Virus record (IMG/VR): IMGVR_UViG_3300025669_002431
From: a virus
Length of the DNA: 64,000 nt
Strand: one strand, 5' to 3'
Shown here: positions 1 to 64,000 of the stretch, one piece after another
How the letters are laid out: the number at the start of each line of letters is the position of its first letter
Position numbering within the stretch: position 1 is the stretch's first letter
Program-made: the position numbers and the translations under genes
Notes under the pieces: model-generated
Databases searched by the model: none
The model's input: the letters and a program-made list of their open reading frames with translations, nothing else
What the model was told of the DNA's origin: nothing

Positions 1-74
1 ACTTGACTTCGAAAACGCCTAATCGGCTCTTCCGTGTGGGGTAAAATTTTGGCCCCCATTAAGCTTTTTCGATA

Positions 75-356
75 TTAGGGCAGCATCTCGATTATCACTG
101 TTCCACTGACTTCCATCAGTCTCTTGGTCTTTACGTCTGTGAAGTAGTATCCGTCACTGTTGGCCTCACTCTGAGGTCGTCCTGTTGACGTGTATTCCTT
201 GACCATCACTCCACCGGAGAAGACTTCGATTTTGTGTTGGTTACCCAATGCTCTGTATTTACCCATTTGACCATCGGTACAACCACTGATGCTAATCATT
301 GAAAATGTGGTAACTATTGCAATCGCGATCATCAGGACTAATGTCTTTTTCATGGG
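75..356 (-). CDS. putative lipoprotein
   Basis: Internal start MKKTLVLMIAIAIVTTFSMISISGC gives a signal peptide and lipobox (ISGC). Co-oriented with neighbours. No other recognisable motif. Confidence 0.45.
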   Translation of the reverse strand, partial: PMKKTLVLMIAIAIVTTFSMISISGCTDGQMGKYRALGNQHKIEVFSGGVMVKEYTSTGRPQSEANSDGYYFTDVKTKRLMEVSGTVIIEMLP

Positions 357-390
357 ACCTCTTTTCTTTTCGGTTTCGGCTTCGTTTCGA

Positions 391-600
391 CTATACAAAT
401 AAAGTAGCAATAGATACAATAATCGCGGCTATAATCGAATACGCTGCTACTGGGGGAAATAGTCCACAGACGAAACCATGTAAGTGAGTGAACGCAGGCG
501 GCTTGTCTGCCTGTTCTAATAAGAAGTTAACACTGTAGGGCATGAAAATCGCACTAATTACACCGGTAATACAACATCCGCATATAACCAAGAAAATCAT
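391..600 (-). CDS. small membrane protein
   Basis: Hydrophobic 70-aa product from internal Met (MIFLVICGCCITGVISAIF...). The upstream part of ORF 391..759 runs through tRNA-Tyr and is not credible. Confidence 0.3.
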   Translation of the reverse strand: MIFLVICGCCITGVISAIFMPYSVNFLLEQADKPPAFTHLHGFVCGLFPPVAAYSIIAAIIVSIATLFV

Positions 601-674
601 TCCCCCGCAGCCTCCACCAGCCACAAGACATCCATCATCTAGAGTGTTCTTCACAACAACTCCTTTCAAAAAAG

Positions 675-763
675 TGGTGTGGGTGGTAGAATTCGAATCT
701 ACTAGGTCCGTTAGGACACAGGGTTTACAGCCCTGTCCAGCCCTCCATCTCTGGCGCACCCAC
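675..763 (-). tRNA. tRNA-Tyr (anticodon GTA), bacterial type with long variable arm, CCA encoded
   Basis: Hand-folded: acceptor GTGGGTG/CACCCAC, T-arm GTAGA-TTCGAAT-TCTAC, anticodon loop CTGTAAA, 16-nt variable stem-loop, 3' ACCA. Confidence 0.75.
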
Positions 764-1493
764 TCAAAGACAACTCATAACTCTTGGCCCATTTTCTGAC
801 AGCATTGTCAGATACCCCATACTTCTCACCTATCTTTACAATACTAATCATATTAATTTCTTTTAATAATTGTTTTTTTGAAGGTCTTACAACCTTTCTT
901 AGGCTTATTCCTTTTTTCTTATTAGAACAGGATATACATCTTATACTCTTTTGAGATATGACCTTTCCACAGTCCTTACATACTACTTGAGATTTCTCTA
1001 AAATTATTTTTGTATTGATTTTTAATTTTAATTTTAATTGTTTCTCTCTTATAATCGTATGGGTTAAAGTGTGACAATTTGAACAGAGGATTTGCAAATT
1101 CTCCAATCTATTGTCGATCCTATCCATATTTATATGATGTAATTCTAATCCTATACTATGCCCCCTCCATTTAGAGAGATTACATTCTTCACAAACTTTT
1201 GTTCGAATCCCTCTAGAATATAACATTTCTTTTATTTTTGTTGTTTTTTTAATCGGAGAATTTTCGCAAAAGACTTCTTCATTTTTATATTTATAATGCG
1301 GTTGTCTTTTAGATCTATGATTCTTCTCAGAAAAATGGGAAAAATTAATATCAAGTTTTTTCATTTTTTTAATTAGTCCTGACCTATTTCCAGGGGAGGT
1401 AACAGATAATCCCATCTTTTCAATTAATTCGGTTAAATTGATACTCTCTTTAACTAACTTATCCAACTTTTTTTTATTCATACAATTCTCCAT
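711..1493 (-). CDS. HNH homing endonuclease
   Basis: HNH motif LELHHINMDRIDNRLENLQILCSNCHTLTH with flanking Cys pairs. The likely true start is MNKKK at 1481 (RBS GGAG). The 3' end overlaps tRNA-Tyr, as with T4 segB in a tRNA cluster. Confidence 0.8.
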   Translation of the reverse strand: MENCMNKKKLDKLVKESINLTELIEKMGLSVTSPGNRSGLIKKMKKLDINFSHFSEKNHRSKRQPHYKYKNEEVFCENSPIKKTTKIKEMLYSRGIRTKVCEECNLSKWRGHSIGLELHHINMDRIDNRLENLQILCSNCHTLTHTIIREKQLKLKLKINTKIILEKSQVVCKDCGKVISQKSIRCISCSNKKKGISLRKVVRPSKKQLLKEINMISIVKIGEKYGVSDNAVRKWAKSYELSLSGCARDGGLDRAVNPVS

Positions 1494-1496
1494 AAT

Positions 1497-1504
1497 TTAT
1501 TTAT
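1497..1504 (-). promoter_or_regulatory. T4-type late-promoter-like box TATAAATA
   Basis: The minus strand reads TATAAATAAATTATGGAGAATTGTATG immediately upstream of the HNH start. Confidence 0.25.
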
Positions 1505-1567
1505 AATATCTCTACCTATTACTATATATATTCATATATGAGTACATAAATATAGGAGGATTTATTA

Positions 1568-1669
1568 TGAATACAGAAACTAAAATCATAATAGTTAAAT
1601 CATTACTTGCTCTGGTTGTCGTCGCGGCACCCATCATAGCGCAAGAAATTATTAACAGTTTCAGCTAAC
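1568..1669 (+). CDS. small hydrophobic peptide (33 aa), plus strand
   Basis: AGGAGG sits 7 nt upstream of the ATG. Product MNTETKIIIVKSLLALVVVAAPIIAQEIINSFS is followed by a hairpin and T-run terminator. Its 3' end lies inside the duplicated element. Confidence 0.3.
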
Positions 1670-1714
1670 TGATACAAAAGGAGATGTGATCGTAACACAT
1701 CTCTTTTTTTGTTC
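1639..1714 (+). repeat. 76-nt conserved element, copy 1 (second copy at 29454..29530)
   Basis: About 85% identical to copy 2. The hairpin stem differs by compensatory changes (gagatgtg/cacatctc versus gaaatgtg/cacatttc). Confidence 0.7.
1681..1711 (+). terminator. rho-independent terminator (hairpin + T7), plus strand
   Basis: gagatgtg-atcgtaa-cacatctc followed by ttttttt. Confidence 0.55.
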
Positions 1715-1789
1715 TTTTACTAAAAGTTTAAAGTTTGTCCTCAAATAAATTAACGATAGATTAACCTAGAGAATGATTAACAGTTCGAG

Positions 1790-3775
1790 TTACTTAACCA
1801 TCTCAAGAAACACCGCCTCCGACAACATGGGGATTTTAAGCTGCTTCGCTTTAGCCACCTTCCCCGGGCTGGGTTTTTCCCCTACTACCAAATAGTCAAC
1901 TCTTTTTGATATTGTTGATACAATTTTTCCACCATTATTTCTAACAGCGTCTACAAACTCAACTCTTGTAAATTCTTTAAATTTTCCCGTACCTAATAAT
2001 TTCTTTCCTTTTAGTGGACCGCCTAATACTCCACCATCTACGTTTTTAACTGTAGCCATATTTAATCCAGCTCCTTTCAATCTCGTTACAAGTTCAATAT
2101 TTTTTGGTTGATCGAAAAAGTCTATAATTCCATCTGCGACTAATTCTCCAATTCCATCTACTACCATCAACTCATTTTTACTCATTTTTATAAGATCATC
2201 AATAGTTAGGAACTTATTAGCAAGAATCTTCGATAACGTTCTACCAACGTTATGTATCTGCATCCCACATAACACTCTATTGAATGATTGTTCTTTTGAC
2301 TTCTCTATTGCAGCTAATATATTATCAGCAGATTTTTCACCAATTCTCTCAAGCTTCAGTAATTGTGCTTTTGTAAGGGTATATAGATCTGCAACTGTTT
2401 TTACCAATCCAGTATCAATCAATTGAGCAATAAGCATATCTCCAATATTATCTATATCCATCACATCTCTTTTGACAAAATATTCTATCGTGCCTTTGAG
2501 CTGTGCAGGACAAGAAGGATTGGAACATATGTAATAAGCATTAACTTTCTTTACATTACCTCTACATACTGGACACTTCTTTGGAATCTTTGAAACTTTT
2601 GGAACTCTTCCTGTTTGCCCTGGAACTGGTCCTACTACTTGTGGAATTATTTCCCCAGCCTTCTCGACTAAGACCATATCTCCTTCTCTAATGTCTTTCT
2701 CTGCTAATATCTCAAAGTTATGAAGAGTTGCTTTCTTAACCATTGTACCAGCTAAAAGAATTGGTTGGAGATGAGCTACTGGTGTGATTATCCCAGATTT
2801 GCCAACTTGTAAACCAATACTCAGCAACTTCGTACCTCTTCTCTCGGCAGGAAATTTGTATGCAATGAGCCACTTCGGATGATGTGATGTTTCTTCAAAT
2901 GTATCTCTACTGATAGCACTATCTACTTTAACTACCACTCCATCTATTGGATAAGAGAGTTCATATCTAGCAGTATCCCAACGTGCAATATAGGCCATCA
3001 TTGCTTCTTTAGAATCAACGGTAACCGAATGTTGATTTGTTCGAAATCCTAATGTTCGCATATTATTCAGATCAACAGATTGGTATGGGGAATTACCTCC
3101 AATCATTCTGAACATAAAGTTTCTAAGGTTTACTTTACCTGCTTCAGTAGAATTCTTTCTTTTGAGTATTCCTGCTGCAGCATTTCTTGGATTCATGAGA
3201 AGCTTCTCGCCTGCGTCTTCTTTGATTTTATTTATTCTATCAAACTCTACAAATTCCATGTATATTTCGCCACGTACCTCTACATCTACATCGCATGTTA
3301 ATGTCAAGGGTATATCATGAATGGTTCGAACTGTATGAGTTACATCATCTCCTGATTCACCATCTCCTCTTGTGACTGCTCTCACAAGCTTCCCATTTTT
3401 ATAAGTTACTGAAATTGCTACACCATCTATTTTCAATTCAGCGGATAGGTCTTCTCCTTCACCTATCTTACACCCTTTGTCGTTTACTCTGTCTACAAAT
3501 CCTTCCACTTCTTCTTGGTTGTATGTGTTTCCAATGGATAGCATTGGGACGTCATGATTGACAGAAGTAAATTTATCAATTACCTCTCCACCAACTCTTT
3601 TGGTTGGGGAGCAGGAGGTGTCCAATTCTGGATGTTCTTTCTCAAATTTAATCAGAGCATGTAGTCTTTTATCATATTCTTGATCTGTAATCTTTGGCTC
3701 TGCTTGTACATAATATCGTTCATTGTGTAAAATGATTTCTGCCGTCATGGCAGAGTGTCTTTCTTGAACATCCAT
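1790..3775 (-). CDS. ligA: NAD-dependent DNA ligase (LigA family)
   Basis: Adenylation motif ELKIDG, four-Cys zinc finger CPVCRGNV...C, HhH region and C-terminal BRCT-like tail. About 660 aa, typical LigA size. Confidence 0.93.
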   Translation of the reverse strand: MDVQERHSAMTAEIILHNERYYVQAEPKITDQEYDKRLHALIKFEKEHPELDTSCSPTKRVGGEVIDKFTSVNHDVPMLSIGNTYNQEEVEGFVDRVNDKGCKIGEGEDLSAELKIDGVAISVTYKNGKLVRAVTRGDGESGDDVTHTVRTIHDIPLTLTCDVDVEVRGEIYMEFVEFDRINKIKEDAGEKLLMNPRNAAAGILKRKNSTEAGKVNLRNFMFRMIGGNSPYQSVDLNNMRTLGFRTNQHSVTVDSKEAMMAYIARWDTARYELSYPIDGVVVKVDSAISRDTFEETSHHPKWLIAYKFPAERRGTKLLSIGLQVGKSGIITPVAHLQPILLAGTMVKKATLHNFEILAEKDIREGDMVLVEKAGEIIPQVVGPVPGQTGRVPKVSKIPKKCPVCRGNVKKVNAYYICSNPSCPAQLKGTIEYFVKRDVMDIDNIGDMLIAQLIDTGLVKTVADLYTLTKAQLLKLERIGEKSADNILAAIEKSKEQSFNRVLCGMQIHNVGRTLSKILANKFLTIDDLIKMSKNELMVVDGIGELVADGIIDFFDQPKNIELVTRLKGAGLNMATVKNVDGGVLGGPLKGKKLLGTGKFKEFTRVEFVDAVRNNGGKIVSTISKRVDYLVVGEKPSPGKVAKAKQLKIPMLSEAVFLEMVK

Positions 3776-3803
3776 CTTGGGTGTTTCCTTTTCTTTTTAA
3801 AAA

Positions 3804-3864
3804 TGGCCGGGACGGCGAGGATCGAACTCGCGACAGATGCTCTACCAACTGAGCTACGTCCCGG
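3804..3864 (-). ncRNA. 61-nt tRNA-like element lacking an anticodon arm
   Basis: Acceptor CGGGACG/CGTCCCG, canonical D-arm GCTC-AGTTGGTA-GAGC, T-arm GCGAG-TTCGATC-CTCGC and 3' GCCA. Only 7 nt lie between the D and T arms. Confidence 0.5.
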
Positions 3865-3867
3865 TGA

Positions 3868-3943
3868 TGGTGGGGAGAGGCCGAGTCGAACGGCCATCTC
3901 TGGTTTTTCAGACCAGCGCTAAGACCCCATCAGCTACCTCCCC
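3868..3943 (-). tRNA. tRNA-Phe (anticodon GAA)
   Basis: Acceptor GGGGAGG, anticodon arm CTGGT-CTGAAAA-ACCAG, T-arm GGCCG-TTCGACT-CGGCC, 3' ACCA. Confidence 0.75.
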
Positions 3944-3963
3944 TTCTGAAAAATTGCGGAGTG

Positions 3964-3985
3964 AGGATTTCACTAATGTTCCGAT
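3964..3985. repeat. direct repeat flanking pseudo-tRNA (copy 1)
   Basis: aggatttcacTAaTGTTCCGAT. Copy 2 at 4099..4119 is aggatttcacATtGTTCCGAT. Confidence 0.55.
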
Positions 3986-3994
3986 ATGATTGAC

Positions 3995-4085
3995 AAGATA
4001 AACTATATGGGATTTGAACCCACATTTCCGGATTGCGGTCCGGTGCCCTACCAATTAGACGAATAGCCGCTATACATATTGTCTC
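3995..4085 (-). pseudogene. degenerate tRNA-like sequence (pseudo-tRNA)
   Basis: Has a T-arm GTGGG-TTCAAAT-CCCAT and a D-loop AATTGGTA motif. Acceptor and anticodon stems do not pair canonically and no CCA is present. Confidence 0.35.
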
Positions 4086-4098
4086 TTCTCTCACAGGA

Positions 4099-4119
4099 AG
4101 GATTTCACATTGTTCCGAT
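4099..4119. repeat. direct repeat flanking pseudo-tRNA (copy 2)
   Basis: 20 of 22 nt identical to 3964..3985. Confidence 0.55.
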
Positions 4120-4183
4120 TCTTCATAGCATTTCGAACTACTATTAGTGTCCCGTCTTCATTCCTTACCGCATAAAAACTATA

Positions 4184-4489
4184 CTATAATTCATCCACAA
4201 CGCATGCTATTGAATGTTCTTTATATATAAATAATCTTCTCTTCTCTGCATTCATTACTGGTACACAATGATCTTGTTCACCAATTACTATAATATCTCC
4301 AACCTTTACTTGCATTGGAATTCTATCACCATCAGCCATCCTTTTACCAGGACCTACTGCAAGTACTGTTGCAAACTGACGCGGTAATATATTCTCATTC
4401 ATCATAGGCATAATAATATTTCCAACCTTCTCTTCAGGTGGTAATATTTCCAATAAAACATTATCTAAAATCGGGTTATAACTTTCCAT
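4184..4489 (-). CDS. groES: GroES/Hsp10-type co-chaperonin (T4 gp31 analogue)
   Basis: Aligns along its length to bacterial GroES (VLAVGPGKR..., VKVGDIIV...). 101 aa. Confidence 0.88.
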   Translation of the reverse strand: MESYNPILDNVLLEILPPEEKVGNIIMPMMNENILPRQFATVLAVGPGKRMADGDRIPMQVKVGDIIVIGEQDHCVPVMNAEKRRLFIYKEHSIACVVDEL

Positions 4490-4509
4490 AAATCTCTCTT
4501 TCCTTTTGT

Positions 4510-4935
4510 TTAATAATCATCACTCATTTCTATAAATGTTGTGTACCACCAAGCTAATACTTTCTTGGCTTTGTCTTCATCACGAGGATCAAACTGAAGC
4601 TCGTATTCACAATCTAAAAATCGGGGATTATATGTTGGGCTCATTTCTTCATATTCCATATCAACTAATATATTTATATCATGATATGCACAATTTACTC
4701 TTCCCTCTATTATTTTTAAGATAGAAGTATAATTAAATCCTTCTCTGGCAAAATTCTGCATTGATGTGGCTGTACCATCATATAATACAGGAGACCTATC
4801 TCTAGCCTCCAGTAATTTTCCTCTTAAGTGGAGTATCTTCAAATAAAAATTCAAACGTTGTTTTTTAATTATACTTAGCATGTGTACTTTAGACATTAAC
4901 TCCCACTCAATGTCTCTCTTAGATAAATTCACCAT
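4510..4935 (-). CDS. hypothetical protein
   Basis: 141-aa minus-strand ORF. Its start overlaps the upstream stop (ATGA), suggesting translational coupling. Confidence 0.4.
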   Translation of the reverse strand: MVNLSKRDIEWELMSKVHMLSIIKKQRLNFYLKILHLRGKLLEARDRSPVLYDGTATSMQNFAREGFNYTSILKIIEGRVNCAYHDINILVDMEYEEMSPTYNPRFLDCEYELQFDPRDEDKAKKVLAWWYTTFIEMSDDY

Positions 4936-5474
4936 TAATCTGTCAACATTCTCTGAAGTAGGGTAGTAGCTTCACATCTACCTACAGGAGTAGCCAATTC
5001 TTCACCAGTAAAGAACTTGTCGCCTTGATTCACTCTCGTGATAGTATCACTTGACTTTCTAAGAACTTCTATCCATTTTCCATAATCCTCACCATACATA
5101 TCTTCTTTTAAGGATTCTAACCACTGTAAAAACTCTTCATAAGTTTCTGGAAGAACTCCTACAAATTCACCATCATCTGCATAACCATAACAACCAATGC
5201 CAGCCATCAATTTAATTGTTACATCGTCCTCTGCCCATGGTGGAGACATCACAAGACAGAATACAGAATTTTGAGGACCACTCTTTGCAAATATTTCATT
5301 ACCACCCATTGTTATATGTCCAGTACCCATAGTAAGGGATGCTTCTCCAGATTTAATATGGACATAATTTTTATAAATCTCTACATCTGTTTTACCATCA
5401 TCTAATGATATACTACCATTGGTAGACTTATGATTTTCGTCTATTGATAAAAGATCCCAATTAGATAAAGCCAT
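4935..5474 (-). CDS. hypothetical protein
   Basis: 179-aa minus-strand ORF with an RBS. No recognisable motif. Confidence 0.4.
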   Translation of the reverse strand: MALSNWDLLSIDENHKSTNGSISLDDGKTDVEIYKNYVHIKSGEASLTMGTGHITMGGNEIFAKSGPQNSVFCLVMSPPWAEDDVTIKLMAGIGCYGYADDGEFVGVLPETYEEFLQWLESLKEDMYGEDYGKWIEVLRKSSDTITRVNQGDKFFTGEELATPVGRCEATTLLQRMLTD

Positions 5475-5486
5475 TTTAATACCTTT

Positions 5487-5984
5487 CTACATAGCAAAGC
5501 AATCGGAACACTCGTCTTCAGTATCTTTGATTACTTTTTTGATATGTTGGTTTGCCAATTCAATTTGGCTATCTATATGCCTGATAATCTCAAGGTGATC
5601 GAACGCAATATCATTTAATGGAATTTCGTTTCCATCGACGAGATCTACTGGATCAACCCAGCGTAGTTCTGATGCATCATCTCCTGCTTCCCAATTGTAA
5701 TCTTTAGGGTCAATCATTACGCAGTGAACTATTGTTATAGCATGCCCTCTTGGATCACGTAATGGTGTACCGACAGTAGTGTATTGATCTTTATAAGTAA
5801 ATTTAATAGCTGCACCAGTTTCTTCTAGTACTTCTCTCGAAATTGCTTCATGTAGGTCTTCACCTTCATCTACAAACCCACCAGGAAGAGCCCACTTACC
5901 ATGTTCAGTTTCACCCTTTCTCTTGACCATCAACACCCTAAGTCTATCAACTGAATCAAATATTACTGCATCTACTGTAACCAT
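5487..5984 (-). CDS. NUDIX hydrolase
   Basis: Nudix box GGFVDEGEDLHEAISREVLEETGA. The start is probably MVTVDAV (5984) rather than the ORF-track Met at 6065. Confidence 0.85.
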   Translation of the reverse strand: MVTVDAVIFDSVDRLRVLMVKRKGETEHGKWALPGGFVDEGEDLHEAISREVLEETGAAIKFTYKDQYTTVGTPLRDPRGHAITIVHCVMIDPKDYNWEAGDDASELRWVDPVDLVDGNEIPLNDIAFDHLEIIRHIDSQIELANQHIKKVIKDTEDECSDCFAM

Positions 5985-6330
5985 AGGTCTCGGATAATCG
6001 TAGTGGAATCCGCCCAATAATTGGCCGACGCACTGGGATTCGCTCACCCCCCATCCTGATCTCATCTCGCGTAGGTCTTGGGGATCTACCTATTGTTGGT
6101 TGCCAATCATCATCTAGTCCTGTCTCCTCAGGCTCATCAACATCATCACTAATATCTTCAGATACCTCTTCAATAGTAAGCAGTTCATATTCTTTAAATC
6201 TATGAGTATGTCCGCTACCCATTCTAACAACATTATGACTTTCTCTTTTCTCAATAGATTCAATGCTATTACAGTTTATATATTTTGTAGGTTCTTCTTC
6301 CTCTACTTTAAACCACCAACCATTTCCCAT
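5956..6330 (-). CDS. hypothetical acidic protein
   Basis: 124-aa ORF with an Asp/Glu-rich middle. The 3' end overlaps the alternative NUDIX start. Confidence 0.35.
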
Positions 6331-6667
6331 CTCTGTATTCCTCTACAATAATGTTGCTTGGACTCATTGATGCATCAACCTTTTTCTCAATTTCTGCCAT
6401 AGTAACTGCCTGACGAGATACAGTAATGTGCACCCAGTCTTTAAACTTTTTACTTTCACCTAATCTTTTGAATGCTATTTTCTTATTAGCATGTTGTGAC
6501 CGTTGATTCTGGGCCACTGCAACTGCTCCACTTGGAGGATGAGTTATTCTTACAGCGCTATCTGTTTTATTTCTATGCTGTCCTCCAGGACCACTACCAC
6601 GAAATGTATCAATTACAAAATCTTTTTTTGTGAGAGTAAGGACTTTCTTTCTGACCTTAGTATGCAC
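6308..6667 (-). CDS. arfB: ArfB/ICT1-like peptidyl-tRNA hydrolase (class-I release factor GGQ domain)
   Basis: [20 protein letters not shown] closely matches the GGQ motif region of E. coli ArfB (YaeJ). Small size (119 aa). Confidence 0.78.
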
Positions 6668-6669
6668 AT

Positions 6670-7053
6670 CTATCCCTTTATTGTTTTATGAAACGTCTTT
6701 TCATCCCATACAAATGGTACTAAAAACGAACCAGGAATCATCTCTTGCATATATCTTGAACCTGCTGGATTCAATGAATGTATAATTACTTTAGCATCAA
6801 CTGGATTCTTATTTATATATCTAGCAACCTCAGCACCTGTATTTGTTTCAGCACTATTTACAAATACTTGATCACCTAGGTCATGATCACCTAGGTCATG
6901 ATCTAGTAATATTAAATCATATTCTTTTTCTTTTAATAGACGAATTGCTTCTCTAGCAGTATCTACATATTCACCGACCCAACCATGCTCTAGTATTCTT
7001 TGTTTAAATTGTCTAATTCTATTACTGTTGTCTTCTAAAACCAATACTTTCAT
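6670..7053 (-). CDS. stand-alone response-regulator receiver (CheY-like REC) domain
   Basis: MKVLVLEDN...[12 protein letters not shown] matches the CheY fold and acidic pocket. Contains a [10 protein letters not shown] tandem duplication. Confidence 0.8.
6870..6899. repeat. 15-bp perfect in-frame tandem duplication (gatcacctaggtcat x2) inside the REC gene
   Basis: Visible directly in the sequence. It duplicates DHDLG immediately after the predicted phospho-acceptor Asp. Confidence 0.9.
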
Positions 7054-7073
7054 TATTCTTCCTTAAATAGTAA

Positions 7074-7102
7074 GGAGAGGAAGACATAACACCTCCCTCT
7101 CC
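7074..7102 (-). terminator. GC-rich hairpin downstream of the MVP-like gene
   Basis: Stem GGAGAGG / CCTCTCC lies between the MVP stop (7123) and the REC RBS. The U-tract is weak. Confidence 0.3.
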
Positions 7103-7122
7103 ACCACACTCTCGAACTCTAC

Positions 7123-15051: not shown

Positions 15052-16743
15052 TTATTTGGATTTAATATGTTCATCTACATACTCTGCGATTCTTTGATTG
15101 ATTGAAGAATAGGTAGATATTGTGATTGCCATATTTCGTTCAGATCCTGCCTCTTTTAATGATCTAAGCAAATACTTTTTAATTATAGGTGCCAATTTTG
15201 GAATATGTATATTTAATATTTCATCAAATGGACATATTAAATCAAAAGATTTTTCTTCTTGTTTTATAAAATGTCTCATTCCAAATAATATTGGAAACCA
15301 TATGGGTTTTTTATTATAAGGTAGAGAATCTCTACTAACATCTATGTTTTTCTTTAAATATATGCTTAAAAATGTTAAAGGTTTTACATACTCTTTTGGA
15401 ATCTTTATCTTTTTAGAGGCTGAATCATATTTGATTGATTTGACATATGATAATAGTTTTATTTTATTACCATCAGAATATTTATCATCATTAAAATCTA
15501 ATTCTATATTAAATTTATCTATAATTAGAAGTATAAATGGTGATAACGGATACACTTTAGATTTATATTGTTCATCTAGATTTTTTATTACCTCTGAAGA
15601 TAATCCATAATATTGAATTACTCGATCATATGTACCATCCTCGTTATATATATCTTTTGGGAAAAATTTATTGTCTATATTTAGCAGCATAGAATATTTT
15701 AATAATGTTAAATCTACAATTATACCTGGATCATTTTCAGTCCATCCTATAAATGATTTAAAACTTTGTCCATTATCTGAATATTTATCCAACTCAGATT
15801 TTAATTCAACATAATTACCTTTAGAATTTTCTATAGATCTAATTTTTAATGAAACAGAATCATTAAGACATCTAACCATCTCACTTATTTGATGTTCATT
15901 ATTAGATATATTTATCGTTAATTTAACAGAATTTGTATTAAATGGATCAAATACGCCTTTATTTGTATTTTTATCATCTATAACTCTGTCGTATAATTTT
16001 CCAGATGTGTTTCTACCATCCCCTATTCCTTGTGGTAATCCTTTTTCTTCAATTATTTTGCCGAATTCATCAAATACTCCTGGTTGAAAATATACATTGA
16101 ATTCATTTTTATTTACTTTAAATATATATCGCGCAAAAACTTCTATACCCTTATTTTTATTATAAAAATCATTTTTAATTTGATCCTCTAATTCATTTTT
16201 CGCGCTAAGATCTATAATATTGCATATTTTTGATGTTAAATCTTGTGTTCTTGGATTGGCATCTCTCATTAGTTGTTTATAATTATTAAAAGATGTACAA
16301 TTATTTATAGGTAAGTGTGTAGGAAAATCTTTTAATGATATTTCAAATATATTTTTATACATTCCATTAATTATATGTGAAATAAGTTTATTTCCTATAA
16401 TCCGCATACATAATGGTTTAACTCCATTGAATGGGATACATTTAAATCCTGCCATTTCTTCTTCACTTACTACATATATTTCATCTGATCCAATTTCTTT
16501 ACATTTGCCTTTATGAAGTCTATAGTTTCCTTGTACTTCTTTCTCTATATCTTCTGGTTTCTTAGTAGTATTATAATCAATATGATGGATTTCATAAAAT
16601 TCACGTTTTTTCGTTGATGTTAAATTTTTAATCCTCTCTTCTAGATTAGTAGTATATCCTATTTTTACATAATATTTATCATTTTTTGGATCATCTACAC
16701 CTTTAATTTCAAGCATATAAACACAAAATTTATTTTGGTTCAT
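15052..16743 (-). CDS. GIY-YIG (T5orf172-type) domain protein
   Basis: N-terminus FCVYMLEIKG...YYVKIGYTTNLEERIKNL matches the T5orf172 GIY-YIG-like domain. The remaining 450 aa have no recognisable motif. Confidence 0.55.
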   Translation of the reverse strand: MNQNKFCVYMLEIKGVDDPKNDKYYVKIGYTTNLEERIKNLTSTKKREFYEIHHIDYNTTKKPEDIEKEVQGNYRLHKGKCKEIGSDEIYVVSEEEMAGFKCIPFNGVKPLCMRIIGNKLISHIINGMYKNIFEISLKDFPTHLPINNCTSFNNYKQLMRDANPRTQDLTSKICNIIDLSAKNELEDQIKNDFYNKNKGIEVFARYIFKVNKNEFNVYFQPGVFDEFGKIIEEKGLPQGIGDGRNTSGKLYDRVIDDKNTNKGVFDPFNTNSVKLTINISNNEHQISEMVRCLNDSVSLKIRSIENSKGNYVELKSELDKYSDNGQSFKSFIGWTENDPGIIVDLTLLKYSMLLNIDNKFFPKDIYNEDGTYDRVIQYYGLSSEVIKNLDEQYKSKVYPLSPFILLIIDKFNIELDFNDDKYSDGNKIKLLSYVKSIKYDSASKKIKIPKEYVKPLTFLSIYLKKNIDVSRDSLPYNKKPIWFPILFGMRHFIKQEEKSFDLICPFDEILNIHIPKLAPIIKKYLLRSLKEAGSERNMAITISTYSSINQRIAEYVDEHIKSK

Positions 16744-16936
16744 TAAACTCCTTTTCTTTTCTAATTAATGGAATCTCTTTACCTTCTGACATTTCCTGCA
16801 AGTCTGCTTGTTCTTGGAAAAATTCGCATACTTTTCGTTCACTTGCATTATGACCCCTAAATAAGTTCATTTTTCTCATTGCATCTATTGCTTCTTGCCA
16901 ACTTTTATGCATTTAAATATCTTCCTTTATATTATA

Positions 16937-17013
16937 TGGTGGGCCTGGAAGGGCTCGAACCTTCGACTTCCACCGTGTAAAGATGGCACTCTAGCCAGCT
17001 GAGTTACAGGCCC
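16937..17013 (-). tRNA. tRNA-Val (anticodon TAC)
   Basis: Acceptor GGGCCTG, anticodon arm CCATC-TTTACAC-GGTGG, T-arm GAAGG-TTCGAGC-CCTTC, ACCA. Confidence 0.75.
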
Positions 17014-17021
17014 ACATGATA

Positions 17022-17438
17022 TTATCTCCTAGAGGTCGCTTTTCTTTTCGCTACCGCCCTCTTCTTTGGAGCACGCTTTCGTATAGTAGTTGTAGTTTTC
17101 TTTTTAGCTGCTACCTTCTTTGGGGATGCCTTCTTTTTGGCAGGTTTTATTTTCATCTTGGCAACTACTTTTCTCTTAGTAGGTTTTTTATACTTTATTA
17201 AATATCCAGTAGTACCTATACTCCAACCTAGAGCAATATAAAAATCTTTTTTAGATCTTATTACAGCATTAATAATTGACCGCATCTTTCCTAATGGAAT
17301 TTTCGCATTATAACTATAGTAATATATATTTGATATCTTATTCTTTTCAACAAACAATTCAAAATTACATATTGTTCTAGTGGTTTTTCCAGATGGGCTT
17401 AGACTATTTACTATAAAATTAGAGTGTTTCTTAGTCAT
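17022..17438 (-). CDS. Lys/Ala-rich histone-H1-like DNA-binding protein (putative)
   Basis: C-terminal 55 aa are KKPTKRKVVAKMKIKPAKKKASPKKVAAKKK...RKATSRR, an H1/Hc1-like basic tail. Confidence 0.35.
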   Translation of the reverse strand: MTKKHSNFIVNSLSPSGKTTRTICNFELFVEKNKISNIYYYSYNAKIPLGKMRSIINAVIRSKKDFYIALGWSIGTTGYLIKYKKPTKRKVVAKMKIKPAKKKASPKKVAAKKKTTTTIRKRAPKKRAVAKRKATSRR

Positions 17439-17485
17439 CCTCTCTCTTGCATAATAATATCCCTTTCTCTCTTTAAATGTATATT

Positions 17486-17863
17486 CTACTCCACTTTCAT
17501 CAACACATCTATTGGTAACTTTCTATACGCTCGAATAAATCTCTTTTCTACATCTTTAAATATTTCACTTACAGCATCTATAATAATTTCATAATGTTTC
17601 CAATTATTTACCCGTATATCGAGGTGCGCAAGAGCAATTATTCCCGCTTTCTTTTTGCAATGAAATCGTAAATCACATTTTAGTTTTATTGGTATTTCTC
17701 TTGTTTGGCCAGTTTTACAGGCTCTAATTACATATCGAACTGTATCTCTATGATCCATCCCACTATATGGTTTATGAATAGTATATGTATACGTTGGAGC
17801 ATTTATTACAATATTTTCATTAGAACGTACTTTAATCATAGGGTGTCTATTTGTATCACTCAT
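17486..17863 (-). CDS. hypothetical protein
   Basis: 125-aa minus-strand ORF. Confidence 0.35.
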   Translation of the reverse strand: MSDTNRHPMIKVRSNENIVINAPTYTYTIHKPYSGMDHRDTVRYVIRACKTGQTREIPIKLKCDLRFHCKKKAGIIALAHLDIRVNNWKHYEIIIDAVSEIFKDVEKRFIRAYRKLPIDVLMKVE

Positions 17864-18564
17864 TCAGGAATCCAATTTTTGTCTTTCGCCTCACACTGTT
17901 CCCGAACTCTAGAAGTTGCAGATTTAGCTAGTGCGGCAGCGTGATACAATGATATTAGTTTACTACATTGTACAGAGTGTATATTTACTGTCTTCTCATT
18001 TCTCATTACATCATGAAAACAATTAAATATTTGCATAGCTCCAGGTGTAGTACTATTATATTGATCGCAAATACTCTCCACATTATATACTCCCATAGAA
18101 GGGTCTGTAAACATACTATCATCTTTTTTTCGTGTTATAAATAAATCACTATATTTCTTTACTGGTATAGTACAATAGAAGTCGGGATAATATAATCCAC
18201 CTGTAACTAATGGATATTGAAATTCAAAGTTCATGTCACTATCAAATGGAACATCTTCTAAAAGTATTCTATCTTTTCTAGCTTCCGCATCTAATACTGA
18301 GATTGATTTATTTATAAAAAGTCTAATCATATTCCATTCAGTCCAACTTGAACCCGACCAGCGAATTCCAAAATTTAATAACTTTCCTTTTGGATCTAAT
18401 GAAATTTGTAGATATCTGTGTTCTCTGGGCTTTGTAAAATTGCTCGAAGGTATTGAGAAATTAAATTTTTCGGACATACCTTTAGTACTCCTCAATAATG
18501 ATAATTTAAACCACTTAGATCCGTCTTCTATTTTTGCATCATGTATCTCTACTACGTGTCCCAT
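17860..18564 (-). CDS. hypothetical protein
   Basis: 234-aa minus-strand ORF overlapping its neighbour's stop by 4 nt. Confidence 0.4.
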   Translation of the reverse strand: MGHVVEIHDAKIEDGSKWFKLSLLRSTKGMSEKFNFSIPSSNFTKPREHRYLQISLDPKGKLLNFGIRWSGSSWTEWNMIRLFINKSISVLDAEARKDRILLEDVPFDSDMNFEFQYPLVTGGLYYPDFYCTIPVKKYSDLFITRKKDDSMFTDPSMGVYNVESICDQYNSTTPGAMQIFNCFHDVMRNEKTVNIHSVQCSKLISLYHAAALAKSATSRVREQCEAKDKNWIPE

Positions 18565-18571
18565 CGTGATT

Positions 18572-18997
18572 CTATACCTTACGTAATGTTAATTCTTCCT
18601 CAACAACTAGTTCGTCTTCACTTGCACTCAATGCTAATTGATAATCAGTCATACCTTCTTTATCATCTAGTTCAACTTCACTATCAGTCATATCAATTAC
18701 ACCAGATGATTCTCTTTTCTTTCTTGCAATATATGTAGCTACTACATCTTTATATTCTGGTCTAACGCATACATTTGTCTCCATATATCTATCCAATCCT
18801 AGAATTAATTCGTCCATAAATAGAAGTAATCTTTCAAATTCACAGTCTTGTACTGGATACTGGAAATCATACATAGTTAAATATCCATTTTCGTCTAATA
18901 AAAATTCAATTTCAAAATCTTCATTTACTGCTTTCACATAAAGATCATCATCGGCCATACCGATCAACTCAGATGTAAATTCAATTCCCACTTTCAT
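18572..18997 (-). CDS. hypothetical acidic protein
   Basis: 141-aa ORF, strongly acidic. Confidence 0.35.
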   Translation of the reverse strand: MKVGIEFTSELIGMADDDLYVKAVNEDFEIEFLLDENGYLTMYDFQYPVQDCEFERLLLFMDELILGLDRYMETNVCVRPEYKDVVATYIARKKRESSGVIDMTDSEVELDDKEGMTDYQLALSASEDELVVEEELTLRKV

Positions 18998-19122
18998 TCT
19001 CCTCGGTTTTATTTAACACACATTCTACTGCTAGCTTAAACGCTATCAATTGATCTGTACTTGGTACGTCTGGGATTTCCGCACCAAGAATCTCCAATGT
19101 ATCTTGAATAGATAATGTCATA

Positions 19123-19476
19123 TTATAACCTCTTTAATTCTTGATTCTTTTTATTACGAAAGGTATTTACTAATTCTTTAAGATACTGCATGCTTCTCCA
19201 CGCCGATCTACATGCAAATGGATCCATCTCAAAATCATCATAGCAATCTTCTGTTTGCCTTCTACCAAATTTTATTTTACGATGAAGTTCTACTTTGGCA
19301 CGGACATACTCATTCAATGCTGATTCAAATCCAGTTCCAAAAGTTAATTCCCCTCTCTGTACTTTTTTTCTCATAAGATGAAACACTTCTTCAAATACTG
19401 CAGTATGTACGTCATCACTATCTCGTATTAGCTCCCTCTCCACTCTATCTCGTATATGACAGCATACATCATTCAT
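19123..19476 (-). CDS. hypothetical protein
   Basis: Probable start MNDVCCHIRD. The ORF-track N-terminus overlaps the next gene out of frame. Confidence 0.3.
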   Translation of the reverse strand: MNDVCCHIRDRVERELIRDSDDVHTAVFEEVFHLMRKKVQRGELTFGTGFESALNEYVRAKVELHRKIKFGRRQTEDCYDDFEMDPFACRSAWRSMQYLKELVNTFRNKKNQELKRL

Positions 19477-19477
19477 G

Positions 19478-19855
19478 TTATTGCTTTGTAGCTTTTTCGA
19501 GTTTCTCGTAAGCGTCCATTGTCTTCTCGGCTGCGGCTTTGTTGATAAGATCTCTGAGTTTGGAAACGCGTTCTCTATTCTTCTTCCGTTTCGCGTTTTT
19601 CTTCTCTGAGTAGGCGTTGGAAACATCTGCACCGCCACTGTCGAATGTTTTCACGTCTGGACTTCTCAACTTGGTTTCGAATTCGGCATCCAAACCAAGT
19701 ACCAATCGATAACCATCCGTCATTATTTGAATTCGTCTTGCTTTTTCTTTTTCAACTTCAAGTAATACAACTGATGCAATAATGTCTTGTGATCCAATTT
19801 CTGCGGCAACTCTTTCTTTGAGTGTGTCTACGACTTCGACTACTGGCTCTGGCAT
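19478..19855 (-). CDS. hypothetical protein
   Basis: 125-aa ORF over a moderately GC-elevated stretch. Confidence 0.35.
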   Translation of the reverse strand: MPEPVVEVVDTLKERVAAEIGSQDIIASVVLLEVEKEKARRIQIMTDGYRLVLGLDAEFETKLRSPDVKTFDSGGADVSNAYSEKKNAKRKKNRERVSKLRDLINKAAAEKTMDAYEKLEKATKQ

Positions 19856-19947
19856 GGTTATACCCTTTCTTTGTTCGTTGTTTTTGAGGACAAACTATAA
19901 ACTGGTAGGCACGCTTGTCCTGCACTACGCCCTTGGAGATAAAATTA

Positions 19948-20516
19948 TGAAAAATCTTAATGAAAATGAACTTAGAGATCTATATTTAAATAAAGAATTA
20001 AATCCGTATGAGATAGGAAAATTGTTAGAATGTGATCATAAAACAATTAGGAAATACTTAAAAGTATATAATATTCCTATGAGGTCTGCATCAGAATATA
20101 ATTATATCCCTCGTAGATCACACACTAATCCTATTAAGGGGGAATATATGATACCATCGTCTATAGCTGCTCATGTTGCATATTTATGTGAGGGTTGGCA
20201 TACTGAGAAAACTGATATGTTACAGTTTTGTAACACAGATCCAAATTTGATAGATTTATTTACTAATTGTTTAACCAATGTATATAAAGTCAATAAATAT
20301 AGACTAGTAATAATGTCTAATTCTAAAGAGGAATGTGATCATCTTTTAAAATTATATCCAAATGCTTCTCAGTATATAGAAGCCGGTCGAAAAACTCCTT
20401 TAGTTAGAGTTATTTGTGGTGGAAAAACTATAGCTAGAGATTTTATAAAAAATGCATACTCTATATTAGAAATGGTAGGCGGGGAGGGAGTCGAACCCTC
20501 AGACACCAGATTCTAA
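19948..20516 (+). CDS. HTH-containing protein, possible free-standing homing endonuclease
   Basis: The only convincing plus-strand gene. RBS GGAGATAAAATT-ATG. N-terminal HTH (NUMOD1/sigma-r4-like: ELRDLYLNKELNPYEIGKLLECDHKTIRKYL). The 3' end runs into the tRNA at 20473. Confidence 0.4.
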
Positions 20517-20549
20517 ATCTAGCCGCTTTGCCAGTTTGCGCACCCGCCC
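20473..20549 (-). tRNA. type-I tRNA with anticodon TAG (Leu anticodon but short 5-nt variable loop)
   Basis: Acceptor GGGCGGG/CCCGCCT (G1:U72), anticodon arm CTAGA-TTTAGAA-TCTGG, T-arm GAGGG-TTCGACT-CCCTC, ACCA. No long variable arm. Confidence 0.55.
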
Positions 20550-20560
20550 ATATTTAAAAA

Positions 20561-20654
20561 TGGCGGAGGAGATAGGATTCGAACCTATGGAGGACGTCTT
20601 TCAGCCCCCAACGGTTTAGCAAACCGTCGCAATAATCCACTCTGCCACTCCTCC
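20561..20654 (-). tRNA. tRNA-Ser (anticodon GCT), long variable arm
   Basis: Acceptor GGAGGAG, anticodon arm ACGGT-TTGCTAA-ACCGT, 21-nt variable arm, T-arm ATAGG-TTCGAAT-CCTAT, GCCA. Confidence 0.65.
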
Positions 20655-20660
20655 GATCAA

Positions 20661-20942
20661 TCAACCGTCTATAATATCAAACCATTTATTCATTATACCT
20701 TTAATCCATGTTAATTCGTAATTATAATTCACAAACACCAAAATTCCAAATACAGTTAATACGCATCCTACAACAATAAGCATCCATGGACAGGTTATAA
20801 TAGTCATAATTATTCCACAAACTACTCCCAATACCATTAATCCCCCAATAAGTAAAAACAAGAATAATTTGACTAAAAATTCAAATGATTCTCTAGTAGC
20901 AGTGTCTAACTTATCCCTATCGATCTCAATTTTCATAACCAC
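20661..20942 (-). CDS. small membrane protein (2 TM)
   Basis: Two hydrophobic helices (LFLLIGGLMVLGVVCGIIM..., WMLIVVGCVLTVFGILVF). Confidence 0.4.
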   Translation of the reverse strand: MVMKIEIDRDKLDTATRESFEFLVKLFLFLLIGGLMVLGVVCGIIMTIITCPWMLIVVGCVLTVFGILVFVNYNYELTWIKGIMNKWFDIIDG

Positions 20943-21223
20943 TTCCTTAATCTGTCAGGATCTATAACATTAAAACTAAGGAGTATAAATACTATAAACA
21001 TGACCCCCATTAATCCAAGTAGTACCCAAATCATCCAAGGAGCAGTCATATACATCATGTAAAAACAAAGACCGATGACAGTTAAAGTCATTCCCGCGAG
21101 GGCGGCTACTGTTATTACGAATGTCATCCCACCAAATACTAACAAACATGATAGTCCAAGATTATTAAGTACTTTTGATAAGTCAAATTCTATTGTGTAT
21201 TTTCCATCTTTCCCTTCAGCCAT
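20933..21223 (-). CDS. small membrane protein (2-3 TM)
   Basis: Hydrophobic helices. Adjacent and similar in architecture to 20661..20942. Confidence 0.4.
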   Translation of the reverse strand: MAEGKDGKYTIEFDLSKVLNNLGLSCLLVFGGMTFVITVAALAGMTLTVIGLCFYMMYMTAPWMIWVLLGLMGVMFIVFILLSFNVIDPDRLRKWL

Positions 21224-21251
21224 GGCGATCTCCTTTTCTTTGGCCTATGAT

Positions 21252-21431
21252 TTAATCATAGAATTCAGAAAATAACGAGAAATTTTCTTTACTTGCCCCA
21301 CACTCAGGACACACCCAATCACACGGGAGATCATGGTAGTCTGTTCCGGGGGCTATAGCTTCTGCTGGATCCCCTTCACTTGGAGAATATTCCTGTCCAC
21401 ATAATTCGCAGAAGTAGGAATTACCACTCAT
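21252..21431 (-). CDS. rubredoxin (59 aa)
   Basis: Not in the ORF track (below 60 aa). MSGNSYFCELCGQEY...PGTDYHDLPCDWVCPECGASKENF has both CxxCG and CPxCG knuckles. Confidence 0.7.
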   Translation of the reverse strand: MSGNSYFCELCGQEYSPSEGDPAEAIAPGTDYHDLPCDWVCPECGASKENFSLFSEFYD

Positions 21432-21446
21432 TCTTTTTCTCCTTCA

Positions 21447-21944
21447 TTAGAATGCTTTCGCGAACTTGATACTCGCTATCCAATTTCTAGTTTCTTTTCT
21501 TAGAGCAAGAGATGCATTTCTAGGGCCACGTTTGATGTCTATTCCAACAGCCTCAACAAGTAGAGCATCTCTATTTACCACTTTTACCAATTCTTCCAAT
21601 GTATCTGCAGATACTATTATTATATTTTTAGTATGTGGTTTAGACTTATCTACAGCTGCTCTTCTCTGATGTGGAAGCATTGTCTGATATGTTATAAAGC
21701 TTGCCCAAGCATGAGGTTCTTTTCCTATATCTTGTTTAAGTGTAGCAACCCCATCAGTAGCAGATATTAAACATACTTCTACATTATCTACTACTAAAGA
21801 ATCACATACAGTATTAGTATCTTTTATAAGTTGCATCAAACTATGGTGAATTATAATTCTAAGATTTAAAGTAATCGGTGAAGATGATTCTACTGTAGTA
21901 TGTTTTGTAGGAGAGGGGGTCTCTTTCTTTTTCCAGAAAGGCAT
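21447..21944 (-). CDS. hypothetical protein
   Basis: 165-aa minus-strand ORF. Confidence 0.4.
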   Translation of the reverse strand: MPFWKKKETPSPTKHTTVESSSPITLNLRIIIHHSLMQLIKDTNTVCDSLVVDNVEVCLISATDGVATLKQDIGKEPHAWASFITYQTMLPHQRRAAVDKSKPHTKNIIIVSADTLEELVKVVNRDALLVEAVGIDIKRGPRNASLALRKETRNWIASIKFAKAF

Positions 21945-21946
21945 TA

Positions 21947-22210
21947 CTATTCCTCGCTAGGTTCTTTCTTGTCTTCACTCGTGTCGCAAATTGGAAACCA
22001 ATATTTTCTTGGAACAAATAAATATAAGATTACTCCTGGTGCAATTATACTCAATCCTGCGCCAATTATTACTAGAAATGCCATTGGTTCTGAAATCAAT
22101 AACACCAATAGAAGTACTATAACTGCTATACATACTGTAAGCAACATGCCTGAAAGAAATGCTTCAGACGCGCGCAAGCCATCAAGTTCAATCGAGATCT
22201 TTTTTCCCAT
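21947..22210 (-). CDS. small membrane protein
   Basis: Start MGKKISIELDGL. Two TM helices. The ORF-track N-terminus runs through tRNA-Ser and is not credible. Confidence 0.35.
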   Translation of the reverse strand: MGKKISIELDGLRASEAFLSGMLLTVCIAVIVLLLVLLISEPMAFLVIIGAGLSIIAPGVILYLFVPRKYWFPICDTSEDKKEPSEE

Positions 22211-22239
22211 AAGGGTTCTTTCCTTTCGTGTGCGGGTTA

Positions 22240-22323
22240 TGGCGGAGGAGGCAGGACTCGAACCTGCAAGACCGAAGTCGCACGCTTTCCAGGCGTGTGC
22301 GTTACCAATTACGCTACTCCTCC
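22240..22323 (-). tRNA. tRNA-Ser (anticodon GGA), long variable arm
   Basis: Acceptor GGAGGAG (same as the other tRNA-Ser), anticodon arm CACGC-CTGGAAA-GCGTG, variable hairpin GAC-TTCG-GTC, T-arm GCAGG-TTCGAGT-CCTGC, GCCA. Confidence 0.75.
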
Positions 22324-22348
22324 ACATAGAGGTCATTCAATGACCTAA

Positions 22349-22756
22349 TTATAAATATTTCAAATCAGGTTTACGTATAACCCCTTCTGCGCGGGGATCA
22401 AATTTTTCACCTATAGAAGCTTTTTGATATATAGGCCCCCACTTCCGCGTTGCCCTTTCAAGATATTCAAGTACTAAACAGGTCTCACATGTACACGCCA
22501 TATTTGTACAATCTCCCACATGTTTAAAATTATACCAAGGACTTGTAGGTTCTTTAATAGCTTCGTTTACGATTCGCATAAACATCTCTCTAGCTTCTTC
22601 ATACGTACTATAATCAGCATAAGGATTATTGTGTGATTGCATACACAACTTTTGCCCTGCTACTTCATCTATCCAGAAGACTACAGCTGCTAATTCTACT
22701 AGATTTGGTATACTAAAATCTATCTCTAAATTTTCATCCTTGAATTTACATTCCAT
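22349..22756 (-). CDS. hypothetical protein
   Basis: 135-aa ORF, Cys-containing (CTNMACTCETC). Confidence 0.35.
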   Translation of the reverse strand: MECKFKDENLEIDFSIPNLVELAAVVFWIDEVAGQKLCMQSHNNPYADYSTYEEAREMFMRIVNEAIKEPTSPWYNFKHVGDCTNMACTCETCLVLEYLERATRKWGPIYQKASIGEKFDPRAEGVIRKPDLKYL

Positions 22757-22940
22757 GATCTATAAGTATATTTATATCATCCGCAGATTCTCTAAAAAGC
22801 GGAGTTCTTTTAGTTTTATCATAACTTTTATCTTCTTCTCTTGTAAACTGCCAGAAGGTTTCTAGTAGTGTAACATCCCCTTGCGTTTCTGCAACAAATA
22901 TAGTAGCAAAAGCATTTCTTTCTATTCTCATAATATTTTC

Positions 22941-23252
22941 CTAAGTTGTAACTAAGACTTCTTCTTTCTTATCTTCATCTGCTATAGGAGCAAATGCTTC
23001 TGCACCATGTGCAAAATATTTGACTAGGTTCTCAGCTGTTTGAGGAATTGTGAAATATTTTCCTTTTGGTAAAAATACCTTACATGTGGGTCTACCTTTA
23101 TCCATGCCATTGTCTACTATGTTCTCAATATGTAAAATATTTATTACTACTATTTTTCCATTAATATCTGTGAGAGTTATTAGAAATCGTTTAATTGAAT
23201 TATCTATTACATCTTGAAAAAGCCTAAATGCTTCCTGTTGTGTCAATGACAA
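22941..23252 (-). CDS. hypothetical protein
   Basis: 103-aa minus-strand ORF. Confidence 0.3.
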   Translation of the reverse strand: MSLTQQEAFRLFQDVIDNSIKRFLITLTDINGKIVVINILHIENIVDNGMDKGRPTCKVFLPKGKYFTIPQTAENLVKYFAHGAEAFAPIADEDKKEEVLVTT

Positions 23253-23913
23253 CTTTCTTCTCCTTCTTTGCTATGTTTGTAGGTTTCCATTTTTTTGACC
23301 AATGAATATCAGTTTGTACATGATTTTCTCTGACGAACTTTCCAATATTCAATTGAAATTCTGAGAATGGAAATGCTGAATAAGACCTCACAACTACTCC
23401 TTCTTTCGGTCCTCCGAACATAGAAGGGTATTTCATCTGTTCTAATATAAGTCCCTTTAATTGGTTCTCATCTTTTACGAATCCCTCATATAATACCGGA
23501 GGAGTAGGAACATTCAACATTGTAGCATAATTGGATATTACATCCCAGCTTAAAAATACATTATTTTCTACTACAGATAACAAGAATAAGAAGTGAGGTA
23601 AAGACGTATATTCTATACTATGAATTGCATACATATTTTCAAAGTAAAACCATAAATTACTATAATCTCCTTCACATCCAAATGTTTTACCAGCCCAATT
23701 TTTTACTATGTTGAATGATGGATGAGTTGCTTTTCCACCGCGAGATCTAGCATACACTTCGCAGTCCACTATCCCTGTATTAGATCCATCCATCTTTTCT
23801 GTAATTATTATTTTTCTTCCAATAAATGGAGCAGATGATACTAGTTTCCTATTTGGATTTCCAGGAGAAAATGGTAGCCTCAACGTCCTAGGATATTTGT
23901 CTATGTTAATCAT
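23224..23913 (-). CDS. ATP-dependent RNA ligase (RNA_ligase/Rnl5-DRB0094-like nucleotidyltransferase)
   Basis: Motif I ITEKMDGSN (KxDG), motif IV KEGVVVRS, motif V KFVREN. Size and spacing fit minimal RNA ligases. Confidence 0.6.
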   Translation of the reverse strand: MINIDKYPRTLRLPFSPGNPNRKLVSSAPFIGRKIIITEKMDGSNTGIVDCEVYARSRGGKATHPSFNIVKNWAGKTFGCEGDYSNLWFYFENMYAIHSIEYTSLPHFLFLLSVVENNVFLSWDVISNYATMLNVPTPPVLYEGFVKDENQLKGLILEQMKYPSMFGGPKEGVVVRSYSAFPFSEFQLNIGKFVRENHVQTDIHWSKKWKPTNIAKKEKKVVIDTTGSI

Positions 23914-24293
23914 TATATAGATTCCGTTCTAATTACTAAATCCCTTACTCTATGTTTCATATCTTGTATTACTTCAGAATTTCGTCTTAGTTGTTTGATC
24001 TTTTTTTCATGTACTATATAATCAGCATATGCGTCATATTCTTGTTTGGATACTATATTGTGTTTTAATGCTACATCTATAGGTAATTCAATTTCCCAAT
24101 ATATGTCATCCCAGCTATATAACTCATAATAGAAAAAGCGACCATCGGAAAATAGATAAAATATTTTTGCTGCGTCTTCTTCCATAATAACCGCAGTTCT
24201 ATCTATAAAGTTATCAAATCCAATTAATCTTCTTTCTCGAAGTCGTATATAATAGTCATCCTTTGTGAACTCAAATTTATCCACCAGTATCAA
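23913..24293 (-). CDS. hypothetical protein
   Basis: 126-aa ORF. Start overlaps the upstream stop. Confidence 0.35.
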   Translation of the reverse strand: MILVDKFEFTKDDYYIRLRERRLIGFDNFIDRTAVIMEEDAAKIFYLFSDGRFFYYELYSWDDIYWEIELPIDVALKHNIVSKQEYDAYADYIVHEKKIKQLRRNSEVIQDMKHRVRDLVIRTESI

Positions 24294-24618
24294 CTCCTTC
24301 TACATAAATCCCATCTGTTTCTTCCGATAATTGAAATATCTTTGATGTATTTCCGGTTACATAAAAGTATGTATTTTTACTAATTGAATCAAATATTGGT
24401 GGCTGTTCTATTTCAATATCATGATCGTTTAATAATTTCGCAAGAGAATTCCAATTCATTTTTTTAGATACTCTTAAAACAAGATTCAATCTTTCCTCCT
24501 ATAAACCCAATGTGAATCGCGTATATGATATTCATATTTTTTCTGAATTACTTTAAACCATGCCCAGTGTCCATCTACCTTAATAGGATACCAAGCATAC
24601 CAATCTTTCCATGTTACA

Positions 24619-25191
24619 TCATTCGAGTGACTCAGTCGGTACGATTTCCTTATTTTCCTCTTTTCCCACATGGCTATCAAACTCCTCTTTGAACTGCTTG
24701 AGGTCGCCTAAGACTTCCTCTAGAGTTAGGAAATCCTCTGCCGGTGCAGCCATTGCAGCTTCAAGTTGTTCAATTTTTTCTTTCACTGTCCTTTCCATAT
24801 GCTCTCTAGTGTATCCAAAGAATGTCATTTCATATAAAATAGCAGCAGCAACTTCTTCGTTTGAATATGAGTCTAATGTATCTTCATCTATTTCCATTGC
24901 CAATAATTCATCCCACATAGTAAATTCCATGGCATATGTTTCAGTGTCTCCTTCTACTCGACCCCATACATAATACATATAATCATCTTTATCATGCTCA
25001 GTTGGTATATTCGCACCAACACATAATATATTATTTGTTTTTTCAGATGATGGTAAAATTTCTTTAATTTCATTAAAAGCTAATTGATATCCATCATCAC
25101 AACGGGGGTCATACTCTGCTAACACATCATCTATTATTATTTTCAAAACAGCTGTAAATTCTACGTTTTTTATTAATTCACTTAGATTCAT
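24619..25191 (-). CDS. hypothetical acidic protein
   Basis: 190-aa ORF, strongly acidic. Confidence 0.35.
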   Translation of the reverse strand: MNLSELIKNVEFTAVLKIIIDDVLAEYDPRCDDGYQLAFNEIKEILPSSEKTNNILCVGANIPTEHDKDDYMYYVWGRVEGDTETYAMEFTMWDELLAMEIDEDTLDSYSNEEVAAAILYEMTFFGYTREHMERTVKEKIEQLEAAMAAPAEDFLTLEEVLGDLKQFKEEFDSHVGKEENKEIVPTESLE

Positions 25192-25200
25192 TAACTTCTC

Positions 25201-25722
25201 CTAGAAGGTTAAGGCCGAATCCCATACTGAGTCTTCAAGTTTTCCGGATAATATGCAATGCTTGACGATCAGTTTCATTATCTTTTTTACTTTGTGAAGG
25301 TCGATCTCATTTCCTACACGCACCTCTTGTTCGATATTGGTAAGGGGTGTACCCAATAGAAGGGAGTAAATGACATGATAAATTCTATATTCTTTTTTGA
25401 ATATGTCGGCTCGCCTACTCATTGGACCATGCCATCCGATAGTTCTTTGATTTATTTTTATGTCAATATGCATATCTTGTATTTCCAACATCATTGCCAT
25501 CAATAGTGTTTTCATTTCATCCATTATCCTCCAATAAATATCTCTTTCGTGATCATTGGGAAGAGCCAAGCCTCTGTCTCCATGAACCAATGAATCAATG
25601 TGACCTAACCCATAATTTACAATATTATCAATCATTTCTACTGGAAAAGGAATACGTTCATCCGATACATGTTTGTCCATACAAACTGTGAGTGAATCCT
25701 GTTTCGCCATTTTAACCGCCAT
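25201..25722 (-). CDS. hypothetical protein
   Basis: 173-aa ORF. Confidence 0.35.
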   Translation of the reverse strand: MAVKMAKQDSLTVCMDKHVSDERIPFPVEMIDNIVNYGLGHIDSLVHGDRGLALPNDHERDIYWRIMDEMKTLLMAMMLEIQDMHIDIKINQRTIGWHGPMSRRADIFKKEYRIYHVIYSLLLGTPLTNIEQEVRVGNEIDLHKVKKIMKLIVKHCILSGKLEDSVWDSALTF

Positions 25723-26221
25723 GATAAACCTCCTTGGGAACGCTTCTTGCTATACGGGTTCTACAAATCTTTTGACAATTGATTATATCTATACCATCAA
25801 ATTCTGGATCGGTTTCTACGTCTAAAATTCCAGTTTCGAATTTTTCTGCATTTGAAACTTCTTGTAATGTTAAACTTGCTCTTTGTGACCCTCTGTAACT
25901 TCGTCTATTACTTTTACACATATAACATGAACACTTCCTTATATTGTTTGCTAACATTCTTATCTCATCTCTGGAGTGTAGTCGTATCATATCATCAATT
26001 AAATAACACACGAATAGTTCGCTTTCATCAAATAATTTTTCGTCTCCAAAATATCTATTTATATGAATTACTTCTGTATTCTCCCTACCAAAACCAAAAT
26101 ACATATCCCCTTTTTGAGGGCCAGTTCGGTGTATACACCGTTTAACATATAAATTATGTTGTATTGCCTGTTGCCGCAATAACCGTCTCATTAATCGTTT
26201 AGGTAACTTAGACTTAGGCAT
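25712..26221 (-). CDS. hypothetical protein
   Basis: 169-aa ORF, basic N-terminus. Confidence 0.35.
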   Translation of the reverse strand: MPKSKLPKRLMRRLLRQQAIQHNLYVKRCIHRTGPQKGDMYFGFGRENTEVIHINRYFGDEKLFDESELFVCYLIDDMIRLHSRDEIRMLANNIRKCSCYMCKSNRRSYRGSQRASLTLQEVSNAEKFETGILDVETDPEFDGIDIINCQKICRTRIARSVPKEVYHGG

Positions 26222-26264
26222 AATTCTATCCTCCTGGGTTAGATAAAAAACCTATTAATAAATG

Positions 26265-26606
26265 TTATATTGCTAATCCAATTAATACTCCTATGCCAAA
26301 CAAGAAAACAGTCCACCCCACAAATATTACGAATAATATTATATTTTTCCCATTGGTTATGGCTTGTTCATCAATATGCTCGCGATGTTTATCCATGCGT
26401 CTCATTTCTTTTCCTGTAAGCCTTCTATGTCGTGGCTTGGCGTTGATAATTTCTTCAACATCCCCTAATAAGGGGTTAGGAGTAGGTTTAATTAGTGCGG
26501 CCTGCGCCCGCTCCTGTGCGTCAAATATTCGTGAACGTTCAGCAAAATCAGGATCAGTTCTTCTCATAAACTCTTCACATGTTTCATTAGCTTCACTATG
26601 TCTCAC
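26265..26606 (-). CDS. C-terminally membrane-anchored protein
   Basis: 113 aa. C-terminal TM NIILFVIFVGWTVFLFGIGVLIGLAI. Confidence 0.35.
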   Translation of the reverse strand: MRHSEANETCEEFMRRTDPDFAERSRIFDAQERAQAALIKPTPNPLLGDVEEIINAKPRHRRLTGKEMRRMDKHREHIDEQAITNGKNIILFVIFVGWTVFLFGIGVLIGLAI

Positions 26607-26674
26607 GATGTAATTTTGTAATCCTGGATCCTCTTACTGTTGCATCTTCCCGTCCTTGACCATTTGGTAATTCG

Positions 26675-27229
26675 CTAAGGTGTACTGGAGGGCGACGTGG
26701 TGAGGTTCCCATATGTTCTTTTCCTTTCTTCTATTTCTTTCCCTCCCCATGTTGGTGGTGGGATACATCTCTTCCATTTATGAAGCAAACATTCCCAGTT
26801 CGCCTTATATACATCTTTGTTATATTTATATCTGAAGTTTGGTAATCTATTAGTGTTATGATACACAGAATCATAATACCAATCATAAAATTGTTGCTTG
26901 ATTAACCCTTCCCACATAGAAACTCCTATCTTATTAAAATATTCTAACTTGCTTTCTTGTGGGCATAACTCATCTGGAAATCTATACTTAAACTCTCTTA
27001 TAAGACATATAAGAAGCGATAAGGTCCATTTATAATTATCATATGATTTCGCTGTCCAGTTTAAAAATGTATGACCTGTCTCAGATGTTTTTATCGGCAT
27101 ACTAATACCTGACATATTCAAACAGTTTGATAATACATTAGTAATATCTTTAATCGATAGAGCTAATAATTTATCGTCTAGTACTTTTGCACAAACTGAT
27201 GGGTTGCGAGATACCGGGTAAACATTCAT
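26675..27229 (-). CDS. hypothetical protein
   Basis: 184-aa ORF. Confidence 0.35.
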   Translation of the reverse strand: MNVYPVSRNPSVCAKVLDDKLLALSIKDITNVLSNCLNMSGISMPIKTSETGHTFLNWTAKSYDNYKWTLSLLICLIREFKYRFPDELCPQESKLEYFNKIGVSMWEGLIKQQFYDWYYDSVYHNTNRLPNFRYKYNKDVYKANWECLLHKWKRCIPPPTWGGKEIEERKRTYGNLTTSPSSTP

Positions 27230-27230
27230 G

Positions 27231-27773
27231 TTACATATCCGTTTGTTTTAGATCGTCACACATTCCTAGTTTAAGGGCATCCTCTGCAGTTAGCCATTTA
27301 TCAGTAGTCCCTAGCAAATCTCGTCTTATTATTGCCAATGGAAGTCCTGTACACTTTACATAGTGTGCCTCTATTCGTTCAGTTAAGAACTCAAAATGAT
27401 CTTTAATACTTATTAATTCATGTGCCTTTCCTTTCATACCGGAAGTGTACTGGTGGCTCATAATTGATGTATTCGGAGTAAAAGTTCTTTTTCCTTTTTC
27501 CCCATTCATAAATATCATTAAAGCTGCGGATGCAACCACTCCTAACCCAACTACATGTATAGGTAATTTTGAAGAGTTCATTGCGTCTACTATACTAAAT
27601 CCTGCATACATATCTCCACCAGAACTATGAATCATTAATGTCAGGTGTTCTAATCCATTATCCTCTAAATTATGAAACAATATAAATTCTGTTAAATTGG
27701 TTGCCAATTCAACATCTATATCTCCAAATAATTGAAAAACTCCATATTGATCCAGTCTACTTTTCTCTGTCAT
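27231..27773 (-). CDS. clpP: ClpP-like serine protease (S14 family)
   Basis: Aligns to ClpP: SSGGDMYAGFSIVDAM (as INSPGG...YD), Ser in GVVASAALMIF, His in IMSHQYTSG, Asp in WLTAEDALKLGMCDD. Confidence 0.72.
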   Translation of the reverse strand: MTEKSRLDQYGVFQLFGDIDVELATNLTEFILFHNLEDNGLEHLTLMIHSSGGDMYAGFSIVDAMNSSKLPIHVVGLGVVASAALMIFMNGEKGKRTFTPNTSIMSHQYTSGMKGKAHELISIKDHFEFLTERIEAHYVKCTGLPLAIIRRDLLGTTDKWLTAEDALKLGMCDDLKQTDM

Positions 27774-27776
27774 ATG

Positions 27777-28427
27777 TTACTGCCTTTTCATTTTGTTTCG
27801 ATACACATATAAGTAGTCATGAATTCCTTCCCATTGTGGTATATTTACTTCATCTACAAGCTCAAAATAATTTTCGTTATTTATCAATTCTCCAAAGTCA
27901 TCACAACCAGTACACCCACCCCATCCTTCACCAACATATATTAGGTATTCACTTCTCAATAGTCTAATACAATTTAAGGCCATTGGTTCTGCGTATGGTG
28001 GCCAACAAAGCAATAGATTTCTATCAGGATAATCTAATATTGTATTTTCATGACCATCTTCTATCTCTGTAAATTCTATAACTTCTACTGGTTGTCCAGT
28101 TCTGCCAGATTTACCTTCTCTAAATGATGCATAATTTTTTCTTGTAATTTTTTTATCAACTGCTATAATATCTACCCCCATTTCTTTTAGAAGCATTGCC
28201 CAATATCCTCGGCCCGCTCCAATTTCTATTATTGGTCCATATTTCGCAATGCATCCTAGCGCTGCCAAGTTCGGTACCGCGAATGAATATTTTTCTATAA
28301 GCCTCCATCTATGATCTATAAATTCAGAAGGGTCTTTCATTTCTAGTATATGTTCTAAATATTTATCCCCATTACATGCATTAAATTCATCAAGATATTC
28401 TATTTTAGCCGGGGCCGATATTACCAT
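27777..28427 (-). CDS. Rossmann-fold SAM-dependent methyltransferase-like protein
   Basis: Motif I IIEIGAGRGYWAML, acidic loop IIAVDKK, then LLCWPPY resembling the (D/N/S)PPY amino-MTase motif but with Trp in the first position. Confidence 0.45.
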   Translation of the reverse strand: MVISAPAKIEYLDEFNACNGDKYLEHILEMKDPSEFIDHRWRLIEKYSFAVPNLAALGCIAKYGPIIEIGAGRGYWAMLLKEMGVDIIAVDKKITRKNYASFREGKSGRTGQPVEVIEFTEIEDGHENTILDYPDRNLLLCWPPYAEPMALNCIRLLRSEYLIYVGEGWGGCTGCDDFGELINNENYFELVDEVNIPQWEGIHDYLYVYRNKMKRQ

Positions 28428-28839
28428 CCTCTTTTTCCTTATCCTTTAGAACTACTATCCAGTCATCCCATATTTTTGATTCAACGTATACCCCCAACGC
28501 TTCAATCCTTAAATCTAATTCTTGTTTTTTATTAGTATTGATTATTTCAAATAATAAACTAACTGATTCTTCTGGAAATTCTACTGACAGTATGCACTGG
28601 TTCAAAAACGATTGAGGATAATCATCTTCATAAAATTCAAAGAGATCGAATATTTTTACAAACATAGGAAGGATCCAGCTGTTTCCTTCAGCATTACTTC
28701 TCTCAGCAGGAGAAATATCATTAATATCGCAACAACGAAATAAAACTTCTTGAAATGTTTTATAATCGTTTTCTTTTAAGAAATCTAGTATTTCTATTTT
28801 AAGATTGTTCGGCTTCTGAAAAAATAGTATTCTTCTCAT
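28405..28839 (-). CDS. hypothetical protein
   Basis: 144-aa ORF. Confidence 0.35.
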   Translation of the reverse strand: MRRILFFQKPNNLKIEILDFLKENDYKTFQEVLFRCCDINDISPAERSNAEGNSWILPMFVKIFDLFEFYEDDYPQSFLNQCILSVEFPEESVSLLFEIINTNKKQELDLRIEALGVYVESKIWDDWIVVLKDKEKEDGNIGPG

Positions 28840-28858
28840 TTAATCTCCTTTCATATAA

Positions 28859-29452
28859 TTACCATCTCTTTTTATTAAATTCTTTATTACGAATTCTTAC
28901 TGAATCTTTGTTTAGAGATCCATAATTCTCAGTTAAAGAATGGCAATTTGGACACAATAAATCTAAATTATGTTCTTTAGAGTTTCTAGCATCCCCATCT
29001 ATATGATGTATTGATAATGGAATATTTCCAGATGTTGAATTTATTTCACTCCATCCACATCTACTACATTTATTATCATATTTCTCAAACATATACCTTC
29101 TAATAAATTTTAATAGTGTATAATCTTTTCCGGTATATCCAGGAATTAATTCGCTTTTCCAATTTTTGATTCTTATTTTATATTGATGTTCTCTACAGCA
29201 TTCTTGAGAACAGTATTTTTTACCCCTATTTTTAATAATATTTTTACATTCTATACATACATATTCAATTGAATTTTTTAAATGGGGCCCTCTTTTACAA
29301 TTTTTTAATTTTTCTGATGTTCTATTATTATATAAAGCTGAACAACTACTATTGCAGAATTTTTTCTTCCCACTTAATATTTTATTACACTCTAAACATG
29401 TATGAGTCATACATGATTCATAATGCCTAGAATAATTTGAGGCACAATACAT
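28859..29452 (-). CDS. HNH homing endonuclease with Cys-rich repeats (paralog family 1)
   Basis: HNH motif LSIHHIDGDARNSKEHNLDLLCPNCHSLTENYG. FCNSSCSALYNNR-type repeats. Confidence 0.8.
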   Translation of the reverse strand: MYCASNYSRHYESCMTHTCLECNKILSGKKKFCNSSCSALYNNRTSEKLKNCKRGPHLKNSIEYVCIECKNIIKNRGKKYCSQECCREHQYKIRIKNWKSELIPGYTGKDYTLLKFIRRYMFEKYDNKCSRCGWSEINSTSGNIPLSIHHIDGDARNSKEHNLDLLCPNCHSLTENYGSLNKDSVRIRNKEFNKKRW

Positions 29453-29453
29453 T

Positions 29454-29530
29454 GCGCAAGAAGTTATTAACAGTCTTATCTAGCTGATACAAAAAGAAAT
29501 GTGCTCACAACACATTTCTTTTTTTGTTTC
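29454..29530 (+). repeat. 76-nt conserved element, copy 2 (hairpin + T9), abutting the HNH start
   Basis: gcgcaagaagttattaacag...gaaatgtg-ctcacaa-cacatttc-ttttttttt. About 85% identical to 1639..1714. Confidence 0.7.
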
Positions 29531-30038
29531 ATTTTCCCTTAAAGTCGGGTAGACAATTCCCATTATCGGGTTTCTTACTCATAATATCTTTTAGTTGATC
29601 AAAACTAATAGGTGTAAACTTATTACTATCAACTCCAACGTCATGACTCTTTCCAATGGATGGAAGAGTACCATGACTGTGTCCATATAGATGCCAACTG
29701 TTACGATGAGAATTATCCCATACTCTCATAGCATAATGACATAGTATTAACCTTCTACCTTCATGTCTTAAAATAATTATCTGAGGCAATCTTGGAAATA
29801 TTTGATTAATATCTTTATCGTGATTTCCTTGACAAAATATAATTTTACCATTTAACCTAAGAAGCATTTGATTTGTTTTAATTGTAGAATTATAAAAGCT
29901 AAAATCTCCAAGATGATATACAGTATCTCCAGATGATACAACACTGTTCCAATTCTTTACCATAGTTTCATCCATCTCTTCTTTGGATTTAAATGGACGA
30001 TTACAATACTTTATAATATTTTTATGCGAAAAATTCAA
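29529..30038 (-). CDS. calcineurin-like metallophosphoesterase
   Basis: MPP motifs GDxxY/GDF (HLGDFSFY), GNHD and GHSHG. Confidence 0.8.
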   Translation of the reverse strand: MNFSHKNIIKYCNRPFKSKEEMDETMVKNWNSVVSSGDTVYHLGDFSFYNSTIKTNQMLLRLNGKIIFCQGNHDKDINQIFPRLPQIIILRHEGRRLILCHYAMRVWDNSHRNSWHLYGHSHGTLPSIGKSHDVGVDSNKFTPISFDQLKDIMSKKPDNGNCLPDFKGK

Positions 30039-30119
30039 TGGGTGTCAGCTGTAAAAAATATATTACCACTGACACCAATTCCTCCTCTTATGTTCTTACC
30101 CATCTTTCTCCTTGTATCG

Positions 30120-30812
30120 CTATAAACTAAAAAATGTCCAACCATCAACTCGATCATTTACGAATTGAATGCTTATAAACCCGCTACTTTCTCCTCTAAA
30201 CATATTCCCAGTCCACTCCCAGTTCATTGTACGATGAATATCACCATCCCCCCAATTCATTTCCATACCTTTCTTACCATGTACACCCATTATTCTTACT
30301 ACTTGATTATATGTCATTCCTTTTTTAAGTTTATTGACATATGATTGTGGATTGAATGATGAGTTATTTCTTTTAGATGGTTCGTACTGTGGTGTAACCG
30401 ATTTAGTATGTTTTGGTTTAGATGACATGTCATCTATCATTGATGGTGGCTTGACTATTTTTTTAGGTAATTCTGCTGGTATTGGTGCTGGTGTAGTGGA
30501 TGTTGGTGGTTGTCCTATTTGAGATGTATTATTAACATCAACCATTATACATGTCGTTACAAAAATACTAAATATTAAAATCAATCCTCCACATCCTATT
30601 CTACCTATATTCTTCCTAAATACATCAAATTTAGCAGTCCATGTAAGATCAGGTACTTCAATTTCATGATTGCAGTGTCTACATTTTCCAGTCGTATTAG
30701 CATATTGATCTGGAATATTAAGATAATGTCCACAATTATGACAAGTGAAATTAATCATAAATGTTGTTTCCTTTCTAATATCTTTTTCTATTGTCCGGTC
30801 TTCCATTCCCAT
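30120..30812 (-). CDS. membrane protein with N-terminal zinc ribbon and Pro/Thr-rich linker
   Basis: CHNCGHY...CRHCNHE ribbon, one TM (GGLILIFSIFVTTCIMV), then a PPTSTTPAPIPAELP linker and a C-terminal domain. Confidence 0.4.
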   Translation of the reverse strand: MGMEDRTIEKDIRKETTFMINFTCHNCGHYLNIPDQYANTTGKCRHCNHEIEVPDLTWTAKFDVFRKNIGRIGCGGLILIFSIFVTTCIMVDVNNTSQIGQPPTSTTPAPIPAELPKKIVKPPSMIDDMSSKPKHTKSVTPQYEPSKRNNSSFNPQSYVNKLKKGMTYNQVVRIMGVHGKKGMEMNWGDGDIHRTMNWEWTGNMFRGESSGFISIQFVNDRVDGWTFFSL

Positions 30813-31542
30813 TATTTAATATCCCATAATTTTCAGTTAGAGAATGACAATTTGGACATAACATCCTAAGATTATCTGGCTTATTATTTTTCCAGTTACC
30901 ATCTATATGATCTAAATGAATAGGAACTTTACCAGTGATTTGATGGATTTTATCCCAACTACACATAGAACATTTTTTTCCATCTCTTTCTATGATATAA
31001 TTTCTTACAAATGTAGCGGTTTGAACTTTACCATACATACCATTAGTTTCACCAGATATCCATTTTTCTACATTTTTTATATATTTATTATATCCAGCGC
31101 ATTTATGAGAACAAAACTTTCGAGGTCGCCCCTTAAATTTTATTCCACATTGTTGACATATATAATTTCCATCTTCATCAGAATGTATTTTATTTTTACT
31201 TATCGGTCCTCTTCGGCATGATTTAAGTCCTTCAGAATTTTTATTATTATATATTCCAGCACATTTATGAGAACAAAACTTTGCTCTATTATCTTTTGAT
31301 GTTAGTTTTTCACCACACTCTAAACAGAAGTTCTCTCGTTTACATGCATTTAAATGTTTTTTATGATTTGCTTTTAATATTTTTTTATTACAATTTTCAC
31401 ATATTTTGAATCTATTTTCAGTTATTCTACTAGTTTTTTTCTTTATTTCTGGGCAAGAAGACCAGTGTTTTGAACAACACCATTTACCATTTTTTAATTG
31501 ATATTTACCTTCATTCCCACAACCATAATTACATAAAATCAT
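30775..31542 (-). CDS. HNH homing endonuclease with Cys-rich repeats (paralog family 1)
   Basis: HNH motif IHLDHIDGNWKNNKPDNLRMLCPNCHSLTENYG. FCSHKCAGIYNNK repeats. Confidence 0.8.
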   Translation of the reverse strand: MILCNYGCGNEGKYQLKNGKWCCSKHWSSCPEIKKKTSRITENRFKICENCNKKILKANHKKHLNACKRENFCLECGEKLTSKDNRAKFCSHKCAGIYNNKNSEGLKSCRRGPISKNKIHSDEDGNYICQQCGIKFKGRPRKFCSHKCAGYNKYIKNVEKWISGETNGMYGKVQTATFVRNYIIERDGKKCSMCSWDKIHQITGKVPIHLDHIDGNWKNNKPDNLRMLCPNCHSLTENYGILNNGNGRPDNRKRY

Positions 31543-31611
31543 AGGACAAATACTCCTTTTATATATTTGTCCTCAAAATTTTAAGAGCAATAAATGTGAT
31601 TCAAATTAAAG

Positions 31612-31685
31612 TGGAGCAGGCGGAGGGAATCGAACCCTCGTGTCAAGATTGGAAATCTTGAATTTTACCACTAAAGTACGCCTGC
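31612..31685 (-). tRNA. tRNA-Gly (anticodon TCC)
   Basis: Acceptor GCAGGCG/CGCCTGC, anticodon arm CAAGA-TTTCCAA-TCTTG, T-arm GAGGG-TTCGATT-CCCTC, TCCA. Confidence 0.7.
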
Positions 31686-31691
31686 GGGTTA

Positions 31692-32231
31692 TTACTTTTC
31701 TTTCTTCTTCTTGCCAATAGAAAGGTCGACGTTTGAGATAACCGATAACATATCCCCAAGAAATATCGAAACCAGCTCGTTCCTTTGGAGACTAATTTGT
31801 TTATCCTTACCGGATTTTAGGCCTTGTCCAAGCTGATTGAATATATCCTGTCTAAGTTCCCAAGGAACTACTACATTTAACTCAGTTATATCGTGTTCTT
31901 CACCTCGGAAAATAAATCTACCGGGGTCTATTTCTCCCTTTTGTTTAAATTCTACTATAGTTTCACCATCATTTGATAATGTGGGCATGGGTCCAGCGTC
32001 ACCAGACGGCCATTTGGAAACCCATAGCATTAATTTTGAGGCATAATCTTCATTGAGAACATTATCATTTTTTGCAAACGCTACTGCTGCTAAGCACGAT
32101 GATAATATATTTACATCTTGCTGTGTTTTGAATAATTTATAAGTGCGTTTGAGACCACCAAGAAGAAAGTCTAAACCGGGCTCATCGTCCCCTTGATCTC
32201 CTTGATCTTCCATTTCTTTTCCAAAAAACAT
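31692..32231 (-). CDS. hypothetical protein
   Basis: 179-aa ORF. Confidence 0.35.
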   Translation of the reverse strand: MFFGKEMEDQGDQGDDEPGLDFLLGGLKRTYKLFKTQQDVNILSSCLAAVAFAKNDNVLNEDYASKLMLWVSKWPSGDAGPMPTLSNDGETIVEFKQKGEIDPGRFIFRGEEHDITELNVVVPWELRQDIFNQLGQGLKSGKDKQISLQRNELVSIFLGDMLSVISNVDLSIGKKKKEK

Positions 32232-32246
32232 ATTATATTTCTCTCC

Positions 32247-32963
32247 TTATGTCCGAAGCCAACACCAAGTTACACTCTCTCGTATGCGATGAGATATCGA
32301 GTCTAAACATTTGATTCTTGCATCTCCAATTTTTCCTTCTGCATAATAATGCCAATGCCCACAATATATTAAACTGGGTTTATTTTCTTGTACTATATAT
32401 GATAACGCCTCTCTAGACGGATCTTCTACTTCAATACAATCATCTAATGGTGTAAATTCAGTAGGGGTAGTATGACAGATTAAAATGTCTATTTTTTCTT
32501 TTGTCAATTTAACTAGATCCATGTAACTGATAGTTTCTTCTGGAAACCAATCATGTCCTAGTATTCTTATATCTGCGTCAATTGATGTAGCACCACCCAT
32601 AAATAATACATTTCTTCCATCTGGAAGATATAGGACAGTATTTCTTGGAGCATAAAAAATATTTTTCTCAACCTCTAAGTCGCCTATTTTTAAACTATTG
32701 AGTCCCCACCAGTGTTCATGGTTTCCGCCACAGAATACAATTTCTGCACCGCGAAGATTTATAGCACTCATAGGAGGACCACCAAAATAATCAGTTTGTG
32801 GCCAGTATCCGAAATCACCGACTTGAAGTATTAATCTGGGTCTTTCTTGTTTTATTAGTTTGTTGAGCATTGGCCAATGACCGTGAACATCTCCAACAAT
32901 CATTATCCCATCACTTATATCTGTCCTAAAAATTGTTCTGCCTAGATCATTAGAGATCTTCAT
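32247..32963 (-). CDS. calcineurin-like metallophosphoesterase
   Basis: MPP motifs GDVHG, VGDFG, GGNHE and a His-rich C-terminus. Confidence 0.8.
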   Translation of the reverse strand: MKISNDLGRTIFRTDISDGIMIVGDVHGHWPMLNKLIKQERPRLILQVGDFGYWPQTDYFGGPPMSAINLRGAEIVFCGGNHEHWWGLNSLKIGDLEVEKNIFYAPRNTVLYLPDGRNVLFMGGATSIDADIRILGHDWFPEETISYMDLVKLTKEKIDILICHTTPTEFTPLDDCIEVEDPSREALSYIVQENKPSLIYCGHWHYYAEGKIGDARIKCLDSISHRIRESVTWCWLRT

Positions 32964-33180
32964 ATCCCATTACCACCTTTTTCTCTGTGAGTTCGTACTC
33001 TACTATCTCATAATCATCTGGGAATGTTATACCCACATCGAATTTAACTTGCTTCAATGCCCGCTCAGCCTTCCTTATAGTATTAAATATTCGGCCAAGC
33101 TCATTATGAATCCGTTTACCGTAGTGATTCGCGCCAATAAATAATCCATTTCTTTTATTTCTTACTTTCCAAACTATCAT
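32950..33180 (-). CDS. hypothetical protein
   Basis: 76-aa ORF. Confidence 0.3.
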   Translation of the reverse strand: MIVWKVRNKRNGLFIGANHYGKRIHNELGRIFNTIRKAERALKQVKFDVGITFPDDYEIVEYELTEKKVVMGYEDL

Positions 33181-33488
33181 ATTACAATTCCTTTCCTAAA
33201 TATTTTATTCGTAGTACCATGTACTCCAGCAGTACGATTAAATAATAATTTACATAACTCATATCCATAAAATGAAAAACTAGGTATATGTGTACCAGGC
33301 ATAGATCTACCAGATACTACTATTCTTTCTTGAACAATCTCCTTTATAATATCTGAATCTATCAGAAGTCTATAATTATATTCGCCCATTCTAAGTGAGC
33401 CATGTACAAAAGCAAGTCTTAATATATCATAACTATCATATAAATCTTTTAAATCTTGGTATCCATCCTTTAGATATATTGCCAACAT
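33177..33488 (-). CDS. hypothetical protein
   Basis: 103-aa ORF. Confidence 0.3.
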   Translation of the reverse strand: MLAIYLKDGYQDLKDLYDSYDILRLAFVHGSLRMGEYNYRLLIDSDIIKEIVQERIVVSGRSMPGTHIPSFSFYGYELCKLLFNRTAGVHGTTNKIFRKGIVI

Positions 33489-33539
33489 ATGCTATCCTTT
33501 TAGATTGGCAGGGGGACAGAATCCCCCCACCACTCACAA

Positions 33540-34061
33540 CTATTTCGAGTTGAACCCTACAACGGATACGTATGGATACCAGTTATCCTTCTCACCGTAA
33601 CAGGCGGCAAGGAGGCGTTCGAGAACGACTATTCCTGATAAGTCCTCATCATGATAGAATTTGAGAAGGAATTCGATCTTCTCTCTATCATTGTCCCAGT
33701 GAAGTAGGTGTGTGAAAAGCACCCGAGCTTCACCAATATAACAGCCTTCAGTTGTAACAATTTCCAGAATGTCGCTAATATCAAGACTATCGTTCCATTC
33801 ACTTCCACCACGGATAACGATATTTAACCCCTGCCTGAACATGGGGTTGCTAAAGGCCATTATATGATTACTAGGGCCCTCGTCATCCTCCTCTTCCTCA
33901 CCACCATCGTCGTCATCCGAAGTAACTTCGTCAACTAGAGGAGCCACTGATAACCCCTCCTCATGAATAATCATTTTATCGTCAAACTCTGATGGAACGT
34001 ATCCATCAACTAATCCTTGAACTTCTGTCTCGTATGTGGTCGTGTGAACACTACTATTCAT
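33540..34061 (-). CDS. hypothetical protein with poly-acidic tract
   Basis: DDDDGGEEEEDDEGP tract. 173 aa. Confidence 0.35.
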   Translation of the reverse strand: MNSSVHTTTYETEVQGLVDGYVPSEFDDKMIIHEEGLSVAPLVDEVTSDDDDGGEEEEDDEGPSNHIMAFSNPMFRQGLNIVIRGGSEWNDSLDISDILEIVTTEGCYIGEARVLFTHLLHWDNDREKIEFLLKFYHDEDLSGIVVLERLLAACYGEKDNWYPYVSVVGFNSK

Positions 34062-34073
34062 ATACTACCTTTC

Positions 34074-34598
34074 TTAAATATTTATCACAGGAAGAGTACT
34101 ACCGAATGCTCCCTGCTCTTCTCTAGTATTACGTTCGGAGTCTAATGTGCCCCAAACCTCTAGCATCTTATCGTAAACAAAATCATTTATTACATAATTT
34201 GTAGAATTTCGTAAGAAGTCATCTCCTGATTTATTATATATGGATGCTATCGCTGCGGCCACGCCTGTAGCTTGCCCCATACCGCCTGAACCTACACAGA
34301 CGATTAATAGATCAGAAGCAAATACATCTACCCAATCTTCTATTGCTTCAAAAATTAAAATTGCTAACTTGTCAGTAAATAAAACTGAATCAAAACGTTC
34401 AGCCGCAGCTTCACTTTGAATATCATCACAAATTGCATCTACTCTATCTATTTGTTCTCCTGATATCTCTGGTGGAGAATCAGGTAAAATTCTATCAGCA
34501 CTTTCAAATTCTTCTGTACTTAACAAATTAATTAGTATATATGGAGTCTCTGGTTTTAGGCTTTTTGCAGCCGTTGGGGACGAAACAATGAATTTCAA
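34074..34598 (-). CDS. possible LOG/SLOG-like Rossmann-fold protein
   Basis: LLIVCVGSGGMGQATGVAAAIAS resembles the GGGxGLMG nucleotide-binding loop of LOG/SLOG proteins. Weak. Confidence 0.25.
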   Translation of the reverse strand: MKFIVSSPTAAKSLKPETPYILINLLSTEEFESADRILPDSPPEISGEQIDRVDAICDDIQSEAAAERFDSVLFTDKLAILIFEAIEDWVDVFASDLLIVCVGSGGMGQATGVAAAIASIYNKSGDDFLRNSTNYVINDFVYDKMLEVWGTLDSERNTREEQGAFGSTLPVINI

Positions 34599-34601
34599 CG
34601 T

Positions 34602-34979
34602 TTACTCTCCTGTCGTTATTGTTTCTTCTTCGAGAAGGATTGCATAATTCCTGCTTAAACAGTCTACGTTACTTATGAATTCTTGTACAAACAATGGAAA
34701 GTCAATATAATAAAGGGTGCCTGTGGAATTACATCTTATCTTTTTTCTAAGCCCTCTTGATATTTTTTTAGCCGATGAGAGGTCGAATGCTGTAATGTCT
34801 TTAGGACCAACAGCAATGTCCTCATCTATCATTTTACATACTGGACAATCGGTTGAACTATAATTACCTACGCCTTTAGGAATACCATCAAGGGGATCTT
34901 TACCAAACTCCTCTCTAATCCTATTACATACTTTTAATACTCTTCGTTGATTCTCATTAACTGGTGTTATTAATTCCAT
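34602..34979 (-). CDS. hypothetical protein
   Basis: 125-aa ORF. Confidence 0.3.
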   Translation of the reverse strand: MELITPVNENQRRVLKVCNRIREEFGKDPLDGIPKGVGNYSSTDCPVCKMIDEDIAVGPKDITAFDLSSAKKISRGLRKKIRCNSTGTLYYIDFPLFVQEFISNVDCLSRNYAILLEEETITTGE

Positions 34980-34999
34980 TTTATTATCCCTACCTTATT

Positions 35000-35581
35000 T
35001 TATAAATCTACATATGCCCTAGGCACTTCTACATATAAATCGAATGAATCAGGTGTGACCTTTCTTATAAATGTATTTACTCCTGGGCCAAGTATATATT
35101 CAATTCTTTCAATGACATCTTTCTCTGTGTCTCCTACGCATATTGTTTTTTCCCCTTTTATAGATACATATTTTTCAGGGAAAGTATGTAGATAAAATTC
35201 TCTTTGAGTTTGAAAAAATGCTTCTTCTCGTGAAAGGGGAATGAATGCACCCAATTGTATTGATTTATCTGCGTAGTATTTTTGGAGATATTCTTTCCCT
35301 TTAATAGTAACTGCATCAAGATCATCGATATATTTGCTTTTTCGTAATCCATCTACTACCCAAGTTGGAACATATATGTCTCCAATATTCCATGTAGTCT
35401 CGCCTGGAAAATGCTGATCATTTTTTGAAGTTAATTGTTTTCCACTTGAAATTAGCATCTCTATATGCTGTAGCCAGATGTTCATAAAAAATCTCCTAAC
35501 AAAAAAATCCCGTTCGTTCCGGATAAGTAAATGAAGCAAGCCACCTTGATTTCTCAAAGTGATTTTTCCGCTCCGCTTCAT
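35000..35581 (-). CDS. hypothetical protein
   Basis: 193-aa ORF. Confidence 0.35.
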   Translation of the reverse strand: MKRSGKITLRNQGGLLHLLIRNERDFFVRRFFMNIWLQHIEMLISSGKQLTSKNDQHFPGETTWNIGDIYVPTWVVDGLRKSKYIDDLDAVTIKGKEYLQKYYADKSIQLGAFIPLSREEAFFQTQREFYLHTFPEKYVSIKGEKTICVGDTEKDVIERIEYILGPGVNTFIRKVTPDSFDLYVEVPRAYVDL

Positions 35582-35599
35582 TATTTAATATATATAGTA

Positions 35600-36184
35600 T
35601 CAGGTGGTCTGCACTAGTGGTTCGGCGTGATCTACCATGTATTCTTGGAACCTTTTCATGGAAGTTTCCTTGGTATACGAGGGAGTATTATAAGGAGTTT
35701 GCACCAAATATGCGTCTCCACCATGTGCTCTAAATCGGGATACATTGCGTCTAAAGTCATCTATTAGTATAGTTCCTTTGCTCGCACAGAAGTGTTTTGG
35801 CTTTCCTATGAAGTATGGAACGTCTGGAGTATGTTTGCTCATCCATCTTATTTTTCCGTTTATACATCTTGCTGAATGTATGGGATCATCTGAATCAACT
35901 CTTGCTGTTAGTATACATACTCTCTCATATAGTACTCTTTCAAGTGCAAGAAAATCTAAAATATCCTGAGCGTATTCTGTCATGGGTAAATTCGCCCACC
36001 AATCCTCAGTCATCATTTCTATAAATTCTTTTCGCGATACGCCAGCAAGAGATTCTAATTGTACATCATTTATAATTTTTATGCGAACGTTTCTATCTTG
36101 AATATCGAGTAATTTTATACTTGCACCGAAAAAATCAACAAGTACTCCGTCTAAATCCAAAAAGATAGTTCTGTATGGTCTCAT
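35600..36184 (-). CDS. HAD-superfamily phosphatase, 5'(3')-deoxyribonucleotidase-like
   Basis: HAD motif I IFLDLDGVLVDF and motif IV ILIDDF. Size and pattern resemble the NT5C family. Confidence 0.6.
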   Translation of the reverse strand: MRPYRTIFLDLDGVLVDFFGASIKLLDIQDRNVRIKIINDVQLESLAGVSRKEFIEMMTEDWWANLPMTEYAQDILDFLALERVLYERVCILTARVDSDDPIHSARCINGKIRWMSKHTPDVPYFIGKPKHFCASKGTILIDDFRRNVSRFRAHGGDAYLVQTPYNTPSYTKETSMKRFQEYMVDHAEPLVQTT

Positions 36185-37128
36185 TAGTTTACCTTCCTAT
36201 TCAGAACCTTTAAGGCTTTCTTTATTGAGCCTAAAGGAACTGAGTTTGTTGCTGTGTCAATATTTAATGTGTATAATTTGTAAGGAAAATATCGAGTATA
36301 TTCTTTGATTTTATTCATCATAATACAACGATCCCAACCTAGTATTTCTCCAGCTAACCACATAGGACCACTGTTTATTCCAATGAAGTATTTACACTCT
36401 GCTATTTTATTCATCATGTCTATAATAGTTCCCCCTGATTCCCTCATGGTATTTCCATTCATCCATTTAGGAATAGGTTGGACACAATAATGTGGCAGCA
36501 TAGGAACATTCATATGAATTTCAAATGGATCATATCCCATCGCTTTAACATCATTCCATACTATTTCGGGACCACCATCCATTAAACTTTTTTTACTATA
36601 AGCAGTATTACCAATGAAATGAATGCCCACCATATTAGAATTTTTAACAGGTTTTATTTTAGGTCTCCAGTTACCCCAATCAACATCTAATCCAAATTCT
36701 AATTTCGCTACATTTTGAAACTTCTTCAGCTTAGAATTCATGGGCTGTTCTGGAAACTTTAAAACAAATATATAATCATATTCTTTAATATATGAACTAT
36801 CATATTTTTCTTTAAATGTATCTTTGAATACAGAAGGTCTATCGTGTTTTCCTTTTGTCTTATTTAAAATCACAATATCTTCGTGTAATCCTTTGACTTG
36901 GATCATGGGGTGACAACCTATATTGAACTCCCAATTAGGATATTTTTTCTTAAGTACTTCATATATCTGGAAGAACATTATGAAGTCGCCAAGCCCATGA
37001 TCGAAAACAAAGAGAGCTTTCCCTGATTTTTTCCTGTTAAGATAAGAACAGACAGTGGCTCTCTTTGAAACTATATTCTCTATTAGCATATTATTTCCAA
37101 ACGTCGGCGTCTTCCTCACTTGTTTCAT
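36184..37128 (-). CDS. putative glycosyltransferase (GT9/heptosyltransferase-like N-terminus)
   Basis: ALFVFDHGLGDFIMFFQIYEVLKKKYPNWEFNI resembles the GT9 signature. Weak. Confidence 0.35.
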   Translation of the reverse strand: MKQVRKTPTFGNNMLIENIVSKRATVCSYLNRKKSGKALFVFDHGLGDFIMFFQIYEVLKKKYPNWEFNIGCHPMIQVKGLHEDIVILNKTKGKHDRPSVFKDTFKEKYDSSYIKEYDYIFVLKFPEQPMNSKLKKFQNVAKLEFGLDVDWGNWRPKIKPVKNSNMVGIHFIGNTAYSKKSLMDGGPEIVWNDVKAMGYDPFEIHMNVPMLPHYCVQPIPKWMNGNTMRESGGTIIDMMNKIAECKYFIGINSGPMWLAGEILGWDRCIMMNKIKEYTRYFPYKLYTLNIDTATNSVPLGSIKKALKVLNRKVN

Positions 37129-39376
37129 ACTGTTCTATTATCTCAGTTCTAAGCACGTCCTCTACATCATTATCCCATGCTTTTCTAAATTCAGCATTTT
37201 CTCTGTAATATTTAATCGCTTCCTTCTGTCTAAACTTCTGAGTAGGATACGATTCTAATGTACACCAAGCGGCAGCTTTAATTCTTTTTGTTCTCTTTAG
37301 TAGTTCATAATTTGTCCAGAAGTTTGAGAAGCCTCTTTCGAAACTAACTATCATGGATATGTCAATGTTTGGAGAAAATAACTTATTCTTTACAGCCTTT
37401 CCTGTGAGCTTAACTCCATTGAATCCATACTCTCCTGCTACATCTCCAGTAGGCCTGAAGAAAAAAAGTTGTGTAGATGCGAATAGATTAGCATTACCTC
37501 CTGGAATATTATACGCTCCAAGAAATTTTAGTTTATTAAATCCTTTGAATTTACCAACCTGCATACTATCTCTAAGTTGATTCAGAGCGAACAAACATAT
37601 ATTATAATTTGCCATCTTATCAGAATATTTTTTAAGATATTTAGTAAGGGCACTTGCTTGTATACTTAATTGTTCTGTATTAGTTGTTACCTCAGCTTCA
37701 GTAGGAGTACTCGCTATACTATCCCATACTATAATGGATGGTACATCTAGTATATCTTTGTGTTCTTCCTTATATGCACATAACCCCTCAACGATTGAGA
37801 ATACCTTTTCGATTGTAATTCCATTTTGTGGATTTATCTCTGGATATTTAACTCCAAGATCTGTAAGTCTTTTTTTAGTAGTTGTATTTTCTGAATCTAA
37901 GTATACTGATATAAATTTTCCAGGCCATTTCCTTTGACCCGAAGATATAACCTTCGCAGCCAATGTAGAGTTATGAGTAACTATGAACTCGTCAGTTATA
38001 TATGACCCATTTGGATTATTAACTTCTATGCACTGAGCTTCTGATTTTTCAACAAACTTAACCGATTTTATACATTTCGTTATGGTTCTTTTTCTTATAT
38101 TTGATAATAACTTTGATTTTTCTTTTACTCTTACTGGGGGAAAACAATTTGGTAGGTTTATATCTAGTTGAAATGATTTAAAAATATTCCCATTATATTT
38201 TGTTTTTTTATTATATATTTTTATTCTTCCTCCCAATGATCTAATTATAAATGCTACGTCATCTATCAATCGTTTAGATATTGAATAAAAACACATTCTA
38301 TTTGTTTTTTCTATAGATCCATCAGTATCACATAACCCTTGTAAGATTGATAATCTATCATCAATTGAACTAAATTTATATGAATCTGGTATAAATTTAT
38401 CTTTAGAACTTTTTCCCAATAATCCTAATTCATTTAAAATAACTTTCATCTCATTGCGTAAAATATCTTTTTTGCCTTGACCTCTTCTATTCATTCTATT
38501 AAATATATATCCGTATTTTGAGCCATTAATTACCTCTAATTTTATATTATCTGGGAGGGTTTTTTCACAAATATTTATAATTTCTTTATATTTATCAGAT
38601 ACTGTAAGAGATATTTTATCATTTCGACTATACATAGATCCATCTCCCAAAAGGCACCCCAATAAATATGGGTCAATCGGTAAATTATTTTTATCAAAAT
38701 TAATAGCATTATTAACAGGTATGGTCCATTTTTTATCGCTAGTATGTTGGTTATTTATATCTTCAAAAATCTCTTCTAATCGTCTAACTTTAAATTCTGA
38801 TTTATAATCTTTTTTACATATCCAAAGATGGTCTAACGTGGATCTAGCTTTGGTTCCGTCGGTAAATTTTATTTCATATATATCCTTTTCCCCCTGTGGA
38901 GATACATTTGTAATATTACAAATTTCCCCTCTAGAATCAAATACATTATTTCCTATTTTCATTTCTCCCATAGTCTTCCAACCACTAGGTGTTAAAATTT
39001 TAGAATACAATGGTTGTGCTTTTCCACAACCAGGAGGCCCAACAAATTGTACTAATCCTGTCGAGACTCCTCCACCAAGTACAGTATCCAATAGATCTAT
39101 ACCAGTAGGAATAGTTGTCTTATTTTCTTTTGATTCAGTAAAGTCATATCCTTTTTTAAGGAAAGAAGAAAAGTCTTCAAATAAGTCTTTAGATTTTTCT
39201 AATTCACCTTCTGTCAGCTTGACATCCGAATATTTACTAGTTATTAATGTATCTTCTTCTATTGATGCTGCCGCTTCCGTTGGGACCTGAGGTAGCAAAG
39301 TTTTCTTTTTCTTTTTCTCCTGCACTGCAGGAATTGATTCTTCTTCAACAAGTTTATCCATTATCTTCCTTTCCAA
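37091..39376 (-). CDS. RecA/UvsX-family recombinase interrupted by a LAGLIDADG intein in the Walker A loop
   Basis: The extein reads LGGGVSTGLVQFVGPPGCGK-STLAAKVIS...VYLDSE, a RecA-like P-loop. The insert has LAGLIDADG motifs (LLGCLLGDGSM, LQGLCDTDGSIE) and ends THN|S. Confidence 0.7.
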   Translation of the reverse strand: MERKIMDKLVEEESIPAVQEKKKKKTLLPQVPTEAAASIEEDTLITSKYSDVKLTEGELEKSKDLFEDFSSFLKKGYDFTESKENKTTIPTGIDLLDTVLGGGVSTGLVQFVGPPGCGKAQPLYSKILTPSGWKTMGEMKIGNNVFDSRGEICNITNVSPQGEKDIYEIKFTDGTKARSTLDHLWICKKDYKSEFKVRRLEEIFEDINNQHTSDKKWTIPVNNAINFDKNNLPIDPYLLGCLLGDGSMYSRNDKISLTVSDKYKEIINICEKTLPDNIKLEVINGSKYGYIFNRMNRRGQGKKDILRNEMKVILNELGLLGKSSKDKFIPDSYKFSSIDDRLSILQGLCDTDGSIEKTNRMCFYSISKRLIDDVAFIIRSLGGRIKIYNKKTKYNGNIFKSFQLDINLPNCFPPVRVKEKSKLLSNIRKRTITKCIKSVKFVEKSEAQCIEVNNPNGSYITDEFIVTHNSTLAAKVISSGQRKWPGKFISVYLDSENTTTKKRLTDLGVKYPEINPQNGITIEKVFSIVEGLCAYKEEHKDILDVPSIIVWDSIASTPTEAEVTTNTEQLSIQASALTKYLKKYSDKMANYNICLFALNQLRDSMQVGKFKGFNKLKFLGAYNIPGGNANLFASTQLFFFRPTGDVAGEYGFNGVKLTGKAVKNKLFSPNIDISMIVSFERGFSNFWTNYELLKRTKRIKAAAWCTLESYPTQKFRQKEAIKYYRENAEFRKAWDNDVEDVLRTEIIEQYETSEEDADVWK
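37970..39019 (-). mobile_element. intein with LAGLIDADG homing endonuclease (in the RecA-like gene)
   Basis: About 350 aa with block A-like ILTPSGWKTM..., two LAGLIDADG motifs and C-terminal ...IVTHN followed by Ser. Confidence 0.6.
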
Positions 39377-39740
39377 TCATAGTCGTAGTCTTAGTCTTAT
39401 TTCTATCTAATTCTTCAATTATTTTGACAACCTCGCGAATGTCAACTTCATCACCTTCCTTCTCATCTCCCATAACTTTTCTTCTCACTTCGAACTCGCT
39501 CTTAAAAGAACCTTCGATTGCTCTGTTGACATCAAGTCTTACTTTTTGGAACTCTACTATTGTTTTTATTTTATTTTCTAGTAGATATCTTTTAGAGTAA
39601 TCTTTAGATTCAGGAAATATTGCTTCCATCTTACCATCTATTAGTTTAAGACGATCACGCATCGTGAATAGGTCTACTCTATTTAAAGATATACCATCTA
39701 TTATGTCAAATAGTTCTTTATTTTTTTCTTTCTTAGCCAT
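39354..39740 (-). CDS. hypothetical protein
   Basis: 128-aa ORF. Confidence 0.35.
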   Translation of the reverse strand: MAKKEKNKELFDIIDGISLNRVDLFTMRDRLKLIDGKMEAIFPESKDYSKRYLLENKIKTIVEFQKVRLDVNRAIEGSFKSEFEVRRKVMGDEKEGDEVDIREVVKIIEELDRNKTKTTTMIGKEDNG

Positions 39741-39920
39741 TACTCTAAAATTACCTTTAGTTCGCCTGTATTATTTAATGTATGTAGTGTAGGAGCATCC
39801 ATCATAGATGCATCTTGAAGGACTTCGTCGATAGATTGCATAGGAGTTTCAATTGCTTCTTCGGAACTTTCCAGCTTCGTTTTGTCTTCCTTTTCTTCTA
39901 CCTCTAGGCCATCCAATTCA

Positions 39921-40598
39921 CTATATACTTTTTGGTTTTTTTTCTTCATCAGAATCTCCAACATTTTTTATACTATGTTCATCCTTTGCAGCATTATAAT
40001 ACGATTCAGCAAAAGCTGTACATGTTTCTTTTATTTCTTCAGATTGTTCTATTTTATCTGCATGAAAAGGAATGTCCAATTCTAATTTATTATTATCTGT
40101 TATATTTGAACTGTAATCAGAAGATGGATTCTTAATAGGATATATCCCTATACATTTAGTAGAATATTCTACAATTCTTCCATTTGGTTGAGTTGTCCAA
40201 TAATACACATCCCCCTTATAATTTATAGAGGTGTCTTCATTATTACTAGCAAATGATCTTGCTCTTATTGTTTCATTATACCAAGCAGATATTATATTAT
40301 AAATTGGCAATCCAGTTAATTCTAAATGCACTGAATATAATTCATTATCAATTACTCTAGCAGAATTTGATAAATCATTTTTATCAACCTCTATATATCC
40401 ACCGGGTAATATAAATGATAAATTAGTCGATGCAAGCATTCTCTCAGCGTCTGAGATTAATTTTATTTCTTTTGTATTATTTAAAACGCAATTTGGTAAC
40501 GTCCATCTGGTGAAAAAGAATCCAGTTATATATGGATCTACTGCATGATCACATCCACCAAACGGTCTATTTACTTTACCTTTTTTATCTTCTTCCAT
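39921..40598 (-). CDS. hypothetical protein
   Basis: 225-aa ORF. Confidence 0.4.
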   Translation of the reverse strand: MEEDKKGKVNRPFGGCDHAVDPYITGFFFTRWTLPNCVLNNTKEIKLISDAERMLASTNLSFILPGGYIEVDKNDLSNSARVIDNELYSVHLELTGLPIYNIISAWYNETIRARSFASNNEDTSINYKGDVYYWTTQPNGRIVEYSTKCIGIYPIKNPSSDYSSNITDNNKLELDIPFHADKIEQSEEIKETCTAFAESYYNAAKDEHSIKNVGDSDEEKKPKSI

Positions 40599-40710
40599 TT
40601 TTCTCTCCTATTATAACCAACACTACTTCCACTTCCTTTATTTCTCTGTAAACAACTAATAGCTAACGCAGACAAGCCGCGCTAGCTAATAGTCGTTTAT
40701 TTTAACTAGA

Positions 40711-40923
40711 TTAACTATGTGCTATAAAATCACCAACAATATCAGTTAGTTCTAAACTTGAGACATGAATGTCTGGTGTCATATATCCATCGTGGGTATA
40801 TGTAGCAGCATAAGTCTCTACTTCAGTAATATTGTTAAATGTATTTCCATAACAATCTTGCCATAAGCCATCGGCCCATGTTATATTTAATGCTAATCCT
40901 GTACTAGCAGCTATAATCATCAT
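40711..40923 (-). CDS. small secreted protein (paralog pair A)
   Basis: Signal-like N-terminus MMIIAASTGLALN. Shares ...NTFNNITEVETY... with the 46-aa ORF at 40978..41118. Confidence 0.4.
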   Translation of the reverse strand: MMIIAASTGLALNITWADGLWQDCYGNTFNNITEVETYAATYTHDGYMTPDIHVSSLELTDIVGDFIAHS

Positions 40924-40977
40924 GATGTATTTCCTCCTAAATGTTAAGTACTTTGTATAATTATATAATTATATTCT

Positions 40978-41118
40978 TTACGCAGGTTCTGCTCTTGCTG
41001 TGAGATATTCTTGAACTTCACTAAGGTTATTGTATGTAGTTCCACCGTTTACATAAAACATACCATCAATAAAGTTAATTCCTACTTCATTTCCATTTCC
41101 GTCTACGAATAGTGCCAT
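40978..41118 (-). CDS. small protein (46 aa; paralog pair B)
   Basis: Not in the ORF track. MALFVDGNGNEVGINFIDGMFYVNGGTTYNNLSEVQEYLTARAEPA. Confidence 0.35.
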   Translation of the reverse strand: MALFVDGNGNEVGINFIDGMFYVNGGTTYNNLSEVQEYLTARAEPA

Positions 41119-41132
41119 GACACATCCTCCTT

Positions 41133-42029
41133 TTATTTCTTTCCTATTTTAGAACATTTCCAACCATTTTTATGGCTTTTCTGTCGACCGAATGCCACAT
41201 GATTCATTCCAACTACGTTTAAATTATTTTCTTCACAAAATTTAGATAAGTTATCTACAATATATATTTTTCCAGTTGGATCAATTATTTTATATTTATT
41301 TTTTGTTCCATATGTATTTCCTTTATTAATATCAGATATTTTGTTCCTTAACTCATCATTATTCCATGCAGATTTTATCTTGTTTTTGTGTTCTAATCTC
41401 TTTTCATCACTTCTATTTTTCCAAATTTCTGTCTGTATTTTGGATATCTTTTTCTTTACTTCAGGTCTATTTAGAGAATCAGTAATTTCTTTTATTCTTT
41501 TACTTCTATTTTCTTCAATAGACCAAAAATTCTTTAAACCTCTAGAAACTTTTTCTTTATATTCTTTGTTTTTATTTAACTCAGTAAAAATTTTACTATG
41601 GTTTTTTCTTCTCTCTTTTGACCATTTTTGATTTATTGGTGTCTCTCCACCATCTGTTAAATTTGTGAGAGGACCATTTCCTAAATCATATCTGCCTATA
41701 TTTTTTATTATATGTTTTTCTTCATTAAATGCATTTAATTTATTCATCTCAATTTTTAATTTAATTATAATAGGTTCAAGATCATACCTAAAAATCTTTC
41801 TAATTTTGTTAAGTTTTAATTGGTTTCTTTTAGAAAAACATCGACTTGCTTCAGATAGATGGGATTTATATCTCCGACCATGACCTGCGCCAACATAAAA
41901 TGGTTCATATAATAATCCAAATCCCAAATTAGGATAAACATATTTTCCAGGTTTTCGGGGATCTAGATAAATATATACATAATAATTATTTTGATTTTTT
42001 TTCTTTTTGTTTTTTGGAGTGGAGGGCAT
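41133..42029 (-). CDS. GIY-YIG homing endonuclease
   Basis: GIY-YIG core YYVYIYLDP...FYVGAGHGRRYKSH followed by Lys-rich NUMOD-like DNA-binding repeats. Confidence 0.78.
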   Translation of the reverse strand: MPSTPKNKKKKNQNNYYVYIYLDPRKPGKYVYPNLGFGLLYEPFYVGAGHGRRYKSHLSEASRCFSKRNQLKLNKIRKIFRYDLEPIIIKLKIEMNKLNAFNEEKHIIKNIGRYDLGNGPLTNLTDGGETPINQKWSKERRKNHSKIFTELNKNKEYKEKVSRGLKNFWSIEENRSKRIKEITDSLNRPEVKKKISKIQTEIWKNRSDEKRLEHKNKIKSAWNNDELRNKISDINKGNTYGTKNKYKIIDPTGKIYIVDNLSKFCEENNLNVVGMNHVAFGRQKSHKNGWKCSKIGKK

Positions 42030-43050
42030 AAATTAAATTTCCTGTTGCTACAGCCGCTAATGGGTCTTTTGCTCTTCTTATATCAGAGACATTATATGGG
42101 AATATATCTCTATAGTTTTCATCGAAAACTTTTGTAAAACATTCTATAAACCCATTGGGTAAAGATGTTCCACCCGATACAATGATCGGAATATCTTCTC
42201 CTATTTCGAGAGCATCAGAAGATTTTTCAAATTCTTTACAAAATGTTTTTAATATATATTCTATCATATCTTTATAGAAGAAAACCAGACACTCTAATGC
42301 TCGTTTCTCTGCTTTTTTCTTTGATATAATAGGATTATCTAAATCTAATTTACTCTCTTTTAATCTTGTAACTCTACTTACAGGAACATTAATAGAATCA
42401 GACACTTGTTTATCAATCCAGTCTCCTCCTCTCTTGATAGCAAATGCTAGACTCATAATTCCTCTGTAAGAAAACGCTACATTAATTAAACCACATCCAC
42501 AACTGATCCCTATTCCGCTAAAGTTCGTATCTGCACACTCTGAAAAAATTATCCCCATTCCTTCATTTAAAGGTTTAGCATCATATCCGATAGAATCTAA
42601 AACCTTTGAGAACACCTGTTCATGATACAGCACAGGAGGATTGTCAGCGTCTACTGTGTCTGCTGGCACTGAGTATACACAATAGCCTCTTTGTCCCTTA
42701 GGAGGCGTTTTGACTAGCTTCTTAGCCATCACAGTGAGTATATCTATAGCATCTATGTCCTTGCTGGAGATGACGCCTCCTTCCATAGGACGTCTTGGAG
42801 TAATACCAAATATCTGGGAAAATCTAAAACAATCTTCACCAATAATAAAGACTCTTTCCACATCGTCCTCATTACTAACTATGTAATCTAAATCTGTATT
42901 TTCTAATTCTTCTATTGCTATAACATCAGTATCAATCTCTGAGAACATATTTCTTACTGTATTTATAGTAATTTTACCTTCAGTTGCCTGACAGGCGGAA
43001 ACTTGATTCATTGTACCTAAATCATACCCATAATAATGTTTTATATCCAT
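41986..43050 (-). CDS. actin-fold ATPase (ParM/MreB/FtsA-like)
   Basis: ASKHA motifs: phosphate-1 YGYDLGTMNQVSA, phosphate-2 GIGISCGCGLINVAF, adenosine IIVSGGTSLPNGF. Confidence 0.6.
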   Translation of the reverse strand: MDIKHYYGYDLGTMNQVSACQATEGKITINTVRNMFSEIDTDVIAIEELENTDLDYIVSNEDDVERVFIIGEDCFRFSQIFGITPRRPMEGGVISSKDIDAIDILTVMAKKLVKTPPKGQRGYCVYSVPADTVDADNPPVLYHEQVFSKVLDSIGYDAKPLNEGMGIIFSECADTNFSGIGISCGCGLINVAFSYRGIMSLAFAIKRGGDWIDKQVSDSINVPVSRVTRLKESKLDLDNPIISKKKAEKRALECLVFFYKDMIEYILKTFCKEFEKSSDALEIGEDIPIIVSGGTSLPNGFIECFTKVFDENYRDIFPYNVSDIRRAKDPLAAVATGNLIYALHSKKQKEKKSK

Positions 43051-43052
43051 GC

Positions 43053-43418
43053 TTACCTTTCTAATTCTCCTAGTTTATCTAATTGTGATGCAATATCAAC
43101 AGTCTTTGTTCGTTTACTAACTTTGTTTGTACGTGAAGTAATATCTGATATATCTGGCTCAGGTATATACGTAGGACTAGAGCCCTTCTTTAATTTGTCC
43201 TCATTTTTTTCATTTCCTTTTCCAGTAGATGTGTATGTTACTGATGGATCTTTCATTATTCCTACTATTTCCATTAATCTATTATTTATTAATGTTAACT
43301 GATCCATTATATCGCCAGCGTCAAATGTACTAACAGATATAGGTGGGTGTTTATCTTTTTCTAAGATTCGCAACCTACTCTTTATGTGTCTTACGTCTTC
43401 TTGATGTCTTAGTGTCAT
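43053..43418 (-). CDS. hypothetical protein
   Basis: 121-aa ORF. Confidence 0.35.
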   Translation of the reverse strand: MTLRHQEDVRHIKSRLRILEKDKHPPISVSTFDAGDIMDQLTLINNRLMEIVGIMKDPSVTYTSTGKGNEKNEDKLKKGSSPTYIPEPDISDITSRTNKVSKRTKTVDIASQLDKLGELER

Positions 43419-43419
43419 T

Positions 43420-43926
43420 TTAAATATACTCTATGTTGACTTCTCTACACTTTAATAGTTCATCGTAAATATTTACCATATGGTGCTCTACAGTCATCCT
43501 ATATGACCTATCTACTCCATCTCTAACCCCATCTTCTACCAAATAATCATTATTTATTATTGTTTTAAAATAAATTTTGTCATATGACTCAATATGATGT
43601 TTGGCCATCTCTATCATAGCCAACGCTAATTCATCATCTCCACCACCATTTATTCTAGTATATGCTATTGAATCAATGATAGTTCTATCACATATAACAA
43701 TATCATAATTTGCTTCTAAAAATAATTCATGTTGTAGTTGTGAACAAAATATCCACATTTGACTTTTTGAGTTTCCATCTTTATTAATTTTAAATGGGGA
43801 GTGTCTAGCGTTCTCCATAAAAATACCTACAGATTTAGTAGGGTGTATCATTTTCATCTCATGTGCTTTTTCTAATACAGATGTGGTTTTCCCAACCGAA
43901 TGTGAACCCGAAAATGCTATACGCAT
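43420..43926 (-). CDS. P-loop NTPase / small kinase-like protein
   Basis: Walker A AFSGSHSVGKTT at the N-terminus and Walker B-like DIVICDRT. Family not assignable by eye. Confidence 0.45.
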   Translation of the reverse strand: MRIAFSGSHSVGKTTSVLEKAHEMKMIHPTKSVGIFMENARHSPFKINKDGNSKSQMWIFCSQLQHELFLEANYDIVICDRTIIDSIAYTRINGGGDDELALAMIEMAKHHIESYDKIYFKTIINNDYLVEDGVRDGVDRSYRMTVEHHMVNIYDELLKCREVNIEYI

Positions 43927-44735
43927 AAAATAATACCTTTCTTTTCTAAAAAATTCTCTAATGCTTGTTTTTCATATACTCCACTTTTCTTTAGATTTTC
44001 CTCAGCTGATAATATTTGTAAGTTATCTAAAGAATTTATAACTTTAGGATCATCTATTCCATTTTCAACAAAAGATTTTATTGGAATAATATGATCAATA
44101 TGATAATTGGTTGTATCTTCTTTCCAAAGATTATAATTTTTACACTTCTTTAAATGTTTTAGTAAATCTTGTCGAGAATAACCCAAAGTTTTTTCTGTAC
44201 TTCGAGACTTTCTTTTTCCTGTTGCCTTCGTGGTACAAAATAAAAGAGATTTACATAATATATGAATCCGTAGTTTATCTTCGACTTCTTCCCTATTTGG
44301 ATTCCACGATTTACTATTTTTACCGCTTGTTCTTTCTTTTCTACATTGTTTACACAAACTACCTTTTCCATTATTTCTTCTTTTGCTGATAAAATGAGAT
44401 AGAGTTATAGATGATATATTCCCACATCTACATCTATATTTCATTTTTGTTTTATTATTAATATATTCTTTTTCAAGGAGTTCACAACCCTTATCGAAAA
44501 AAATCTTTTTAATATCCTCATAATTAAACTTATGTAAATCTTTTCTATTTTTAGCAGAACAACTTCTACAATAAGGAGACCGTCGTAATGTATTCCAAGA
44601 ACTATTTTTTTCTTTTCCGCAAGAACAAATGCATTTTATTTTAGTATGCGGATTAACATAAATTTCTTCTAATAATTTGCATCCCTTATCCTCTAAATAT
44701 TTTCGTATATATTCTATTGTATATTTTTTATTCAT
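43917..44735 (-). CDS. HNH-type endonuclease with Cys-rich N-terminus (paralog family 2)
   Basis: YHIDHIIPIKSF...LDNLQILSAEEN. Multiple CxxC pairs. Paralog of 46199..47008. Confidence 0.6.
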   Translation of the reverse strand: MNKKYTIEYIRKYLEDKGCKLLEEIYVNPHTKIKCICSCGKEKNSSWNTLRRSPYCRSCSAKNRKDLHKFNYEDIKKIFFDKGCELLEKEYINNKTKMKYRCRCGNISSITLSHFISKRRNNGKGSLCKQCRKERTSGKNSKSWNPNREEVEDKLRIHILCKSLLFCTTKATGKRKSRSTEKTLGYSRQDLLKHLKKCKNYNLWKEDTTNYHIDHIIPIKSFVENGIDDPKVINSLDNLQILSAEENLKKSGVYEKQALENFLEKKGIILCV

Positions 44736-45478
44736 TTTCTTCTATCATTCTCTTTTATATACTTGTCAATTCTTTTTTTATTTTTATCAAACCGTTGGAA
44801 TTGAGGATGTAACTCTGATATTTTATTCCATATCTCAAACTCTTTCTTGTGAGCCTGATCGTTCCTAGATCCTCTTGTCCTCCTATAGTAAAACAACGGG
44901 CCTGGGACCCTTATTCCATAGTGTCCTGCTTCCCCTAGTTTTATACCGAACTCCCAGTCTTCATACCCTTCCAGTGTTGTATTATATCCTTTTACTTCCC
45001 TAAAATCTTTTTTATGATATAGTGCTGTATTTACAAATTGATTTTTAGCAGCATAATTTTTATAATTATATTTACCCATTATTTTTATCTCATTAAATGC
45101 TCCAAAAAATTGTACATCGGTATATACTATATCATGTCTTCCCATTGGAGTTATAAACGGATAACATTTTGAAATAAATCTTGCATCTATTTTATCATCC
45201 GCATCTAGTGGTAAAATATATTTCCCCCGCGATTGTCTAATTGCTTTATTTCTAGATATGGCGGGACCCTTAGTATCTTTATTATTTATTGATCGTATTC
45301 TTTTATCTATTTTTTTCCATTTAGAAATTACATCACTTGTATTATCAGTGGACCCATCATTTATAATAATGATTTCAAAATTTTGATATTTTTGTGCTAA
45401 TACTGATTTTATACATTCCCCTAAAAATTTACCATGATTAAAGCAGGGAATTATAACAGAAACTAAATGTCTAATCAT
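44732..45478 (-). CDS. family-2 glycosyltransferase (GT-A)
   Basis: VSVIIPCFNHGKFLGECIKSVLAQKYQNFEIIIINDGSTDNT signature, DxD (LDADD). Confidence 0.82.
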   Translation of the reverse strand: MIRHLVSVIIPCFNHGKFLGECIKSVLAQKYQNFEIIIINDGSTDNTSDVISKWKKIDKRIRSINNKDTKGPAISRNKAIRQSRGKYILPLDADDKIDARFISKCYPFITPMGRHDIVYTDVQFFGAFNEIKIMGKYNYKNYAAKNQFVNTALYHKKDFREVKGYNTTLEGYEDWEFGIKLGEAGHYGIRVPGPLFYYRRTRGSRNDQAHKKEFEIWNKISELHPQFQRFDKNKKRIDKYIKENDRRK

Positions 45479-45479
45479 T

Positions 45480-46208
45480 TTATAATAACTTCTTTTCCCA
45501 TTTATCTCTATCTTTTCTGATTTTCTTCATTGTGTCTTCTATTTTACGTTTACATAATTTAGGCTTATCTGTTTTATCGCATTTTGACATCTGAGATAAT
45601 AATGCTTCTTCTATTTCTTTTGATCTTTGTATTTTACAAATATATAAATCCTTACCACTATATTTCTGGCACTCACCATGTACATGCTTCCTATATAATT
45701 TTCTAGTTACTAATGCTATAATACCAATTACTGCTATAGAAGATACTAGTGCAGCAGTACCTTTAATATGTTTCCAATCCCCGTGAATTTCTTTTGCTCT
45801 TTTACTTATATCATTAACTTTTGCCATGACTAGATCCATTGTATCAACAAATTTTGTACCCATCCTAGGAATATCTCTTATCTTACCTTTAGAAGGACCA
45901 CTTAGAACATCTATCTGAGATTGCCTATCATCAATTCTACTCATTAACCCCTCTCTAGATGTCTCTGTTAATAATAGTTCTTGAATGTGTTCGGTAAAGG
46001 TATCAAATAAATTTTCACAGATGTTTAATCTATCTATCATTTCTTCTGTACTAACTGTATCATCTGTTACAATTTTATTTATGCTAATCTCATAAATTTC
46101 TTGAATGGATCCTGGCTCATCTAGTTCTTCTCCGACTAGAGCTTCCATAAGATCTCCTAGAGCGCGTTTAAATTCTACGCTCATCAAAAAACTTTCACTT
46201 ATGTACAT
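45480..46208 (-). CDS. hypothetical protein with C-terminal TM segment
   Basis: 242 aa. TM TAALVSSIAVIGIIALV near the C-terminus. Confidence 0.35.
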   Translation of the reverse strand: MYISESFLMSVEFKRALGDLMEALVGEELDEPGSIQEIYEISINKIVTDDTVSTEEMIDRLNICENLFDTFTEHIQELLLTETSREGLMSRIDDRQSQIDVLSGPSKGKIRDIPRMGTKFVDTMDLVMAKVNDISKRAKEIHGDWKHIKGTAALVSSIAVIGIIALVTRKLYRKHVHGECQKYSGKDLYICKIQRSKEIEEALLSQMSKCDKTDKPKLCKRKIEDTMKKIRKDRDKWEKKLL

Positions 46209-47008
46209 ATGATTTCCTCCTCGATATAATCTGTGGTGGTATTTTTTAAATATTTATTAAACAAAAGTTTATCGCATTTTGAACTCTTTTTCCAATTACT
46301 ATGACTTGGTAATATGCGTAAATTATCAAGGGCATTTATTATTTTAGGATCATATATTTTTTCATCTATAAATGATTTTATTGGAAATATATGATCTATA
46401 TGATAATTATAAGAGTTATTCTTCCAATTCTCAAATAATGGATCTCTTTTGAGTTTATTTAAAAAGTCACCTCTAGAATATCCAAGCATGTTTTCTGTTT
46501 TGCATGTTTTTTTATGACCTGTTGCTTTTAATGTACAATATATTAGAGACCTGCATGCTACGTCTACTTTTCTCCTTACTTCTATTTTTTGCCTATCTGG
46601 ATTCCAATTATAATGATTCTTTCCCGATCTCTTTTTTATAGCACATTTCATACATCTCTGACCTTTCTTAAAATCTGAAAATCTTATATTTGAAGTGTTT
46701 CCACAAGAACAGATGTAAATTAATGTAGATTTATCATTCCTGTAGTTATCTAATAATTCGCACCCATTTTCTTTAAAATACCCTTCAACATAATCCTGAG
46801 TATGTTTTTTATATTTATTAGTTTCTGCATAATTACATTTTTTACATTTATGTTTCTTTTTAAAATGAAGAAATTTTATAAATGATATATTTCCACAGGA
46901 ACACCTAAATTTTATCGGATATTTAGTACTTCTATAGGTATCAATTAGTTTACATTCATATTTTTTAAAATATTCTTCAACATATTTTTGATTATATTTT
47001 CTATTCAT
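46199..47008 (-). CDS. HNH-type endonuclease with Cys-rich N-terminus (paralog family 2)
   Basis: YHIDHIFPIKSF...LDNLRILPSHSN. Shares WNPNRE/WNPDRQ and YCT(L/T)KATG blocks with 43917..44735. Confidence 0.6.
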   Translation of the reverse strand: MNRKYNQKYVEEYFKKYECKLIDTYRSTKYPIKFRCSCGNISFIKFLHFKKKHKCKKCNYAETNKYKKHTQDYVEGYFKENGCELLDNYRNDKSTLIYICSCGNTSNIRFSDFKKGQRCMKCAIKKRSGKNHYNWNPDRQKIEVRRKVDVACRSLIYCTLKATGHKKTCKTENMLGYSRGDFLNKLKRDPLFENWKNNSYNYHIDHIFPIKSFIDEKIYDPKIINALDNLRILPSHSNWKKSSKCDKLLFNKYLKNTTTDYIEEEIICT

Positions 47009-47017
47009 ATATTCTCT

Positions 47018-47266
47018 CTACCACTTATTTTTTGGGCACGATTCATTCTTCAGTCTCGTCTTGTGGCGCAAAATACACCCGCATGCACTACATTTATGTA
47101 CTCTAGTTGTACTTTGTTTATATTTTAAAGCAAATTCACAGTTTGAACAAATTTTTCTTCTTCTTTTAATTTCTTCTTCAGATGCAAGACTTATTCCCGT
47201 AACGGATTTAGTAACTCCAGTTGCGCCATGAATAACTCTTTTAATTTCTCTTATACGTTTATGCAT
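47018..47266 (-). CDS. small zinc-ribbon protein
   Basis: CSNCE...CSACGC...C cluster. 82 aa, basic. Confidence 0.4.
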   Translation of the reverse strand: MHKRIREIKRVIHGATGVTKSVTGISLASEEEIKRRRKICSNCEFALKYKQSTTRVHKCSACGCILRHKTRLKNESCPKNKW

Positions 47267-47267
47267 A

Positions 47268-47714
47268 CTAATCTTTCTCTGGTCTTGCTTTTATAAATAA
47301 CCAGGACTTCCCCGACCTCGGATTCTTCTTTATTCTTTTTCTATCTTGACTAACAAAAGCCGGAGGCCGTATTAAAGTAAATTTTCCATCCATAATAGGA
47401 CCTTCTACTACAAATGTAATATGAAACTTTCCCCATCCCCTAAGCTCAATCATTCCCTTCTGTAGTACCTTAACTATTCCCTCTCCAAACTCCCCTTTAG
47501 GAATTACATAGTGGTCAGCTTTAAGCCACCACATATCATGGTCGTGTCCTTGCATAGCTAAAGTTTTTTCATGAACGTCAGGAATTCTATGTTTAGGAAG
47601 TGCCCAAGAAGCTACACTTAATCTATTAGGATATTTAATTCTAAGATCATAGTGATGCTTTGCTCGTCCCATACTATAATGATCGTGTAAAATATATGGT
47701 AAAAATCTAGCCAT
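47268..47714 (-). CDS. LigD-type 3'-phosphoesterase (PE) domain protein
   Basis: AKHHYDLRIKYPNRLSVASWALPKHRIP...GHDHDMWWLKADHYVIPKGEFGEGIVKV...GWGKFHITF matches the LigD PE signature. Confidence 0.75.
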   Translation of the reverse strand: MARFLPYILHDHYSMGRAKHHYDLRIKYPNRLSVASWALPKHRIPDVHEKTLAMQGHDHDMWWLKADHYVIPKGEFGEGIVKVLQKGMIELRGWGKFHITFVVEGPIMDGKFTLIRPPAFVSQDRKRIKKNPRSGKSWLFIKARPEKD

Positions 47715-47725
47715 TATTACCCCTT

Positions 47726-48052
47726 CTATATTACCTTTATTTTCGTAATAACTCTTTCCTCATAAACTAATTTATGATTGGTAATATCTACTAACCGAAC
47801 TAAAGTTATTAATAGTTCATTATTACCTTTATATTTAGTTTTAAACATAGGCTTACTGATTTGTAATTCAAATTCTGGTAAATCATCAGCCCCACCAGAA
47901 TTTAACTGCTCTTCTTGCTTTGTATATTTATCTGCAACTTTTTTTAATTTACTAACAGCCTTTGAGATGTTATCAAATTCTGCTAACTCTATTGATACTT
48001 TTGAAGTCTGTAATCCTTCATTTAAAAATATATCCGAAATAGATCTTTTCAT
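47726..48052 (-). CDS. hypothetical protein
   Basis: 108-aa ORF. Confidence 0.35.
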   Translation of the reverse strand: MKRSISDIFLNEGLQTSKVSIELAEFDNISKAVSKLKKVADKYTKQEEQLNSGGADDLPEFELQISKPMFKTKYKGNNELLITLVRLVDITNHKLVYEERVITKIKVI

Positions 48053-48076
48053 TTTTATATTCCTCTATTTTAATAA

Positions 48077-48337
48077 TTATGATGACGGAAGTTTAACCAT
48101 CACTACACCAGACGGAAGAGCATATATAGTACCTGGTGGTAATATCGCTAATGGAATCGGGGGAACAATCGGAATATTATTGATTATAAGAAACCCGTCT
48201 TCAATTTTAACATCTCCTAACTCAACATTAACCCCTTCTTCTCTAAGATTAAGTATATTATACCTACCGGTTTTAACAATAATTCCATTCTTAACTTGAA
48301 GTCCATTACCGACTCTAGTAGTTGGAAACCCAAACAT
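48077..48337 (-). CDS. hypothetical protein
   Basis: 86-aa ORF. Confidence 0.3.
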   Translation of the reverse strand: MFGFPTTRVGNGLQVKNGIIVKTGRYNILNLREEGVNVELGDVKIEDGFLIINNIPIVPPIPLAILPPGTIYALPSGVVMVKLPSS

Positions 48338-48348
48338 AAATATACTCC

Positions 48349-48495
48349 TTATTTCTTTTTCGCTGCTTGTTTCTTTTTCATACTTCTATATGCTAGATAT
48401 CCAGCACCACCTGCCGCCACTGCCGCCCCTCCCACTCCTACTATTACCGCCGATTTCTCTTCTAAATAATCTATAAACATATTAGATTCATGCAT
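48349..48495 (-). CDS. small single-TM protein with Lys-rich tail (48 aa)
   Basis: Not in the ORF track. MHESNMFIDYLEEKSAVIVGVGGAAVAAGGAGYLAYRSMKKKQAAKKK has holin-like architecture. Confidence 0.35.
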   Translation of the reverse strand: MHESNMFIDYLEEKSAVIVGVGGAAVAAGGAGYLAYRSMKKKQAAKKK

Positions 48496-49072
48496 TGTTA
48501 TTTTCTCCTATGATATTAATCATATCTTTAAAACTTTCTGAACTACACTTAAGGATATCTTCAAATAAATATATATCTACTGTGTCTTTCCATTTATCTA
48601 AAAACATCGCTTTTATATCAAGAGTAATATATTCTTTTAGATTACAAGTGAGAGTACTTTCACATATAAACAATTCTGGTCTATAATTTTGTTTTGCAAT
48701 AAGTATAGGATGTTTACGTTCTGACAATCCTATCTCTTTAGTCCCATTCCACCATCCCCGAAGCCCTGTCTCCTCACTACCAGTAATGAGGTCCCATAAA
48801 TTAATTTCTTTGTAATGTTTACACTCTACAATTACTTTTTCAGAAAAAATAGCTGTCTCTTTAGATGTGGATGCTATATCTACAGCTTGCCCTTCAGTAA
48901 CTAACCCTTTCTTAGCTCTGATAGTATGTCTTCCACCGCTAGATTGAGAACGCCAAAAAAGATCATCCCGCTTCCCATCACTCCAAAGCTTAGAAAGGTC
49001 TCTAGCAACTTTTCGTTCAAACCGTCCACCTTTTTCCTTAGAGTTCATTTTATCTACCTTTATATTTTTCAA
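48488..49072 (-). CDS. putative PD-(D/E)xK-family nuclease
   Basis: GRFERKVARDL...AVDIAS...VIVECKHYKE has D...ExK spacing consistent with the restriction-endonuclease fold. Weak. Confidence 0.4.
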   Translation of the reverse strand: MKNIKVDKMNSKEKGGRFERKVARDLSKLWSDGKRDDLFWRSQSSGGRHTIRAKKGLVTEGQAVDIASTSKETAIFSEKVIVECKHYKEINLWDLITGSEETGLRGWWNGTKEIGLSERKHPILIAKQNYRPELFICESTLTCNLKEYITLDIKAMFLDKWKDTVDIYLFEDILKCSSESFKDMINIIGENNNA

Positions 49073-49345
49073 TTTTATTGGTAAAACTAGAGATGATTTT
49101 ATTAGCCACGTTTATACAGCTTCTTTTATGTTGGGGAGTTTTTCCTTTACCACAATGTTTACTCACATTGGATTTAACTGTACGTCTATAATGGCTCAAT
49201 CCTCTTACCATACATGAGTTATACTTTGAGGGATTACTTTTATATTTATTACAAACAGACTTCGCCTTTCTTACAGAGGTTCCGACATACCTCCAAGAAA
49301 AATAAGAATTTACTGTGTTCTCTATAAACTTCTCAGATATATACA

Positions 49346-50248
49346 TTATTTTAACCTCACGTATTTAGGATTAATATTAAACCTTTCTATTAGGTCTTTC
49401 TCTGTCCCAGTATAATCGGTCTTTTCCTTTAATCTTGGATCTCTATCACACAAATTAAATTCGTGATCGTATATAAACCACATAGGATCACTCTTATCTG
49501 TGTATCTAACTACACTCTCTGGAAAAGCTTTGTCATGCATAGTAGTATGATAGCTATGCCAACATGTTTTAAACTTCTTGTAATCTTTATTAAATTTCTC
49601 TATTGTATTTACGAATGGTCCATATCTATCTTCTTTGGTCATGAGTTTACTTTTTCCATCGGGTCTCTTTAGGGCCATTACGCCACTTGTAAAACAAACC
49701 ATAGAAAATTCTCTATTATGTTTTATACAATACGGAAGCCAAATGTTTTGTAGTCTATCTATAAATGTTTTGTTAAGAGCATCATCATTATCTAACTTTG
49801 TGAATATAAACCACTTCTTTTTAATGCCTCGATCAATAAGGAGATTTTGTATTATGTGTGTCTGATATCTAAATGGATCCTTATATGGTATAAGCATTGG
49901 ATGCATTCGATTATATTTTCTGTATGATTTTATATCAGTTGTATCCTTATCAAAAAAAGTAAACCATTCGAAATTCTGATTCGTTTGATTTAACATAGAT
50001 GGATAACAAATTTGATCAAATAATTCTGTTCTTTGTTGCATCCATTTTTTACCAATTCCTTGTTTAAGAATTGGCTTTTGCCAATTTCGTTTATATTCTC
50101 TTCCAGTATGCCCTACGTTTTTACTTAGATTAATATTGAAATGGGTTATGACAATATGACATATATCGTTTGGATTTATTCTAAACTTTCTAAGGGACTT
50201 TAGTTCGTCCTGATATTTTTTATTGTTCTCAAACCAGACTGGATTCAT
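49346..50248 (-). CDS. putative GT-A-fold glycosyltransferase
   Basis: DxD-like TKLDNDDAL, a 300-aa globular ORF. Confidence 0.3.
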   Translation of the reverse strand: MNPVWFENNKKYQDELKSLRKFRINPNDICHIVITHFNINLSKNVGHTGREYKRNWQKPILKQGIGKKWMQQRTELFDQICYPSMLNQTNQNFEWFTFFDKDTTDIKSYRKYNRMHPMLIPYKDPFRYQTHIIQNLLIDRGIKKKWFIFTKLDNDDALNKTFIDRLQNIWLPYCIKHNREFSMVCFTSGVMALKRPDGKSKLMTKEDRYGPFVNTIEKFNKDYKKFKTCWHSYHTTMHDKAFPESVVRYTDKSDPMWFIYDHEFNLCDRDPRLKEKTDYTGTEKDLIERFNINPKYVRLK

Positions 50249-50260
50249 TTATGTATCTTT

Positions 50261-50842
50261 CTATTTTATTCTTGTTATAGTTCCAGTGTACGATAGAAAT
50301 GCTGCTAATGGAATGCTCCAAAACAAGGTGAGAAACATCCCAGTAAATATTGGCCCCCAAAATTTCATAGCATTCCCTGCATCTGCATCAGCAACTATTT
50401 CATATGTTGCCCCTTTAACTTCTACGGTAAACTTATGATATGGATTGGAACCAGAATTCCATCTAACATTACAATCTATATTTTTAACTCCTTTTGCATC
50501 GGCGACCACCTTACTTGAGAGCCCACCCTTTGGAAAAAGTGCTATGTTTGCCCCTAACATTTCTCCCTTCTTTTTAGGTAATCCTGAATCAAAAAGCATA
50601 TACGATGTAGCAGCACCAGCCAACAGCTGCCAACCTACTTTTTTTGATCTATCTTCTGCCTGAATGATAGTACCCCCTCCATAATAACTACCTTCTTTTA
50701 AAACTTCTGGACTTAGAAGTTCTTCAATTTTCCGTTCACTTACATATGTTTTCTTTTCCATTGCTACTTCTCCATTGCTACTTCTCATATATTTATAATG
50801 TGTACACATTACAACCACAGTCCCAAATACGATCATACCCAT
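50261..50842 (-). CDS. membrane protein (N- and C-terminal TM segments)
   Basis: MGMIVFGTVVVMC... and ...IFTGMFLTLFWSIPLAAFLSY. Confidence 0.35.
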   Translation of the reverse strand: MGMIVFGTVVVMCTHYKYMRSSNGEVAMEKKTYVSERKIEELLSPEVLKEGSYYGGGTIIQAEDRSKKVGWQLLAGAATSYMLFDSGLPKKKGEMLGANIALFPKGGLSSKVVADAKGVKNIDCNVRWNSGSNPYHKFTVEVKGATYEIVADADAGNAMKFWGPIFTGMFLTLFWSIPLAAFLSYTGTITRIK

Positions 50843-52634
50843 TGAGTTGCATATTCTGCCACTCAGTTAAATTTGAATCAAATGATTCTAATAAATTTTT
50901 TAATTTATGCTTCTGAAATTTAATTCTAGAGGATCTATCTCCATTCTTAACATAATAATAAGAAGGCTTAGATTTAGAAGTAAAACTAAATCCATTCTTT
51001 AAATAAACTTCACCAGTTCCATATCTTAAATCACAATATGTGATAATTGATTTAGGATTATATTTAGTTTTAAAATACTTTAATAATTTAGAGAACCCAC
51101 CAACAACACTAGTATTAATCTTATTACAAAATCTTAATATTTCATATTCGTATTTTTTATTATATCTGGATTTACCAATGGTTAAAATAGAAACTAATTC
51201 GTCTTCGAAATATAGTCCATATTGTGTTCCTTTGATAGAACCCTGAATGTGGTTATCAAATAAAAATAATTGGGCATTATCATTTGCAACTTCTTTAATA
51301 GTACATTTACGAGCAAATACCCGATATTTAGTTAACCCTAGTTTATTTTTGATTATAGACTTAACAATTTCTAGCTTATCAATCCATTCATCTTCGAAGA
51401 CATGTAAAAGATTTATTCCTTTTTCTTTACATTTATAAGTTTTATCCAAGTGATAATCTTTATTTTTACCATTAAGATCCGAATGCCAGTATAAACCATT
51501 ATATTCGATAGCAAGGTTATTGGATAGTATGTAGACGTCGAGTTCCTTACCGATTAATACAGAGCGGTCATTCTCTATTATTTCAATATCGTCGGTTAAG
51601 ATTGATCTACAAAAATCAAAAATCTCTTTCTCACCTTTGGAACAACTATTCAATTTAGGATAACAATTTGAGCATCTTGGGATTTTGCCATTGTCTACAC
51701 TATCGTTAAAATCATTTCCACATTTAATGCAGTTCCAAGAATATTCAAAATCAACCCCTTGAAAATCATTCTCTGTGAAATTTGGAGCGCATTTATTTTT
51801 AAGTCGATCAGAATTAATAAGATTAGTGAAAAATTTGCTTCTTCTTTTTTGTGTAGTATTATATATTATTTCATCTAATTGCAGAATTGTTTTTACACCA
51901 TATTTCTTTAAATTAGTTTTCTCAATTTTGTCTCTAATTTCTTTAGAGTTAGAAGCGTGTTCTACACCATATTTTTTTAGATTTGTATTTTTAATTTTTT
52001 CTTTCACTTTTTCAGATTGGAAAACACATTCAACACCATGTCGGTTCAAATTAGTTTTTTTAATCTTAGATTTAATATCTTTATTCTGACCAACATTTTC
52101 AACACCATATAGTTCTAAATTAGTTTTCTTAATCTTATCTCTTATTTCCTTAGATTGTAGTGGATTTTCAACACCATATCGTTTCAGGTTAGTTTGTTTC
52201 ATTTTAGTTCTTATCTCTGATGACTGGCCGGAATATTCTACACCATATTTTTCTATCATAGTATGTTTAGCACGATCTCTGATTTTTTTAGATCTCGATA
52301 CATGATCTACACCATACCTTTTTTGAAATGTTTTTTTAGTTTTAATTTTAGTCTCTTCAGCTTGCAATGTGCATTCAACACCATATCGTTCAAGACTGCT
52401 TCGTTTTCGTTTTTCTACCCCGTGTTTTCCGCCGCACGACGCCGAACAAGTTTTAGTAAATCCTTTGCCAAGTCCTTTAAAGTTACATAACTGGCCACAT
52501 ATAGGACATTTATTATTAGAATTAATATATTTTAAATAGTATATCATAATATTTATTTTATGAAAACTACGGATATGTCCTGATAGTTGAACTAAATTCT
52601 TAAATTCTTTATCACATATTTTACAGTTTATCAT
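50793..52634 (-). CDS. modular endonuclease: C2H2 zinc finger + about 8 NUMOD3-like 29-aa repeats + Vsr/DUF559-like nuclease domain
   Basis: CKICDKEF...HIRSFH C2H2. Tandem repeats KTNLxxYGVExxxQSKEIRDKIKK. C-terminus DVYILSNNLAIEYNGLYWHSD...GINLLHVFEDEW matches the Vsr-like endonuclease core. Confidence 0.55.
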   Translation of the reverse strand: MINCKICDKEFKNLVQLSGHIRSFHKINIMIYYLKYINSNNKCPICGQLCNFKGLGKGFTKTCSASCGGKHGVEKRKRSSLERYGVECTLQAEETKIKTKKTFQKRYGVDHVSRSKKIRDRAKHTMIEKYGVEYSGQSSEIRTKMKQTNLKRYGVENPLQSKEIRDKIKKTNLELYGVENVGQNKDIKSKIKKTNLNRHGVECVFQSEKVKEKIKNTNLKKYGVEHASNSKEIRDKIEKTNLKKYGVKTILQLDEIIYNTTQKRRSKFFTNLINSDRLKNKCAPNFTENDFQGVDFEYSWNCIKCGNDFNDSVDNGKIPRCSNCYPKLNSCSKGEKEIFDFCRSILTDDIEIIENDRSVLIGKELDVYILSNNLAIEYNGLYWHSDLNGKNKDYHLDKTYKCKEKGINLLHVFEDEWIDKLEIVKSIIKNKLGLTKYRVFARKCTIKEVANDNAQLFLFDNHIQGSIKGTQYGLYFEDELVSILTIGKSRYNKKYEYEILRFCNKINTSVVGGFSKLLKYFKTKYNPKSIITYCDLRYGTGEVYLKNGFSFTSKSKPSYYYVKNGDRSSRIKFQKHKLKNLLESFDSNLTEWQNMQLNGYDRIWDCGCNVYTL

Positions 52635-52637
52635 AAC

Positions 52638-53363
52638 TTATCCAATATCGATTATAACGGCTGGCAAACTACCTCTTTCCATTTTTTCTATCAAATCTCT
52701 TCGCATTTCTTGTCCCTCACTTAGGAGAGCGTCAGCATTTAATGGAATTTGACCAAATGGGGTATTAATCTCAGTATATCCTCTGCGAATACTTCCTATC
52801 ATAATCATTGTATCAGCTAGGCAAAGATCCATAAACACTCTATGAAGAGATACTGGGATCTTTCTAAGATCATCGGGATGAACTCTTTCATATTCAACAA
52901 CAAAATTAGTAGCTAATGTACTTATACTATCGTCTCCTAATACCTCTACAATATTAGGAGCTCTAAATCTATATGTCTTACTCCATGCAGAGAAAGGTGA
53001 AAAAAATCTTGCTTTAAATACAGACAAAGACCACCATTTCATACCTTCAAAACTAGTTGCTCCTGTAGGTGGGTGGCCTGAGATAAAATTATCAGTGCAT
53101 GGCCAATAGCATTCTTTAATCCCCAGAATCTCACTGTTTTCTTCATCGAAGAAATAATACCAACTATTTCTAGTATCGTGTTGATACTCTGCTATATGAG
53201 GAAGTACACTTGTACGTTCTGAATCTGGATAGTATTGACTAAACTCTTTAAGAGATGTGAGCTTACACCAATCTTTGATCTCTTCATCTGTCTTCTCTAT
53301 GAAGGATGATGGAAGAGCCAATCTACCTTTTACATATGTTAAAACTTGATTCCAGGTTAGCAT
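52638..53363 (-). CDS. hypothetical protein
   Basis: 241-aa ORF. Confidence 0.4.
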   Translation of the reverse strand: MLTWNQVLTYVKGRLALPSSFIEKTDEEIKDWCKLTSLKEFSQYYPDSERTSVLPHIAEYQHDTRNSWYYFFDEENSEILGIKECYWPCTDNFISGHPPTGATSFEGMKWWSLSVFKARFFSPFSAWSKTYRFRAPNIVEVLGDDSISTLATNFVVEYERVHPDDLRKIPVSLHRVFMDLCLADTMIMIGSIRRGYTEINTPFGQIPLNADALLSEGQEMRRDLIEKMERGSLPAVIIDIG

Positions 53364-53365
53364 TT

Positions 53366-53725
53366 TTACGTTCCTATTTGTTCGTCAAACCAGTCTGATG
53401 GTTCGTCCAATGGGCTAATGATATCTACTCCTATTACAATAGAGTTTTCTGTTTTAGGTGTAGCGAAAATAGGAGTATTAAATAACTCGATTATTCTCGG
53501 ACGGAAGTTGAAAATACTAGCAAGAGGGTGATCCCCAATATTATAAGAAAGTTTATATCCTGTGCAGACACAAGTATTACTTCTATACCCTTCTCGTTCG
53601 TAACACTTAGGCTTGATCCAGATTCCATCTATTTCTTGGTCAAGAAGCTCTGGATGAGTTTGTAACTGATTCAACAGATCTCTTCCAGTCATAATAATCC
53701 TCCTATATAAAAATATTTTCAACAT
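53366..53725 (-). CDS. hypothetical protein
   Basis: 119-aa ORF. Confidence 0.35.
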   Translation of the reverse strand: MLKIFLYRRIIMTGRDLLNQLQTHPELLDQEIDGIWIKPKCYEREGYRSNTCVCTGYKLSYNIGDHPLASIFNFRPRIIELFNTPIFATPKTENSIVIGVDIISPLDEPSDWFDEQIGT

Positions 53726-54863
53726 CTTCTAACTCAAGATATATATCATCTAACTTAGATAATGCGTCTATAAATGAATTCTTATTAATGTCATCTTTTT
53801 TATTCAGTATATCATCCATGTACTTAATCCAATTTATTTTCTCAATTGAATTTTTAAGTTCCAACCATCGAGATAAGCATTCATATGATATCATTTTATA
53901 AGCTTTAGTAACAGTTTCGTTAGATTCTAAAGCTGCTTCCCATTTTTTAGAAGTAGCATGCTCTGGGTCTGTATCTATAAATACATTTCCTCCGCTTGCT
54001 ACTCTATCTATAAGCCCAGATCCTATCGTTTTTTCAACTGTATCTGATTCAGATATCATTCTAACAGCATTCTTAGGACCTATGCCTTTTACGCCAGGAA
54101 TGTCATCACTCTTATCTCCAACGAGTGCCATAACCATAGGTATATCAGCTATTTCCAATTTAGATATTTGATATATTAGATCTTGTTGAATCTTCTCAGA
54201 CGATTTGCTGAGCTTCGTATATGAAATTAGGCAATTATCTTTATCTACTAAATGCCTATTGCCTCTCATGGTATATATCTGAACAATATTATCTTCTTCT
54301 AAAATTTGAAACATATCCTTATCATTAGAACAAATTACATTTATAGCATTTTTATTAGTTATCTTTCTAGTTATCAGATAGTATGGTACGAAATCAGATT
54401 CTAGATAGCTTAAATAAAAGAAATGACATCCTGGTATTTTATTAATTACCTTCTCAGATAATTCAGAATTTTTCATTCTGATCTTAAATAAATCTTCATA
54501 TAGTTCTGGATCTTTGAGGTTAGCGATAGCTCTATTTTCTTTATATCCTGTATGTATCTCTCTATGATACGCCGATTTACCAAAATCGGAGAAAAAATAT
54601 AGATTACATTTTAGACCTCTTTCCTTAGAATACTTCTTCCACCATGAAATAGTATATAATACTGCTTGAAATATAGTGCTATCTAAAAATTTAGTTCCTG
54701 TAGAATTGAAGACTATATCTTTTGCAACGTCCTCTACGTATAGAGCTGTTGCAATATTTTTAAAATCGATATAAACATTTAATTCGTCTGGACATTGTTC
54801 ATCTATTCTCTTTTCAAGCTCACCAGGTGGTTTGAATGAGAGAATATTTTTAGGGTCTGGCAT
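53703..54863 (-). CDS. rnh: RNase H / 5'-3' flap endonuclease (T4 rnh-like, FEN family)
   Basis: NLYFFSDFGKSAYHREIHTGYKENR (as GKSFRHELYPEYKANR) and helix-hairpin-helix MVMALVGDKSDDIPGVKGIGPKNA. Confidence 0.82.
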   Translation of the reverse strand: MPDPKNILSFKPPGELEKRIDEQCPDELNVYIDFKNIATALYVEDVAKDIVFNSTGTKFLDSTIFQAVLYTISWWKKYSKERGLKCNLYFFSDFGKSAYHREIHTGYKENRAIANLKDPELYEDLFKIRMKNSELSEKVINKIPGCHFFYLSYLESDFVPYYLITRKITNKNAINVICSNDKDMFQILEEDNIVQIYTMRGNRHLVDKDNCLISYTKLSKSSEKIQQDLIYQISKLEIADIPMVMALVGDKSDDIPGVKGIGPKNAVRMISESDTVEKTIGSGLIDRVASGGNVFIDTDPEHATSKKWEAALESNETVTKAYKMISYECLSRWLELKNSIEKINWIKYMDDILNKKDDINKNSFIDALSKLDDIYLELEDVENIFI

Positions 54864-54867
54864 TAAG

Positions 54868-55245
54868 TTAGTTACCTTTCCTTGCCTTTTCTTTTAAAGT
54901 ATTTAATTTCAACTCACGTTGTTTCAAAGTTTCTTGATAATTATCTCTAAACTTTAAAACTTTTTCTTTACATCTATCTGGATTAGCGTCTCTATTACAC
55001 TTCCCAGATAGGCCTCCTATGAATCCGACAAGCCGTCTATATATCTTGACCTCACATTCTAGTTTAGCAATAGGATTACTTCTACCACTACATACTTTTA
55101 ATCTATCAGATTGTCGATTGATAGCCGTCTTAATATTCATAGTAATTTGATCAGACTGAGTAGTTTTATTAAACCCACCCATCTTATCTTCAGCAGCTGC
55201 GACCTTGCGTAGATTCGCTTCTATAAAGGATTTAGAACTGTTCAT
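54868..55245 (-). CDS. hypothetical protein
   Basis: 125-aa ORF. Confidence 0.35.
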   Translation of the reverse strand: MNSSKSFIEANLRKVAAAEDKMGGFNKTTQSDQITMNIKTAINRQSDRLKVCSGRSNPIAKLECEVKIYRRLVGFIGGLSGKCNRDANPDRCKEKVLKFRDNYQETLKQRELKLNTLKEKARKGN

Positions 55246-55246
55246 A

Positions 55247-55333
55247 TTAAATAGATATGTCCAACCCAGCTAGAATTGACAGTATCATTGACAAAAAGTT
55301 AATAATCGCTGTGATAATTTCTAAAACACTCAT
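55247..55333 (-). CDS. small hydrophobic peptide (28 aa)
   Basis: Not in the ORF track. AAAGGAGAGAAACC-ATG RBS. Product MSVLEIITAIINFLSMILSILAGLDISI, with its stop abutting the next ATG. Confidence 0.35.
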   Translation of the reverse strand: MSVLEIITAIINFLSMILSILAGLDISI

Positions 55334-55404
55334 GGTTTCTCTCCTTTTTAATTAATTTGTACACGAGGTACTATCTTATACTAATTTGTCCTCACTAAAA
55401 AAAA

Positions 55405-58400
55405 CTATTTTTTAATTTCACAACTACCATTATCGCAGAATTTTAGCGTTTCTTTTGATTCTATCTCTTCTTCTTTAGTCATTTTTATCTTCGATAATTT
55501 TAAAGGTTTTAGGGTTGATATATATAATTCATATTTTTCTTTTGTAATTTCTTCATATGGCATTTGTTTATATGATTTCACATCAAGAGGTAAAAATGAT
55601 ACAGCTTTTATTTTGTCTTCATATACTTCTAACACATCTTTAATCGAATTAGATTCATTTTCGTTAAATGTTACAGTCTGTGATACACCATTATCAGACC
55701 AATAGTGTTGTATATCTGCGTGAAGAGCCATTTGTTCCCATATAGTAATATCTCTCTTGGATTTAAAGAAATTTTTAGTTCTTATTGGAAATTCAAAAAT
55801 CCACGAATTTTTTTTATAATAAGACTGCTCTTTTTTATATCCGGCAATTTCTAGTGGTTTAATAAAAGGAGAGTTTTTTTGAAATTCTATTCTTCGAATA
55901 TAATATTCTGAGTGTGGAAAATGAATACCCGGATTACTTCCTGGTAATAATGATACAGTATTATGACTTTTTATACCTCCGGAATAATACCAATGATCTT
56001 TATCGACTTCTAAATCATACGTTTCTTCATACCCTTCTAATTCATGTACACTTACTACTTTACCTAAAATTAAAACATTTTGAGATTCAGTCAGACACTT
56101 AAATGATATATCATGTGGTGGATTTCGCATGTCATTTATTTTTATTAATTTATTGGATGTTTTTAATAATACATGGAGAGAATTAATATCTGTGTGGGAA
56201 TTTAATGTTAAATTCCATATATGTTTAATTTCTTGTTTGTTCTCCCCTTCTGTATTCAAAGATCTTCCAAAACATAATCCAACAGAAAATCCAACTTCTT
56301 GTATATTTTTTGCAAAATTATCATAGGCGGTTGAAATACATATTCCCACATCGCCGTCACGAACAAATACACAACCATCCGAATCAATTAATCCCGAAAT
56401 AAATGCTAAAATATTTTCTTTAGATGATTCTCTTACAATTCTTGGAATTACCGATATATTGCCCTGTTCATCATATTTAGTTATTCCATTAATATTCCAA
56501 AAGTCCCAAAGATGCCGAGACCCAATTTCAAGCACAAACGCGTTTCTATCTTGACTTGCAGGTTTTATATTAGAGTCTAATCCAAATAAATCATATATTA
56601 TTTTTTTTGCTTTTTCCAGATTATATTTATTCTCATCTATAAATCTAGTTCTAAATTTATGTCTACTCAAACAACCGTCTCCATATAAATATCCTATAAT
56701 CCAAGCAAGATCATTATTCATATATTCAGGTTGAGTTATAATATTTCCACGAGCACCAATAAAAGTATCTGGTATTGCTGAATGGGATAGTTTTGAACAA
56801 ATATTTTTTCTATAAGAATTCATACTAATATGAATAATATCGCCAGCTCGAACATCATTGGCACATATCCATTTGTTGACGTCTATTCTCTTATATCCTC
56901 CTTTTTCACTACTAGCATTCATATGTTCACTAACAAACACCATATGATTCGGGGTGCATTCAAAATCTAAATTGTAGTTCATTTTAATTTTAATTATTTT
57001 AGAAGTACTATTTCTATATGTTCTTAATATTTTATTTTTACTATTTTTCTGGTATACATAACTATCACTGTGATCGTTGTTCCACTCCAAATCTTCAGGA
57101 TGTTCTTCTAATAATTCATCTAGAGATAAAATCCCTCTATCTGTCGAAGTTAACGATCTACCCGGTCTACAACCACTCGGTTTTGTCGTAGTTACTTTTA
57201 TACTTTTCGGTACACATAACCACCTAGAATATAATTTATCCAGTTTTCTAATATTATTATATCCAGAATCACAAAACTCATTAAGAAACCTACGTCTACC
57301 AAATTTATAAATAGCATCTGTTATTCCTGACATAGATAACCCAATTCTTCTATTTCTAAGCATAACTTGATTTGTGCGTTCATCATGAGATGGTACTAAT
57401 GTAACACTTTTAGCTAAAAGATAAGCATATTTAAGAGTTTCTAAAAATTCTTCTTCGTTTTCATGATTAGCTGGAAATGTTTCACACAATAAACACATTT
57501 CATATTTTGATAGTGACATTTCAGCACAGGGATTTAATCCACAAACTCCCTCATCTTCCCATTTCTCTCCATCTTTTATCCTCCCATACTTTCTCATATT
57601 ATCTAAATACACTATTCCTGGTTCACCGTTATTAATAATGTGCTTGGTTAATTGTGTATAATCTGCACCAACTTCAGCAAATACTGAATTGTTTGAATTC
57701 CATCTCCAATCCTTTAATTCCTTTTCATATTTCTCAGGATTTTTCATATTCAAAAAATCAATATCATCATATTCTCCTATTGCTATTTCACTAGACCTTC
57801 TTTGTCCACCGCTTACTACACATTTCCCAACTATATTGAAAATATCAACTATATTTACAGATGTAATATATTTATCTACACATTTATTAAGAACCAGTTT
57901 TATCTCTTCTATACATAATTTTAATGGACCTGGTCCGGGAGCAATGCCTCCAAATGTTTTTATAAAACTTCCGTTAGGTCTTATTTTACTAAAATCAAAT
58001 TCTCTGGGCATTTTTGATTTATGAACATAAGAGTTTAATACTACTTCCACAGCATCTCTCCAACCTTCTCTACTATCATCTATAGTAAAAACATAATCTC
58101 CAACCTTAGGTTCTTGAATTTTAACTTTTCCTGCCCCTTTTAGATCGAATCCGCACCCTACCCCCAATAAAGCAACGTCCATTAACCAACAAAAAGGTCC
58201 ACTAAAATCATAATGTAGATCTTCAGTGGAACAAAATCCACAATTTAATAAAACAGCTACTCCTTTTTTCCAAACAACATCTTCTCCAAGGGTCCACAAC
58301 ATTCTCCCTGGAGGAAGAAATTTAAAATTCCACATCAACTCAAACATTTTTTGAGCAGATTTCTGTGCTTTATGTGCATTCCAATACAATCTTAAATTTT

Positions 58401-58635
58401 TACAATGATTTAGTTGAATTGTATAACATCCTTCCACTACTCGTTTGAGAGTCTCCCAAAATTCTTCATATCTATCTTCTTTTTCAATATATCGACTATA
58501 CGTTCTTTTATATGTAATAGCTCCAACTGGTCCCCAATTAGGTTGCTCGTTTGTATATTGATCTAAAAAATTCTCTGTCAAATTAAACTTTTCCCTGATT
58601 GGAAAAACCCAATCACTCATGTCAACTTTTGTCAT
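55405..58635 (-). CDS. nrdJ: class II (adenosylcobalamin-type, monomeric RTPR-like) ribonucleotide reductase interrupted by a LAGLIDADG intein
   Basis: Active-site GLNPCAEMSL...CLLCETF (N-x-C-x-E). C-terminal redox pair FCDNGSC (C-x4-C). The extein is about 700 aa. The insert has block B ECTPNHMVFV, LAGLIDADG motifs (IGYLYGDGCL, ISGLIDSDGCV) and ends SHN|T. Confidence 0.7.
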   Translation of the reverse strand: MTKVDMSDWVFPIREKFNLTENFLDQYTNEQPNWGPVGAITYKRTYSRYIEKEDRYEEFWETLKRVVEGCYTIQLNHCKNLRLYWNAHKAQKSAQKMFELMWNFKFLPPGRMLWTLGEDVVWKKGVAVLLNCGFCSTEDLHYDFSGPFCWLMDVALLGVGCGFDLKGAGKVKIQEPKVGDYVFTIDDSREGWRDAVEVVLNSYVHKSKMPREFDFSKIRPNGSFIKTFGGIAPGPGPLKLCIEEIKLVLNKCVDKYITSVNIVDIFNIVGKCVVSGGQRRSSEIAIGEYDDIDFLNMKNPEKYEKELKDWRWNSNNSVFAEVGADYTQLTKHIINNGEPGIVYLDNMRKYGRIKDGEKWEDEGVCGLNPCAEMSLSKYEMCLLCETFPANHENEEEFLETLKYAYLLAKSVTLVPSHDERTNQVMLRNRRIGLSMSGITDAIYKFGRRRFLNEFCDSGYNNIRKLDKLYSRWLCVPKSIKVTTTKPSGCRPGRSLTSTDRGILSLDELLEEHPEDLEWNNDHSDSYVYQKNSKNKILRTYRNSTSKIIKIKMNYNLDFECTPNHMVFVSEHMNASSEKGGYKRIDVNKWICANDVRAGDIIHISMNSYRKNICSKLSHSAIPDTFIGARGNIITQPEYMNNDLAWIIGYLYGDGCLSRHKFRTRFIDENKYNLEKAKKIIYDLFGLDSNIKPASQDRNAFVLEIGSRHLWDFWNINGITKYDEQGNISVIPRIVRESSKENILAFISGLIDSDGCVFVRDGDVGICISTAYDNFAKNIQEVGFSVGLCFGRSLNTEGENKQEIKHIWNLTLNSHTDINSLHVLLKTSNKLIKINDMRNPPHDISFKCLTESQNVLILGKVVSVHELEGYEETYDLEVDKDHWYYSGGIKSHNTVSLLPGSNPGIHFPHSEYYIRRIEFQKNSPFIKPLEIAGYKKEQSYYKKNSWIFEFPIRTKNFFKSKRDITIWEQMALHADIQHYWSDNGVSQTVTFNENESNSIKDVLEVYEDKIKAVSFLPLDVKSYKQMPYEEITKEKYELYISTLKPLKLSKIKMTKEEEIESKETLKFCDNGSCEIKK
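55960..57156 (-). mobile_element. intein with LAGLIDADG homing endonuclease (in the RNR gene)
   Basis: About 399 aa, SLTSTDRGIL... to ...YYSGGIKSHN. Blocks A, B, C/E, F and G are recognisable. Confidence 0.6.
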
Positions 58636-58653
58636 ATTTTCTCCTGGTTATCT

Positions 58654-59175
58654 TTAAGAGTTTGAGACTTGTTCAAAAACATCTCTAAGTACTTCTAATG
58701 TTCCAGCGTTTTTTAAACGCAAAAAAATAAAATCTGCTATCGTTGGTTCTGTTGGTTTCTTAATCAAAGGTAAATTAATCTCTTCTGGTAACTTGTCACC
58801 TTTATAGCTATTACATTGGCTACATGCGGCAACTGTATTTAAGAATTCATCTTTGCCTCCTCTACTCTTTGGCAGAACATGATCGATAGTCAAATTCTTA
58901 TGCTTTCTTCCACAATACTGACACTTAAATCCATCTCTCACTAATACGTGTTTTTTAGAGTATGGTAAATTATGTTTATAAATGACATTCACAAACTTCA
59001 CCAACCTCACAACCTTAGGAAGTAGATAGTCTTCAGCTACGGTTCTTATATTATATACCGCGTTTCCTACTGGCTCAACTATACCTCTAAAAATCAAATT
59101 CACTGCGTCTTTCCAACCGACACAATTTATTGGCATATAGTTGCTATTCAAAACAATTACATCCCGCTTCATCAT
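58654..59175 (-). CDS. HNH endonuclease (McrA-like)
   Basis: CQYCGRK...LTIDHVLPKSRGG...AACSQCNSYKG. Confidence 0.8.
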   Translation of the reverse strand: MMKRDVIVLNSNYMPINCVGWKDAVNLIFRGIVEPVGNAVYNIRTVAEDYLLPKVVRLVKFVNVIYKHNLPYSKKHVLVRDGFKCQYCGRKHKNLTIDHVLPKSRGGKDEFLNTVAACSQCNSYKGDKLPEEINLPLIKKPTEPTIADFIFLRLKNAGTLEVLRDVFEQVSNS

Positions 59176-59660
59176 TAAACTCCTTTTTCATACACATCTA
59201 ATTCTTTTATCTTTATATATTTCTTTTTATAAAATAAGATCCATATATGATCATAATTTTTAGAATCAAAATGTCCTTTTATTCCACTATTCACCCACCC
59301 GAGTTTGGTATACAATCGTTGAGATTCTTTATTATCTACCTCTGTATATAACACTTGAAGTTTTGGGTATAGATTTATAAGGAACTGGGCGTATCCACTT
59401 CTTCTATATTTCTTTTGTATAAATAGTACTGATAATTCTCTGTGTTTGTGTTCATTAACCTTAACCATTATATGTCCTATATAATCATCATTCTTATTAC
59501 TGAATACAAACTTTCCAGTATCTCCCTCTTTCAACATATTCACATAATCTTCAGCATGTATTTTATTATCAAATACTTTTTTGACTAGTTCTTCTGTGGC
59601 AGGTAGAACTCTGAAATCAGAGGTGCTTAACTCATTTAAAAACTGATTACTAATAGACAT
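59175..59660 (-). CDS. GNAT-family N-acetyltransferase
   Basis: Motif A-like FIQKKYRRSGYAQFL. 161 aa. Confidence 0.6.
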   Translation of the reverse strand: MSISNQFLNELSTSDFRVLPATEELVKKVFDNKIHAEDYVNMLKEGDTGKFVFSNKNDDYIGHIMVKVNEHKHRELSVLFIQKKYRRSGYAQFLINLYPKLQVLYTEVDNKESQRLYTKLGWVNSGIKGHFDSKNYDHIWILFYKKKYIKIKELDVYEKGV

Positions 59661-60243
59661 CTATAATTACTCCTGCTTCATATAACATTACCTTAGACGT
59701 TTTCATTTCCTCAGCATATCTTTCTTCAAAGTCTGGATGATGAGTAACCACTATTCTAATTATACCTGATTGAATTAATGATCTGGCACAGTCTGTACAA
59801 GGAAAATATTCTATGTATGCTATACATCCTTCGAGGGGTGTACCACAACGAGCTGCATTATAAACAGCATTTCGTTCAGCATGTTCAAACCATTTATACT
59901 TTTCTGGTCTCTCAAATCTTTTTGGAACTTTACTAATAGAATCTTCTACGCCTCTAGGCATACCATTATACCCAGTCGATCTTACTTCATGCGAGGGGCC
60001 GACAATAACACAACCAACTTGAGTACTATTATCTTTAGACTTACTTGCAACAAAATTAGCCATCTTCAGATAGTGTCTATCCCATCGTTGCTGAGAGTAA
60101 TCAATTTTTTTGTGTTTGTTAATAAACACATATTTGATAATATCGAGCACACTATATAAAATTTTATTTAGAATTCTACTCGTAAGGTTCCATTTCCAAA
60201 AGCTCAAAATCGTGAGTATTTTCTTCATCTTTTTCGTACTCAT
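59650..60243 (-). CDS. cd: dCMP deaminase (cytidine/deoxycytidylate deaminase zinc-binding family)
   Basis: HAERNAV...PCTDCARSL zinc motif. T4 cd-like position next to frd. Confidence 0.85.
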   Translation of the reverse strand: MSTKKMKKILTILSFWKWNLTSRILNKILYSVLDIIKYVFINKHKKIDYSQQRWDRHYLKMANFVASKSKDNSTQVGCVIVGPSHEVRSTGYNGMPRGVEDSISKVPKRFERPEKYKWFEHAERNAVYNAARCGTPLEGCIAYIEYFPCTDCARSLIQSGIIRIVVTHHPDFEERYAEEMKTSKVMLYEAGVIIDVY

Positions 60244-60736
60244 CCTTATTAAGTTCTATCCACATTCTATGCTTATATACATCTGCTCCAGCATTCCAAT
60301 CGAAGTAGGCACTATCTTTTCCTGGTTCAATTTTATCTTTTACTTTAGTTATATATAATCTAGACACTTTCATAAAATATAACCTATATAGCTCCGCACC
60401 GCCAATAACAAAAATTTCGCCTATATTGTTTTTTTCAGCTAACTCATCCACTTCCTCTAGGGAGTGAACGACATATACATATTGAGGTGCTTTGTAATTT
60501 GGATCACGAGACATGACTATGTTAACACGTTTTGCCAAGGGCTTATTTCCCAAACATTCAAAAGTTTTTCTTCCCATCAATATTGCTTTACCTTCAGTAA
60601 GGCCTTTGAATCTTTTCGTATGTTTCCCAAGATTCCATGGAGCGCGTCCATTCTTTCCTATTAAATTATTTTCATCCATCGCTACAAACATTTTATAATC
60701 TACTGACATCATCGTTCCTTTCGTTTTTATTACCAC
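60176..60736 (-). CDS. frd: dihydrofolate reductase
   Basis: MFVAMDENNLIGKNGRAPW...ILMGRKTFECLG...VIGGAELY. Confidence 0.85.
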   Translation of the reverse strand: MVIKTKGTMMSVDYKMFVAMDENNLIGKNGRAPWNLGKHTKRFKGLTEGKAILMGRKTFECLGNKPLAKRVNIVMSRDPNYKAPQYVYVVHSLEEVDELAEKNNIGEIFVIGGAELYRLYFMKVSRLYITKVKDKIEPGKDSAYFDWNAGADVYKHRMWIELNKDEYEKDEENTHDFELLEMEPYE

Positions 60737-61548
60737 GGTTGTTTGGGATTAATTCTTTCAAATATAATGTTATCTGCAAATCCCCTTGATACTGCTTCCA
60801 TTGTTTTAGTATCAACCAACCAGGCCAATATTACTCCGCCTCTTTTATTAGCCCATACTGACTTAATGATTCTTTGCACTTTAGACCTTACATCCAATGA
60901 AATAAAATGAGGATCTCCTTTGGCCTCAAATAAATTGGCTGCTCCTCTTAATAATAATTTAAGAATGAACGATACATCTTGTTTATTGAAGTCAGATATT
61001 ATTTGTCCCCTAAGAATATTGGGGGCAACTCGTTTGAAGTAATTTAAGTCACTAAAGTTAAAAGAATGCATGGCAGCATGCCCTTTATAATTTTTTAACT
61101 CGTGCGCCAATAATTTTGCAGTTCCTTGCTTCCCCATAACATCTCCTTTAATGTCTACAAGAACGGGTGTTTTTTTAGATGTAAGTTCTAATACTTCTTC
61201 TAATGTTGGAATTGTATATTCTGTTTCTGAAAGTTTGAATTCTTTTAATTGCTTCAGAGTATATTGAGAAATTGTCCCACCTATTCCACATAGTTTATTT
61301 AAAAATAAGTCATGAAATACTACTAATTCTCCATCTAATGATAACTGTATATCTACTTCAACTGCATATTTATGTCTAATCGCATTTTCTACTGCAGGAA
61401 GACTATTCTCTGGAATATTACTTGGATTATCTGGTGTCCATAAACCTTTATGTGCAATTGGTTTATTTCTCAACCAATGTTTTTGGGGTATAGCTAGACC
61501 ACCACTATTAAAATAATTTTCTAATAACTTGTCGCTAATCGATTTCAT
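60730..61548 (-). CDS. glycerophosphodiester phosphodiesterase (GP-PDE) family protein
   Basis: IAHKGLW...ENSLPAVENAI...VEVDIQLSLDGELVVFHD. Confidence 0.72.
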   Translation of the reverse strand: MKSISDKLLENYFNSGGLAIPQKHWLRNKPIAHKGLWTPDNPSNIPENSLPAVENAIRHKYAVEVDIQLSLDGELVVFHDLFLNKLCGIGGTISQYTLKQLKEFKLSETEYTIPTLEEVLELTSKKTPVLVDIKGDVMGKQGTAKLLAHELKNYKGHAAMHSFNFSDLNYFKRVAPNILRGQIISDFNKQDVSFILKLLLRGAANLFEAKGDPHFISLDVRSKVQRIIKSVWANKRGGVILAWLVDTKTMEAVSRGFADNIIFERINPKQPW

Positions 61549-61720
61549 TTACTTCTCCTATTATATTTTAACATATCCAAAAAAATCCATCTCATTTTTA
61601 TAATTATTAAAAACTGAGTTAATTGTTTTAATGTCAGTTTTTGTTAAATTTTTAAGCTGAGTATTGTTATAGTTTAAAACTTTGTCCTCAAGCTTTTAGA
61701 CCAAATATAAATAATTCATA

Positions 61721-62992
61721 TTATCTTCTCCAATCAAATAACCCTTCTACCCCATCTGTAGAGAATGTGGGAATATTGCAGTTTTCATACACATCTCTTC
61801 TTTCTGCAAATGAATCATCTATAAAAATAGAATTGGGTTTAATATATTTGTATTTGTTGTCAGTCGTTTCTATATGAATGATTGTTTTAAAGAATTTATA
61901 ATCTATATGTTTATTCATAAGAGTTATATATGGATCTTTAATATGTTTTGATATTAAATAAATATTTTTATTTTTGTTTTGACATTGATATAAAAAAGCT
62001 AATAGGAATTCATTTATTTTCTTATCGATTATTAACGTATCGTCAAGATCCACATAAACATTTTCATAATCAATATCTATATCGTATCTACTAATCAATG
62101 CCCTATCTACTTCAATATCATATGTGTTTGGAATAATATCTATATCCCGCCCAAGGGCAACGTGGATGCTTAACAATGGAAAATTAACACCCAGATTTCT
62201 ATTCAGTCCCATTGTTCCGCTTATTCTCGAAGCAATCTCAAGTAAAGATAAATACCCATCCTTATTCTCTTTCAATTGAAAGAACCAAGGCCCTATGAAT
62301 TTTAATTTCTCTTGAATAATTTTTGCTATATTTTGAAACTCTTCGTTATGTACTGGAGAAGAGTTAACAGATATACCATTCTTTATTCTCTTTCTTTCCC
62401 TGGAGCCACAAAATTTCAATACCCCATCTTTATCTGAGAAACAATCTACAGTATATTCTTTTCCAGGTAAATACTCTAATATTAATAGAGATGAGTCTTT
62501 ATATAATTCAGCATTCAATTCTTTCCTATTATTAACTAGAACCGTGCCTACTGATCCTTGCCCTATATCTGGTTTTAAAAATATAGGGAAATCATTATAA
62601 TTTACATAATCCCTACTATACATTTTTGGGACATTCATCATATATTCGAATGTATTATAAGATACACTTTTTCTTCTACATATATAATTTGTGTTATATG
62701 ACGACCCTATAAGTTCACATGGTAGATCGTGATTAGATAATTCTAAAAGGACACTATCATGTGCAGGAAAAATAACATCTATTTTATATTTTTTAATAAC
62801 TTCTACTATTTTTGGTATAAATTCTTCATCTGATACATAAGGTATCCCATCGATATAATTAGCGTAAACATATTTTCCATGATCATCAACACTAGATAAC
62901 CCATATAGACTTATATCTTTTTCATATTGAAGTGCGCGATGTATCTCTAATCCAATTTCACTACCACACGGAAATACTAAAACGTTTGTCAT
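61721..62992 (-). CDS. ATP-grasp enzyme fused to a C-terminal HAD-like domain
   Basis: ATP-grasp core ...LILEYLPGKEYTVDCF...FFQLKENKDGYLSLLEIASRISG. C-terminal HAD motif I YVDLDDTLI. Confidence 0.65.
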   Translation of the reverse strand: MTNVLVFPCGSEIGLEIHRALQYEKDISLYGLSSVDDHGKYVYANYIDGIPYVSDEEFIPKIVEVIKKYKIDVIFPAHDSVLLELSNHDLPCELIGSSYNTNYICRRKSVSYNTFEYMMNVPKMYSRDYVNYNDFPIFLKPDIGQGSVGTVLVNNRKELNAELYKDSSLLILEYLPGKEYTVDCFSDKDGVLKFCGSRERKRIKNGISVNSSPVHNEEFQNIAKIIQEKLKFIGPWFFQLKENKDGYLSLLEIASRISGTMGLNRNLGVNFPLLSIHVALGRDIDIIPNTYDIEVDRALISRYDIDIDYENVYVDLDDTLIIDKKINEFLLAFLYQCQNKNKNIYLISKHIKDPYITLMNKHIDYKFFKTIIHIETTDNKYKYIKPNSIFIDDSFAERRDVYENCNIPTFSTDGVEGLFDWRR

Positions 62993-62994
62993 AA

Positions 62995-63738
62995 CTAATC
63001 CTTTTGTTTACATATGGAAAACAAAGATCCGCATAGATCTGGATATTCAAGTCCCAATTTATACAACCCTTCCAACTGAGCATCACCTAAAATGCCTAAT
63101 TCAATCATCTTACTCATTTGAAAATCTGCAAGTATCTTCAGCATTATTCCACCTTGTGAAATAACTTCAAATCCATTTCTCTCTAAATCTCTATTCAATT
63201 CAACTCTATCATATACTCGTCGGTGGCCATGATTGAGATCATTCTCAGTCAATGTTTTTAAGTCATCAATTAATTCCATATGCTTTGCCAATTGTCTAGA
63301 TAACGATCTAGAATTTGGAACAACAATAAAAAGTAATCCATCTTTAGATATTACTCTACTAATCATATCCAAAAACTTATCAACATCTAATACATGTTCC
63401 ATTACATATAAAGCAAATACACAATCATATGGTTTAGTGTCTTCAGGTAGCTCAAAGTCTTCGAATAAGGAATTGAAGAAGTACACATTAGGATATCCTT
63501 TAGCAAGTCCTCTTCCAATAAACTCTTTACACCCTTCTACCACATCAAGTCTTTTCAAAAGAGGATACAATTTATCAGTATCTCTACCATTAAAATATCC
63601 TAGCATTAATCCATTATAATCTTTTTTTAGGAATGGTTTAAATGTTGCAACAGATAATTCATCCATTTTTTCATATTGTGGATCATCTGGGGATACATAT
63701 GTATGGGATACCTCTTCTAAAAAATCTACTTCATTCAT
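62995..63738 (-). CDS. class I SAM-dependent methyltransferase
   Basis: Rossmann MTase pattern YDCVFALYVMEHVLD...LLFIVVPN. Confidence 0.55.
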   Translation of the reverse strand: MNEVDFLEEVSHTYVSPDDPQYEKMDELSVATFKPFLKKDYNGLMLGYFNGRDTDKLYPLLKRLDVVEGCKEFIGRGLAKGYPNVYFFNSLFEDFELPEDTKPYDCVFALYVMEHVLDVDKFLDMISRVISKDGLLFIVVPNSRSLSRQLAKHMELIDDLKTLTENDLNHGHRRVYDRVELNRDLERNGFEVISQGGIMLKILADFQMSKMIELGILGDAQLEGLYKLGLEYPDLCGSLFSICKQKD

Positions 63739-64000
63739 AATTCCACCTTCCTATATGCCCAGTTTGCCCCATTCATTCGTATATCTGGTGGTTTTCCAAA
63801 AGATTCATGTATAGCTTTCACAACCAAAGGCCAACCCTTAAGATTATAATCATGTCCACCAATCATACCAGTTGGTTTAATTTTTGGAAGCCAAATGGAT
63901 ATATCTTCACGAACTGATTCATAGGTGTGGCATCCATCTATATAAACAAAGTCCAAAGATTTATCATCAAACTTATCTACAACTAAATTACTCTTAGAAC
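63735..64000 (-). CDS. class I SAM-dependent (O-)methyltransferase, 3' part; gene continues beyond the window end
   Basis: FVYIDGCHTYESVREDISIWLPKIKPTGMIGGHDY matches the C-terminal half of TylF/CmcI-type MTases. The 5' end is truncated by the window. Confidence 0.5.
   Translation of the reverse strand, partial: SKSNLVVDKFDDKSLDFVYIDGCHTYESVREDISIWLPKIKPTGMIGGHDYNLKGWPLVVKAIHESFGKPPDIRMNGANWAYRKVEL

Follow-up and report, generated by a model that had tools for sequence, protein, structure and literature searches.

A two-copy repeat with a terminator-shaped hairpin beside two HNH endonuclease genes of a T4-like phage

Genes and features at the two repeat loci

The window, by which we mean the whole stretch of phage DNA analysed here (64,000 nucleotides, IMG/VR record IMGVR_UViG_3300025669_002431), has its genes on the minus strand. 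It holds at least four HNH genes and two inteins, and ragged homing-endonuclease insertion is common in this genome. Two of the HNH genes, called HNH#1 and HNH#2 below, each lie next to one copy of a short repeat. The features of the two loci and of one related gene are:

711-1493, minus strand: HNH#1, a free-standing HNH endonuclease gene (phrog_10822, residues 6-239)
1567-1668, plus strand: 33-aa ORF, MNTETKIIIVKSLLALVVVAAPIIAQEIINSFS, with one hydrophobic helix, an ORFan; AGGAGG at 1554-1559, 7 nt before the ATG
1626-1714 (core 1639-1714), plus strand: repeat copy 1, with the final 10 codons of the 33-aa ORF and their stop, then a 7-nt spacer, the hairpin and the T7 run
1676-1708, either strand: copy 1 hairpin, 13-bp stem, 7-nt loop, -14.4 kcal/mol, followed by T7 on the plus strand and CUUUUGUAU on the minus strand
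1726-1744, minus strand: promoter-like motif TTGAGGACAAACTTTAAAC, between the ligase stop codon (1790) and the hairpin
1790-3775, minus strand: NAD-dependent DNA ligase gene, its 3' end facing copy 1
28859-29452, minus strand: HNH#2 endonuclease gene (phrog_1271), without SD or promoter motif, its ATG at the repeat edge
29436-29483, plus strand: start-less remnant of the small ORF in copy 2, FEAQYIAQEVINSLI and then a stop; in-frame TAA at 29433-29435 and no start codon after it
29441-29530 (core 29454-29530), plus strand: repeat copy 2, occupying the entire 76-nt gap from the Metallophos_2 stop codon (29529-29531) to the HNH#2 ATG (29450-29452)
29491-29523, either strand: copy 2 hairpin, 13-bp stem, -12.0 kcal/mol, followed by T7 on the plus strand and, after an 8-bp core stem, by U5 on the minus strand
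29529-30038, minus strand: Metallophos_2 phosphoesterase gene, its stop codon abutting copy 2
30775-31542, minus strand: HNH#4, a full-length HNH#2 paralog of 255 aa, with its own TGAGGACAAA motif and SD

HNH#1 and HNH#2 match PHROG HNH families (E 6e-36 and 6e-20, respectively), their HH..N..H cores align, and tblastn matches annotated phage HNH and hegA genes. The last ~17 codons of HNH#1 run into a tRNA-Tyr at 675-763. Residues 5-191 of HNH#2 align to residues 58-253 of HNH#4, compared with which HNH#2 lacks 57 N-terminal residues, a promoter motif and a ribosome-binding site; this alignment gives HNH#2 the look of a gene formed at a junction. Searches around both HNH genes gave no group I intron and no member of any other Rfam family. 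Around the element itself, Rfam gave no match at gathering score, and generic hairpin noise alone at E up to 10.

Extent and distribution of the repeat

The original prediction described two copies of about 85% identity at 1639-1714 and 29454-29530, and blastn agrees: 64 of 75 positions are identical (85.3%, E 5e-12). A repeat search widens the pair to 88 nt (1626-1713 and 29441-29528, ungapped, 82%), and the ATG of HNH#2 falls within the 13 nt added by this extension. Past the repeat core, homology on either side was not significant when compared with shuffles, and neither was its extension into the 5' part of the small gene or the 3' end of the phosphoesterase gene. No other dispersed non-coding repeat in the window is of appreciable size, and the core patterns occur there exactly twice against an expectation of 0.01-0.05. 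Because both copies are also present, unchanged, in independent ENA, Logan and JGI assemblies, the repeat is not an assembly artefact.

Searches for further copies returned none that was convincing. With blastn-short no third copy was detected in ~81 kb of this phage (the window together with L090 and L092), and megablast gave no match in INPHARED. A covariance model built from both copies and run over 0.9 Mb, covering this and 72 related phage loci, found its own two copies alone. IMG/VR pattern scans gave zero matches besides one chance match inside a portal-like gene, and a scan of GTDB genomes gave one chance match, in Glaciecola. The JGI metagenome scan returned nine chance matches with dissimilar flanks, in a collection that evidently lacks the JGI contig carrying this phage. 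As far as these searches reach, the repeat is private to this phage.

No relatives of the ligase were found in IMG/VR, and among 5.8 billion proteins its next best match after itself is bacterial, at ~46%. Homologs of HNH#1 reach at most 40% identity. Exact-protein look-ups with six window genes returned identical contigs only, every one of them carrying both HNH genes, and the population contigs searched held no HNH-free allele. L002, the closest phage that carries the phosphoesterase (60% identity), shows no synteny. Assembly breaks at the borders of HNH#2 hint at heterogeneity, with no HNH-free contig found. Other phages carry homologs of the length of HNH#2 (about 165-197 aa), so that the truncation of this gene is uncertain.

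A probable small plus-strand gene and its fragment

The 33-aa ORF, whose final 10 codons and stop lie in copy 1, is in our view likely to be a real gene. No other small hydrophobic ORF with an SD before it was found on the plus strand; three small SD-preceded ORFs like it lie elsewhere in the window, and the spacing of its AGGAGG resembles that of other genes of the genome. One source (JGI) lists it as a predicted protein. Its mRNA folding is unusually strong (z = -3.7), with the start-codon region paired. Codon-usage scoring, which also set the ORF against the antisense 41-aa ORF, gave a LOD of 0.01 versus 0.24 +/- 0.11 for real genes; this is not gene-like, and another likely small peptide gene scores equally low. 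A degenerate promoter motif at 1539-1548, before the ORF, has two mismatches and is not robust in alignment. The peptide has no tblastn match in phages and no family match in Pfam, PHROGs or NCBIfam, toxin families included, and among 1.84 billion representative proteins it matches itself alone.

The 41-aa ORF, which runs on the minus strand from the ATG in copy 1, was considered as an HNH relic and rejected: it shows no similarity to any HNH and is not the HNH#1 gene.

Because copy 2 keeps the reading frame and the stop codon (TAA changed to TAG), with stops upstream and the start codon absent, it is a gene fragment. The five differences in the coding part of the remnant show no third-position bias. 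The original prediction had stated that it would be refuted if the element were simply the conserved 3' end of a duplicated gene, and this is largely what is found, with a repeat that begins inside the 33-aa ORF and a second copy that is start-less. Its description of copy 1 as the 3' end and terminator of a 33-aa plus-strand peptide gene fits the coordinates of the last 10 codons, stop, hairpin and T7, and copy 2 does lie at a junction with an HNH gene.

Hairpins with the shape of bidirectional terminators

In copy 1 the arms of the hairpin read GAGATGTG/CACATCTC, and in copy 2 GAAATGTG/CACATTTC. At both sites the full stem has 13 bp and the loop 7 nt, the hairpin folds on either strand, and T7 follows directly on the plus strand, opposite to the genes, where a run of T7-T9 had been described. 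On the minus strand an 8-bp core stem is followed by CUUUUGUAU or UUUUUGUAU: owing to the A-run upstream of the stem, this strand also reads as a hairpin with U4-5. In a terminator scan of 44.5 kb, these two hairpins were the longest-stemmed terminator-like sites reported (13 pairs).

An intrinsic terminator consists of a stable stem-loop with a U-tract directly after it, and both copies have this arrangement. Stop-codon spacing also places both hairpins at the 3' end of a transcription unit: on the plus strand the copy 1 hairpin starts 8 nt past the 33-aa ORF's stop codon, and on the minus strand the copy 2 core stem starts 5 nt past that of Metallophos_2. The hairpins are thus probable terminators with a bidirectional intrinsic-terminator shape, from which we infer possible activity on either strand. 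The terminator reading offered earlier fits this structure, and in copy 1 the hairpin ends a plus-strand ORF that opposes all neighbouring genes.

Like bidirectional Rho-independent terminators, the element has a perfect stem-loop with an A-run upstream and a T-run downstream, and on each strand a stop codon comes directly before it, that of the 33-aa ORF (plus) or of Metallophos_2 (minus). In T4 and E. coli, by contrast, a terminator stem is as a rule rich in G-C and closed by a loop of 4 nt (PMC2988022); the stems here are A-U rich, with only 3-4 G-C pairs of 13 and a 7-nt loop.

Paired stem changes and chance

The original prediction took compensatory mutations in the stem to argue for selection on RNA structure. 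Pairing is indeed kept in both stems, but its retention is not beyond chance (P about 0.1-0.2). Three stem substitutions separate the copies, amounting to one true double change (G-C to A-T) and one change of G·T to A-T. We simulated the divergence by placing 11 substitutions randomly with the observed transition bias kept: all 13 pairs were retained in 10% of trials (6% among trials with at least three stem hits), and the hairpin was at least as stable as that of copy 2 in 19%. Since covariation comes down to one pair in two sequences only, it argues weakly for a structured RNA. As a point of method, one should be wary of inferring selection when all there is to go on is a single compensatory pair in two sequences.

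These figures agree with an account in which copy 2 is functionless, its hairpin having stayed intact through few substitutions and transitions tolerated as G·U, and its position beside an HNH gene reflecting the few sizeable gaps made by endonuclease insertions. Stem divergence (3/26) is similar to that of the dead coding part (5/30), and intergenic gaps of at least 40 nt are few in the window (about two dozen). However, the loop has changed at 3 of 7 positions versus 3 of 26 in the stem, where all changes are compatible with pairing, the T-run and spacer have not changed at all, and the hairpin begins 5 nt past a stop codon, a useful spot for a terminator. We regard such a purely neutral copy 2 as unlikely.

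Promoter-like motifs and signals on the minus strand

The promoter-like motif at 1726-1744 lies 17 nt beyond the terminator and is convergent with the 33-aa ORF. Putative minus-strand transcripts from it would pass through the hairpin, run antisense to the 33-aa ORF and continue into HNH#1. Motifs of this type also precede ordinary genes of the phage. That the motif lies upstream of the copy 1 hairpin sits uneasily with efficient minus-strand termination by that hairpin.

We compared the element with the promoter-early stem-loops (PeSLs) of T4-like phages (Arbiol 2010, PMC2839356; Comeau 2014, PMC4122927). It resembles them as a short intergenic repeat with a terminator stem-loop, spanning in copy 2 the distance from stop codon to ATG, and it lies in a T4-like genome beside non-essential mobile genes, where it is plausibly both substrate and product of short-homology recombination. 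Read on the minus strand as a cassette of this kind, it would first terminate the operon upstream and then provide a weak promoter of sigma70-like type (TTGTAT-N17-TAATAA) and an ATG, making it a portable linker for modular shuffling and endonuclease expression. The TTGTAT fits the nt-1/KVP40 PeSL -35 consensus TTGYVH (PMC4122927), 4 of the 11 differences between the copies fall within the 17-nt spacer between the putative hexamers, and an ATG is aligned in both copies (1635-1637 and 29450-29452) on the strand that carries all genes here.

A PeSL, however, joins its stem-loop to a strong sigma70-like promoter and an SD before the ATG; here the promoter is not convincing and the SD is absent. 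The two hexamers match the consensus at 3/6 positions each, with a -10 that lacks the final T, and stay below the scan threshold; the window has no more sigma70-like sites than shuffles lead one to expect; and the "-10" lies only 11 nt from the ATG, with no SD between them. The phage's own recurrent promoter-like motif is different, and the ATG of copy 1 opens the 41-aa ORF and not HNH#1. Furthermore, the element occurs twice in about 81 kb and not dozens of times, and half of it is the coding end of a gene on the opposite strand. A linker of the PeSL type is quite improbable on these grounds.

Type I toxin-antitoxin loci, such as par/fst of pAD1, consist of convergent RNAs with a shared terminator. 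An equivalent locus here would have the 33-aa peptide as toxin, an antisense RNA, transcribed from the convergent TGAGGACAAA promoter, that is also the HNH#1 5' leader, a shared bidirectional terminator, and in copy 2 a decayed second module beside HNH#2; if this were true, a homing endonuclease cassette would carry its own addiction or regulation device. The resemblance consists of a hydrophobic single-helix ORF of ~33 aa with the strong SD expected of a small toxin ORF, the structured mRNA with its paired start-codon region, a promoter-like motif in convergent position and the bidirectional terminator shape. The locus differs in its lytic-phage context and in having no sequence relationship to such loci. 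The peptide is an ORFan, and no toxin family of Pfam, NCBIfam or PHROGs matches it; small membrane peptides are frequent in T4-like phages generally, this one included; and the promoter motif is generic in this genome, all of which makes a toxin-antitoxin module very unlikely.

Association with the endonuclease genes

Both copies lie at the 5' side of minus-strand HNH genes, as had been observed, and the second abuts the ATG at 29452. The proposal that the repeat marks the boundary of an HNH-associated mobile cassette is not supported: HNH#1 and HNH#2 are 41% identical over just 46 residues, versus 85% for the DNA element, which is missing beside two further HNH genes of the window (30775-31542 and 58654-59175), so the element does not travel with a particular HNH gene. 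By a rough estimate based on the larger intergenic gaps, the chance of both copies adjoining HNH genes is ~(4/25)^2 = 0.03, and because this double adjacency is unlikely by chance, a specific link between the element and the endonuclease genes is possible.

It is highly improbable that the link consists in the block being, or containing, the recognition site of one or both HNH enzymes, so that endonuclease genes end up beside it: free-standing endonucleases do cut near their own insertion site (PMC2988022) and both copies are immediately 5' of HNH genes, but the two enzymes differ in HNH family and in their DNA-binding parts, an endonuclease-bearing genome is normally without an intact target, and HNH#2-like genes are found near a phosphoesterase gene in distant phages that lack the block, which points to the phosphoesterase region as the target instead.

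A gene end probably copied by recombination

The explanation we favour, with a confidence somewhat better than even, is that the element is an ordinary gene end, namely the 3' end of a small plus-strand membrane-peptide gene with its factor-independent terminator, which was copied once and set at a recombination junction that arose around a homing endonuclease. Nothing about it suggests a new kind of RNA element; it has the look of a common terminator that recombination has copied. What stands of the original prediction is the repeat, the hairpins with their terminator shape and the HNH adjacency, including the junction at copy 2; a cassette tied to an HNH gene, covariation exceeding chance and a selected RNA structure are not supported.

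In copy 1, the hairpin and U7 would end the plus-strand transcript of the 33-aa gene before it could continue, as antisense RNA, into the ligase gene. For minus-strand transcripts, coming from the operon upstream or from the TGAGGACAAA promoter, the same hairpin could be a weaker stop or attenuator ahead of the HNH gene downstream. A fragment of this unit of small-gene end and terminator, ~88-105 bp long, would make up copy 2, patched in between the stop codon of the phosphoesterase gene and an N-terminally short HNH gene that has neither promoter nor SD. It would most likely have arrived by illegitimate or short-homology recombination, as accompanies homing-endonuclease insertion or repair in T4-like phages; both this mechanism and the direction of copying, from copy 1 to copy 2, we infer. 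Its coding remnant would be dead, and the intact hairpin may still serve the phosphoesterase transcription unit as a terminator or insulator.

Previous studies of T4 found that free-standing endonuclease genes are set among, and regulated by, intrinsic terminators and hairpins, and that flanking DNA moves along with them (PMC2988022). T4-type phages also recombine at short terminator/promoter repeats (PMC2839356, PMC4122927). The arrangement described here is similar to that of mobE, segF, segD and segB (PMC2988022): HNH genes lie between conserved genes, HNH#2 is promoter-less while HNH#1 and HNH#4 have their own promoter motif, terminators or hairpins just upstream or in the 5' region would limit expression, and flanking DNA would be co-converted. 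The T4 terminators, however, are not described as a repeat common to endonuclease loci, whereas here one 76-nt block precedes two unrelated HNH genes.

If the copied gene end is the correct reading, the locus offers a clear case, on a small scale, of the traffic of homing endonucleases in a T4-like phage, in which an ectopic patch now parts the stop of one gene from the start of the next. For annotation, the gain is modest: a likely real 33-aa gene missed by most gene callers, one gene fragment and two probable terminators. For understanding this phage, the repeat is probably of less use than the recurrent TGAGGACAAA-TATAAA motif.

A probable duplicated gene end with a predicted terminator

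The reading we favour for the element is that of a gene end duplicated along with its predicted intrinsic terminator and located at an endonuclease-associated junction. Its two copies are identical at 64 of 75 positions (85.3%; 1639-1713 versus 29454-29528; blastn E 5e-12), confirming both the placement and the roughly 85% identity of the original prediction. A repeat search lengthens the pair to 88 nt (1626-1713 versus 29441-29528); this left extension and a possible 15-nt right extension were each non-significant when tested separately against shuffles. Core patterns are matched at just these two places in the window (0.01-0.05 expected) and, a tandem coding repeat and short HNH-paralog blocks aside, the repeat search found no other sizeable dispersed repeat there.

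Features at the two loci
711-1493, minus: HNH#1, endonuclease gene (phrog_10822, residues 6-239)
1554-1559, plus: AGGAGG, with ATG 7 nt later, at 1567
1567-1668, plus: 33-codon ORF, MNTETKIIIVKSLLALVVVAAPIIAQEIINSFS (ATG 1567, stop codon 1666-1668)
1676-1708, plus: perfect 13-bp hairpin (7-nt loop), after a 7-nt spacer 3' of the stop codon and followed by T7
1744-1726, minus: motif TTGAGGACAAACTTTAAAC, beyond the T-run of copy 1; the ligase 3' end (1790) follows
28859-29452, minus: HNH#2, endonuclease gene (phrog_1271)

The repeat starts at about codon 20-24 of the 33-codon ORF, and copy 1 was correctly predicted to have the layout of the 3' end and terminator of a plus-strand peptide gene. 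That gene is probably real: its ribosome-binding site resembles the strong sites of the genome's other genes, it encodes one hydrophobic helix, its mRNA fold has z = -3.7, it ends in a terminator-like hairpin of the longest-stemmed type seen in our scan, and it appears as a predicted protein (P0121) in one source, JGI. Codon usage in the ORF does not look like that of a gene, as is also the case for a 28-aa ORF bearing a promoter motif and a Shine-Dalgarno sequence (SD). No homolog of the peptide was found by tblastn of phages, in Pfam, PHROGs and NCBIfam, or among 1.84 billion representative proteins, which returned only itself. HNH#1 starts (1493) divergently, 73 nt from the ATG of the small ORF. 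Other small (28-48 aa) hydrophobic ORFs with strong SDs lie at 12757-12876(-), 48349-48495(-) and 55247-55333(-); these three sat in gaps left unassigned by a 50-aa ORF cut-off.

Copy 2 takes up all 76 nt separating the ATG of HNH#2 (29450-29452, minus), which it had been predicted to abut, from the TGA of a Metallophos_2 phosphoesterase gene (29529-29531, minus). In the plus-strand frame it reads FEAQYIAQEVINSLI and then a stop, with frame and stop codon kept (TAA to TAG). An in-frame stop (29433-29435) lies upstream with no start codon after it, and the sequence upstream of copy 2 has no similarity to the small gene's 5' part. What copy 2 carries is thus a fragment of the gene plus the hairpin. 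The coding remnant is dead, its five differences from copy 1 being without third-position bias. Set against a homolog in a distant phage (L008), the phosphoesterase C-terminus has a normal length.

The hairpin and its substitutions

Both copies score as intrinsic terminators on the plus strand in a terminator scan, and the predicted T-run is present there as T7. With 13 pairs, the two hairpins are the longest-stemmed terminator-like sites in the 44.5 kb scanned, where such sites overall are no more frequent than in shuffles. The stem is preceded by an A-run, so the minus-strand RNA also forms the hairpin, with CUUUUGUAU after it in copy 1 and UUUUUGUAU in copy 2. The shape is that of a predicted bidirectional terminator, stronger in the plus direction.

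The 11 differences between the copies comprise three in the stem, three in the 7-nt loop and five in the coding part, with none in the spacer or T-run. Two of the stem differences make up one G-C to A-T double change and the third turns G·T into A-T. The compensatory change that had been noted is thus present, but the case drawn from it for selection on RNA structure is weak: when 11 random substitutions were simulated with the observed transition bias (9/11), 10% of trials preserved all 13 pairs (6% of those with at least three stem hits), and in 19% the hairpin was as stable as copy 2 or more so. Selection for the hairpin could account for the pattern but is not demonstrated by it; a purely neutral relic is the alternative we consider least improbable, though unlikely. 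Rfam searches gave no match to the element.

In gene-sense orientation the block consists of hairpin, TTGTAT, 17 nt, TAATAA, 11 nt and ATG, in that order. This layout recalls the terminator/promoter arrangement of the promoter-early stem-loop (PeSL) cassettes of T4-type phages, which are delimited by a stop codon and an ATG and mediate modular shuffling (PMC2839356, PMC4122927). Four of the copy differences fall inside the 17-nt spacer between the hexamers, and the ATG is aligned in both copies on the minus strand. However, the block lacks the features that define those cassettes: agreement of the hexamers with consensus is limited to 3+3 of 12 positions, an SD is missing, the copies number two and not dozens, and the copy 1 ATG opens a 41-aa ORF unrelated to any HNH. 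We consider a minus-strand PeSL-like cassette unlikely, slightly more so than a relic. A scan found sigma70-like sites at shuffle level throughout the window.

A recurrent upstream motif

The genome's recurrent upstream signal consists of an A/T-rich stretch, TGAGGACAAA, one base and T(A/T)TAAA, often followed by a 5' hairpin and then SD and ATG; it is probably a phage-specific promoter. Its 10-mer occurs exactly at 1734-1743(-), 19885-19894(+), 31566-31575(-), 55385-55394(-) and 61681-61690(-), and at 7081-7090(+) of L092, a further sequence of the same phage. All six sites are intergenic and three precede endonuclease-like genes (HNH#1, 19947-20516(+) and 30775-31542). The 11-mer TTGAGGACAAA has four exact occurrences, against ~0.03 expected. 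The 28-aa ORF comes after a TGAGGACAAA motif.

On the minus strand of locus 1, the hairpin is downstream of this motif, and HNH#1 transcripts would cross it and be antisense to the small gene. A strong minus-strand terminator is therefore unlikely there; an attenuator or 5' stabilising stem is more likely. In our view it is very improbable that the HNH#1 leader acts as the antisense partner in a type I toxin-antitoxin-like pair.

The neighbouring endonuclease genes

Both copies flank HNH genes, as predicted. Around the catalytic motif, HNH#1 and HNH#2 are just 41% identical over 46 residues, far less than the DNA element, which therefore did not co-duplicate with them, and at least two further HNH genes in the window (30775-31542 and 58654-59175) lack it. 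The latter is immediately upstream of the ribonucleotide reductase gene. Past the conserved domain (ending near residue 239), the HNH#1 ORF lacks its own stop codon and reads ~50 nt into tRNA-Tyr (675-763), an ARAGORN call below the Rfam gathering score; a tRNA at 3999-4069 was found by Rfam and missed by ARAGORN.

Residues 5-191 of HNH#2 align to residues 58-253 of the 255-aa product of its paralog HNH#4 (30775-31542; 41% identity). HNH#2 lacks the 57 additional N-terminal residues of that product, as well as the TGAGGACAAA motif and the SD of the HNH#4 gene. The HNH#2 ATG and first four codons fall within the 13 nt added to the repeat by extension. The start of HNH#2 looks like a recombination junction at ~29440, a reading kept soft by the HNH#2-sized homologs in other phages. 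HNH#4 comes directly after tRNA-Gly, and its 5' hairpin, AGGACAAATA with TATTTGTCCT, takes in the TGAGGACAAA motif itself.

Independent assemblies (ENA megahit, Logan) end at 30858, inside a CPNCHSLTENYG-coding block common to HNH#4 and HNH#2, and at 29462 and 28856-28889, the two HNH#2 borders. These breaks may reflect heterogeneity in the population or recombination between HNH paralogs. No HNH-free allele or relative was found, and population contigs were all identical.

An HNH#2-like gene (~40% identity, same CPNCHSLTENYGSLN end) occurs in two distant phages (L008 6966-7582; L068 about 4004-4468), 0.5-1.5 kb from a Metallophos_2 homolog. Since both phages lack the block, this hints that the endonuclease family is drawn to the phosphoesterase region and not to the block, and a shared homing target in the block is highly unlikely.

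A 189-aa gene at 19947-20516(+), against the genome orientation, has its own promoter motif, an N-terminal domain matching PHROG HNH-endonuclease families (E 4e-5) and a 3' end overlapping tRNA-Leu (20473-20549); it is probably another homing-endonuclease-type insertion.

Proposed origin of the second copy

The account that follows is inferred as regards terminator activity, copying direction and the route of recombination. The end of the small gene plus its terminator would have been copied once, as a unit, and the copy (~88-105 bp) would now link the stop codon of the phosphoesterase gene to a short HNH gene that has no signals of its own. Such a junction would be expected from illegitimate or short-homology recombination during the repair that endonucleases trigger, a process by which flanking DNA is moved in T4-like phages (PMC2988022). 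The copy 1 hairpin would end transcription of the small gene on the plus strand and would probably also limit read-through from the minus strand into HNH#1. At copy 2 the hairpin may still serve as a terminator or insulator separating the phosphoesterase unit from HNH#2, which would fit the low, delayed expression typical of free-standing endonuclease genes (PMC2988022).

The phage

The sequence examined amounts to ~81 kb of a probably larger genome. The window has 34% G+C and matches an 80-kb metagenome contig (ENA ERZ27315536 k141_105526), with identical pieces in other ENA, Logan and JGI assemblies. INPHARED and IMG/VR hold no close relative, and the ligase's top match, besides itself, among 5.8 billion proteins is ~46%. 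Genes are tightly packed, the minus strand carrying nearly all of them and all 10-11 tRNA genes, and the set of genes points to a large lytic phage of T4-like type. Precomputed Pfam hits mark two genes as intein-bearing.

T4-like gene content of the window
3' end at 1790, minus: NAD-dependent ligase
37091-39376, minus: intein-bearing RecA-like protein (LAGLIDADG_3)
55405-58635, minus: intein-bearing ribonucleotide reductase (Intein_splicing and LAGLIDADG_3)
Also in the window: Cpn10 co-chaperonin; DHFR and dCMP deaminase; ClpP and RNA ligase

A tandem repeat (51862-52388) consists of seven copies of a 69-nt unit (61-73% identity) within a 613-aa gene (50793-52634) and corresponds to a repeated 23-residue protein module.

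Follow-up and report, generated by a model that had tools for sequence, protein, structure and literature searches.

We find that a 64,000-nt stretch of IMG/VR virus record IMGVR_UViG_3300025669_002431 (the window, by which we mean the whole of the DNA analyzed) encodes a stand-alone GGQ protein belonging to a phage family, present at 575 or more IMG/VR loci, that is without any known sensor and yet has an intact catalytic core and clusters with tRNA genes. To our knowledge, every characterized stand-alone GGQ rescue factor has a sensing element: the tail of ArfB and ICT1, the decoding-center domain of PrfH, the tail of PrfH-CT, or, for mtRF-R, a partner protein. We favor, at a probability of roughly 55%, a reading in which the phage protein, a descendant of domain 3 of class-I release factors (RFs), hydrolyzes peptidyl-tRNA independently of the codon and frees stalled ribosomes during infection without a sensor of its own. 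The gene had initially been annotated as an ArfB/ICT1-type hydrolase, and its phage as one investing in translation and RNA repair. This description is supported in part: the gene does lie in such a phage, but its product is not of the ArfB/ICT1 type.

An RF domain 3 joined to a family-specific C-terminal module

The ORF list confirms the gene at 6308-6667 on the minus strand, exactly where the initial annotation had placed it, with a GTG start at 6667, a stop codon at 6308-6310, and a product of 119 amino acids. The codons of the GGQ motif (residues 28-30), read from the sequence, are GGA GGA CAG at 6578-6586 (minus strand), and the peptide first quoted for the gene corresponds to residues 24-43. 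Five nucleotides before the GTG, and within the 3' end of the upstream gene cREC, we read directly an AGGGA Shine-Dalgarno-like motif (6673-6677, minus strand). The identical 119-aa protein was called on seven contigs, the five contigs shown coming from five different samples, and its closest database relative is at most 68% identical.

Pfam RF-1 (PF00472) matches the protein with 78.6 bits (E 4.4e-22, cutoff 35). Its membership in PHROG 3122 ("RF-1 domain peptide chain release factor") extends over the full length, with 114.4 bits (E 8e-33) and residues 5-117 falling on positions 20-128 of the 136 in the profile. Judged by these scores, the resemblance is far beyond chance. Both matches, along with the architecture of the protein, support the part of the initial annotation that described a phage-carried GGQ protein of the hydrolytic release factor superfamily without codon-reading domains.

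The GGQ (RF domain 3) core comprises residues 10-72 (6452-6640, minus strand), of which Pfam covers 10-71. An AlphaFold2 (AF2) model generated from an alignment of 81 family sequences (mean pLDDT 91) gives this core strands at residues 18-22, 38-43, and 48-52, followed by a helix at 58-71. It has the short hairpin (beta2-beta3) typical of RFs, and the insert found in ArfB and ICT1 is absent. All of the positions conserved in RFs are kept (D16, G26, G28-G29-Q30, N33, K34, R40, H43, S57-Q58, N61-K62, and A65), and 34 of 59 core residues (58%) are identical to those of an aligned RF1 fragment. None of the 81 relatives varies at G29 or Q30, conservation at G28 is 90% or higher, and GGQ is present in 80 aligned members and replaced by GPSGQ in the sole exception. 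We saw neither a better match of the GGQ region to a non-hydrolytic family nor a loss of conservation around the glutamine; the hydrolase reading is left standing, since hydrolytic factors supply all of the best matches and the GGQ motif is conserved.

Residues 73-119 (6311-6451, minus strand) make up an extension that is delimited by the alignment, the AF2 model, and a count of charges. The model predicts helices at 73-86 and 89-100 and a beta hairpin at 109-118, packed around invariant aromatic residues. F75 and W78 are almost invariant among the 81 relatives, and the extension matches the family consensus IExxVxxxMxxxNLKxE...GxW. Profile alignments to ArfB and to a family of truncated RFs end near residues 72-80. 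As far as alignment and model can tell, the extension is a compact, conserved, and non-basic module that is specific to the phage GGQ family. The whole protein carries a net charge of +12, and this positive charge sits in the N terminus and the core helices.

These features bear on the idea that the gene is a functionless remnant of a captured host prfA or prfB fragment. Such an origin would account for a GGQ core 58% identical to RF1, but the family is large and diverse, its lengths are uniform (103-130 aa, median 120), its catalytic residues are invariant, and its novel C-terminal module is conserved and confidently modeled. We find a remnant barely credible.

Sequence and predicted fold both place the protein nearest to domain 3 of RF1, RF2, and mtRF1 and to PrfH. 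NCBIfam models score it at 81.1 bits (PrfH), 76.7 bits (RF2), 73.6 bits (RF1), and 37.5 bits (ArfB). When the 81-sequence family profile is searched against the PDB, RF1 (81 bits) and RF2 (79 bits) lead, followed by PrfH (67 bits), C12orf65 (54.5 bits), ArfB (~40 bits), and ICT1 (~25 bits). The best Foldseek matches of the AF2 model are domain 3 of RF2, RF1, and mtRF1, then PrfH and C12orf65, and the 50 matches listed include no chain of ArfB or ICT1. ArfB and ICT1 are, by all measures used, the GGQ proteins most distant from the phage protein.

On non-stop ribosomes, an ArfB/ICT1-type factor would sense the empty mRNA entry channel with a flexible basic tail, which would also bring the GGQ domain into position. 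The phage protein resembles ArfB (YaeJ) and ICT1 (mL62) in being a stand-alone GGQ protein of similar, small size that is codon independent by architecture, having no codon-reading domains, and the ArfB model does match weakly over the motif. This match, however, covers only residues 8-42, and its 37.5 bits compare with an equivalog cutoff of 100; five other family members score 22.8-39.9 bits on the same model, all below the cutoff. In place of the six-residue turn that joins beta2 to beta3 in RFs, ArfB and ICT1 contain an insert (alpha-i / 3-10 helix), and their C-terminal linker and tail, basic and flexible, binds the mRNA entry channel and is needed for activity (PMC3950681). When the family was compared to ArfB with hhalign, only query residues 12-72 aligned, with a gap of ~24 residues for the ArfB insert and the tail left unaligned. 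The spacing from GGQ to RSQ is 25 in 76 of the 81 family members and in RF1, versus 49 in ArfB. The last 40 residues have a net charge of -1, against +13 in E. coli ArfB, whose reference sequence we verified against PDB 4v95 (identical over 140 residues); in the family this charge averages -2.0 and peaks at +3, with 0 of 81 members at +5 or above. The C terminus is, moreover, predicted by AF2 to be folded rather than disordered. The ArfB/ICT1 assignment thus fails on model score, on the absent insert, and on the absent basic tail or linker. Already contradicted by two defining features, it strikes us as very improbable.

Class-I RFs read stop codons via a PxT or SPF motif. The phage protein is not an RF1 or RF2, since domains 1, 2, and 4 are missing, and without these it would neither recognize stop codons nor interact with RF3. 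On the corresponding equivalog models, it scores 68-77 bits against cutoffs of 370-423 and covers profile positions ~209-281 only. Domain 3 of bacterial RF1/RF2 and of mitochondrial mtRF1/mtRF1a provides the best sequence, profile, and fold matches, with the same short hairpin and the same residues around GGQ; as a point of difference, the AF2 model shows the helix equivalent to alpha7 breaking after residue 72 and folding back into the compact C-terminal module. The truncated RF family (133-140 aa; for instance P0086, P0092, and P0109) has a GGQ core that is 66% identical at the profile level, but it keeps the RF domain-4 segment (RTYHEPxDRVTDH) through to the RF C terminus, where the phage protein has its unrelated helix/hairpin module.

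PrfH (RFH) is the partner of RtcB2, and its N-terminal domain, which is like RF domains 2/4, recognizes a damaged decoding center. It is the top NCBIfam match and yields the longest alignment, in which query residues 11-97 pair with positions 102-186 of the 200-position profile and run through helices past the GGQ core. The N-terminal half of the profile is unmatched, the phage protein beginning ~10 residues before the GGQ domain, and the 81.1 bits stand against an equivalog cutoff of 166.65. Without an N-terminal recognition domain or an RtcB neighbor, the phage protein, which is ~80 residues shorter, is not a PrfH. By analogy, the two plausibly share a kind of conflict-related rescue.

The mitochondrial factor C12orf65 (mtRF-R) acts with MTRES1 on split large subunits. 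A phage factor of this type, specialized in hydrolyzing peptidyl-tRNA on the split 50S, would not need a decoding-center sensor, and the phage protein indeed has no 30S-directed one. C12orf65 also has an RF-type GGQ domain without the ICT1 insert, its similarity to the phage protein is intermediate, ranking above that of ArfB and ICT1, with a profile alignment over positions 5-110. However, outside the GGQ core, this similarity is helical and of low information. The basic helical C-terminal extension of C12orf65 is not seen in the phage protein, whose C terminus is not basic, and no MTRES1-like partner was identified among neighboring genes. We regard a dedicated large-subunit specialist as rather unlikely.

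Proposed mode of action

Our favored reading, that of a sensor-less hydrolase acting during infection, takes the architecture of the protein as its starting point: the codon-reading domains appear to have been lost, neither an ArfB-type tail nor a PrfH-type decoding-center domain is present, and the C-terminal module stands in their place. The small basic protein (net charge +12) would enter the vacant A site of the large subunit and place its GGQ in the peptidyl-transferase center, as release factors do. Peptidyl-tRNA would be hydrolyzed there independently of the codon, and ribosomes held with an empty A site in the infected cell would be set free. Truncated mRNAs could cause such stalls, as could hungry codons once tRNAs have been depleted or cleaved, and the GGQ protein would complement the phage's own tRNA genes.

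Given the compactness of the modeled protein, we infer that it could not span from the peptidyl-transferase center to the decoding center. Selectivity may therefore come from kinetics that are slow relative to those of the ternary complex, from the C-terminal module, or from action on the split 50S like that of mtRF-R. Tail-less ArfB is inactive (PMC3950681), and so the new C-terminal module or a partner would have to supply binding energy; without such compensation, the affinity of a GGQ domain with no tail for 70S ribosomes might be poor. A further point against the favored reading is that a sensor-less factor risks releasing peptides from actively translating ribosomes.

We also entertain, tentatively and well short of even odds, the idea that the family constitutes an architecturally distinct class of rescue factor. 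Its members would be GGQ hydrolases without a 30S-directed sensor in which the C-terminal module selects the substrate in a new way, the target being, say, peptidyl-tRNA on the 50S or a ribosome that idles at a hungry codon. Such a class would have spread with tRNA arrays as a translation-sustaining package, of use when host tRNAs are depleted or cleaved. The suggestion, made when the gene was first annotated, of a role in countering PrrC-, RloC-, VapC-, or Cas13-type nucleases is plausible, the one new line of support for it being the association of the family with tRNA arrays.

If active, the phage protein would show how a minimal GGQ domain is targeted, or that kinetic competition suffices; it would also bring a protein into the current picture of phage tRNA arrays, in which these keep translation going in the face of tRNA loss. 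Its interest lies in the sensor-less architecture and the tRNA-array association rather than in the mere presence of the gene.

Genes around the GGQ gene in the window

Local genes all lie on the minus strand, as do all the features of the window whose coordinates are given in this section. Their order is an RNA ligase, a small ORF, tRNA-Asp, a hydrolase, a GNAT acetyltransferase, a major-vault-protein-like (MVP-like) gene (914 aa, 7123-9867), a hairpin, and cREC, and onward the GGQ gene, an acidic ORF of 124 aa (ORF124), a NUDIX gene, two unknown ORFs, GroES, two tRNAs, and an NAD-dependent DNA ligase. The upstream neighbor of the GGQ gene, cREC (cyclic-phosphate-processing receiver domain; 127 aa, 6670-7053; Pfam cREC_REC, 55.4 bits), ends in a TAG stop codon 2 nt before the GTG start, and the junction looks translationally coupled. 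The hairpin between the MVP-like gene and cREC (7074-7102) is terminator-like, with a 13-bp stem, and probably marks the 5' boundary of a unit composed of cREC, the GGQ gene, ORF124, and the NUDIX gene. ORF124 (5956-6330) overlaps the GGQ gene by 23 nt; it has no Pfam or PHROG match and was not found near GGQ genes at 85 loci elsewhere. The NUDIX hydrolase follows as a 165-aa gene call (5487-5984; Pfam NUDIX, 72 bits).

The wider setting is as the initial annotation had described it, with two RNA-ligase-family genes, a match to a LigD-type 3'-phosphoesterase domain, and 10-11 tRNA genes. The first of the ligase genes (11658-12746) combines RNA_ligase with a PHA02142 OB domain, and the second lies at 23224-23913. 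The Pfam LigD_N match (E 6e-15) falls among the remaining ORFs of the window, and the candidate 3'-phosphoesterase was placed at 47268-47714 by its HHYDLRI motif only. A calcineurin-like phosphoesterase is encoded at 32247-32963. The nearest tRNA genes, co-oriented with the GGQ gene, are a downstream pair comprising tRNA-Phe (3868-3943) and a second tRNA (3999-4069), and an upstream tRNA-Asp (11258-11332). Read in the standard code, the window's ORFs are long and uninterrupted, and no suppressor tRNA occurs in the window, for which reasons we set stop-codon reassignment aside.

Phage origin is supported by PHROG matches to a virion structural protein, a tail-fibre-like protein, and homing endonucleases, together with the one-strand gene order and the tRNAs. 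The window contains no terminase or capsid gene, and a nucleotide search found no known phage relative at the DNA level.

cREC, a predicted 2',3'-cyclic-phosphate phosphoesterase, has been linked to RNA ligases in phages (PMC7824862), which makes a PrfH/RtcB-like pairing of rescue and repair tempting. In such a scheme, cREC, the RNA ligases, and perhaps the MVP-like protein as a scaffold would heal tRNA or rRNA cut by a nuclease, and the GGQ protein would clear the blocked ribosome. The standing of PrfH among the NCBIfam matches is consistent with this, as are the short cREC-GGQ junction, with the ribosome-binding site of the GGQ gene inside cREC, and the presence of two RNA ligases, phosphoesterases, and the NUDIX gene on the same strand. 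On the other side, the PrfH recognition domain is absent and the PrfH score is about half the model's cutoff, and no RtcB was among the families listed for the window ORFs scanned (in one scan, 25 of 27 families were listed). Nor does the pairing recur: cREC lies within 10 kb of the GGQ gene at 0 of 85 other loci, close cREC relatives are lacking in IMG/VR, and the three cREC homologues with the closest context, in other contigs, have no RF-1 neighbor. On these grounds, we reject a conserved cREC-GGQ system. We treat the pairing in the window as a lineage-specific arrangement and repair-coupled release as a minority hypothesis, of rather low probability.

The search for a conserved partner of any kind was also negative, which weighs against both repair-coupled release and the favored reading. 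When all 96 window proteins were compared to 85 GGQ loci by tblastn, the hits beyond GGQ itself were limited to one NUDIX, one RNA ligase, and a scatter of genes for homing endonucleases or replication. Among 149 immediate neighbors scanned with Pfam, no family was represented more than twice. In Bxz1, the GGQ gene is flanked by the genes for DNA polymerase and UvsX; in other phages, it is found beside DNA polymerase III, a methylase, and a primase, beside RecA, or beside terminase.

The phage family and its association with tRNA arrays

The family to which the GGQ protein belongs numbers 1340 proteins at E <= 1e-5, many of them on contigs of 60-190 kb, and the count of at least 575 IMG/VR loci refers to confirmed ones. 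Carrier genomes span 25-66% GC. The family includes 206 Mycobacterium phage records, essentially all from Bxz1-type cluster C myoviruses, in which the gene is annotated 'RF-1 (domain) peptide chain release factor' (PMC9583779). With this annotation and PHROG 3122 in place, the gene was already annotated; it is a divergent member of an annotated, uncharacterized family. Our literature search for functional work on phage GGQ or RF-1-domain proteins returned only genome announcements and one tRNA-array survey, and the Aravind group's release-factor and jumbo-phage surveys do not take up the family.

Proteins of the Bxz1 gp200 type share the size and architecture of the window protein and are 48-50% identical to it over residues 16-117, a stretch that includes the C-terminal extension. 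Bxz1 differs greatly in host range and genome, the window having 34% GC, and its GGQ gene is accompanied by DNA polymerase and UvsX rather than by cREC and NUDIX.

To assess the setting of the family, we examined up to 10 kb on each side of 78 non-redundant GGQ loci. At least one tRNA occurs within 10 kb at 30 of these loci and at least five at 20, and several GGQ genes are embedded in arrays of 30-41 tRNAs. tRNA density is 0.59 per kb in the kilobase adjoining the gene and declines to ~0.14 per kb at 10 kb, and 308 of 340 tRNAs are co-oriented with the GGQ gene. A tRNA lies no more than 500 bp away at 17 of the 78 loci, compared to 6.9 expected if the GGQ gene is placed at random inside the same loci (P ~1.5e-5). 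The GGQ family is enriched beside phage tRNA arrays, although tRNA regions are general hot spots for accessory genes and this could inflate the association. The remaining ~60% of loci have no tRNA inside 10 kb, which counts against the favored reading, as does the setting of the gene in Bxz1. An RF-1-domain hypothetical gene has previously and independently been noted as the core CDS of one type of Mycobacterium tRNA array, G1, and a link to rescue was suggested (PMC5966550).

Some phages carry other rescue elements nearby, an observation in favor of the reading that the GGQ protein frees stalled ribosomes: a tmRNA lies 5 kb from the GGQ gene at one locus (L020), and PTH2 and PNKP are encoded near it at another (L011).

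A GGQ protein with no element restricting it to aberrant complexes could alternatively be a tool of host takeover, its promiscuous release activity aborting host translation or stripping ribosomes from phage-degraded host mRNAs for the benefit of phage messages. The position of the gene among early or replication-type genes (DNA polymerase, primase, and RecA/UvsX) in several phages would suit this role. The protein has, however, no means to distinguish host from phage translation, and the association with tRNA arrays, tmRNA, and PTH2 suggests a role in helping translation, not in blocking it. We consider host takeover quite unlikely.

For annotation purposes, genes of this family should carry neither an ArfB nor an RF1 label. 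BFVD contains further small phage RF-1-domain proteins, ranging from 64 to 194 aa.

Genes flanking the GGQ gene

Upstream of cREC, the gene encoding a cyclic-phosphate-processing receiver domain that precedes the GGQ gene, lies a minus-strand ORF of 914 amino acids (7123–9867) with matches to major vault protein (MVP) domains. These comprise MVP_shoulder (97 bits) and Vault_3 (40 bits), together with a weak match to SPFH/Band-7; a PHROG search with this MVP-like ORF returned no match. A hairpin with a 13-bp stem comes after the ORF, and the cREC, GGQ and NUDIX genes are located directly downstream of it. It is unusual for a phage to encode an MVP-like protein next to enzymes with predicted roles in NAD/ADP-ribose and RNA-end processing.

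Within cREC, we found a perfect 15-bp tandem duplication (catgacctaggtgat ×2; 6871–6900, minus strand), which yields a 13-residue stretch beside the acidic pocket of the receiver domain. The closest cREC homologues span 121–124 amino acids, 3–6 residues shorter than the 127 amino acids of the protein encoded in the window. On the other side of the GGQ gene, the ORF list includes a minus-strand ORF of 124 amino acids with a strongly acidic stretch (5956–6330), which shares 23 nt with the end of the GGQ gene and 29 nt with the beginning of the NUDIX gene. Family searches of Pfam and PHROG gave no match to this acidic ORF, and tblastn across 85 GGQ loci found no homologue of it near GGQ genes elsewhere.

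Release-factor relatives and translation-related RNAs

Among the proteins matched in our search for relatives of the GGQ protein is a separate family of 133–140 amino acids (P0086, P0092, P0094–P0099, P0109 and others). Its members contain only class-I release factor domains 3 and 4, with the GGQ core followed by RTYHEPxDRVTDH and continuing to the release factor C-terminus. Domains 1 and 2 are missing, so that these proteins represent truncated release factors.

Other GGQ-bearing phages encode translation-related RNAs, including a tmRNA 5 kb upstream of the GGQ gene (locus L020, 4735–5124) and suppressor-like tRNAs close to it, with anticodons CTA (L031, 11050–11125) and TTA (L069, 5926–6000). 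Within the window, the tRNA calls of ARAGORN and Rfam differ. ARAGORN reads a tRNA-Tyr with the unusual anticodon ATA (14952–15030) and calls another tRNA-Tyr that overlaps ORFs and is without Rfam confirmation (675–763), while Rfam detects an additional tRNA missed by ARAGORN (3999–4069); all three are on the minus strand.

Homing endonucleases, a RecA-like gene with a probable intein and a putative actin-like protein

Numerous homing endonucleases (HNH, GIY-YIG and others) are dispersed across the window. A LAGLIDADG domain, probably an intein, splits a minus-strand RecA-like gene (37091–39376), and the PHROG match of a 1,076-amino acid ribonucleotide reductase (55405–58635, minus strand) falls in two stretches. 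Volactin is an actin-family protein described from archaea. A minus-strand ORF of 354 amino acids (41986–43050) matches the Pfam Volactin family over its full length (209 bits), which suggests that the phage encodes a cytoskeletal protein of the actin-like type.

Follow-up and report, generated by a model that had tools for sequence, protein, structure and literature searches.

The sequence analysed here (hereinafter the window) is a 64,000-nt stretch of viral DNA, IMG/VR record IMGVR_UViG_3300025669_002431, with a phage-like organization: all its genes lie on one strand and include tRNAs, homing endonucleases and intein-bearing genes for a ribonucleotide reductase and a UvsX/RecA-like recombinase, and it contains a match to a PHROG virion structural protein. 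The inteins carry LAGLIDADG domains and apparently interrupt the reductase and recombinase genes at 55405–58635 (minus strand) and 37091–39376 (minus strand), and several free-standing HNH and GIY-YIG endonucleases are scattered in the window as well. An actin-like protein (41986–43050, minus strand) is recognized by the Pfam Volactin model with E = 1.3e-61; Volactin is a family of archaeal actin homologs and is unexpected in an AT-rich phage-like genome. The locus of interest is a small gene of the cREC family with an internal tandem duplication, which is surrounded by the following features:

5487..6065, minus strand: Nudix hydrolase, similar to the ADP-ribose pyrophosphatase and NadM-Nudix types (Pfam NUDIX, 5.5e-20; NCBIfam NtrR and NadM-Nudix, below cut-off)
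6308..6667, minus strand: RF-1 domain (GGQ) peptidyl-tRNA hydrolase-like gene, 119 aa, GTG start (Pfam RF-1, 4.4e-22; phrog_3122, 8e-33)
6670..7053, minus strand: cREC gene, 127 aa, a stand-alone domain with an ATG start (ORF and Pfam PF20274)
6869..6903, no strand: perfect 15-bp tandem duplication, 2.33 copies, D51-H-D-L-G / D56-H-D-L-G / D61-Q62 (Tandem Repeats Finder)
6901..6903, minus strand: codon for the β3-terminal Asp D51, equivalent in alignment to the phospho-acceptor Asp of classical receivers (profile alignment to the NtrC1 and TrrA receivers; coordinate from the ORF frame)
7058..7064, minus strand: Shine-Dalgarno-like AAGGAAG, a few nt 5′ of the cREC ATG (read from the sequence)
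7074..7102, minus strand: terminator-like 13-pair stem-loop between the major vault protein and cREC genes, GGAGAGGGAGG...CTTCCTCTCC, with a weak T tail
7123..9867, minus strand: major vault protein (MVP) homolog, 914 aa, immediately upstream of cREC (Pfam MVP_shoulder, 7.7e-28; Vault_3, 4e-10)
11658..12746, minus strand: ATP-dependent RNA ligase of the DRB0094 type (TIGR02306, 152.9 bits against a cut-off of 151.15; Pfam RNA_ligase and PHA02142 OB)
23224..23913, minus strand: second RNA ligase domain protein (Pfam RNA_ligase, 3.6e-19)

The 127-aa ORF is found exactly as described in the initial annotation of this DNA, and the perfect in-frame tandem duplication reported there is recovered both by direct reading and by Tandem Repeats Finder. 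On the plus strand the 15-mer gatcacctaggtcat occupies positions 6870–6884 and again 6885–6899; the program delimits the tract as 6869–6903 (period 15, 2.3 copies, 100% matches) and gives it a score of 70, the highest in the 64-kb window. On the coding strand the codons GAT CAT GAC CTA GGT run twice and are followed by GAT CAA, converting LLDHDLGDQ into LLD51-HDLG-D56-HDLG-D61-Q. The phase of the repeat is ambiguous by 5 nt, as a result of which the duplicated peptide can be read either as DHDLG or as HDLGD and the conserved Asp can be counted within the unit. The repeat is beyond chance expectation: the self-match run at a lag of 15 extends over 20 bases, as compared to a maximum of 16 in 200 block shuffles evaluated over all lags from 10 to 60. 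A second short tandem repeat (50753–50786; period 14, 2.4 copies, 95% matches) sits elsewhere in the window where the ORFs 50261..50842 and 50793..52634 overlap, and its 14-nt unit would shift the frame.

The sequence around the two copies points to how they arose. The repeat continues for 5 nt past the second full copy, and the pentamer GATCA stands at both of its ends, 15 bp apart. Read back from the present tract, a single-copy ancestor would have had GATCA flanking the 15-nt unit at both ends (GATCAtgacctaggtGATCAa). Such a GATCA...GATCA arrangement is a classic substrate for slipped-strand mispairing. The motif is followed by GAT GAA (Asp-Glu) in relatives as against GAT CAA (Asp-Gln) in the window gene, and it is this E-to-Q substitution (GAA to CAA) that makes the 5-nt microhomology complete. 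The unit further contains the palindromes TGATCA, CCTAGG and TCATGA, and the duplicated tract is predicted to fold as single-stranded DNA with −9.5 to −10.1 kcal/mol (z about −4) compared to −3.8 for the reconstructed single copy. The two copies are identical base for base, which fits a recent event, and the nearest homolog is 57–62% identical, leaving no close outgroup with which to date it. Perfect head-to-tail copies, bounding microhomology and absence from relatives are the marks by which slippage is recognized, and all of them are present here. The duplication is a genuine and recent slippage event, which was one of the two origins offered in the initial annotation; replication slippage between the two GATCA microhomologies would have generated the in-frame repeat of the signature DHDLG.

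The other origin offered there was an assembly artefact, in which case assembly or sequencing added the repeat and the true gene has one copy of the 15-mer. Such an explanation gains some appeal from the perfection of the tandem repeat, a diverged copy of which was found nowhere, and from its restriction to this protein: a comparison with orthologs, as the initial annotation had recommended, finds two DHDL motifs in only one of the 181 family proteins in hand, namely the window protein, the other 180 lacking the duplication, and a second DHDL motif at none of 89 related loci. However, the identical 127-aa protein occurs on at least 10 contigs, and the seven of these that are readable (three ENA MEGAHIT contigs, two from JGI metagenomes and two Logan assemblies of SRA runs), which derive from three assembly pipelines, share an identical 66-nt stretch with two copies and are 99.98–100% identical to the window over 1.0–4.6 kb. 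Moreover, at 35 nt the periodic tract falls short of the length of any read, and by its sequence every k-mer of at least 21 nt across it is unique, such that a de Bruijn assembler should be unable to add a copy. Neither the reconstructed one-copy protein (122 aa) nor its three-copy counterpart (132 aa) is present in a collection of 15 billion proteins, in which the 90% cluster of the 127-aa protein has a single member. Given the seven two-copy contigs, the unique k-mers and the want of a one-copy protein, we reject an artefact and leave it only a vanishing probability.

The seven contigs are near-clonal, and the JGI, SRA and ENA records may partly share libraries; they thus represent few samples of one population, perhaps a few libraries from one site, and, as they are virtually clonal, the fixation of the allele says little on selection. 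A gapped DNA pattern accommodating one-, two- and three-copy alleles, which works on the window and the seven fetched loci, had no match in IMG/VR and JGI metagenome contigs, from which the phage itself is absent, making this search uninformative on alleles. We also considered a phase-variable contingency locus and rejected it, there being no other copy-number allele and two copies of a 15-mer being not very unstable.

The initial annotation described the product of this gene as a CheY-like response regulator devoid of an output domain. With respect to the fold this holds: AlphaFold2 predicts a (βα)5 receiver fold (pLDDT 88.8, pTM 0.84), and Foldseek retrieves classical receivers only, with TM scores of ~0.7 (0.6–0.74) and ~20% identity, no solved cREC structure being among its matches. 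With respect to the family it does not. The Pfam model PF20274 (cREC_REC) recognizes the window protein with 55.4 bits (cut-off 27; E = 9.8e-15) and outscores PF00072 (Response_reg) by 25 bits, the latter attaining 30.2 bits, exactly its gathering cut-off, over only model positions 1–77 of 111. Removal of the duplication in silico barely shifts either score, and the 32–33 database homologs (30–62% identity) are all pre-annotated as PF20274. In an alignment of 33 sequences (32 homologs and the window protein) the D-H-D-L-G motif, G73, H92 and P113 are invariant, and E7, D8, R12, F16, D46, S93 and N95 are conserved in at least 90%. Across a wider set of relatives DHDLG is retained in 158 of 181, the remaining 23 being listed with DHDL followed by another residue. 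The family signature H-S-x-N at the end of β4 and the Pro in β5 are likewise both present in the window protein.

In the work that defined it (Iyer, Anantharaman, Krishnan, Burroughs & Aravind 2021, Viruses 13:63, PMC7824862), the cREC domain is a divergent receiver never associated with histidine kinases; it is linked to NAD/ADP-ribose-processing enzymes and RNA ligases, and is predicted to open the 2′,3′-cyclic ends of RNA or else cyclic ADP-ribose derivatives. A 2022 survey reports it as chiefly found in phages, with up to 18% of jumbo phages encoding it, and as often fused or linked to Nudix, and lists it as experimentally uncharacterised (PMC9503650); our literature search found no later paper testing its activity. 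By our own searches the family comprises 2079 representative clusters at E ≤ 1e-3 and 324 at E ≤ 1e-10, and was confirmed at 127 IMG/VR loci, many of them on contigs of 100–527 kb. With so large a phage-borne family, a stand-alone receiver-like gene is therefore not unusual in a phage, contrary to what had initially been suggested.

A reading closer to that first description would take the protein as a true single-domain response regulator, i.e., a CheY-like phosphate sink that draws phosphoryl groups off a host histidine kinase or phosphorelay, thereby rewiring host signaling, with the duplication altering the kinetics of phosphotransfer or autodephosphorylation. In addition to the receiver fold and the gathering-level PF00072 score, it can invoke the alignment of the family profile with solved receivers, which sets E7-D8 against the acidic pair and D51 against the phospho-acceptor Asp (EDD...D of NtrC1 and TrrA), placing the duplication where the initial annotation had located it, and S93 against the β4 Thr of TrrA, thus recapitulating the D, D, D and T of the CheY type; some source annotations of relatives also use the term 'CheY-like'. 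However, the same alignment sets the invariant Pro against the β5 Lys of TrrA: the window protein reads V112-P113 at this point, and a Lys before the Pro is found in none of 166 relatives, which have I, L, V, M or F instead. Thus, of the conserved Asp, Thr and Lys positions by which the initial annotation had proposed to recognize a receiver, the first two are occupied (by D51 and S93) and the Lys is absent. The margin of the cREC model and the invariant H52, D53, H92 and N95, which have no role in phosphotransfer, weigh in the same direction.

Nor do the contexts offer a kinase partner. None was detected among the window ORFs that were scanned (~48 of ~85 against profile libraries, ~38 of them against Pfam with its kinase models), and the neighbours here and at the 15 relatives' loci that were read are RNA-, NAD- or anti-defence-related, with no kinase; the 80 IMG/VR loci were screened only for relatives of the window's own neighbour genes. 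Together with the published absence of any link to histidine kinases and the prediction of a cyclic-phosphate phosphoesterase (PMC7824862), this speaks against the initial proposal that the protein titrates a host histidine kinase, and we consider a genuine response regulator improbable. Phosphorylation at D51 may nevertheless occur, since PF00072 is attained at the gathering score and the acidic pocket and Ser are kept. The initial annotation is hence partly supported: its observation is confirmed, and its functional interpretation mostly lacks support.

As a cREC protein, the window protein is distinguished by the length of its β3–α3 loop. In 139 of 173 proteins, 12 residues separate DHDL from the T/S-G capping helix 3; the window protein has 17, and loops of 14–18 residues occur in only four others of the 173. 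The first copy follows immediately on the hydrophobic strand LILL and must consequently keep its canonical position; the first DHDLG would thus remain at the end of strand β3, with the second copy and the residues following it forming an extra 5-residue bulge in the β3–α3 loop at the entrance to the active site. In the AlphaFold2 confidence profile, pLDDT averages ~57 over residues 51–70 and falls below 50 at residues 56–63, as compared to 90–95 for the same loop in the homolog P0003, a drop that may partly reflect lacking alignment depth for the inserted residues. It is suggestive only that the second copy would most simply be a bulge in a normally ordered active-site loop.

The lengthening of the loop from 12 to 17 residues and the accompanying drop in confidence imply that activity may be altered or lost, and we give roughly even odds to the predicted enzyme keeping full activity despite the insertion. 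At the far end of this range, the duplication would have inactivated the predicted enzyme, the gene being an allele disabled not long ago that drifts in a clonal phage population, and hence an incipient pseudogene. The departure from a spacing shared by 80% of the family, the loss of confidence exactly at a loop that is well ordered in the homolog, the replacement of the consensus Glu after the motif by Gln and a population diversity of about zero, which would have left no time for purifying selection, are all in line with inactivation. Yet the gene retains its reading frame, its ribosome-binding site and all invariant residues, loops of 14–18 residues occur naturally in four relatives, the allele is the sole one found in every sample, and there is a tight coupling of cREC to the RF-1 gene downstream. 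On balance, we see an inactivated gene as unlikely, though worth keeping in mind.

This coupling is evident from the RF-1-like gene starting 2 nt after the cREC stop, and the two genes are probably co-translated. The best NCBIfam match of the RF-1-like protein is PrfH, well below its cut-off, and by sequence it appears to be a short phage-type peptidyl-tRNA hydrolase (phrog_3122). Further downstream there is a 124-aa unknown ORF along with the Nudix gene. The MVP homolog on the upstream side matches PDB MVP chains over residues 530–850 (E about 1e-16) and has no PHROG or NCBIfam match; its gene lies on an island of 50–52% GC as against ~33% elsewhere in the window and looks like a recent acquisition. 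We found no report of a phage-encoded MVP in the literature searched. The MVP and cREC genes are separated by 69 nt, and the stem-loop situated there might act as a terminator or mark the boundary of the GC-rich insert. The DRB0094-type RNA ligase is 4.6 kb from cREC and the second RNA ligase 16 kb, and a calcineurin-like phosphoesterase and an NAD-dependent DNA ligase are also encoded in the window. The accessory genes between 675 and 31685 are interspersed with eleven minus-strand tRNA genes; ARAGORN and Rfam predict 10 each, nine of them in common, with 3999–4069 called by Rfam only and a tRNA-Tyr at 675–763 by ARAGORN only. The ARAGORN set includes an unusual tRNA-Tyr(ATA) at 14952–15030.

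Across 89 loci of relatives, genes like the window's own within 5 kb of cREC amount to an RNA ligase at seven, a Nudix and a calcineurin-like phosphoesterase at four each, RF-1 at two and MVP at none. A general linkage of cREC to RF-1 or MVP is accordingly rejected as a family-wide rule (2/89 and 0/89 loci), and these low adjacencies lend only weak support to teamwork with either of them. Other relatives adjoin genes for an ADP-ribosyltransferase, NAD salvage, a DHH phosphoesterase and the CCA-adding enzyme, and still others lie near anti-defence genes (Tad2-like, Acb5 and Gad2). Thus, the general gene context matches that published for cREC, the RF-1, MVP and TROVE links being sub-lineage-specific. 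L008, the closest relative for which gene context is available, has cREC, a 68-aa ORF and an RF-1 homolog with an intact GGQ in this order. The frame of this homolog (5643–5999) is intact, and the first ATG, GTG or TTG codon in it is a GTG downstream of the GGQ; the gene might use a non-canonical start, depend on coupling to the 68-aa ORF or be decaying. On the contig of the close relative P0003 (L097), the genes ahead of cREC encode a TROVE/Ro60-like protein (Pfam, 4.9e-11) and three tRNAs (66–1724, 1833–2526). This suggests that a cREC sub-lineage travels with RNP-type RNA quality-control proteins, namely MVP here and TROVE/Ro60 in P0003. An Rfam search of the window and of these two contigs returned tRNAs only, with no Y RNA, vault RNA or other family.

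Accordingly, we put at roughly 70% the probability that the gene encodes a stand-alone cREC protein, a predicted phosphoesterase rather than a phospho-accepting switch, which carries a genuine and recent slippage duplication. The window context fits this prediction, with an RF-1/PrfH-like gene, a Nudix gene, two RNA ligases and 11 tRNAs. We posit that the acidic pocket (E7, D8 and D51), together with the invariant H52, D53, H92, S93 and N95, might open a cyclic phosphate. Its substrates might be the 2′,3′-cyclic ends that host anticodon nucleases and ribotoxins generate in tRNA or rRNA or, alternatively, cyclic phosphates derived from ADP-ribose. The products could then be handled by the phage ATP-dependent RNA ligases and the Nudix enzyme, and the abutting RF-1/PrfH-like hydrolase might free stalled peptidyl-tRNA.

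A more elaborate version of this scenario would take the duplication as adaptive, with the second H-D pair by the catalytic pocket retuning the substrate range, and would unite cREC, the RF-1-like hydrolase and an RNP scaffold into a module for rescuing ribotoxin-cut ribosomes and tRNAs, i.e., an RtcB-independent analog of RtcB-PrfH. The scaffold would be the MVP here and the Ro60/TROVE protein with tRNAs in P0003. We view this extended version as a long shot. On the preferred reading of a cREC protein with a slippage duplication, the family is ordinary and already known, and what is new is the unique five-residue duplication of its signature motif, a curious allele in a neighborhood that is more intriguing than the duplication itself. 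The MVP homolog, cREC, RF-1-like hydrolase, Nudix enzyme, RNA ligases and tRNAs hint at a cluster for the maintenance of the translation apparatus. The window allele is, moreover, a naturally occurring mutant with an insertion in the loop that is most conserved across the cREC family, and comparing it with its de-duplicated form would offer a cheap route to the catalytic residues. For annotation, the lesson is that a small gene of a large phage labelled 'CheY-like' usually encodes a cREC protein, a predicted enzyme of counter-defence or RNA repair instead of a signaling decoy.

The duplication also bears on how such proteins are found. A blastn search with positions 6000–9900 against the INPHARED phages returned only a chance match of 83 nt, and hence there is no sequenced close relative. 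With the 127-aa protein, tblastn against sequenced phages retrieved nothing even at E ≤ 10, whereas the de-duplicated sequence finds ORF044 of the Ralstonia jumbo phage phiRSL1. The repeat probably triggers low-complexity masking of the best-conserved motif and thereby of the seed; duplicated alleles can thus hide from routine searches.

In comparison to the cREC family (PF20274) as published, the window protein passes the family model, has both DHDLG and H-S-x-N in a stand-alone domain of ~120 aa, and comes from a large phage with Nudix, RNA ligase and phosphoesterase genes nearby, as the authors of the family describe. It differs in its unique 5-residue motif duplication, which extends the loop to 17 residues from 12, and in its RF-1/PrfH-like and major vault protein partners, which are outside the published associations. 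With the classical receivers (CheY, Spo0F and NtrC1; PF00072) it shares the (βα)5 fold, the acidic pocket, the Ser/Thr of β4 and an Asp (D51) at the phospho-acceptor position. In contrast to them, it has no β5 Lys, possesses the additional invariant His, Asp and His and is only ~20% identical; further, the β3–α3 loop of cREC is ~9 residues longer even without the duplication, and no kinase partner was detected among the ORFs and loci scanned.

The 2H phosphoesterases (phage and cellular 2′,3′-cyclic phosphodiesterases, such as LigT) have the same job as that predicted for cREC, namely opening 2′,3′-cyclic or ADP-ribose 1″,2″-cyclic phosphates, and are found in the same kind of neighborhood of RNA-repair and NAD-linked systems (PMC9503650). 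However, their fold is unrelated, and in the case of cREC the activity is a prediction. Finally, the bacterial ribosome/RNA repair pair RtcB-PrfH likewise places a GGQ release-factor-like gene beside an enzyme of 2′,3′-cyclic-phosphate RNA ends (PMC6514570), a role that is predicted for cREC here. It differs from the present locus in that the partner here is not RtcB but cREC, with ATP-dependent RNA ligases several kb off, and in that the RF-1 protein of the window, at 119 aa, is below the PrfH cut-off and such a pairing is seen at two of the 89 related loci.

Follow-up and report, generated by a model that had tools for sequence, protein, structure and literature searches.

The gene at positions 20473-20549 of the viral sequence IMGVR_UViG_3300025669_002431 combines an anticodon for leucine with a variable loop of only 5 nt, and so raises the question of which amino acid its tRNA carries and what the codon CUA means to the phage that encodes it. 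The sequence analysed here, a stretch of 64,000 nucleotides (the window), is phage-like and AT-rich, with about 31-43% GC. When 24 kb of the window were compared with GenBank phages by megablast, the sole match was a tRNA-Val fragment, and no close relatives were revealed.

The gene is located on the minus strand and consists of 77 nt, including an encoded CCA end (20475-20473) that follows the discriminator A73 (20476). ARAGORN places a tRNA-Leu(tag) on the minus strand at 20473-20549, with the anticodon at gene position 35. Rfam RF00005 matches 20549-20476 over its full length (model positions 1-71, posterior 1.00) with 56.4 bits, compared to a gathering score of 29 bits; the E-value of 1.8e-9 refers to the whole window. 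Read along the minus strand, the 5' half is GGGCGGG-UG-CGCA-AACUGGCAA-AGCG-G-CUAGA-UUUAGAA-UCUGG and the 3' half is UGUCU-GAGGG-UUCGACU-CCCUC-CCCGCCU-A-CCA. The D arm (20524-20540) is formed by three pairs, C10-G25, G11-C24 and C12-G23, followed by an A13·A22 mismatch, and its loop AACUGGCAA contains A14, A15 and G18G19 in the geometry of a type II tRNA-Leu. The anticodon loop comprises seven nucleotides, UUUAGAA, with U33 and A37, and presents the anticodon 5'-UAG-3' at positions 34-36 (20513-20515, CTA on the plus strand), as placed by the sequence itself, ARAGORN and the Rfam alignment. The variable loop UGUCU occupies positions 44-48 (20501-20505 in the Rfam alignment) and ends in U48; the long variable arm of type II tRNAs is absent. 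In the acceptor stem, position 1 forms a G1:U72 pair and position 3 a G3:C70 pair. All four stems are fully paired save the 13:22 mismatch, and the universal tertiary nucleotides U8, A14, G18G19, U33, G53-U54-U55-C56 and A58 are all present. The gene thus encodes a real tRNA in the standard register. An earlier note, made from the letters of this DNA, had described the same fold, namely the anticodon arm CUAGA-UUUAGAA-UCUGG, the anticodon UAG, a 5-nt variable loop, G1:U72 and A73, and each of these elements is confirmed by the sequence, ARAGORN and Rfam. Its reading would have been overturned by a different register of the anticodon loop; since ARAGORN and the covariance model agree, no such register is suggested, and none was found. 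The minus-strand location and the encoded CCA end had not been part of that description.

Apart from the missing arm, the body of the molecule is that of a leucine tRNA. The type II tRNA-Leu(UAG) of Microcystis phage Mvi-JY20 is identical to the window tRNA at 60 of the 74 aligned positions (81%, pairwise alignment), and the sole gap, of 8 nt, falls inside the variable arm of the Mvi-JY20 molecule. Both tRNAs have the same acceptor stem (GGGCGGG/CCCGCCU, with G1:U72, A73 and CCA), the same anticodon and the same D-arm geometry, and their T arms differ at one loop base. The Mvi-JY20 tRNA is 85 nt long and carries a 13-nt variable arm and G37, in place of which the window tRNA shows a 5-nt loop and A37; G37 was also found in the other longer-arm CUN-type relative compared, HMD-P2. 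When the T stem and the 3' strand of the acceptor of the window tRNA were sought in viral contigs, two more tRNAs were recovered, both of them type II Leu, with the anticodons UAA and GAG. The D stem of three pairs with its A13·A22 mismatch, the D loop AACUGGCAA and U48 are, judged by sequence comparison, typical of tRNA-Leu over ordinary type I tRNAs. We also scored the window tRNA with anticodon-masked sequence HMMs for each isotype, a crude stand-in for the isotype models of tRNAscan-SE. The HMM of type I Leu (344 unique tRNAs) gave 42.3 bits and every other isotype at most 26.0, a comparison that is partly circular, as some of the training tRNAs had been retrieved with a pattern derived from the D loop of the window tRNA. 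The type II Leu HMM gave 25.6 bits against 26.0 for Tyr and did not separate Leu from Tyr, Gln and Cys (about 26). Taken together, the sequence relationships indicate that the window tRNA descends from tRNA-Leu.

The determinants expected to be read by a leucyl-tRNA synthetase (LeuRS) are likewise all in place: A73, U8-A14, the A15-U48 Levitt pair, G18G19 and U55C56. The identity elements described for E. coli tRNALeu are A73, A14, A15-U48 and G18G19/U55C56 (PMC6614811, PMC2377443), and the sequence of the variable arm is not treated as an identity element in the bacterial studies (PMC2377443, PMC6614811). The earlier note had suspected that G1:U72 and A73, together with the short loop, might direct charging by a different synthetase. 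This suspicion does not hold, as G1:U72 is found in 15 of the 17 phage Leu tRNAs that were aligned, and the pair also occurs in E. coli tRNALeu(UAA) (PMC6614811). Because the type II tRNA-Leu of Mvi-JY20 has an identical acceptor stem with G1:U72 and A73, these features represent a leucine chassis and not a foreign identity set.

If another synthetase did charge the tRNA, CUA, or CUN as a whole, would stand for a different amino acid in this phage or be mistranslated, as the earlier note had proposed; the short variable loop, unusual for a tRNA-Leu, is what favours such a reading. The Leu-type body, 81% identical to a type II tRNA-Leu(UAG) and equipped with all core determinants of LeuRS, argues against it. 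AlaRS is excluded by G3:C70, and a serine identity is countered by the lack of a long arm. Other synthetases that use A73 rely, to our knowledge, on anticodons that UAG does not provide.

The meaning of CUA can also be read from the proteins of the phage. Among the 1,503 Leu codons of 79 minus-strand ORFs, 235 (16%) are CTA; the codon is thus not avoided, which speaks against its reassignment. For each codon, log-odds were added up over the columns aligned to it, in the manner of Codetta but on a small scale, using a NAD-dependent ligase (119 homologues), a class II ribonucleotide reductase (RNR; 85 homologues, intein-free) and a RecA-like protein (27 homologues). Over the 20 CTA columns, Leu scored +23.7 and the next best residue, Ile, -19.9, so that Leu leads any other residue by more than 40 log-odds units. 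CTA codons occupy columns with invariant Leu at residue 375 of the RNR (85/85) and residue 693 of the RecA-like protein (27/27). All remaining codons received their standard meaning except AGC, which was represented by only two columns. A single one of the 20 CTA columns is Thr-conserved, at RNR residue 165, where 84 of 85 homologues have Thr, and this column taken by itself would favour a reassignment. A reading of CUA as Thr was considered and rejected, as the invariant-Leu columns outweigh it; because it would violate many more columns, the CTA codon at residue 165 is treated as an ordinary substitution. We conclude that CUA is Leu in the proteins of this phage. The nearest homologues of the window ligase and RNR come from Hydrogenedentes MAGs, and as a pointer to the host this may serve as a weak hint at most.

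A known tRNA of the kind that a reassignment would call for is the tRNA-Thr(UAG) of yeast mitochondria, where CUN has been given the meaning Thr; it has a non-Leu body and a dedicated synthetase. It resembles the window tRNA in being type I with a UAG anticodon. In yeast mitochondria, however, CUN columns read Thr, whereas the window tRNA has a Leu-type body and CUA columns read Leu. A further argument against reassignment is provided by relatives of the window tRNA that carry anticodons of the UUR box on the same scaffold (see below). Charging by a synthetase other than LeuRS is therefore highly improbable, and we see no grounds for suspecting that the genetic code of this phage is altered.

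Short-arm leucine tRNAs are, in fact, widespread. A BLAST search with the window tRNA found relatives in 239 of 50,697 GenBank phage records, and nearly all of the matches listed are annotated as tRNA-Leu. The best match shows 79.8% identity over 83 nt, so that no close orthologue is present. We inspected eleven of the matched records, from phages of Acinetobacter, Aeromonas, Cellulophaga, Gordonia, Mycobacterium (three clusters), Enterococcus, Escherichia, Salmonella and Pectobacterium. These contain 14 short Leu tRNAs of 74-78 nt with the anticodons UAG, UAA, CAG, GAG and CAA, as well as one T5-like Leu tRNA of intermediate form (81 nt). The short-arm Leu tRNAs of mycobacteriophages Bxz2, Whirlwind and Stubby, Acinetobacter phage Acibel004, Aeromonas phage Akh-2 and Cellulophaga phage phi4:1 have the architecture of the window tRNA, as does a tRNALeu(TAG) with a short variable loop from a mycobacterial tRNA cluster (PMC6582537). 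They measure 74-78 nt and combine an AAYUGGYAR-type D loop with the 13:22 mismatch, U48, A73 and, frequently, G1:U72. The phage members are 74-84% identical to the window tRNA by BLAST, none of them being a close orthologue. When 5,426 E. coli genomes were searched in the same way, nothing matched, even at E-values up to 10.

We also scanned contigs with a pattern in which three features were fixed: the Leu-type D loop, an NAG anticodon and the spacing that goes with a 5-nt variable loop. A narrower first pattern had no match in viral contigs; the relaxed version matched at least 120 loci in IMG/VR viral contigs and at least 120 in bacterial contigs representing one genome per species. Among the matches listed, ARAGORN called all but one per collection as tRNA-Leu of 73-77 nt. 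The viral matches listed sit in tRNA clusters, with a median of 12 tRNAs per locus. Of the bacterial matches listed, 77 of the 123 called by ARAGORN are single tRNA genes, many of them in Actinomycetota, and the three bacterial loci examined have ordinary chromosomal neighbours. Two positions that the pattern leaves free are nearly invariant among the matches listed: A73 occurs in 114/114 viral and 113/114 bacterial tRNAs, and U48 shows the same counts (114/114 viral, 113/114 bacterial). U8 is essentially invariant and the 13:22 mismatch is found in 228/228 of the matches listed. The G1:U72 pair is more variable (41% of viral and 20% of bacterial matches listed), as is position 37, with 63 A versus 50 G among the viral matches listed.

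Another 99 short Leu tRNAs in these viral loci fall outside the pattern, and 72 of them carry CAA or UAA. Among the 97 of these unselected tRNAs that were scored, A73 is present in 96, U48 in 92 and A15 in 94. The family as a whole uses all six leucine anticodons. For a scaffold that is combined with anticodons of both leucine boxes, and with only those, a non-leucine amino acid would be hard to explain. The window tRNA displays every feature of the family, that is, a loop of 4-6 nt with U48, a 3-bp D stem, the 13:22 mismatch, the AAYUGGYAR D loop, A73 and a Leu anticodon. It belongs to a class of short-arm Leu tRNAs that is known but under-described. The short arm of phage tRNA-Leu is routinely annotated and rarely remarked on in searchable papers.

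Strong covariation emerged when the window tRNA was aligned with sixteen relatives from phages. Within this alignment, 98.2% of cells are paired, and compensatory changes are found in 18 of 20 pairs; none of 500 shuffles reached the observed values, and controls with slid positions were 38-50% paired. These values bear on the possibility that the gene is a non-functional relic, a decaying tRNA with a deleted arm that is kept as a recombination or homing site beside an endonuclease-like ORF. Two degenerate tRNA-like sequences in the window, at 3804-3863 (without an anticodon arm) and 3999-4069 (weak), are in keeping with decay. So is an ORF of 244 amino acids on the opposite strand (19782-20516, plus strand) that overlaps the 3' half of the tRNA gene, to which its last 44 nt are antisense. 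The likelier start of this ORF is M55 at 19944. Its residues 59-106 give weak matches to the PHROG category 'HNH endonuclease' (E=4.5e-5); no Pfam match was obtained even at E-values up to 1, and no PDB sequence match. From these similarities, the ORF may be regarded as a candidate free-standing homing endonuclease. The tRNA itself shows no decay: its stems are paired save for the family-typical 13:22 mismatch, its tertiary nucleotides and CCA end are intact, and it scores 56 bits with Rfam. The build without an arm has been maintained, with compensatory changes, in hundreds of independent genomes, a pattern that points to selection and not to decay, and we regard a relic as very unlikely.

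That a LeuRS can charge such tRNAs is established for Streptomyces coelicolor, whose type I tRNALeu(CAA) has a 5-nt variable loop and is charged, like the type II molecules, by the only LeuRS of the species (Fan et al., NAR 2019, PMC6614811). The statement in the earlier note that bacterial tRNA-Leu always has a long arm is contradicted by this example, by the mycobacterial cluster, in which the short variable loop of tRNALeu(TAG) was mentioned in a passing remark (Behra et al. 2019, PMC6582537), and by our viral and bacterial scans. It had also offered a novel Leu isoacceptor as an alternative. The Leu-type body and the family support a Leu isoacceptor; the novelty falls away, as short-arm Leu tRNAs were already known. 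The S. coelicolor tRNA coexists with type II Leu tRNAs and has U8-A14 in common with the window tRNA. It differs in its anticodon (CAA versus UAG), in its loop ACAGC with C48 in place of U48, and in its setting, the chromosome of a high-GC actinomycete as opposed to an AT-rich phage. Moreover, A73 is no identity element in S. coelicolor (PMC6614811), whereas the window tRNA carries A73. Outside of subscription journals, our literature search found no description of a phage-wide class of short-arm tRNA-Leu; what it yielded was the S. coelicolor work and the remark on the mycobacterial cluster.

Acceptance of the short arm is not universal and differs between LeuRS enzymes, as the type I tRNALeu(CAA) of S. 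coelicolor is reported not to be a substrate of E. coli LeuRS (PMC6614811). The tolerance depends on the leucine-specific domain of LeuRS, and how many nucleotides the variable loop contains affects charging in the S. coelicolor study (PMC6614811). In Aquifex, a tRNALeu with its arm deleted retains about 8% of kcat/Km (PMC2377443). Among the phages with short-arm Leu tRNAs are Felix O1-like coliphages, although E. coli LeuRS reportedly rejects the Streptomyces one.

We propose, with a probability of roughly 0.8, that the window gene is a functional phage tRNA-Leu(UAG) without the long arm that is charged with leucine by the LeuRS of the host and supplements the supply of tRNA for CUA. An ancestral long variable arm would have been lost. 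Bacterial LeuRS reads A73 and the tertiary core (U8-A14, A15-U48 and G18G19/U55C56), with neither the anticodon nor the arm serving as an identity element, and for this reason the host enzyme would still charge the shortened molecule. The tRNA would decode CUA and, via wobble of U34, probably CUG and possibly other CUN codons. With CUA making up 16% of the Leu codons in an AT-rich phage, the tRNA would top up the host pool for an A-ending codon that the phage uses heavily. Other A-ending codons are frequent in the window as well, GCA providing 43% of Ala, GUA 44% of Val and GGA 44% of Gly codons. At least ten tRNA genes are scattered over the minus strand of the window; those besides the Leu and Ser genes discussed here include tRNAs with the anticodons UGC, UAC and UCC and one Ile-like tRNA. 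Most of the other window tRNAs, with U34 anticodons, would perform the same kind of job.

The loss of the arm is largely confined to leucine. In the viral loci listed, 210 of 248 Leu tRNAs are at most 78 nt long, and type I outnumbers type II by 213 to 35, a ratio that is biased, as loci were chosen for at least one short Leu tRNA. Tyr tRNAs in these loci are long (at least 83 nt) in 35 of 44 cases and Ser tRNAs in 86 of 91, and these two figures are free of that bias. SerRS and bacterial TyrRS use the long arm, whereas the identity of bacterial LeuRS substrates does not rest on it. In our reading, only Leu tRNAs go without the arm because their synthetase does not need it, and this is the pattern expected if short Leu tRNAs remain substrates of LeuRS.

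A different benefit of arm loss, which would put codon supply in second place, would be the evasion of defences. By analogy, a Leu tRNA without the arm and with A37 could resist nucleases, of the host or of a competitor, or other tRNA-inactivating effectors aimed at type II tRNAs, and the phage could then keep translating when the tRNA-Leu of the host is destroyed. Phages use RNA ligases for tRNA repair, and the window encodes an RNA ligase (11658-12746); the predominance of type I Leu in the sampled clusters, with the bias of locus choice given above, would also fit. The model for this proposal is tyrosine: the variable loop of tRNATyr is where Retron-Eco7 and Septu cut, and the tRNATyr of phage T5 escapes by a different variable loop (PMC13096335, PMC11555353). 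Like the window tRNA, the T5 molecule is a phage copy of a type II tRNA with a variable region unlike that of the host. However, the arm of T5 tRNATyr is altered and not deleted, and its resistance to Retron-Eco7 was shown by experiment (PMC11555353), whereas for the window tRNA, a Leu tRNA with a deleted arm, the argument is drawn entirely by analogy. We found no nuclease aimed at the variable arm of tRNA-Leu. Tyr tRNAs, a documented target, mostly retain their long arms in the same arrays, and short-arm Leu tRNAs occur as single genes in ordinary chromosomal contexts of Actinomycetota, where evasion has no obvious role as a driver. Such resistance is unlikely on this evidence. Slightly more doubtful still is the related conjecture that arm loss in phage tRNA-Leu arose as an anti-defence adaptation rather than by neutral streamlining, with LeuRS still charging the product; if it were true, the window tRNA would be one example of a counter-defence design that is widespread but has drawn little comment.

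Supplementation of the leucine pool by a LeuRS-charged tRNA thus remains the preferred reading, and tRNA-Leu(UAG) is a suitable annotation for the gene. In the main experimental paper, short-arm tRNA-Leu is presented as a rarity among prokaryotes (PMC6614811), yet the viral and bacterial scans each yielded at least 120 loci, and in the sampled phage clusters, with their biased choice of loci, Leu tRNAs with a short arm are more numerous than those with a long one, whereas the arms of Tyr and Ser tRNAs are mostly retained. This raises the general question of which host LeuRS enzymes accept an arm-less tRNA-Leu, and, second, whether arm loss brings a benefit, for example resistance to tRNA-targeting defences. 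Annotation pipelines that label short-arm Leu tRNAs as 'tRNA-OTHER' or as an isotype conflict could be corrected.

The window tRNA has a tRNA neighbour. Directly upstream on the same strand, separated by a spacer of 11 nt, lies a type II tRNA-Ser(GCU) of 94 nt (20561-20654, minus strand; called by ARAGORN, Rfam 57.8 bits). A scan of the region around the pair found no terminator, and the number of promoter-like sites was no higher than in shuffles. One such site on the minus strand, TTGGAA-17-TATAAT at 20721-20749 with 10 of 12 matches, is situated about 67 nt upstream of the tRNA-Ser gene and can be taken, as a lead only, for a candidate promoter of the Ser-Leu pair. The two tRNAs are probably co-transcribed.

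Short-arm tRNA-Leu genes, which carry a 4-6-nt variable loop in place of the long arm of type II tRNAs, are found well beyond the phage. Among the matches listed from bacterial genome contigs, single-gene short-arm tRNA-Leu with UAG, CAG or GAG anticodons occurs in many Actinomycetota, including Amycolatopsis, Nocardia, Pseudonocardia, Kribbella and Ilumatobacteraceae, and in some Planctomycetota. At each of the three bacterial loci examined, the neighbouring genes are ordinary chromosomal ones. This spread far exceeds the single case in the literature, the tRNALeu(CAA) of S. coelicolor (PMC6614811). On the viral side, a 352-kb jumbo-phage contig with scattered tRNAs (IMGVR_UViG_3300032007_000006, locus L255) combines type II Leu tRNAs (UAG, GAG) with short Leu tRNAs (UAA, CAA), and also has an Ile(UAU) tRNA. 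The acceptor stem and T stem of its type II Leu(GAG) tRNA are exactly those of the short-arm tRNA-Leu(UAG) in the window.

Among the alignment columns at phage CTA codons, a lone one is sharply at odds with Leu. It lies at residue 165 of the class II ribonucleotide reductase (RNR; 55405-58635, minus strand), where the CTA codon falls inside the motif GFD-T-xGxG and 84 of 85 homologues have Thr. The RNR gene contains a LAGLIDADG intein, as does the gene of the RecA-like recombinase (37091-39376, minus strand).

A sizeable plus-strand ORF (19782-20516), the sole one within a minus-strand region, enters the tRNA-Leu gene antisense at its end. Its product has an N-terminal helix-turn-helix-like segment and weak PHROG matches to 'HNH endonuclease' (E=4.5e-5), with no support from either Pfam or PDB. 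The ORF may encode a free-standing homing endonuclease next to tRNA genes, a placement paralleled by SegB of T4, which likewise adjoins tRNA genes. A T5orf172/GIY-YIG-like protein is encoded at 15052-16743.

Several further minus-strand tRNA calls depart from the usual form. The tRNA at 14952-15030, called 'Tyr(ata)' by ARAGORN, has a 9-nt anticodon loop (CUUAUAUAU), and its body bears a 75.9% full-length likeness to tRNA-Met/Ile(CAU) genes of phiKZ-like phages. AUA is the most frequent Ile codon of the phage (50%), and this tRNA would decode it if the anticodon is read as UAU. The tRNA-Ser(GGA) gene (22240-22323) has a short variable arm with a stem of about 3 bp, giving a total of 84 nt versus 94 nt for tRNA-Ser(GCU). 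An 89-nt type II tRNA-Tyr(GUA) called by ARAGORN at 675-763 has an unusual D loop, is overlapped by an ORF (711-1493), and was not reported by Rfam at E values up to 0.1.

Directly downstream of tRNA-Phe, a tRNA-like sequence at 3804-3863 (minus strand; Rfam, 45.9 bits) keeps the acceptor, D and T arms together with an encoded CCA end, but about 2 nt stand in place of the entire anticodon arm. It may be the relic of a deletion, or else a tRNA mimic that has no anticodon. The weaker match at 3999-4069 (minus strand; Rfam, 41.8 bits), which received no ARAGORN call, pairs poorly at the top of the acceptor, has an apparently 6-nt anticodon loop, and is probably a degenerate tRNA. Also located among the tRNA genes is an RNA ligase gene (11658-12746, minus strand; Pfam RNA_ligase and a PHA02142 OB fold), whose product may serve in tRNA repair.

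In the 914-aa product of the minus-strand gene at 7123-9867, Pfam identifies the shoulder and repeat domains of Major Vault Protein (E=7.7e-28). The GC content is locally raised around this gene (40-43%), which, contrary to the remainder of the window, uses 61 CTN versus 13 TTR Leu codons; it looks like a recent acquisition.

Follow-up and report, generated by a model that had tools for sequence, protein, structure and literature searches.

This locus raises the question of whether the open reading frame at 23224..23913 encodes a second RNA ligase of its virus and whether that ligase, as an earlier note on this DNA had proposed, works with healing enzymes encoded far from it in the repair of broken RNA ends. 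The DNA analysed was a stretch of 64,000 nucleotides from the viral record IMGVR_UViG_3300025669_002431, referred to here as the window. The open reading frame (minus strand, ATG start, 229 aa; hereafter the target) is present, and the KMDGS, EGVVVR and KFVREN motifs attributed to it can be read directly from the sequence. The Pfam RNA_ligase model (PF09414) matched its product over profile positions 2-170 of 171, starting at residue 34 (E=3.6e-19; 70 bits, with a cutoff of 27), which is far beyond chance and bears out the description of the target as a minimal RNA_ligase protein. No OB domain was found in the Pfam scan, so that the adenylyltransferase domain stands alone, and the NCBIfam scan matched no family, including TIGR02306 and TIGR02307.

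The catalytic residues were compared in an alignment of 237 family members. Motif I (K40-M-D-G; 23785..23796, minus strand) lies within TEKMDGSN (residues 38-45, nt 23779..23802) and includes the predicted AMP-accepting lysine, K40; this residue, D42 and G43 were invariant, as were E92, H98 and Y102 of the motif III region, read from the sequence as YFE92NMYAIH98SIEY102 (23608..23646, minus strand). Motif IV (E171-G-V-V-V-R176, residues 171-176) was located at 23386..23403 on the minus strand, and motif V with a family-specific tail (K192-F-V-R195-E-N-H198-V-Q-T-D-I-H204-W205, residues 192-205) at 23299..23340 on the same strand, where the target reads KFVRENHVQTDIHW. Residues K192, V194, R195, H198, H204 and W205, each at least 98% conserved, are all retained, and both the C-terminal signature K-x-V-R-x-x-H-V-Q-T-D-x-H-W and the H-S-I-x-Y that follows motif III are complete; 24 residues extend past the conserved tail. 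Every catalytic motif and residue is kept in the translated protein, which is, judging from its sequence, an ATP-dependent nucleic-acid ligase-like protein with predicted catalysis, borne by a very large phage. Its start codon overlaps the stop codon of the upstream gene, as in a translationally coupled operon, and the sequence was identical on six contigs from several samples. Megablast of the 12 kb around the target against GenBank phages gave no match.

The family could be assigned by BLASTP, in which the target showed 37% identity over 219 aa with Deinococcus radiodurans DR_B0100 (LigB/DdrP; E=5e-42). In sequence terms it belongs to the DR_B0100/LigB family and not to the Rnl5/DRB0094 type, the label it had been given: with neither an OB domain nor a TIGR02306 match it does not qualify, and the label belongs to another gene of the window, at 11658..12746 (minus strand). 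The 362-aa product of that gene combines an OB fold (PHA02142) with the adenylyltransferase domain (PF09414) and scored 152.9 bits with TIGR02306 (cutoff 151.15), so there is indeed a second ligase, of the Rnl5/DraRnl (DRB0094) type. The claim that the two ligases are unrelated was overstated, since they share a Pfam family and a fold, although no pairwise similarity was detected between them (E=1.1).

Homologs of the target with E<=1e-5 numbered 377, and nearly all of the 120 listed among them are proteins of 190-256 aa matching PF09414 only; none of the best relatives exceeds 45% identity with it. JGI names or PF09511 matches of the tRNA-ligase type are attached to some of the homologs, and relatives fused to HNH domains exist (P0101, P0117). 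Searched alone against PDB sequences, the target had no match even at E=10, while the family profile detected only one solved protein, the Trl1 structure 9qw7 (E=4.4e-5), in an alignment that takes in motif IV and the His adjoining motif III; the motif III stretch of the target itself aligns with the Trl1 ligase segment containing that His. The AF2 model (pLDDT 88.9) has a ligase fold, its best structural matches in the PDB are RNA ligases throughout (Rnl3, Rnl5, Trl1, Rnl2), and its Foldseek matches with E<=0.001 are mostly RNA ligases, plus one viral DNA ligase. Assignment by fold to Rnl2, Rnl3, Rnl5 or Rnl6 was rejected, all of them being equally distant (TM 0.43-0.54, identity 10-20%). The target is a further member of a known, enigmatic family. 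DR_B0100 is adenylated on K40 (PMC1997131) and the homolog from Runella slithyformis, whose gene lies upstream of that of HD-Pnk, forms ligase-AMP (PMC6097658), yet all standard 3'-OH/5'-PO4 substrates failed with the Runella enzyme (PMC6097658) and, both as DNA and as RNA, with DR_B0100 alone (PMC1997131). Stand-alone sealing of RNA or DNA has been shown for no member of the DR_B0100/LigB family.

The genomic company of the family was analysed in a collection of bacterial and archaeal genomes, one per species, in which at least 521 stretches encode a relative, and in viral contigs, at least 326 of which carry the family, many of them 130-530 kb long. An HD-Pnk-like ORF was found within 5 kb in 60 of the 80 best bacterial loci, where it often overlaps the stop codon of the ligase gene; in Deinococcus the order is ligase (DR_B0100), DR_B0099 and HD-Pnk (DR_B0098), with DraRnl 4.2 kb away. 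In bacteria the family is linked to the HD-Pnk healing enzyme and in large phages to RNA-repair genes (Rnl1, RtcB, Pnkp, CCA-adding enzyme). A gene for Rnl1, Pnkp, RtcB or an HD-type protein was present within 6 kb in 25/80 viral loci and tRNA genes were nearby in 17/80, HD-Pnk being adjacent in only 7/80; genes for CCA-adding enzymes were also seen near family members in large phages, and in one viral locus (L138) the family member and an Rnl5-type ligase are no more than 5 kb apart.

Of this company, HD-Pnk, Pnkp, Rnl1 and RtcB were not detected in the window. The HD-Pnk profile had no match among the window ORFs (best E=1.5), profiles for Pnk, HD-Pnk, T4-type Pnkp, Rnl1 and RtcB found nothing in all window ORFs with filters off, and Pfam calls for the 10 kb past the right end of the window included none of these proteins and no other kinase. 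The immediate neighbours of the target are small ORFs with no assigned function; the two that overlap it (22941..23252 and 23913..24293) yielded nothing when compared by BLAST with the proteins of the 80 viral ligase loci or with Pfam. The 10 kb beyond the window, part of an 80-kb contig, contain glycan-modification genes only.

Elsewhere in the window, the gene of the Rnl5-type ligase is clustered with two others. One (6670..7053, minus strand; PF20274, E=1.5e-13) encodes a cREC domain, a predicted cyclic-phosphate-processing receiver domain, for which the healing of 2',3'-cyclic phosphates is a published prediction only and linkage to RNA ligases has been reported (PMC7824862). The other (6308..6667, minus strand; PF00472, E=8.6e-21) encodes a PrfH/ArfB-like protein with a GGQ release-factor domain, GGQ being present in the translation; its best NCBIfam match, PrfH (TIGR03072), was below cutoff, and the protein is a candidate ribosome-rescue factor. 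Together with the 10-11 tRNA genes of the window, this cluster fits the published picture of RNA repair in jumbo phages (PMC7824862).

The explanation that we favour, with moderate confidence, is that the target is a stand-alone covalent nucleotidyltransferase of the DR_B0100/Runella family, acting as one of two ligases. It would react with ATP to form ligase-AMP, pass the AMP to a 5'-phosphate end and, in a nucleic acid that has been broken, join this to a 3'-OH end; the nucleic acid would in the phage most likely be a host-cleaved tRNA or other RNA, and the second, non-redundant ligase would be the Rnl5-type enzyme at 11658..12746. Because the target has no nucleic-acid-binding domain and those relatives that have been assayed do not seal alone, it is likely to depend on a partner or on ends of a special structure, and because HD-Pnk is absent and an N-terminal motif is altered in the target alone, its partner or end specificity has probably changed.

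DNA is also a possible substrate, given that DR_B0100 heads a radiation-induced operon and has been reported to ligate DNA with the helper proteins DR_B0098 and PprA. In a rival view, modelled on what has been proposed for Deinococcus LigB, the target would be a ligase of DNA repair, mending damaged phage DNA ends together with the LigD-type 3'-phosphoesterase, LigA, a flap nuclease and RecA, all encoded in the window. HD-Pnk heals both DNA and RNA ends (PMC6097658), and many genes of the window serve DNA metabolism, among them those for LigA and RecA, the LigD-type phosphoesterase, a 5'-3' exonuclease and a PDDEXK nuclease. We nevertheless regard this role as unlikely: without helpers DR_B0100 joined neither DNA nor RNA, its mutant phenotypes conflict between studies, the recurrent phage neighbours of the family are RNA-repair genes and tRNAs rather than DNA-repair genes, and the phage already encodes a full-length NAD-dependent DNA ligase.

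The altered N-terminal motif (23851..23898, minus strand) bears on what the nucleotidyltransferase that we favour might recognize. The family consensus is KYPRTxHLPxSPGxxxDD and the target reads KYPRTLRLPFSPGNPN, in which K-Y-P-R-T is kept, H12 is replaced by R, D20 by P and D21 by N. Each of these three residues (R12, P20, N21) occurs only in the target among the 237 aligned sequences, and at position 91, where 96% of the members have G, the target has F. The four residues lost (H12, D20, D21 and G91) are each 96-97% conserved in the family, and their loss could reflect a loss of function. In bacteria, variation in this motif tracks the loss of the partner, since His-to-Tyr variants are found in loci without HD-Pnk. 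It might be supposed that DR_B0100-type ligases, the target included, are not ordinary sealers of 3'-OH and 5'-phosphate ends but depend on an end of a non-standard kind or on an obligate protein partner, and that the target has perhaps switched specificity, as the lack of HD-Pnk and the His and Asp-Asp changes seen in the target alone would allow. By analogy with fungal Trl1 the end may carry a 2'-phosphate, read by His98 and the Arg195/His198/His204 tail; alternatively, it may be related to ADP-ribose. Such a requirement throughout the family is, in our view, rather improbable.

The remaining part of the question concerns the healing of the ends. All the domains named in the earlier note are present according to Pfam (Metallophos_2, Metallophos, LigD_N, P-loop AAA_28 and HAD). 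The stand-alone LigD-type 3'-phosphoesterase (47268..47714, minus strand) is genuine as far as its sequence can tell: it matches PF13298 (LigD_N; E=6e-15) and TIGR02777, has PDB relatives (3p4h, 3p43, 3n9b; E=1.8e-11 to 1.7e-8) and contains the motifs HHYDLR, SWALPK and GEFGEG in its translation. It could remove 3'-phosphates or 3'-ribonucleotides, and tblastn against 50,697 phage genomes gave no match for it.

The first metallophosphoesterase, an aq_1665-like protein (29529..30103, minus strand; Metallophos_2, E=2.9e-8), does have the domain claimed for the ORF 29529..30038, but this ORF lacks metal-binding motif I, which lies upstream in a different frame (30038..30103). The first 22 codons of the gene are preceded by an AAGGAG ribosome-binding site, include motif I (ADTH) and end in TGA, the remainder being encoded in the -1 frame from 30038. 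The frameshift was present in five independent assemblies, identical over the 100 nt across it. A reading of the TGA as a sense codon was ruled out, because the same frame is closed again only a few codons later. Homologs of this protein were found within 6 kb of DR_B0100-type ligases in 5-6 of 80 viral loci. The NT5C-like HAD phosphatase (35600..36184, minus strand; PF06941, E=6e-7) matches a profile of the HAD proteins that adjoin DR_B0100-type ligases in other phages (E=2e-12), and by this association only it is a candidate 3'-phosphatase. The second metallophosphoesterase (32247..32963, minus strand; PF00149, Metallophos, E=6.9e-15) is of a generic phage type, with homologs in 320 phage records annotated just as metallophosphoesterase; it did not match the profile of ligase-adjacent metallophosphoesterases built for this analysis (E=0.82), which picked up nothing among the ORFs of the window with filters off, and a link with the ligase is not supported.

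The small P-loop protein (43420..43926, minus strand; AAA_28, E=1.6e-9) is kinase-like, as had been stated, but of the thymidylate/deoxynucleoside-kinase kind and not a 5'-OH kinase. It carries the PHROG label 'thymidylate kinase', and its Asp-Arg pair D80-R81, which we take to be the thymidylate-kinase motif, is invariant. The homolog search returned only 11 matches, none with an informative name, and the homologs lie among genes for RecA, DnaB, DNA ligase and DNA polymerase. A role as polynucleotide kinase was excluded by the thymidylate-kinase-like structure model, the replication-module context and the absence of any match with the Pnk profiles. The note had named two groupings as evidence against its own proposal: no grouping of the metallophosphoesterases with Mre11/SbcD or Ser/Thr phosphatases was found, while the grouping of the P-loop protein with dNMP kinases was, the Foldseek top 50 of its model being all thymidylate or deoxynucleoside kinases.

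It is against this background that the dispersed pathway has to be judged, in which the ligase, the two metallophosphoesterases, the LigD-type phosphoesterase, the P-loop kinase and the HAD protein would heal 2',3'-cyclic-phosphate/5'-OH breaks in RNA and then seal them. Apart from the existence of the domains, the proposal can draw on the homologs of the first metallophosphoesterase and the HAD protein found directly beside DR_B0100-type ligases in other phages, on the location of all its genes on one strand and on the listing of calcineurin-like and HAD phosphatases as RNA-repair components of jumbo phages (PMC7824862). We consider it quite unlikely, in view of the thymidylate-kinase-like nature of the P-loop protein, with homologs in a replication module, the lack of any detectable polynucleotide kinase (profiles over the window, Pfam over the next 10 kb), the frameshift in one metallophosphoesterase, the lack of ligase linkage for the other, the position of the LigD-type phosphoesterase gene among DNA-metabolism genes and the scatter of the candidates over about 40 kb of the window, at spacings of 6-24 kb interrupted by unrelated genes and homing endonucleases. 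The toolkit is only partly there: candidates for the healing of 3' ends are present, namely the metallophosphoesterases, the LigD-type phosphoesterase, the HAD protein and cREC, but no 5'-end enzyme was found with the profiles in the window, end healing could not be reconstructed, and no 5'-OH kinase was detected in the window or the 10 kb beyond it.

That the target is decaying or repurposed, as a non-sealing adenylyltransferase or an inactive remnant separated from its partner HD-Pnk, also seems improbable: its four unique substitutions, the limited identity of its best relatives, the absence of a healing partner nearby and the frameshift in another candidate repair gene would agree with it, but the reading frame is intact with all catalytic residues kept, the AF2 model is confident, the same sequence recurs on six contigs and the start codon is placed as in a coupled operon.

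Our preferred reading, a stand-alone nucleotidyltransferase in addition to an Rnl5-type ligase, adds a natural variant to a very widespread family (at least 521 bacterial and archaeal stretches, hundreds of large-phage contigs) with a tight linkage to end-healing enzymes, for which two laboratories nonetheless showed self-adenylylation only and not sealing. A phage copy apart from HD-Pnk and with an altered N-terminal motif could help to show which residues and partners determine the substrate. As regards annotation, the 'Rnl5/DRB0094-like' label should be reserved for the ligase at 11658..12746, thymidylate-kinase-like P-loop proteins should not be counted as polynucleotide kinases, and scattered superfamily-level domain matches are no basis for inferring an RNA-repair pathway.

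Among known systems, DR_B0100 and the Runella ligase are like the target in consisting of the adenylyltransferase domain only (210-230 aa) and in sharing with it the K-x-V-R-x-x-H-V-Q-T-D-x-H-W tail as well as residues of motifs I, III, IV and V, the AMP-accepting lysine of DR_B0100 being at the identical position, K40. The target differs from both in being phage-borne, in having no adjoining HD-Pnk, PARG or Tpt1 gene and in the replacement of the N-terminal His and Asp-Asp by R and P-N. DraRnl and NgrRnl (Rnl5) share PF09414 and the nucleotidyltransferase fold with the target, NgrRnl being among its top structural matches (TM about 0.5), whereas the OB domain at the N terminus, the defining feature of Rnl5, is missing from the target, as is a TIGR02306 match. 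T4 Rnl2 and the broad 'Rnl2 family' of jumbo phages have PF09414 and an N terminus starting with K-Y in common with it, and its HNH-fused relatives match the published description of that family (Iyer et al., 2021; PMC7824862); unlike T4 Rnl2, the target has no C-terminal helical domain for nick sealing and no TIGR02307 match, and its identity with the T4 Rnl2 structures is only 10-12%. Similarity to the ligase domain of fungal Trl1 (Rnl6) is local and weak: the target lacks the C-terminal domain that bears two 2'-phosphate-reading arginines (PMC11404444) and the fused kinase and cyclic phosphodiesterase domains, and Pfam scans of the window revealed no Trl1-like kinase or 2H phosphoesterase. 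In contrast to the T4 Pnkp/Rnl1 pathway, the window yielded no homolog of a 5'-OH polynucleotide kinase, of Rnl1 or of RtcB, and general Pfam models identified no Hen1-like end-protecting methyltransferase there. Jumbo phages with several RNA ligases and assorted healing enzymes were described in 2021 (PMC7824862), and with that repertoire, as with T4 Pnkp/Rnl1 and bacterial Pnkp-Hen1, this phage shares many tRNA genes, more than one ATP-dependent ligase and candidate phosphoesterases.

The minus-strand ORF at 23224..23913 begins with ATG and encodes a 229-residue protein that carries the motifs described in the earlier note: TEKMDGSN (residues 38-45), EGVVVR (171-176) and KFVREN (192-197). 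It matches the Pfam family RNA_ligase (PF09414) nearly end to end (70 bits, cutoff 27; E=3.6e-19), along with two PHROG families, of which one bears the label RNA ligase. AlphaFold, run with 47 homologs, gave a confident model (pLDDT 88.9, pTM 0.87), and this predicted structure confirmed the ligase fold. Foldseek comparison with the PDB retrieved ATP-dependent RNA ligases of every clade (TM 0.43-0.54, identity 10-20%), among them Aquifex 3qwu and archaeal Rnl3 enzymes, Naegleria Rnl5, fungal Trl1, and T4 Rnl2 and Rnl1; all were about equally distant, and assignment to any existing structural clade was rejected. The family sequence profile found a single solved protein, the adenylyltransferase domain of Candida glabrata Trl1 (E=4.4e-5), with a match spanning motif III to motif IV.

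Two PF09414 proteins are encoded in the window. The other one (11658..12746, minus strand) has 362 residues and an OB fold at its N terminus (PF21189), scores above the cutoff of TIGR02306, the curated equivalog model for the DRB0094 family (152.9 bits versus 151.15), and is an Rnl5/DraRnl-type enzyme. The 229-residue protein had no match in NCBIfam and no OB domain, and therefore the Rnl5/DRB0094-like label that it had been given belongs to the gene at 11658..12746. The two ligases had also been called unrelated; no pairwise similarity was detected between them (E=1.1), but the term is too strong because the Pfam family and the fold are common to both.

A protein search returned 377 homologs of the 229-residue ligase at E<=1e-5, and among the 120 listed almost all were PF09414-only proteins of 190-256 residues, a few having an N-terminal HNH domain. 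The top tblastn match in plasmids was Deinococcus radiodurans megaplasmid MP1, at a locus annotated, in order, as an RNA ligase family protein (210 aa), a TIGR02452 protein and a 413-aa AAA ATPase, with an RNA ligase (ATP) 4.2 kb beyond the latter. These genes correspond to DR_B0100 (LigB/DdrP), DR_B0099 (PARG), DR_B0098 (HD-Pnk) and DR_B0094 (DraRnl) (PMC6300522). Identity with DR_B0100 was 37% over 219 residues (BLASTP, E=5e-42), residue 40 is the lysine of motif I in both proteins, and membership of the LigB/DR_B0100 family is nearly certain. The phage therefore has homologs of both Deinococcus ligases. DR_B0100 forms an AMP adduct that is absent in the K40A variant, and no condition tried led it to ligate DNA or RNA (PMC1997131); one study obtained DNA ligation only in the presence of DR_B0098 and PprA, and studies of mutant phenotypes conflict (PMC6300522). 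DR_B0099 takes ADP-ribose off RNA (PMC11833690).

Relatives of the ligase are encoded in at least 521 stretches of a bacterial and archaeal collection with one genome per species, the best 80 of these loci coming from Bacteroidota, Myxococcota, Acidobacteriota, Spirochaetia, Paenibacillus, Brevibacillus, Deinococcus and others. Neighbouring ORFs of these 80 loci were clustered and an HMM was made from the main neighbour, which was found within 5 kb in 60 of them, usually directly downstream and overlapping the ligase stop codon. It combines HD and AAA_33 domains (Pfam), in reversed order in Firmicutes. The arrangement is the one reported for Runella, where the 3' end of a putative ATP-dependent ligase ORF overlaps the HD-Pnk ORF in a cluster that also includes Tpt1; the Runella ligase formed enzyme-AMP but failed to seal any 3'-OH/5'-PO4 substrate, DNA or RNA, with which it was tested (Shuman laboratory, PMC6097658). 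The family is also present in at least 326 IMG/VR contigs, many of 130-530 kb. Within 6 kb of 80 viral loci, clustering or HMMs identified T4 Rnl1-type ligase (13 loci), T4-type Pnkp (7-8), RtcB, NAPRTase and calcineurin-like phosphoesterase (7 each), NT5C-like HAD proteins (6-7), aq_1665-like metallophosphoesterase (5-6) and a CCA-adding enzyme with an HD domain (3). At least one core RNA-repair gene was present in 25 of the 80, and tRNA genes in 17. The family's surroundings are thus those of end healing in bacteria and of RNA repair in phages. In some large-phage contigs (viral loci L128, L129, L133 and L134), a second ligase paralog of around 250 aa, with the variant N-terminal motif LPRTLHIxGS, lies about 4 kb upstream of the first.

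In a 237-member family alignment, the ligase of the window retained K40, D42, G43, R56, E92, H98, Y102, E171, G172 and R176, as well as K192, R195, H198, H204 and W205. Four positions conserved in 96-97% of the family are changed in it (H12 to R, D20 to P, D21 to N and G91 to F), each substitute being exclusive to this protein. Six contigs, from several samples, agree exactly in this sequence, so that these residues are not errors. His12 is replaced by Tyr in seven further aligned sequences, four of them from bacterial loci lacking HD-Pnk, a hint that the N-terminal motif may track the partner. This His-to-Tyr subclade (KYPRTPYWPYSP; bacterial loci L043, L050, L057 and L069) is found in Spirochaetia, Binatia and Thermoanaerobaculia. 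In L050, the ligase gene is overlapped by a downstream gene for a 439-aa protein that matched nothing in Pfam and may be an alternative partner. In the window, the start codon of the ligase and the stop of the ORF upstream overlap (ATAATGA), and neither flanking ORF has counterparts in other ligase loci.

The earlier note had proposed a dispersed set of genes able to heal and seal RNA ends. All the domains it named were found with Pfam: Metallophos_2 (29529..30038), Metallophos (32247..32963), LigD_N (47268..47714) and a P-loop AAA_28 protein (43420..43926), together with an NT5C-like HAD protein (35600..36184). By the note's own standard, grouping with dNMP kinases, the P-loop protein is refuted as a 5' kinase. 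The 50 best PDB matches of its confident model (pLDDT 87.5) were all thymidylate or deoxynucleoside kinases, and it has an invariant Asp-Arg pair, the thymidylate-kinase motif. Only 11 homologs were detectable, lying next to DNA ligase and DNA polymerase genes or in the company of Volactin, RecA and DnaB; all this points to a thymidylate-kinase type. The order Volactin, RecA, AAA_28 (37091..43926) is conserved in another large-phage contig, and a further AAA_28 homolog adjoins an ATP-dependent DNA ligase and DNA polymerase A (loci L176, L177). Neither metallophosphoesterase falls in a group with Mre11/SbcD or with protein phosphatases, so that the proposal is not refuted on their account. The second (32247..32963) is a generic phage enzyme with no linkage to this ligase family. 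The first resembles Aquifex aq_1665 and matches the HMM of ligase-adjacent phage homologs (E=2e-35), but its gene (29529..30103) is split by a frameshift: the first 22 codons, with a strong ribosome-binding site (AAGGAG) and metal-binding motif I (ADTH), stop at TGA (30035..30037), the remainder being read in the -1 frame. As the same 100 nt recur in five independent assemblies, this is a pseudogene or a programmed frameshift and not an assembly error. The HAD protein is similar to those adjoining this ligase family in other phages (E=2e-12). The stand-alone protein at 47268..47714 has intact signature motifs and solved stand-alone archaeal relatives, and on sequence grounds is a genuine member of the LigD-type 3'-phosphoesterase family; a tblastn search of 50,697 deposited phage genomes gave no match to it (E<=1e-3), and the gene seems rare among phages. 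Homologs of HD-Pnk, T4 Pnkp, Rnl1 and RtcB were not found in the window, nor was a kinase among Pfam calls for 10 kb past its right end. With these gaps, a full route from a 5'-OH/2',3'-cyclic-phosphate break to sealed RNA is therefore not reconstructed from the window sequence.

A compact candidate RNA-damage-response cluster, tighter and more coherent than the proposed set, lies at 5487..12746, all on the minus strand. Besides the Rnl5/DRB0094-type ligase, its members are a NUDIX protein (5487..6065), a GGQ release-factor domain that best matches PrfH (6308..6667), a cREC domain (6670..7053), a major-vault-protein-like protein (7123..9867), a weak GNAT match (9933..10364), an esterase (10385..11233) and tRNA-Asp (11258..11332). 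PrfH-type factors have been proposed to couple ribosome rescue with RNA repair (PMC6514570), and in jumbo phages cREC was put forward as an enzyme that processes cyclic phosphates and is linked to RNA ligases (PMC7824862). The vault-like product (914 aa) has major-vault-protein shoulder and Vault_3 domains, and its gene is included in a high-GC island (6001..10000; GC 0.44-0.51 versus about 0.33 elsewhere in the window), which suggests recent acquisition from a GC-richer genome.

The window represents part of the genome of a very large, uncultured phage. Its GC content is about 33%, nearly all its genes are on the minus strand, no GenBank phage matched the 12 kb around the ligase gene at the nucleotide level, and phage protein homologs of the 229-residue ligase came only from genomes of 235-735 kb. 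Pfam searches on concatenated translations identified LigA, Cpn10, ClpP, a flap nuclease, the actin-like Volactin, dCMP deaminase, DHFR, sugar-modifying enzymes and many homing endonucleases. The latter include at least four paralogous HNH-type genes (711..1493, 14165..14848, 28859..29452, 30775..31542); a GIY-YIG gene (41133..42029) and a DUF7487 protein (50793..52634) are also present, and RecA and class II ribonucleotide reductase (37091..39376 and 55405..58635) each contain an intein bearing a LAGLIDADG endonuclease. There are 10-11 tRNA genes: an 89-nt tRNA-Tyr (675..763) was called by ARAGORN and not by Rfam, the reverse held for 3999..4069 (41.8 bits), and ARAGORN gave 14952..15030 the unusual anticodon ATA (Tyr). 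A 59-aa ORF (21252..21431) is a rubredoxin (PF00301) in the precomputed annotation of a matching contig. Glycosyltransferases, sulfotransferases, methyltransferases, a hexapeptide acyltransferase and an ATP-grasp enzyme, encoded at 61721..63956 and in the 10 kb past the right end (locus L172), suggest elaborate glycan or surface/DNA modification by the phage.

Thus, what had been observed (ORF, motifs and domains) was borne out, and its interpretation holds in part, for the ligase and the accompanying domains and not for the subfamily label, the kinase or a complete pathway. The protein is best explained as a LigB-type stand-alone ligase domain that, once adenylylated at K40, would seal broken nucleic acid, in a phage most likely RNA, and it probably works with a partner; we give its role in RNA repair roughly even odds. 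Four points go beyond routine annotation: the protein could be placed in the enigmatic LigB/DR_B0100 family, a single phage carries both types of Deinococcus ligase, the N-terminal His and Asp-Asp typical of the family are lost uniquely in this protein, and the linkage of the family to HD-Pnk was quantified. Jumbo phages often have several non-redundant ATP-dependent RNA ligases, including HNH-fused members of the 'Rnl2 family', co-occurring with kinases, with HAD, calcineurin-like, HD and cREC phosphoesterases and with tRNA genes (Iyer et al., 2021; PMC7824862), and our finding therefore adds a further case to this known repertoire.
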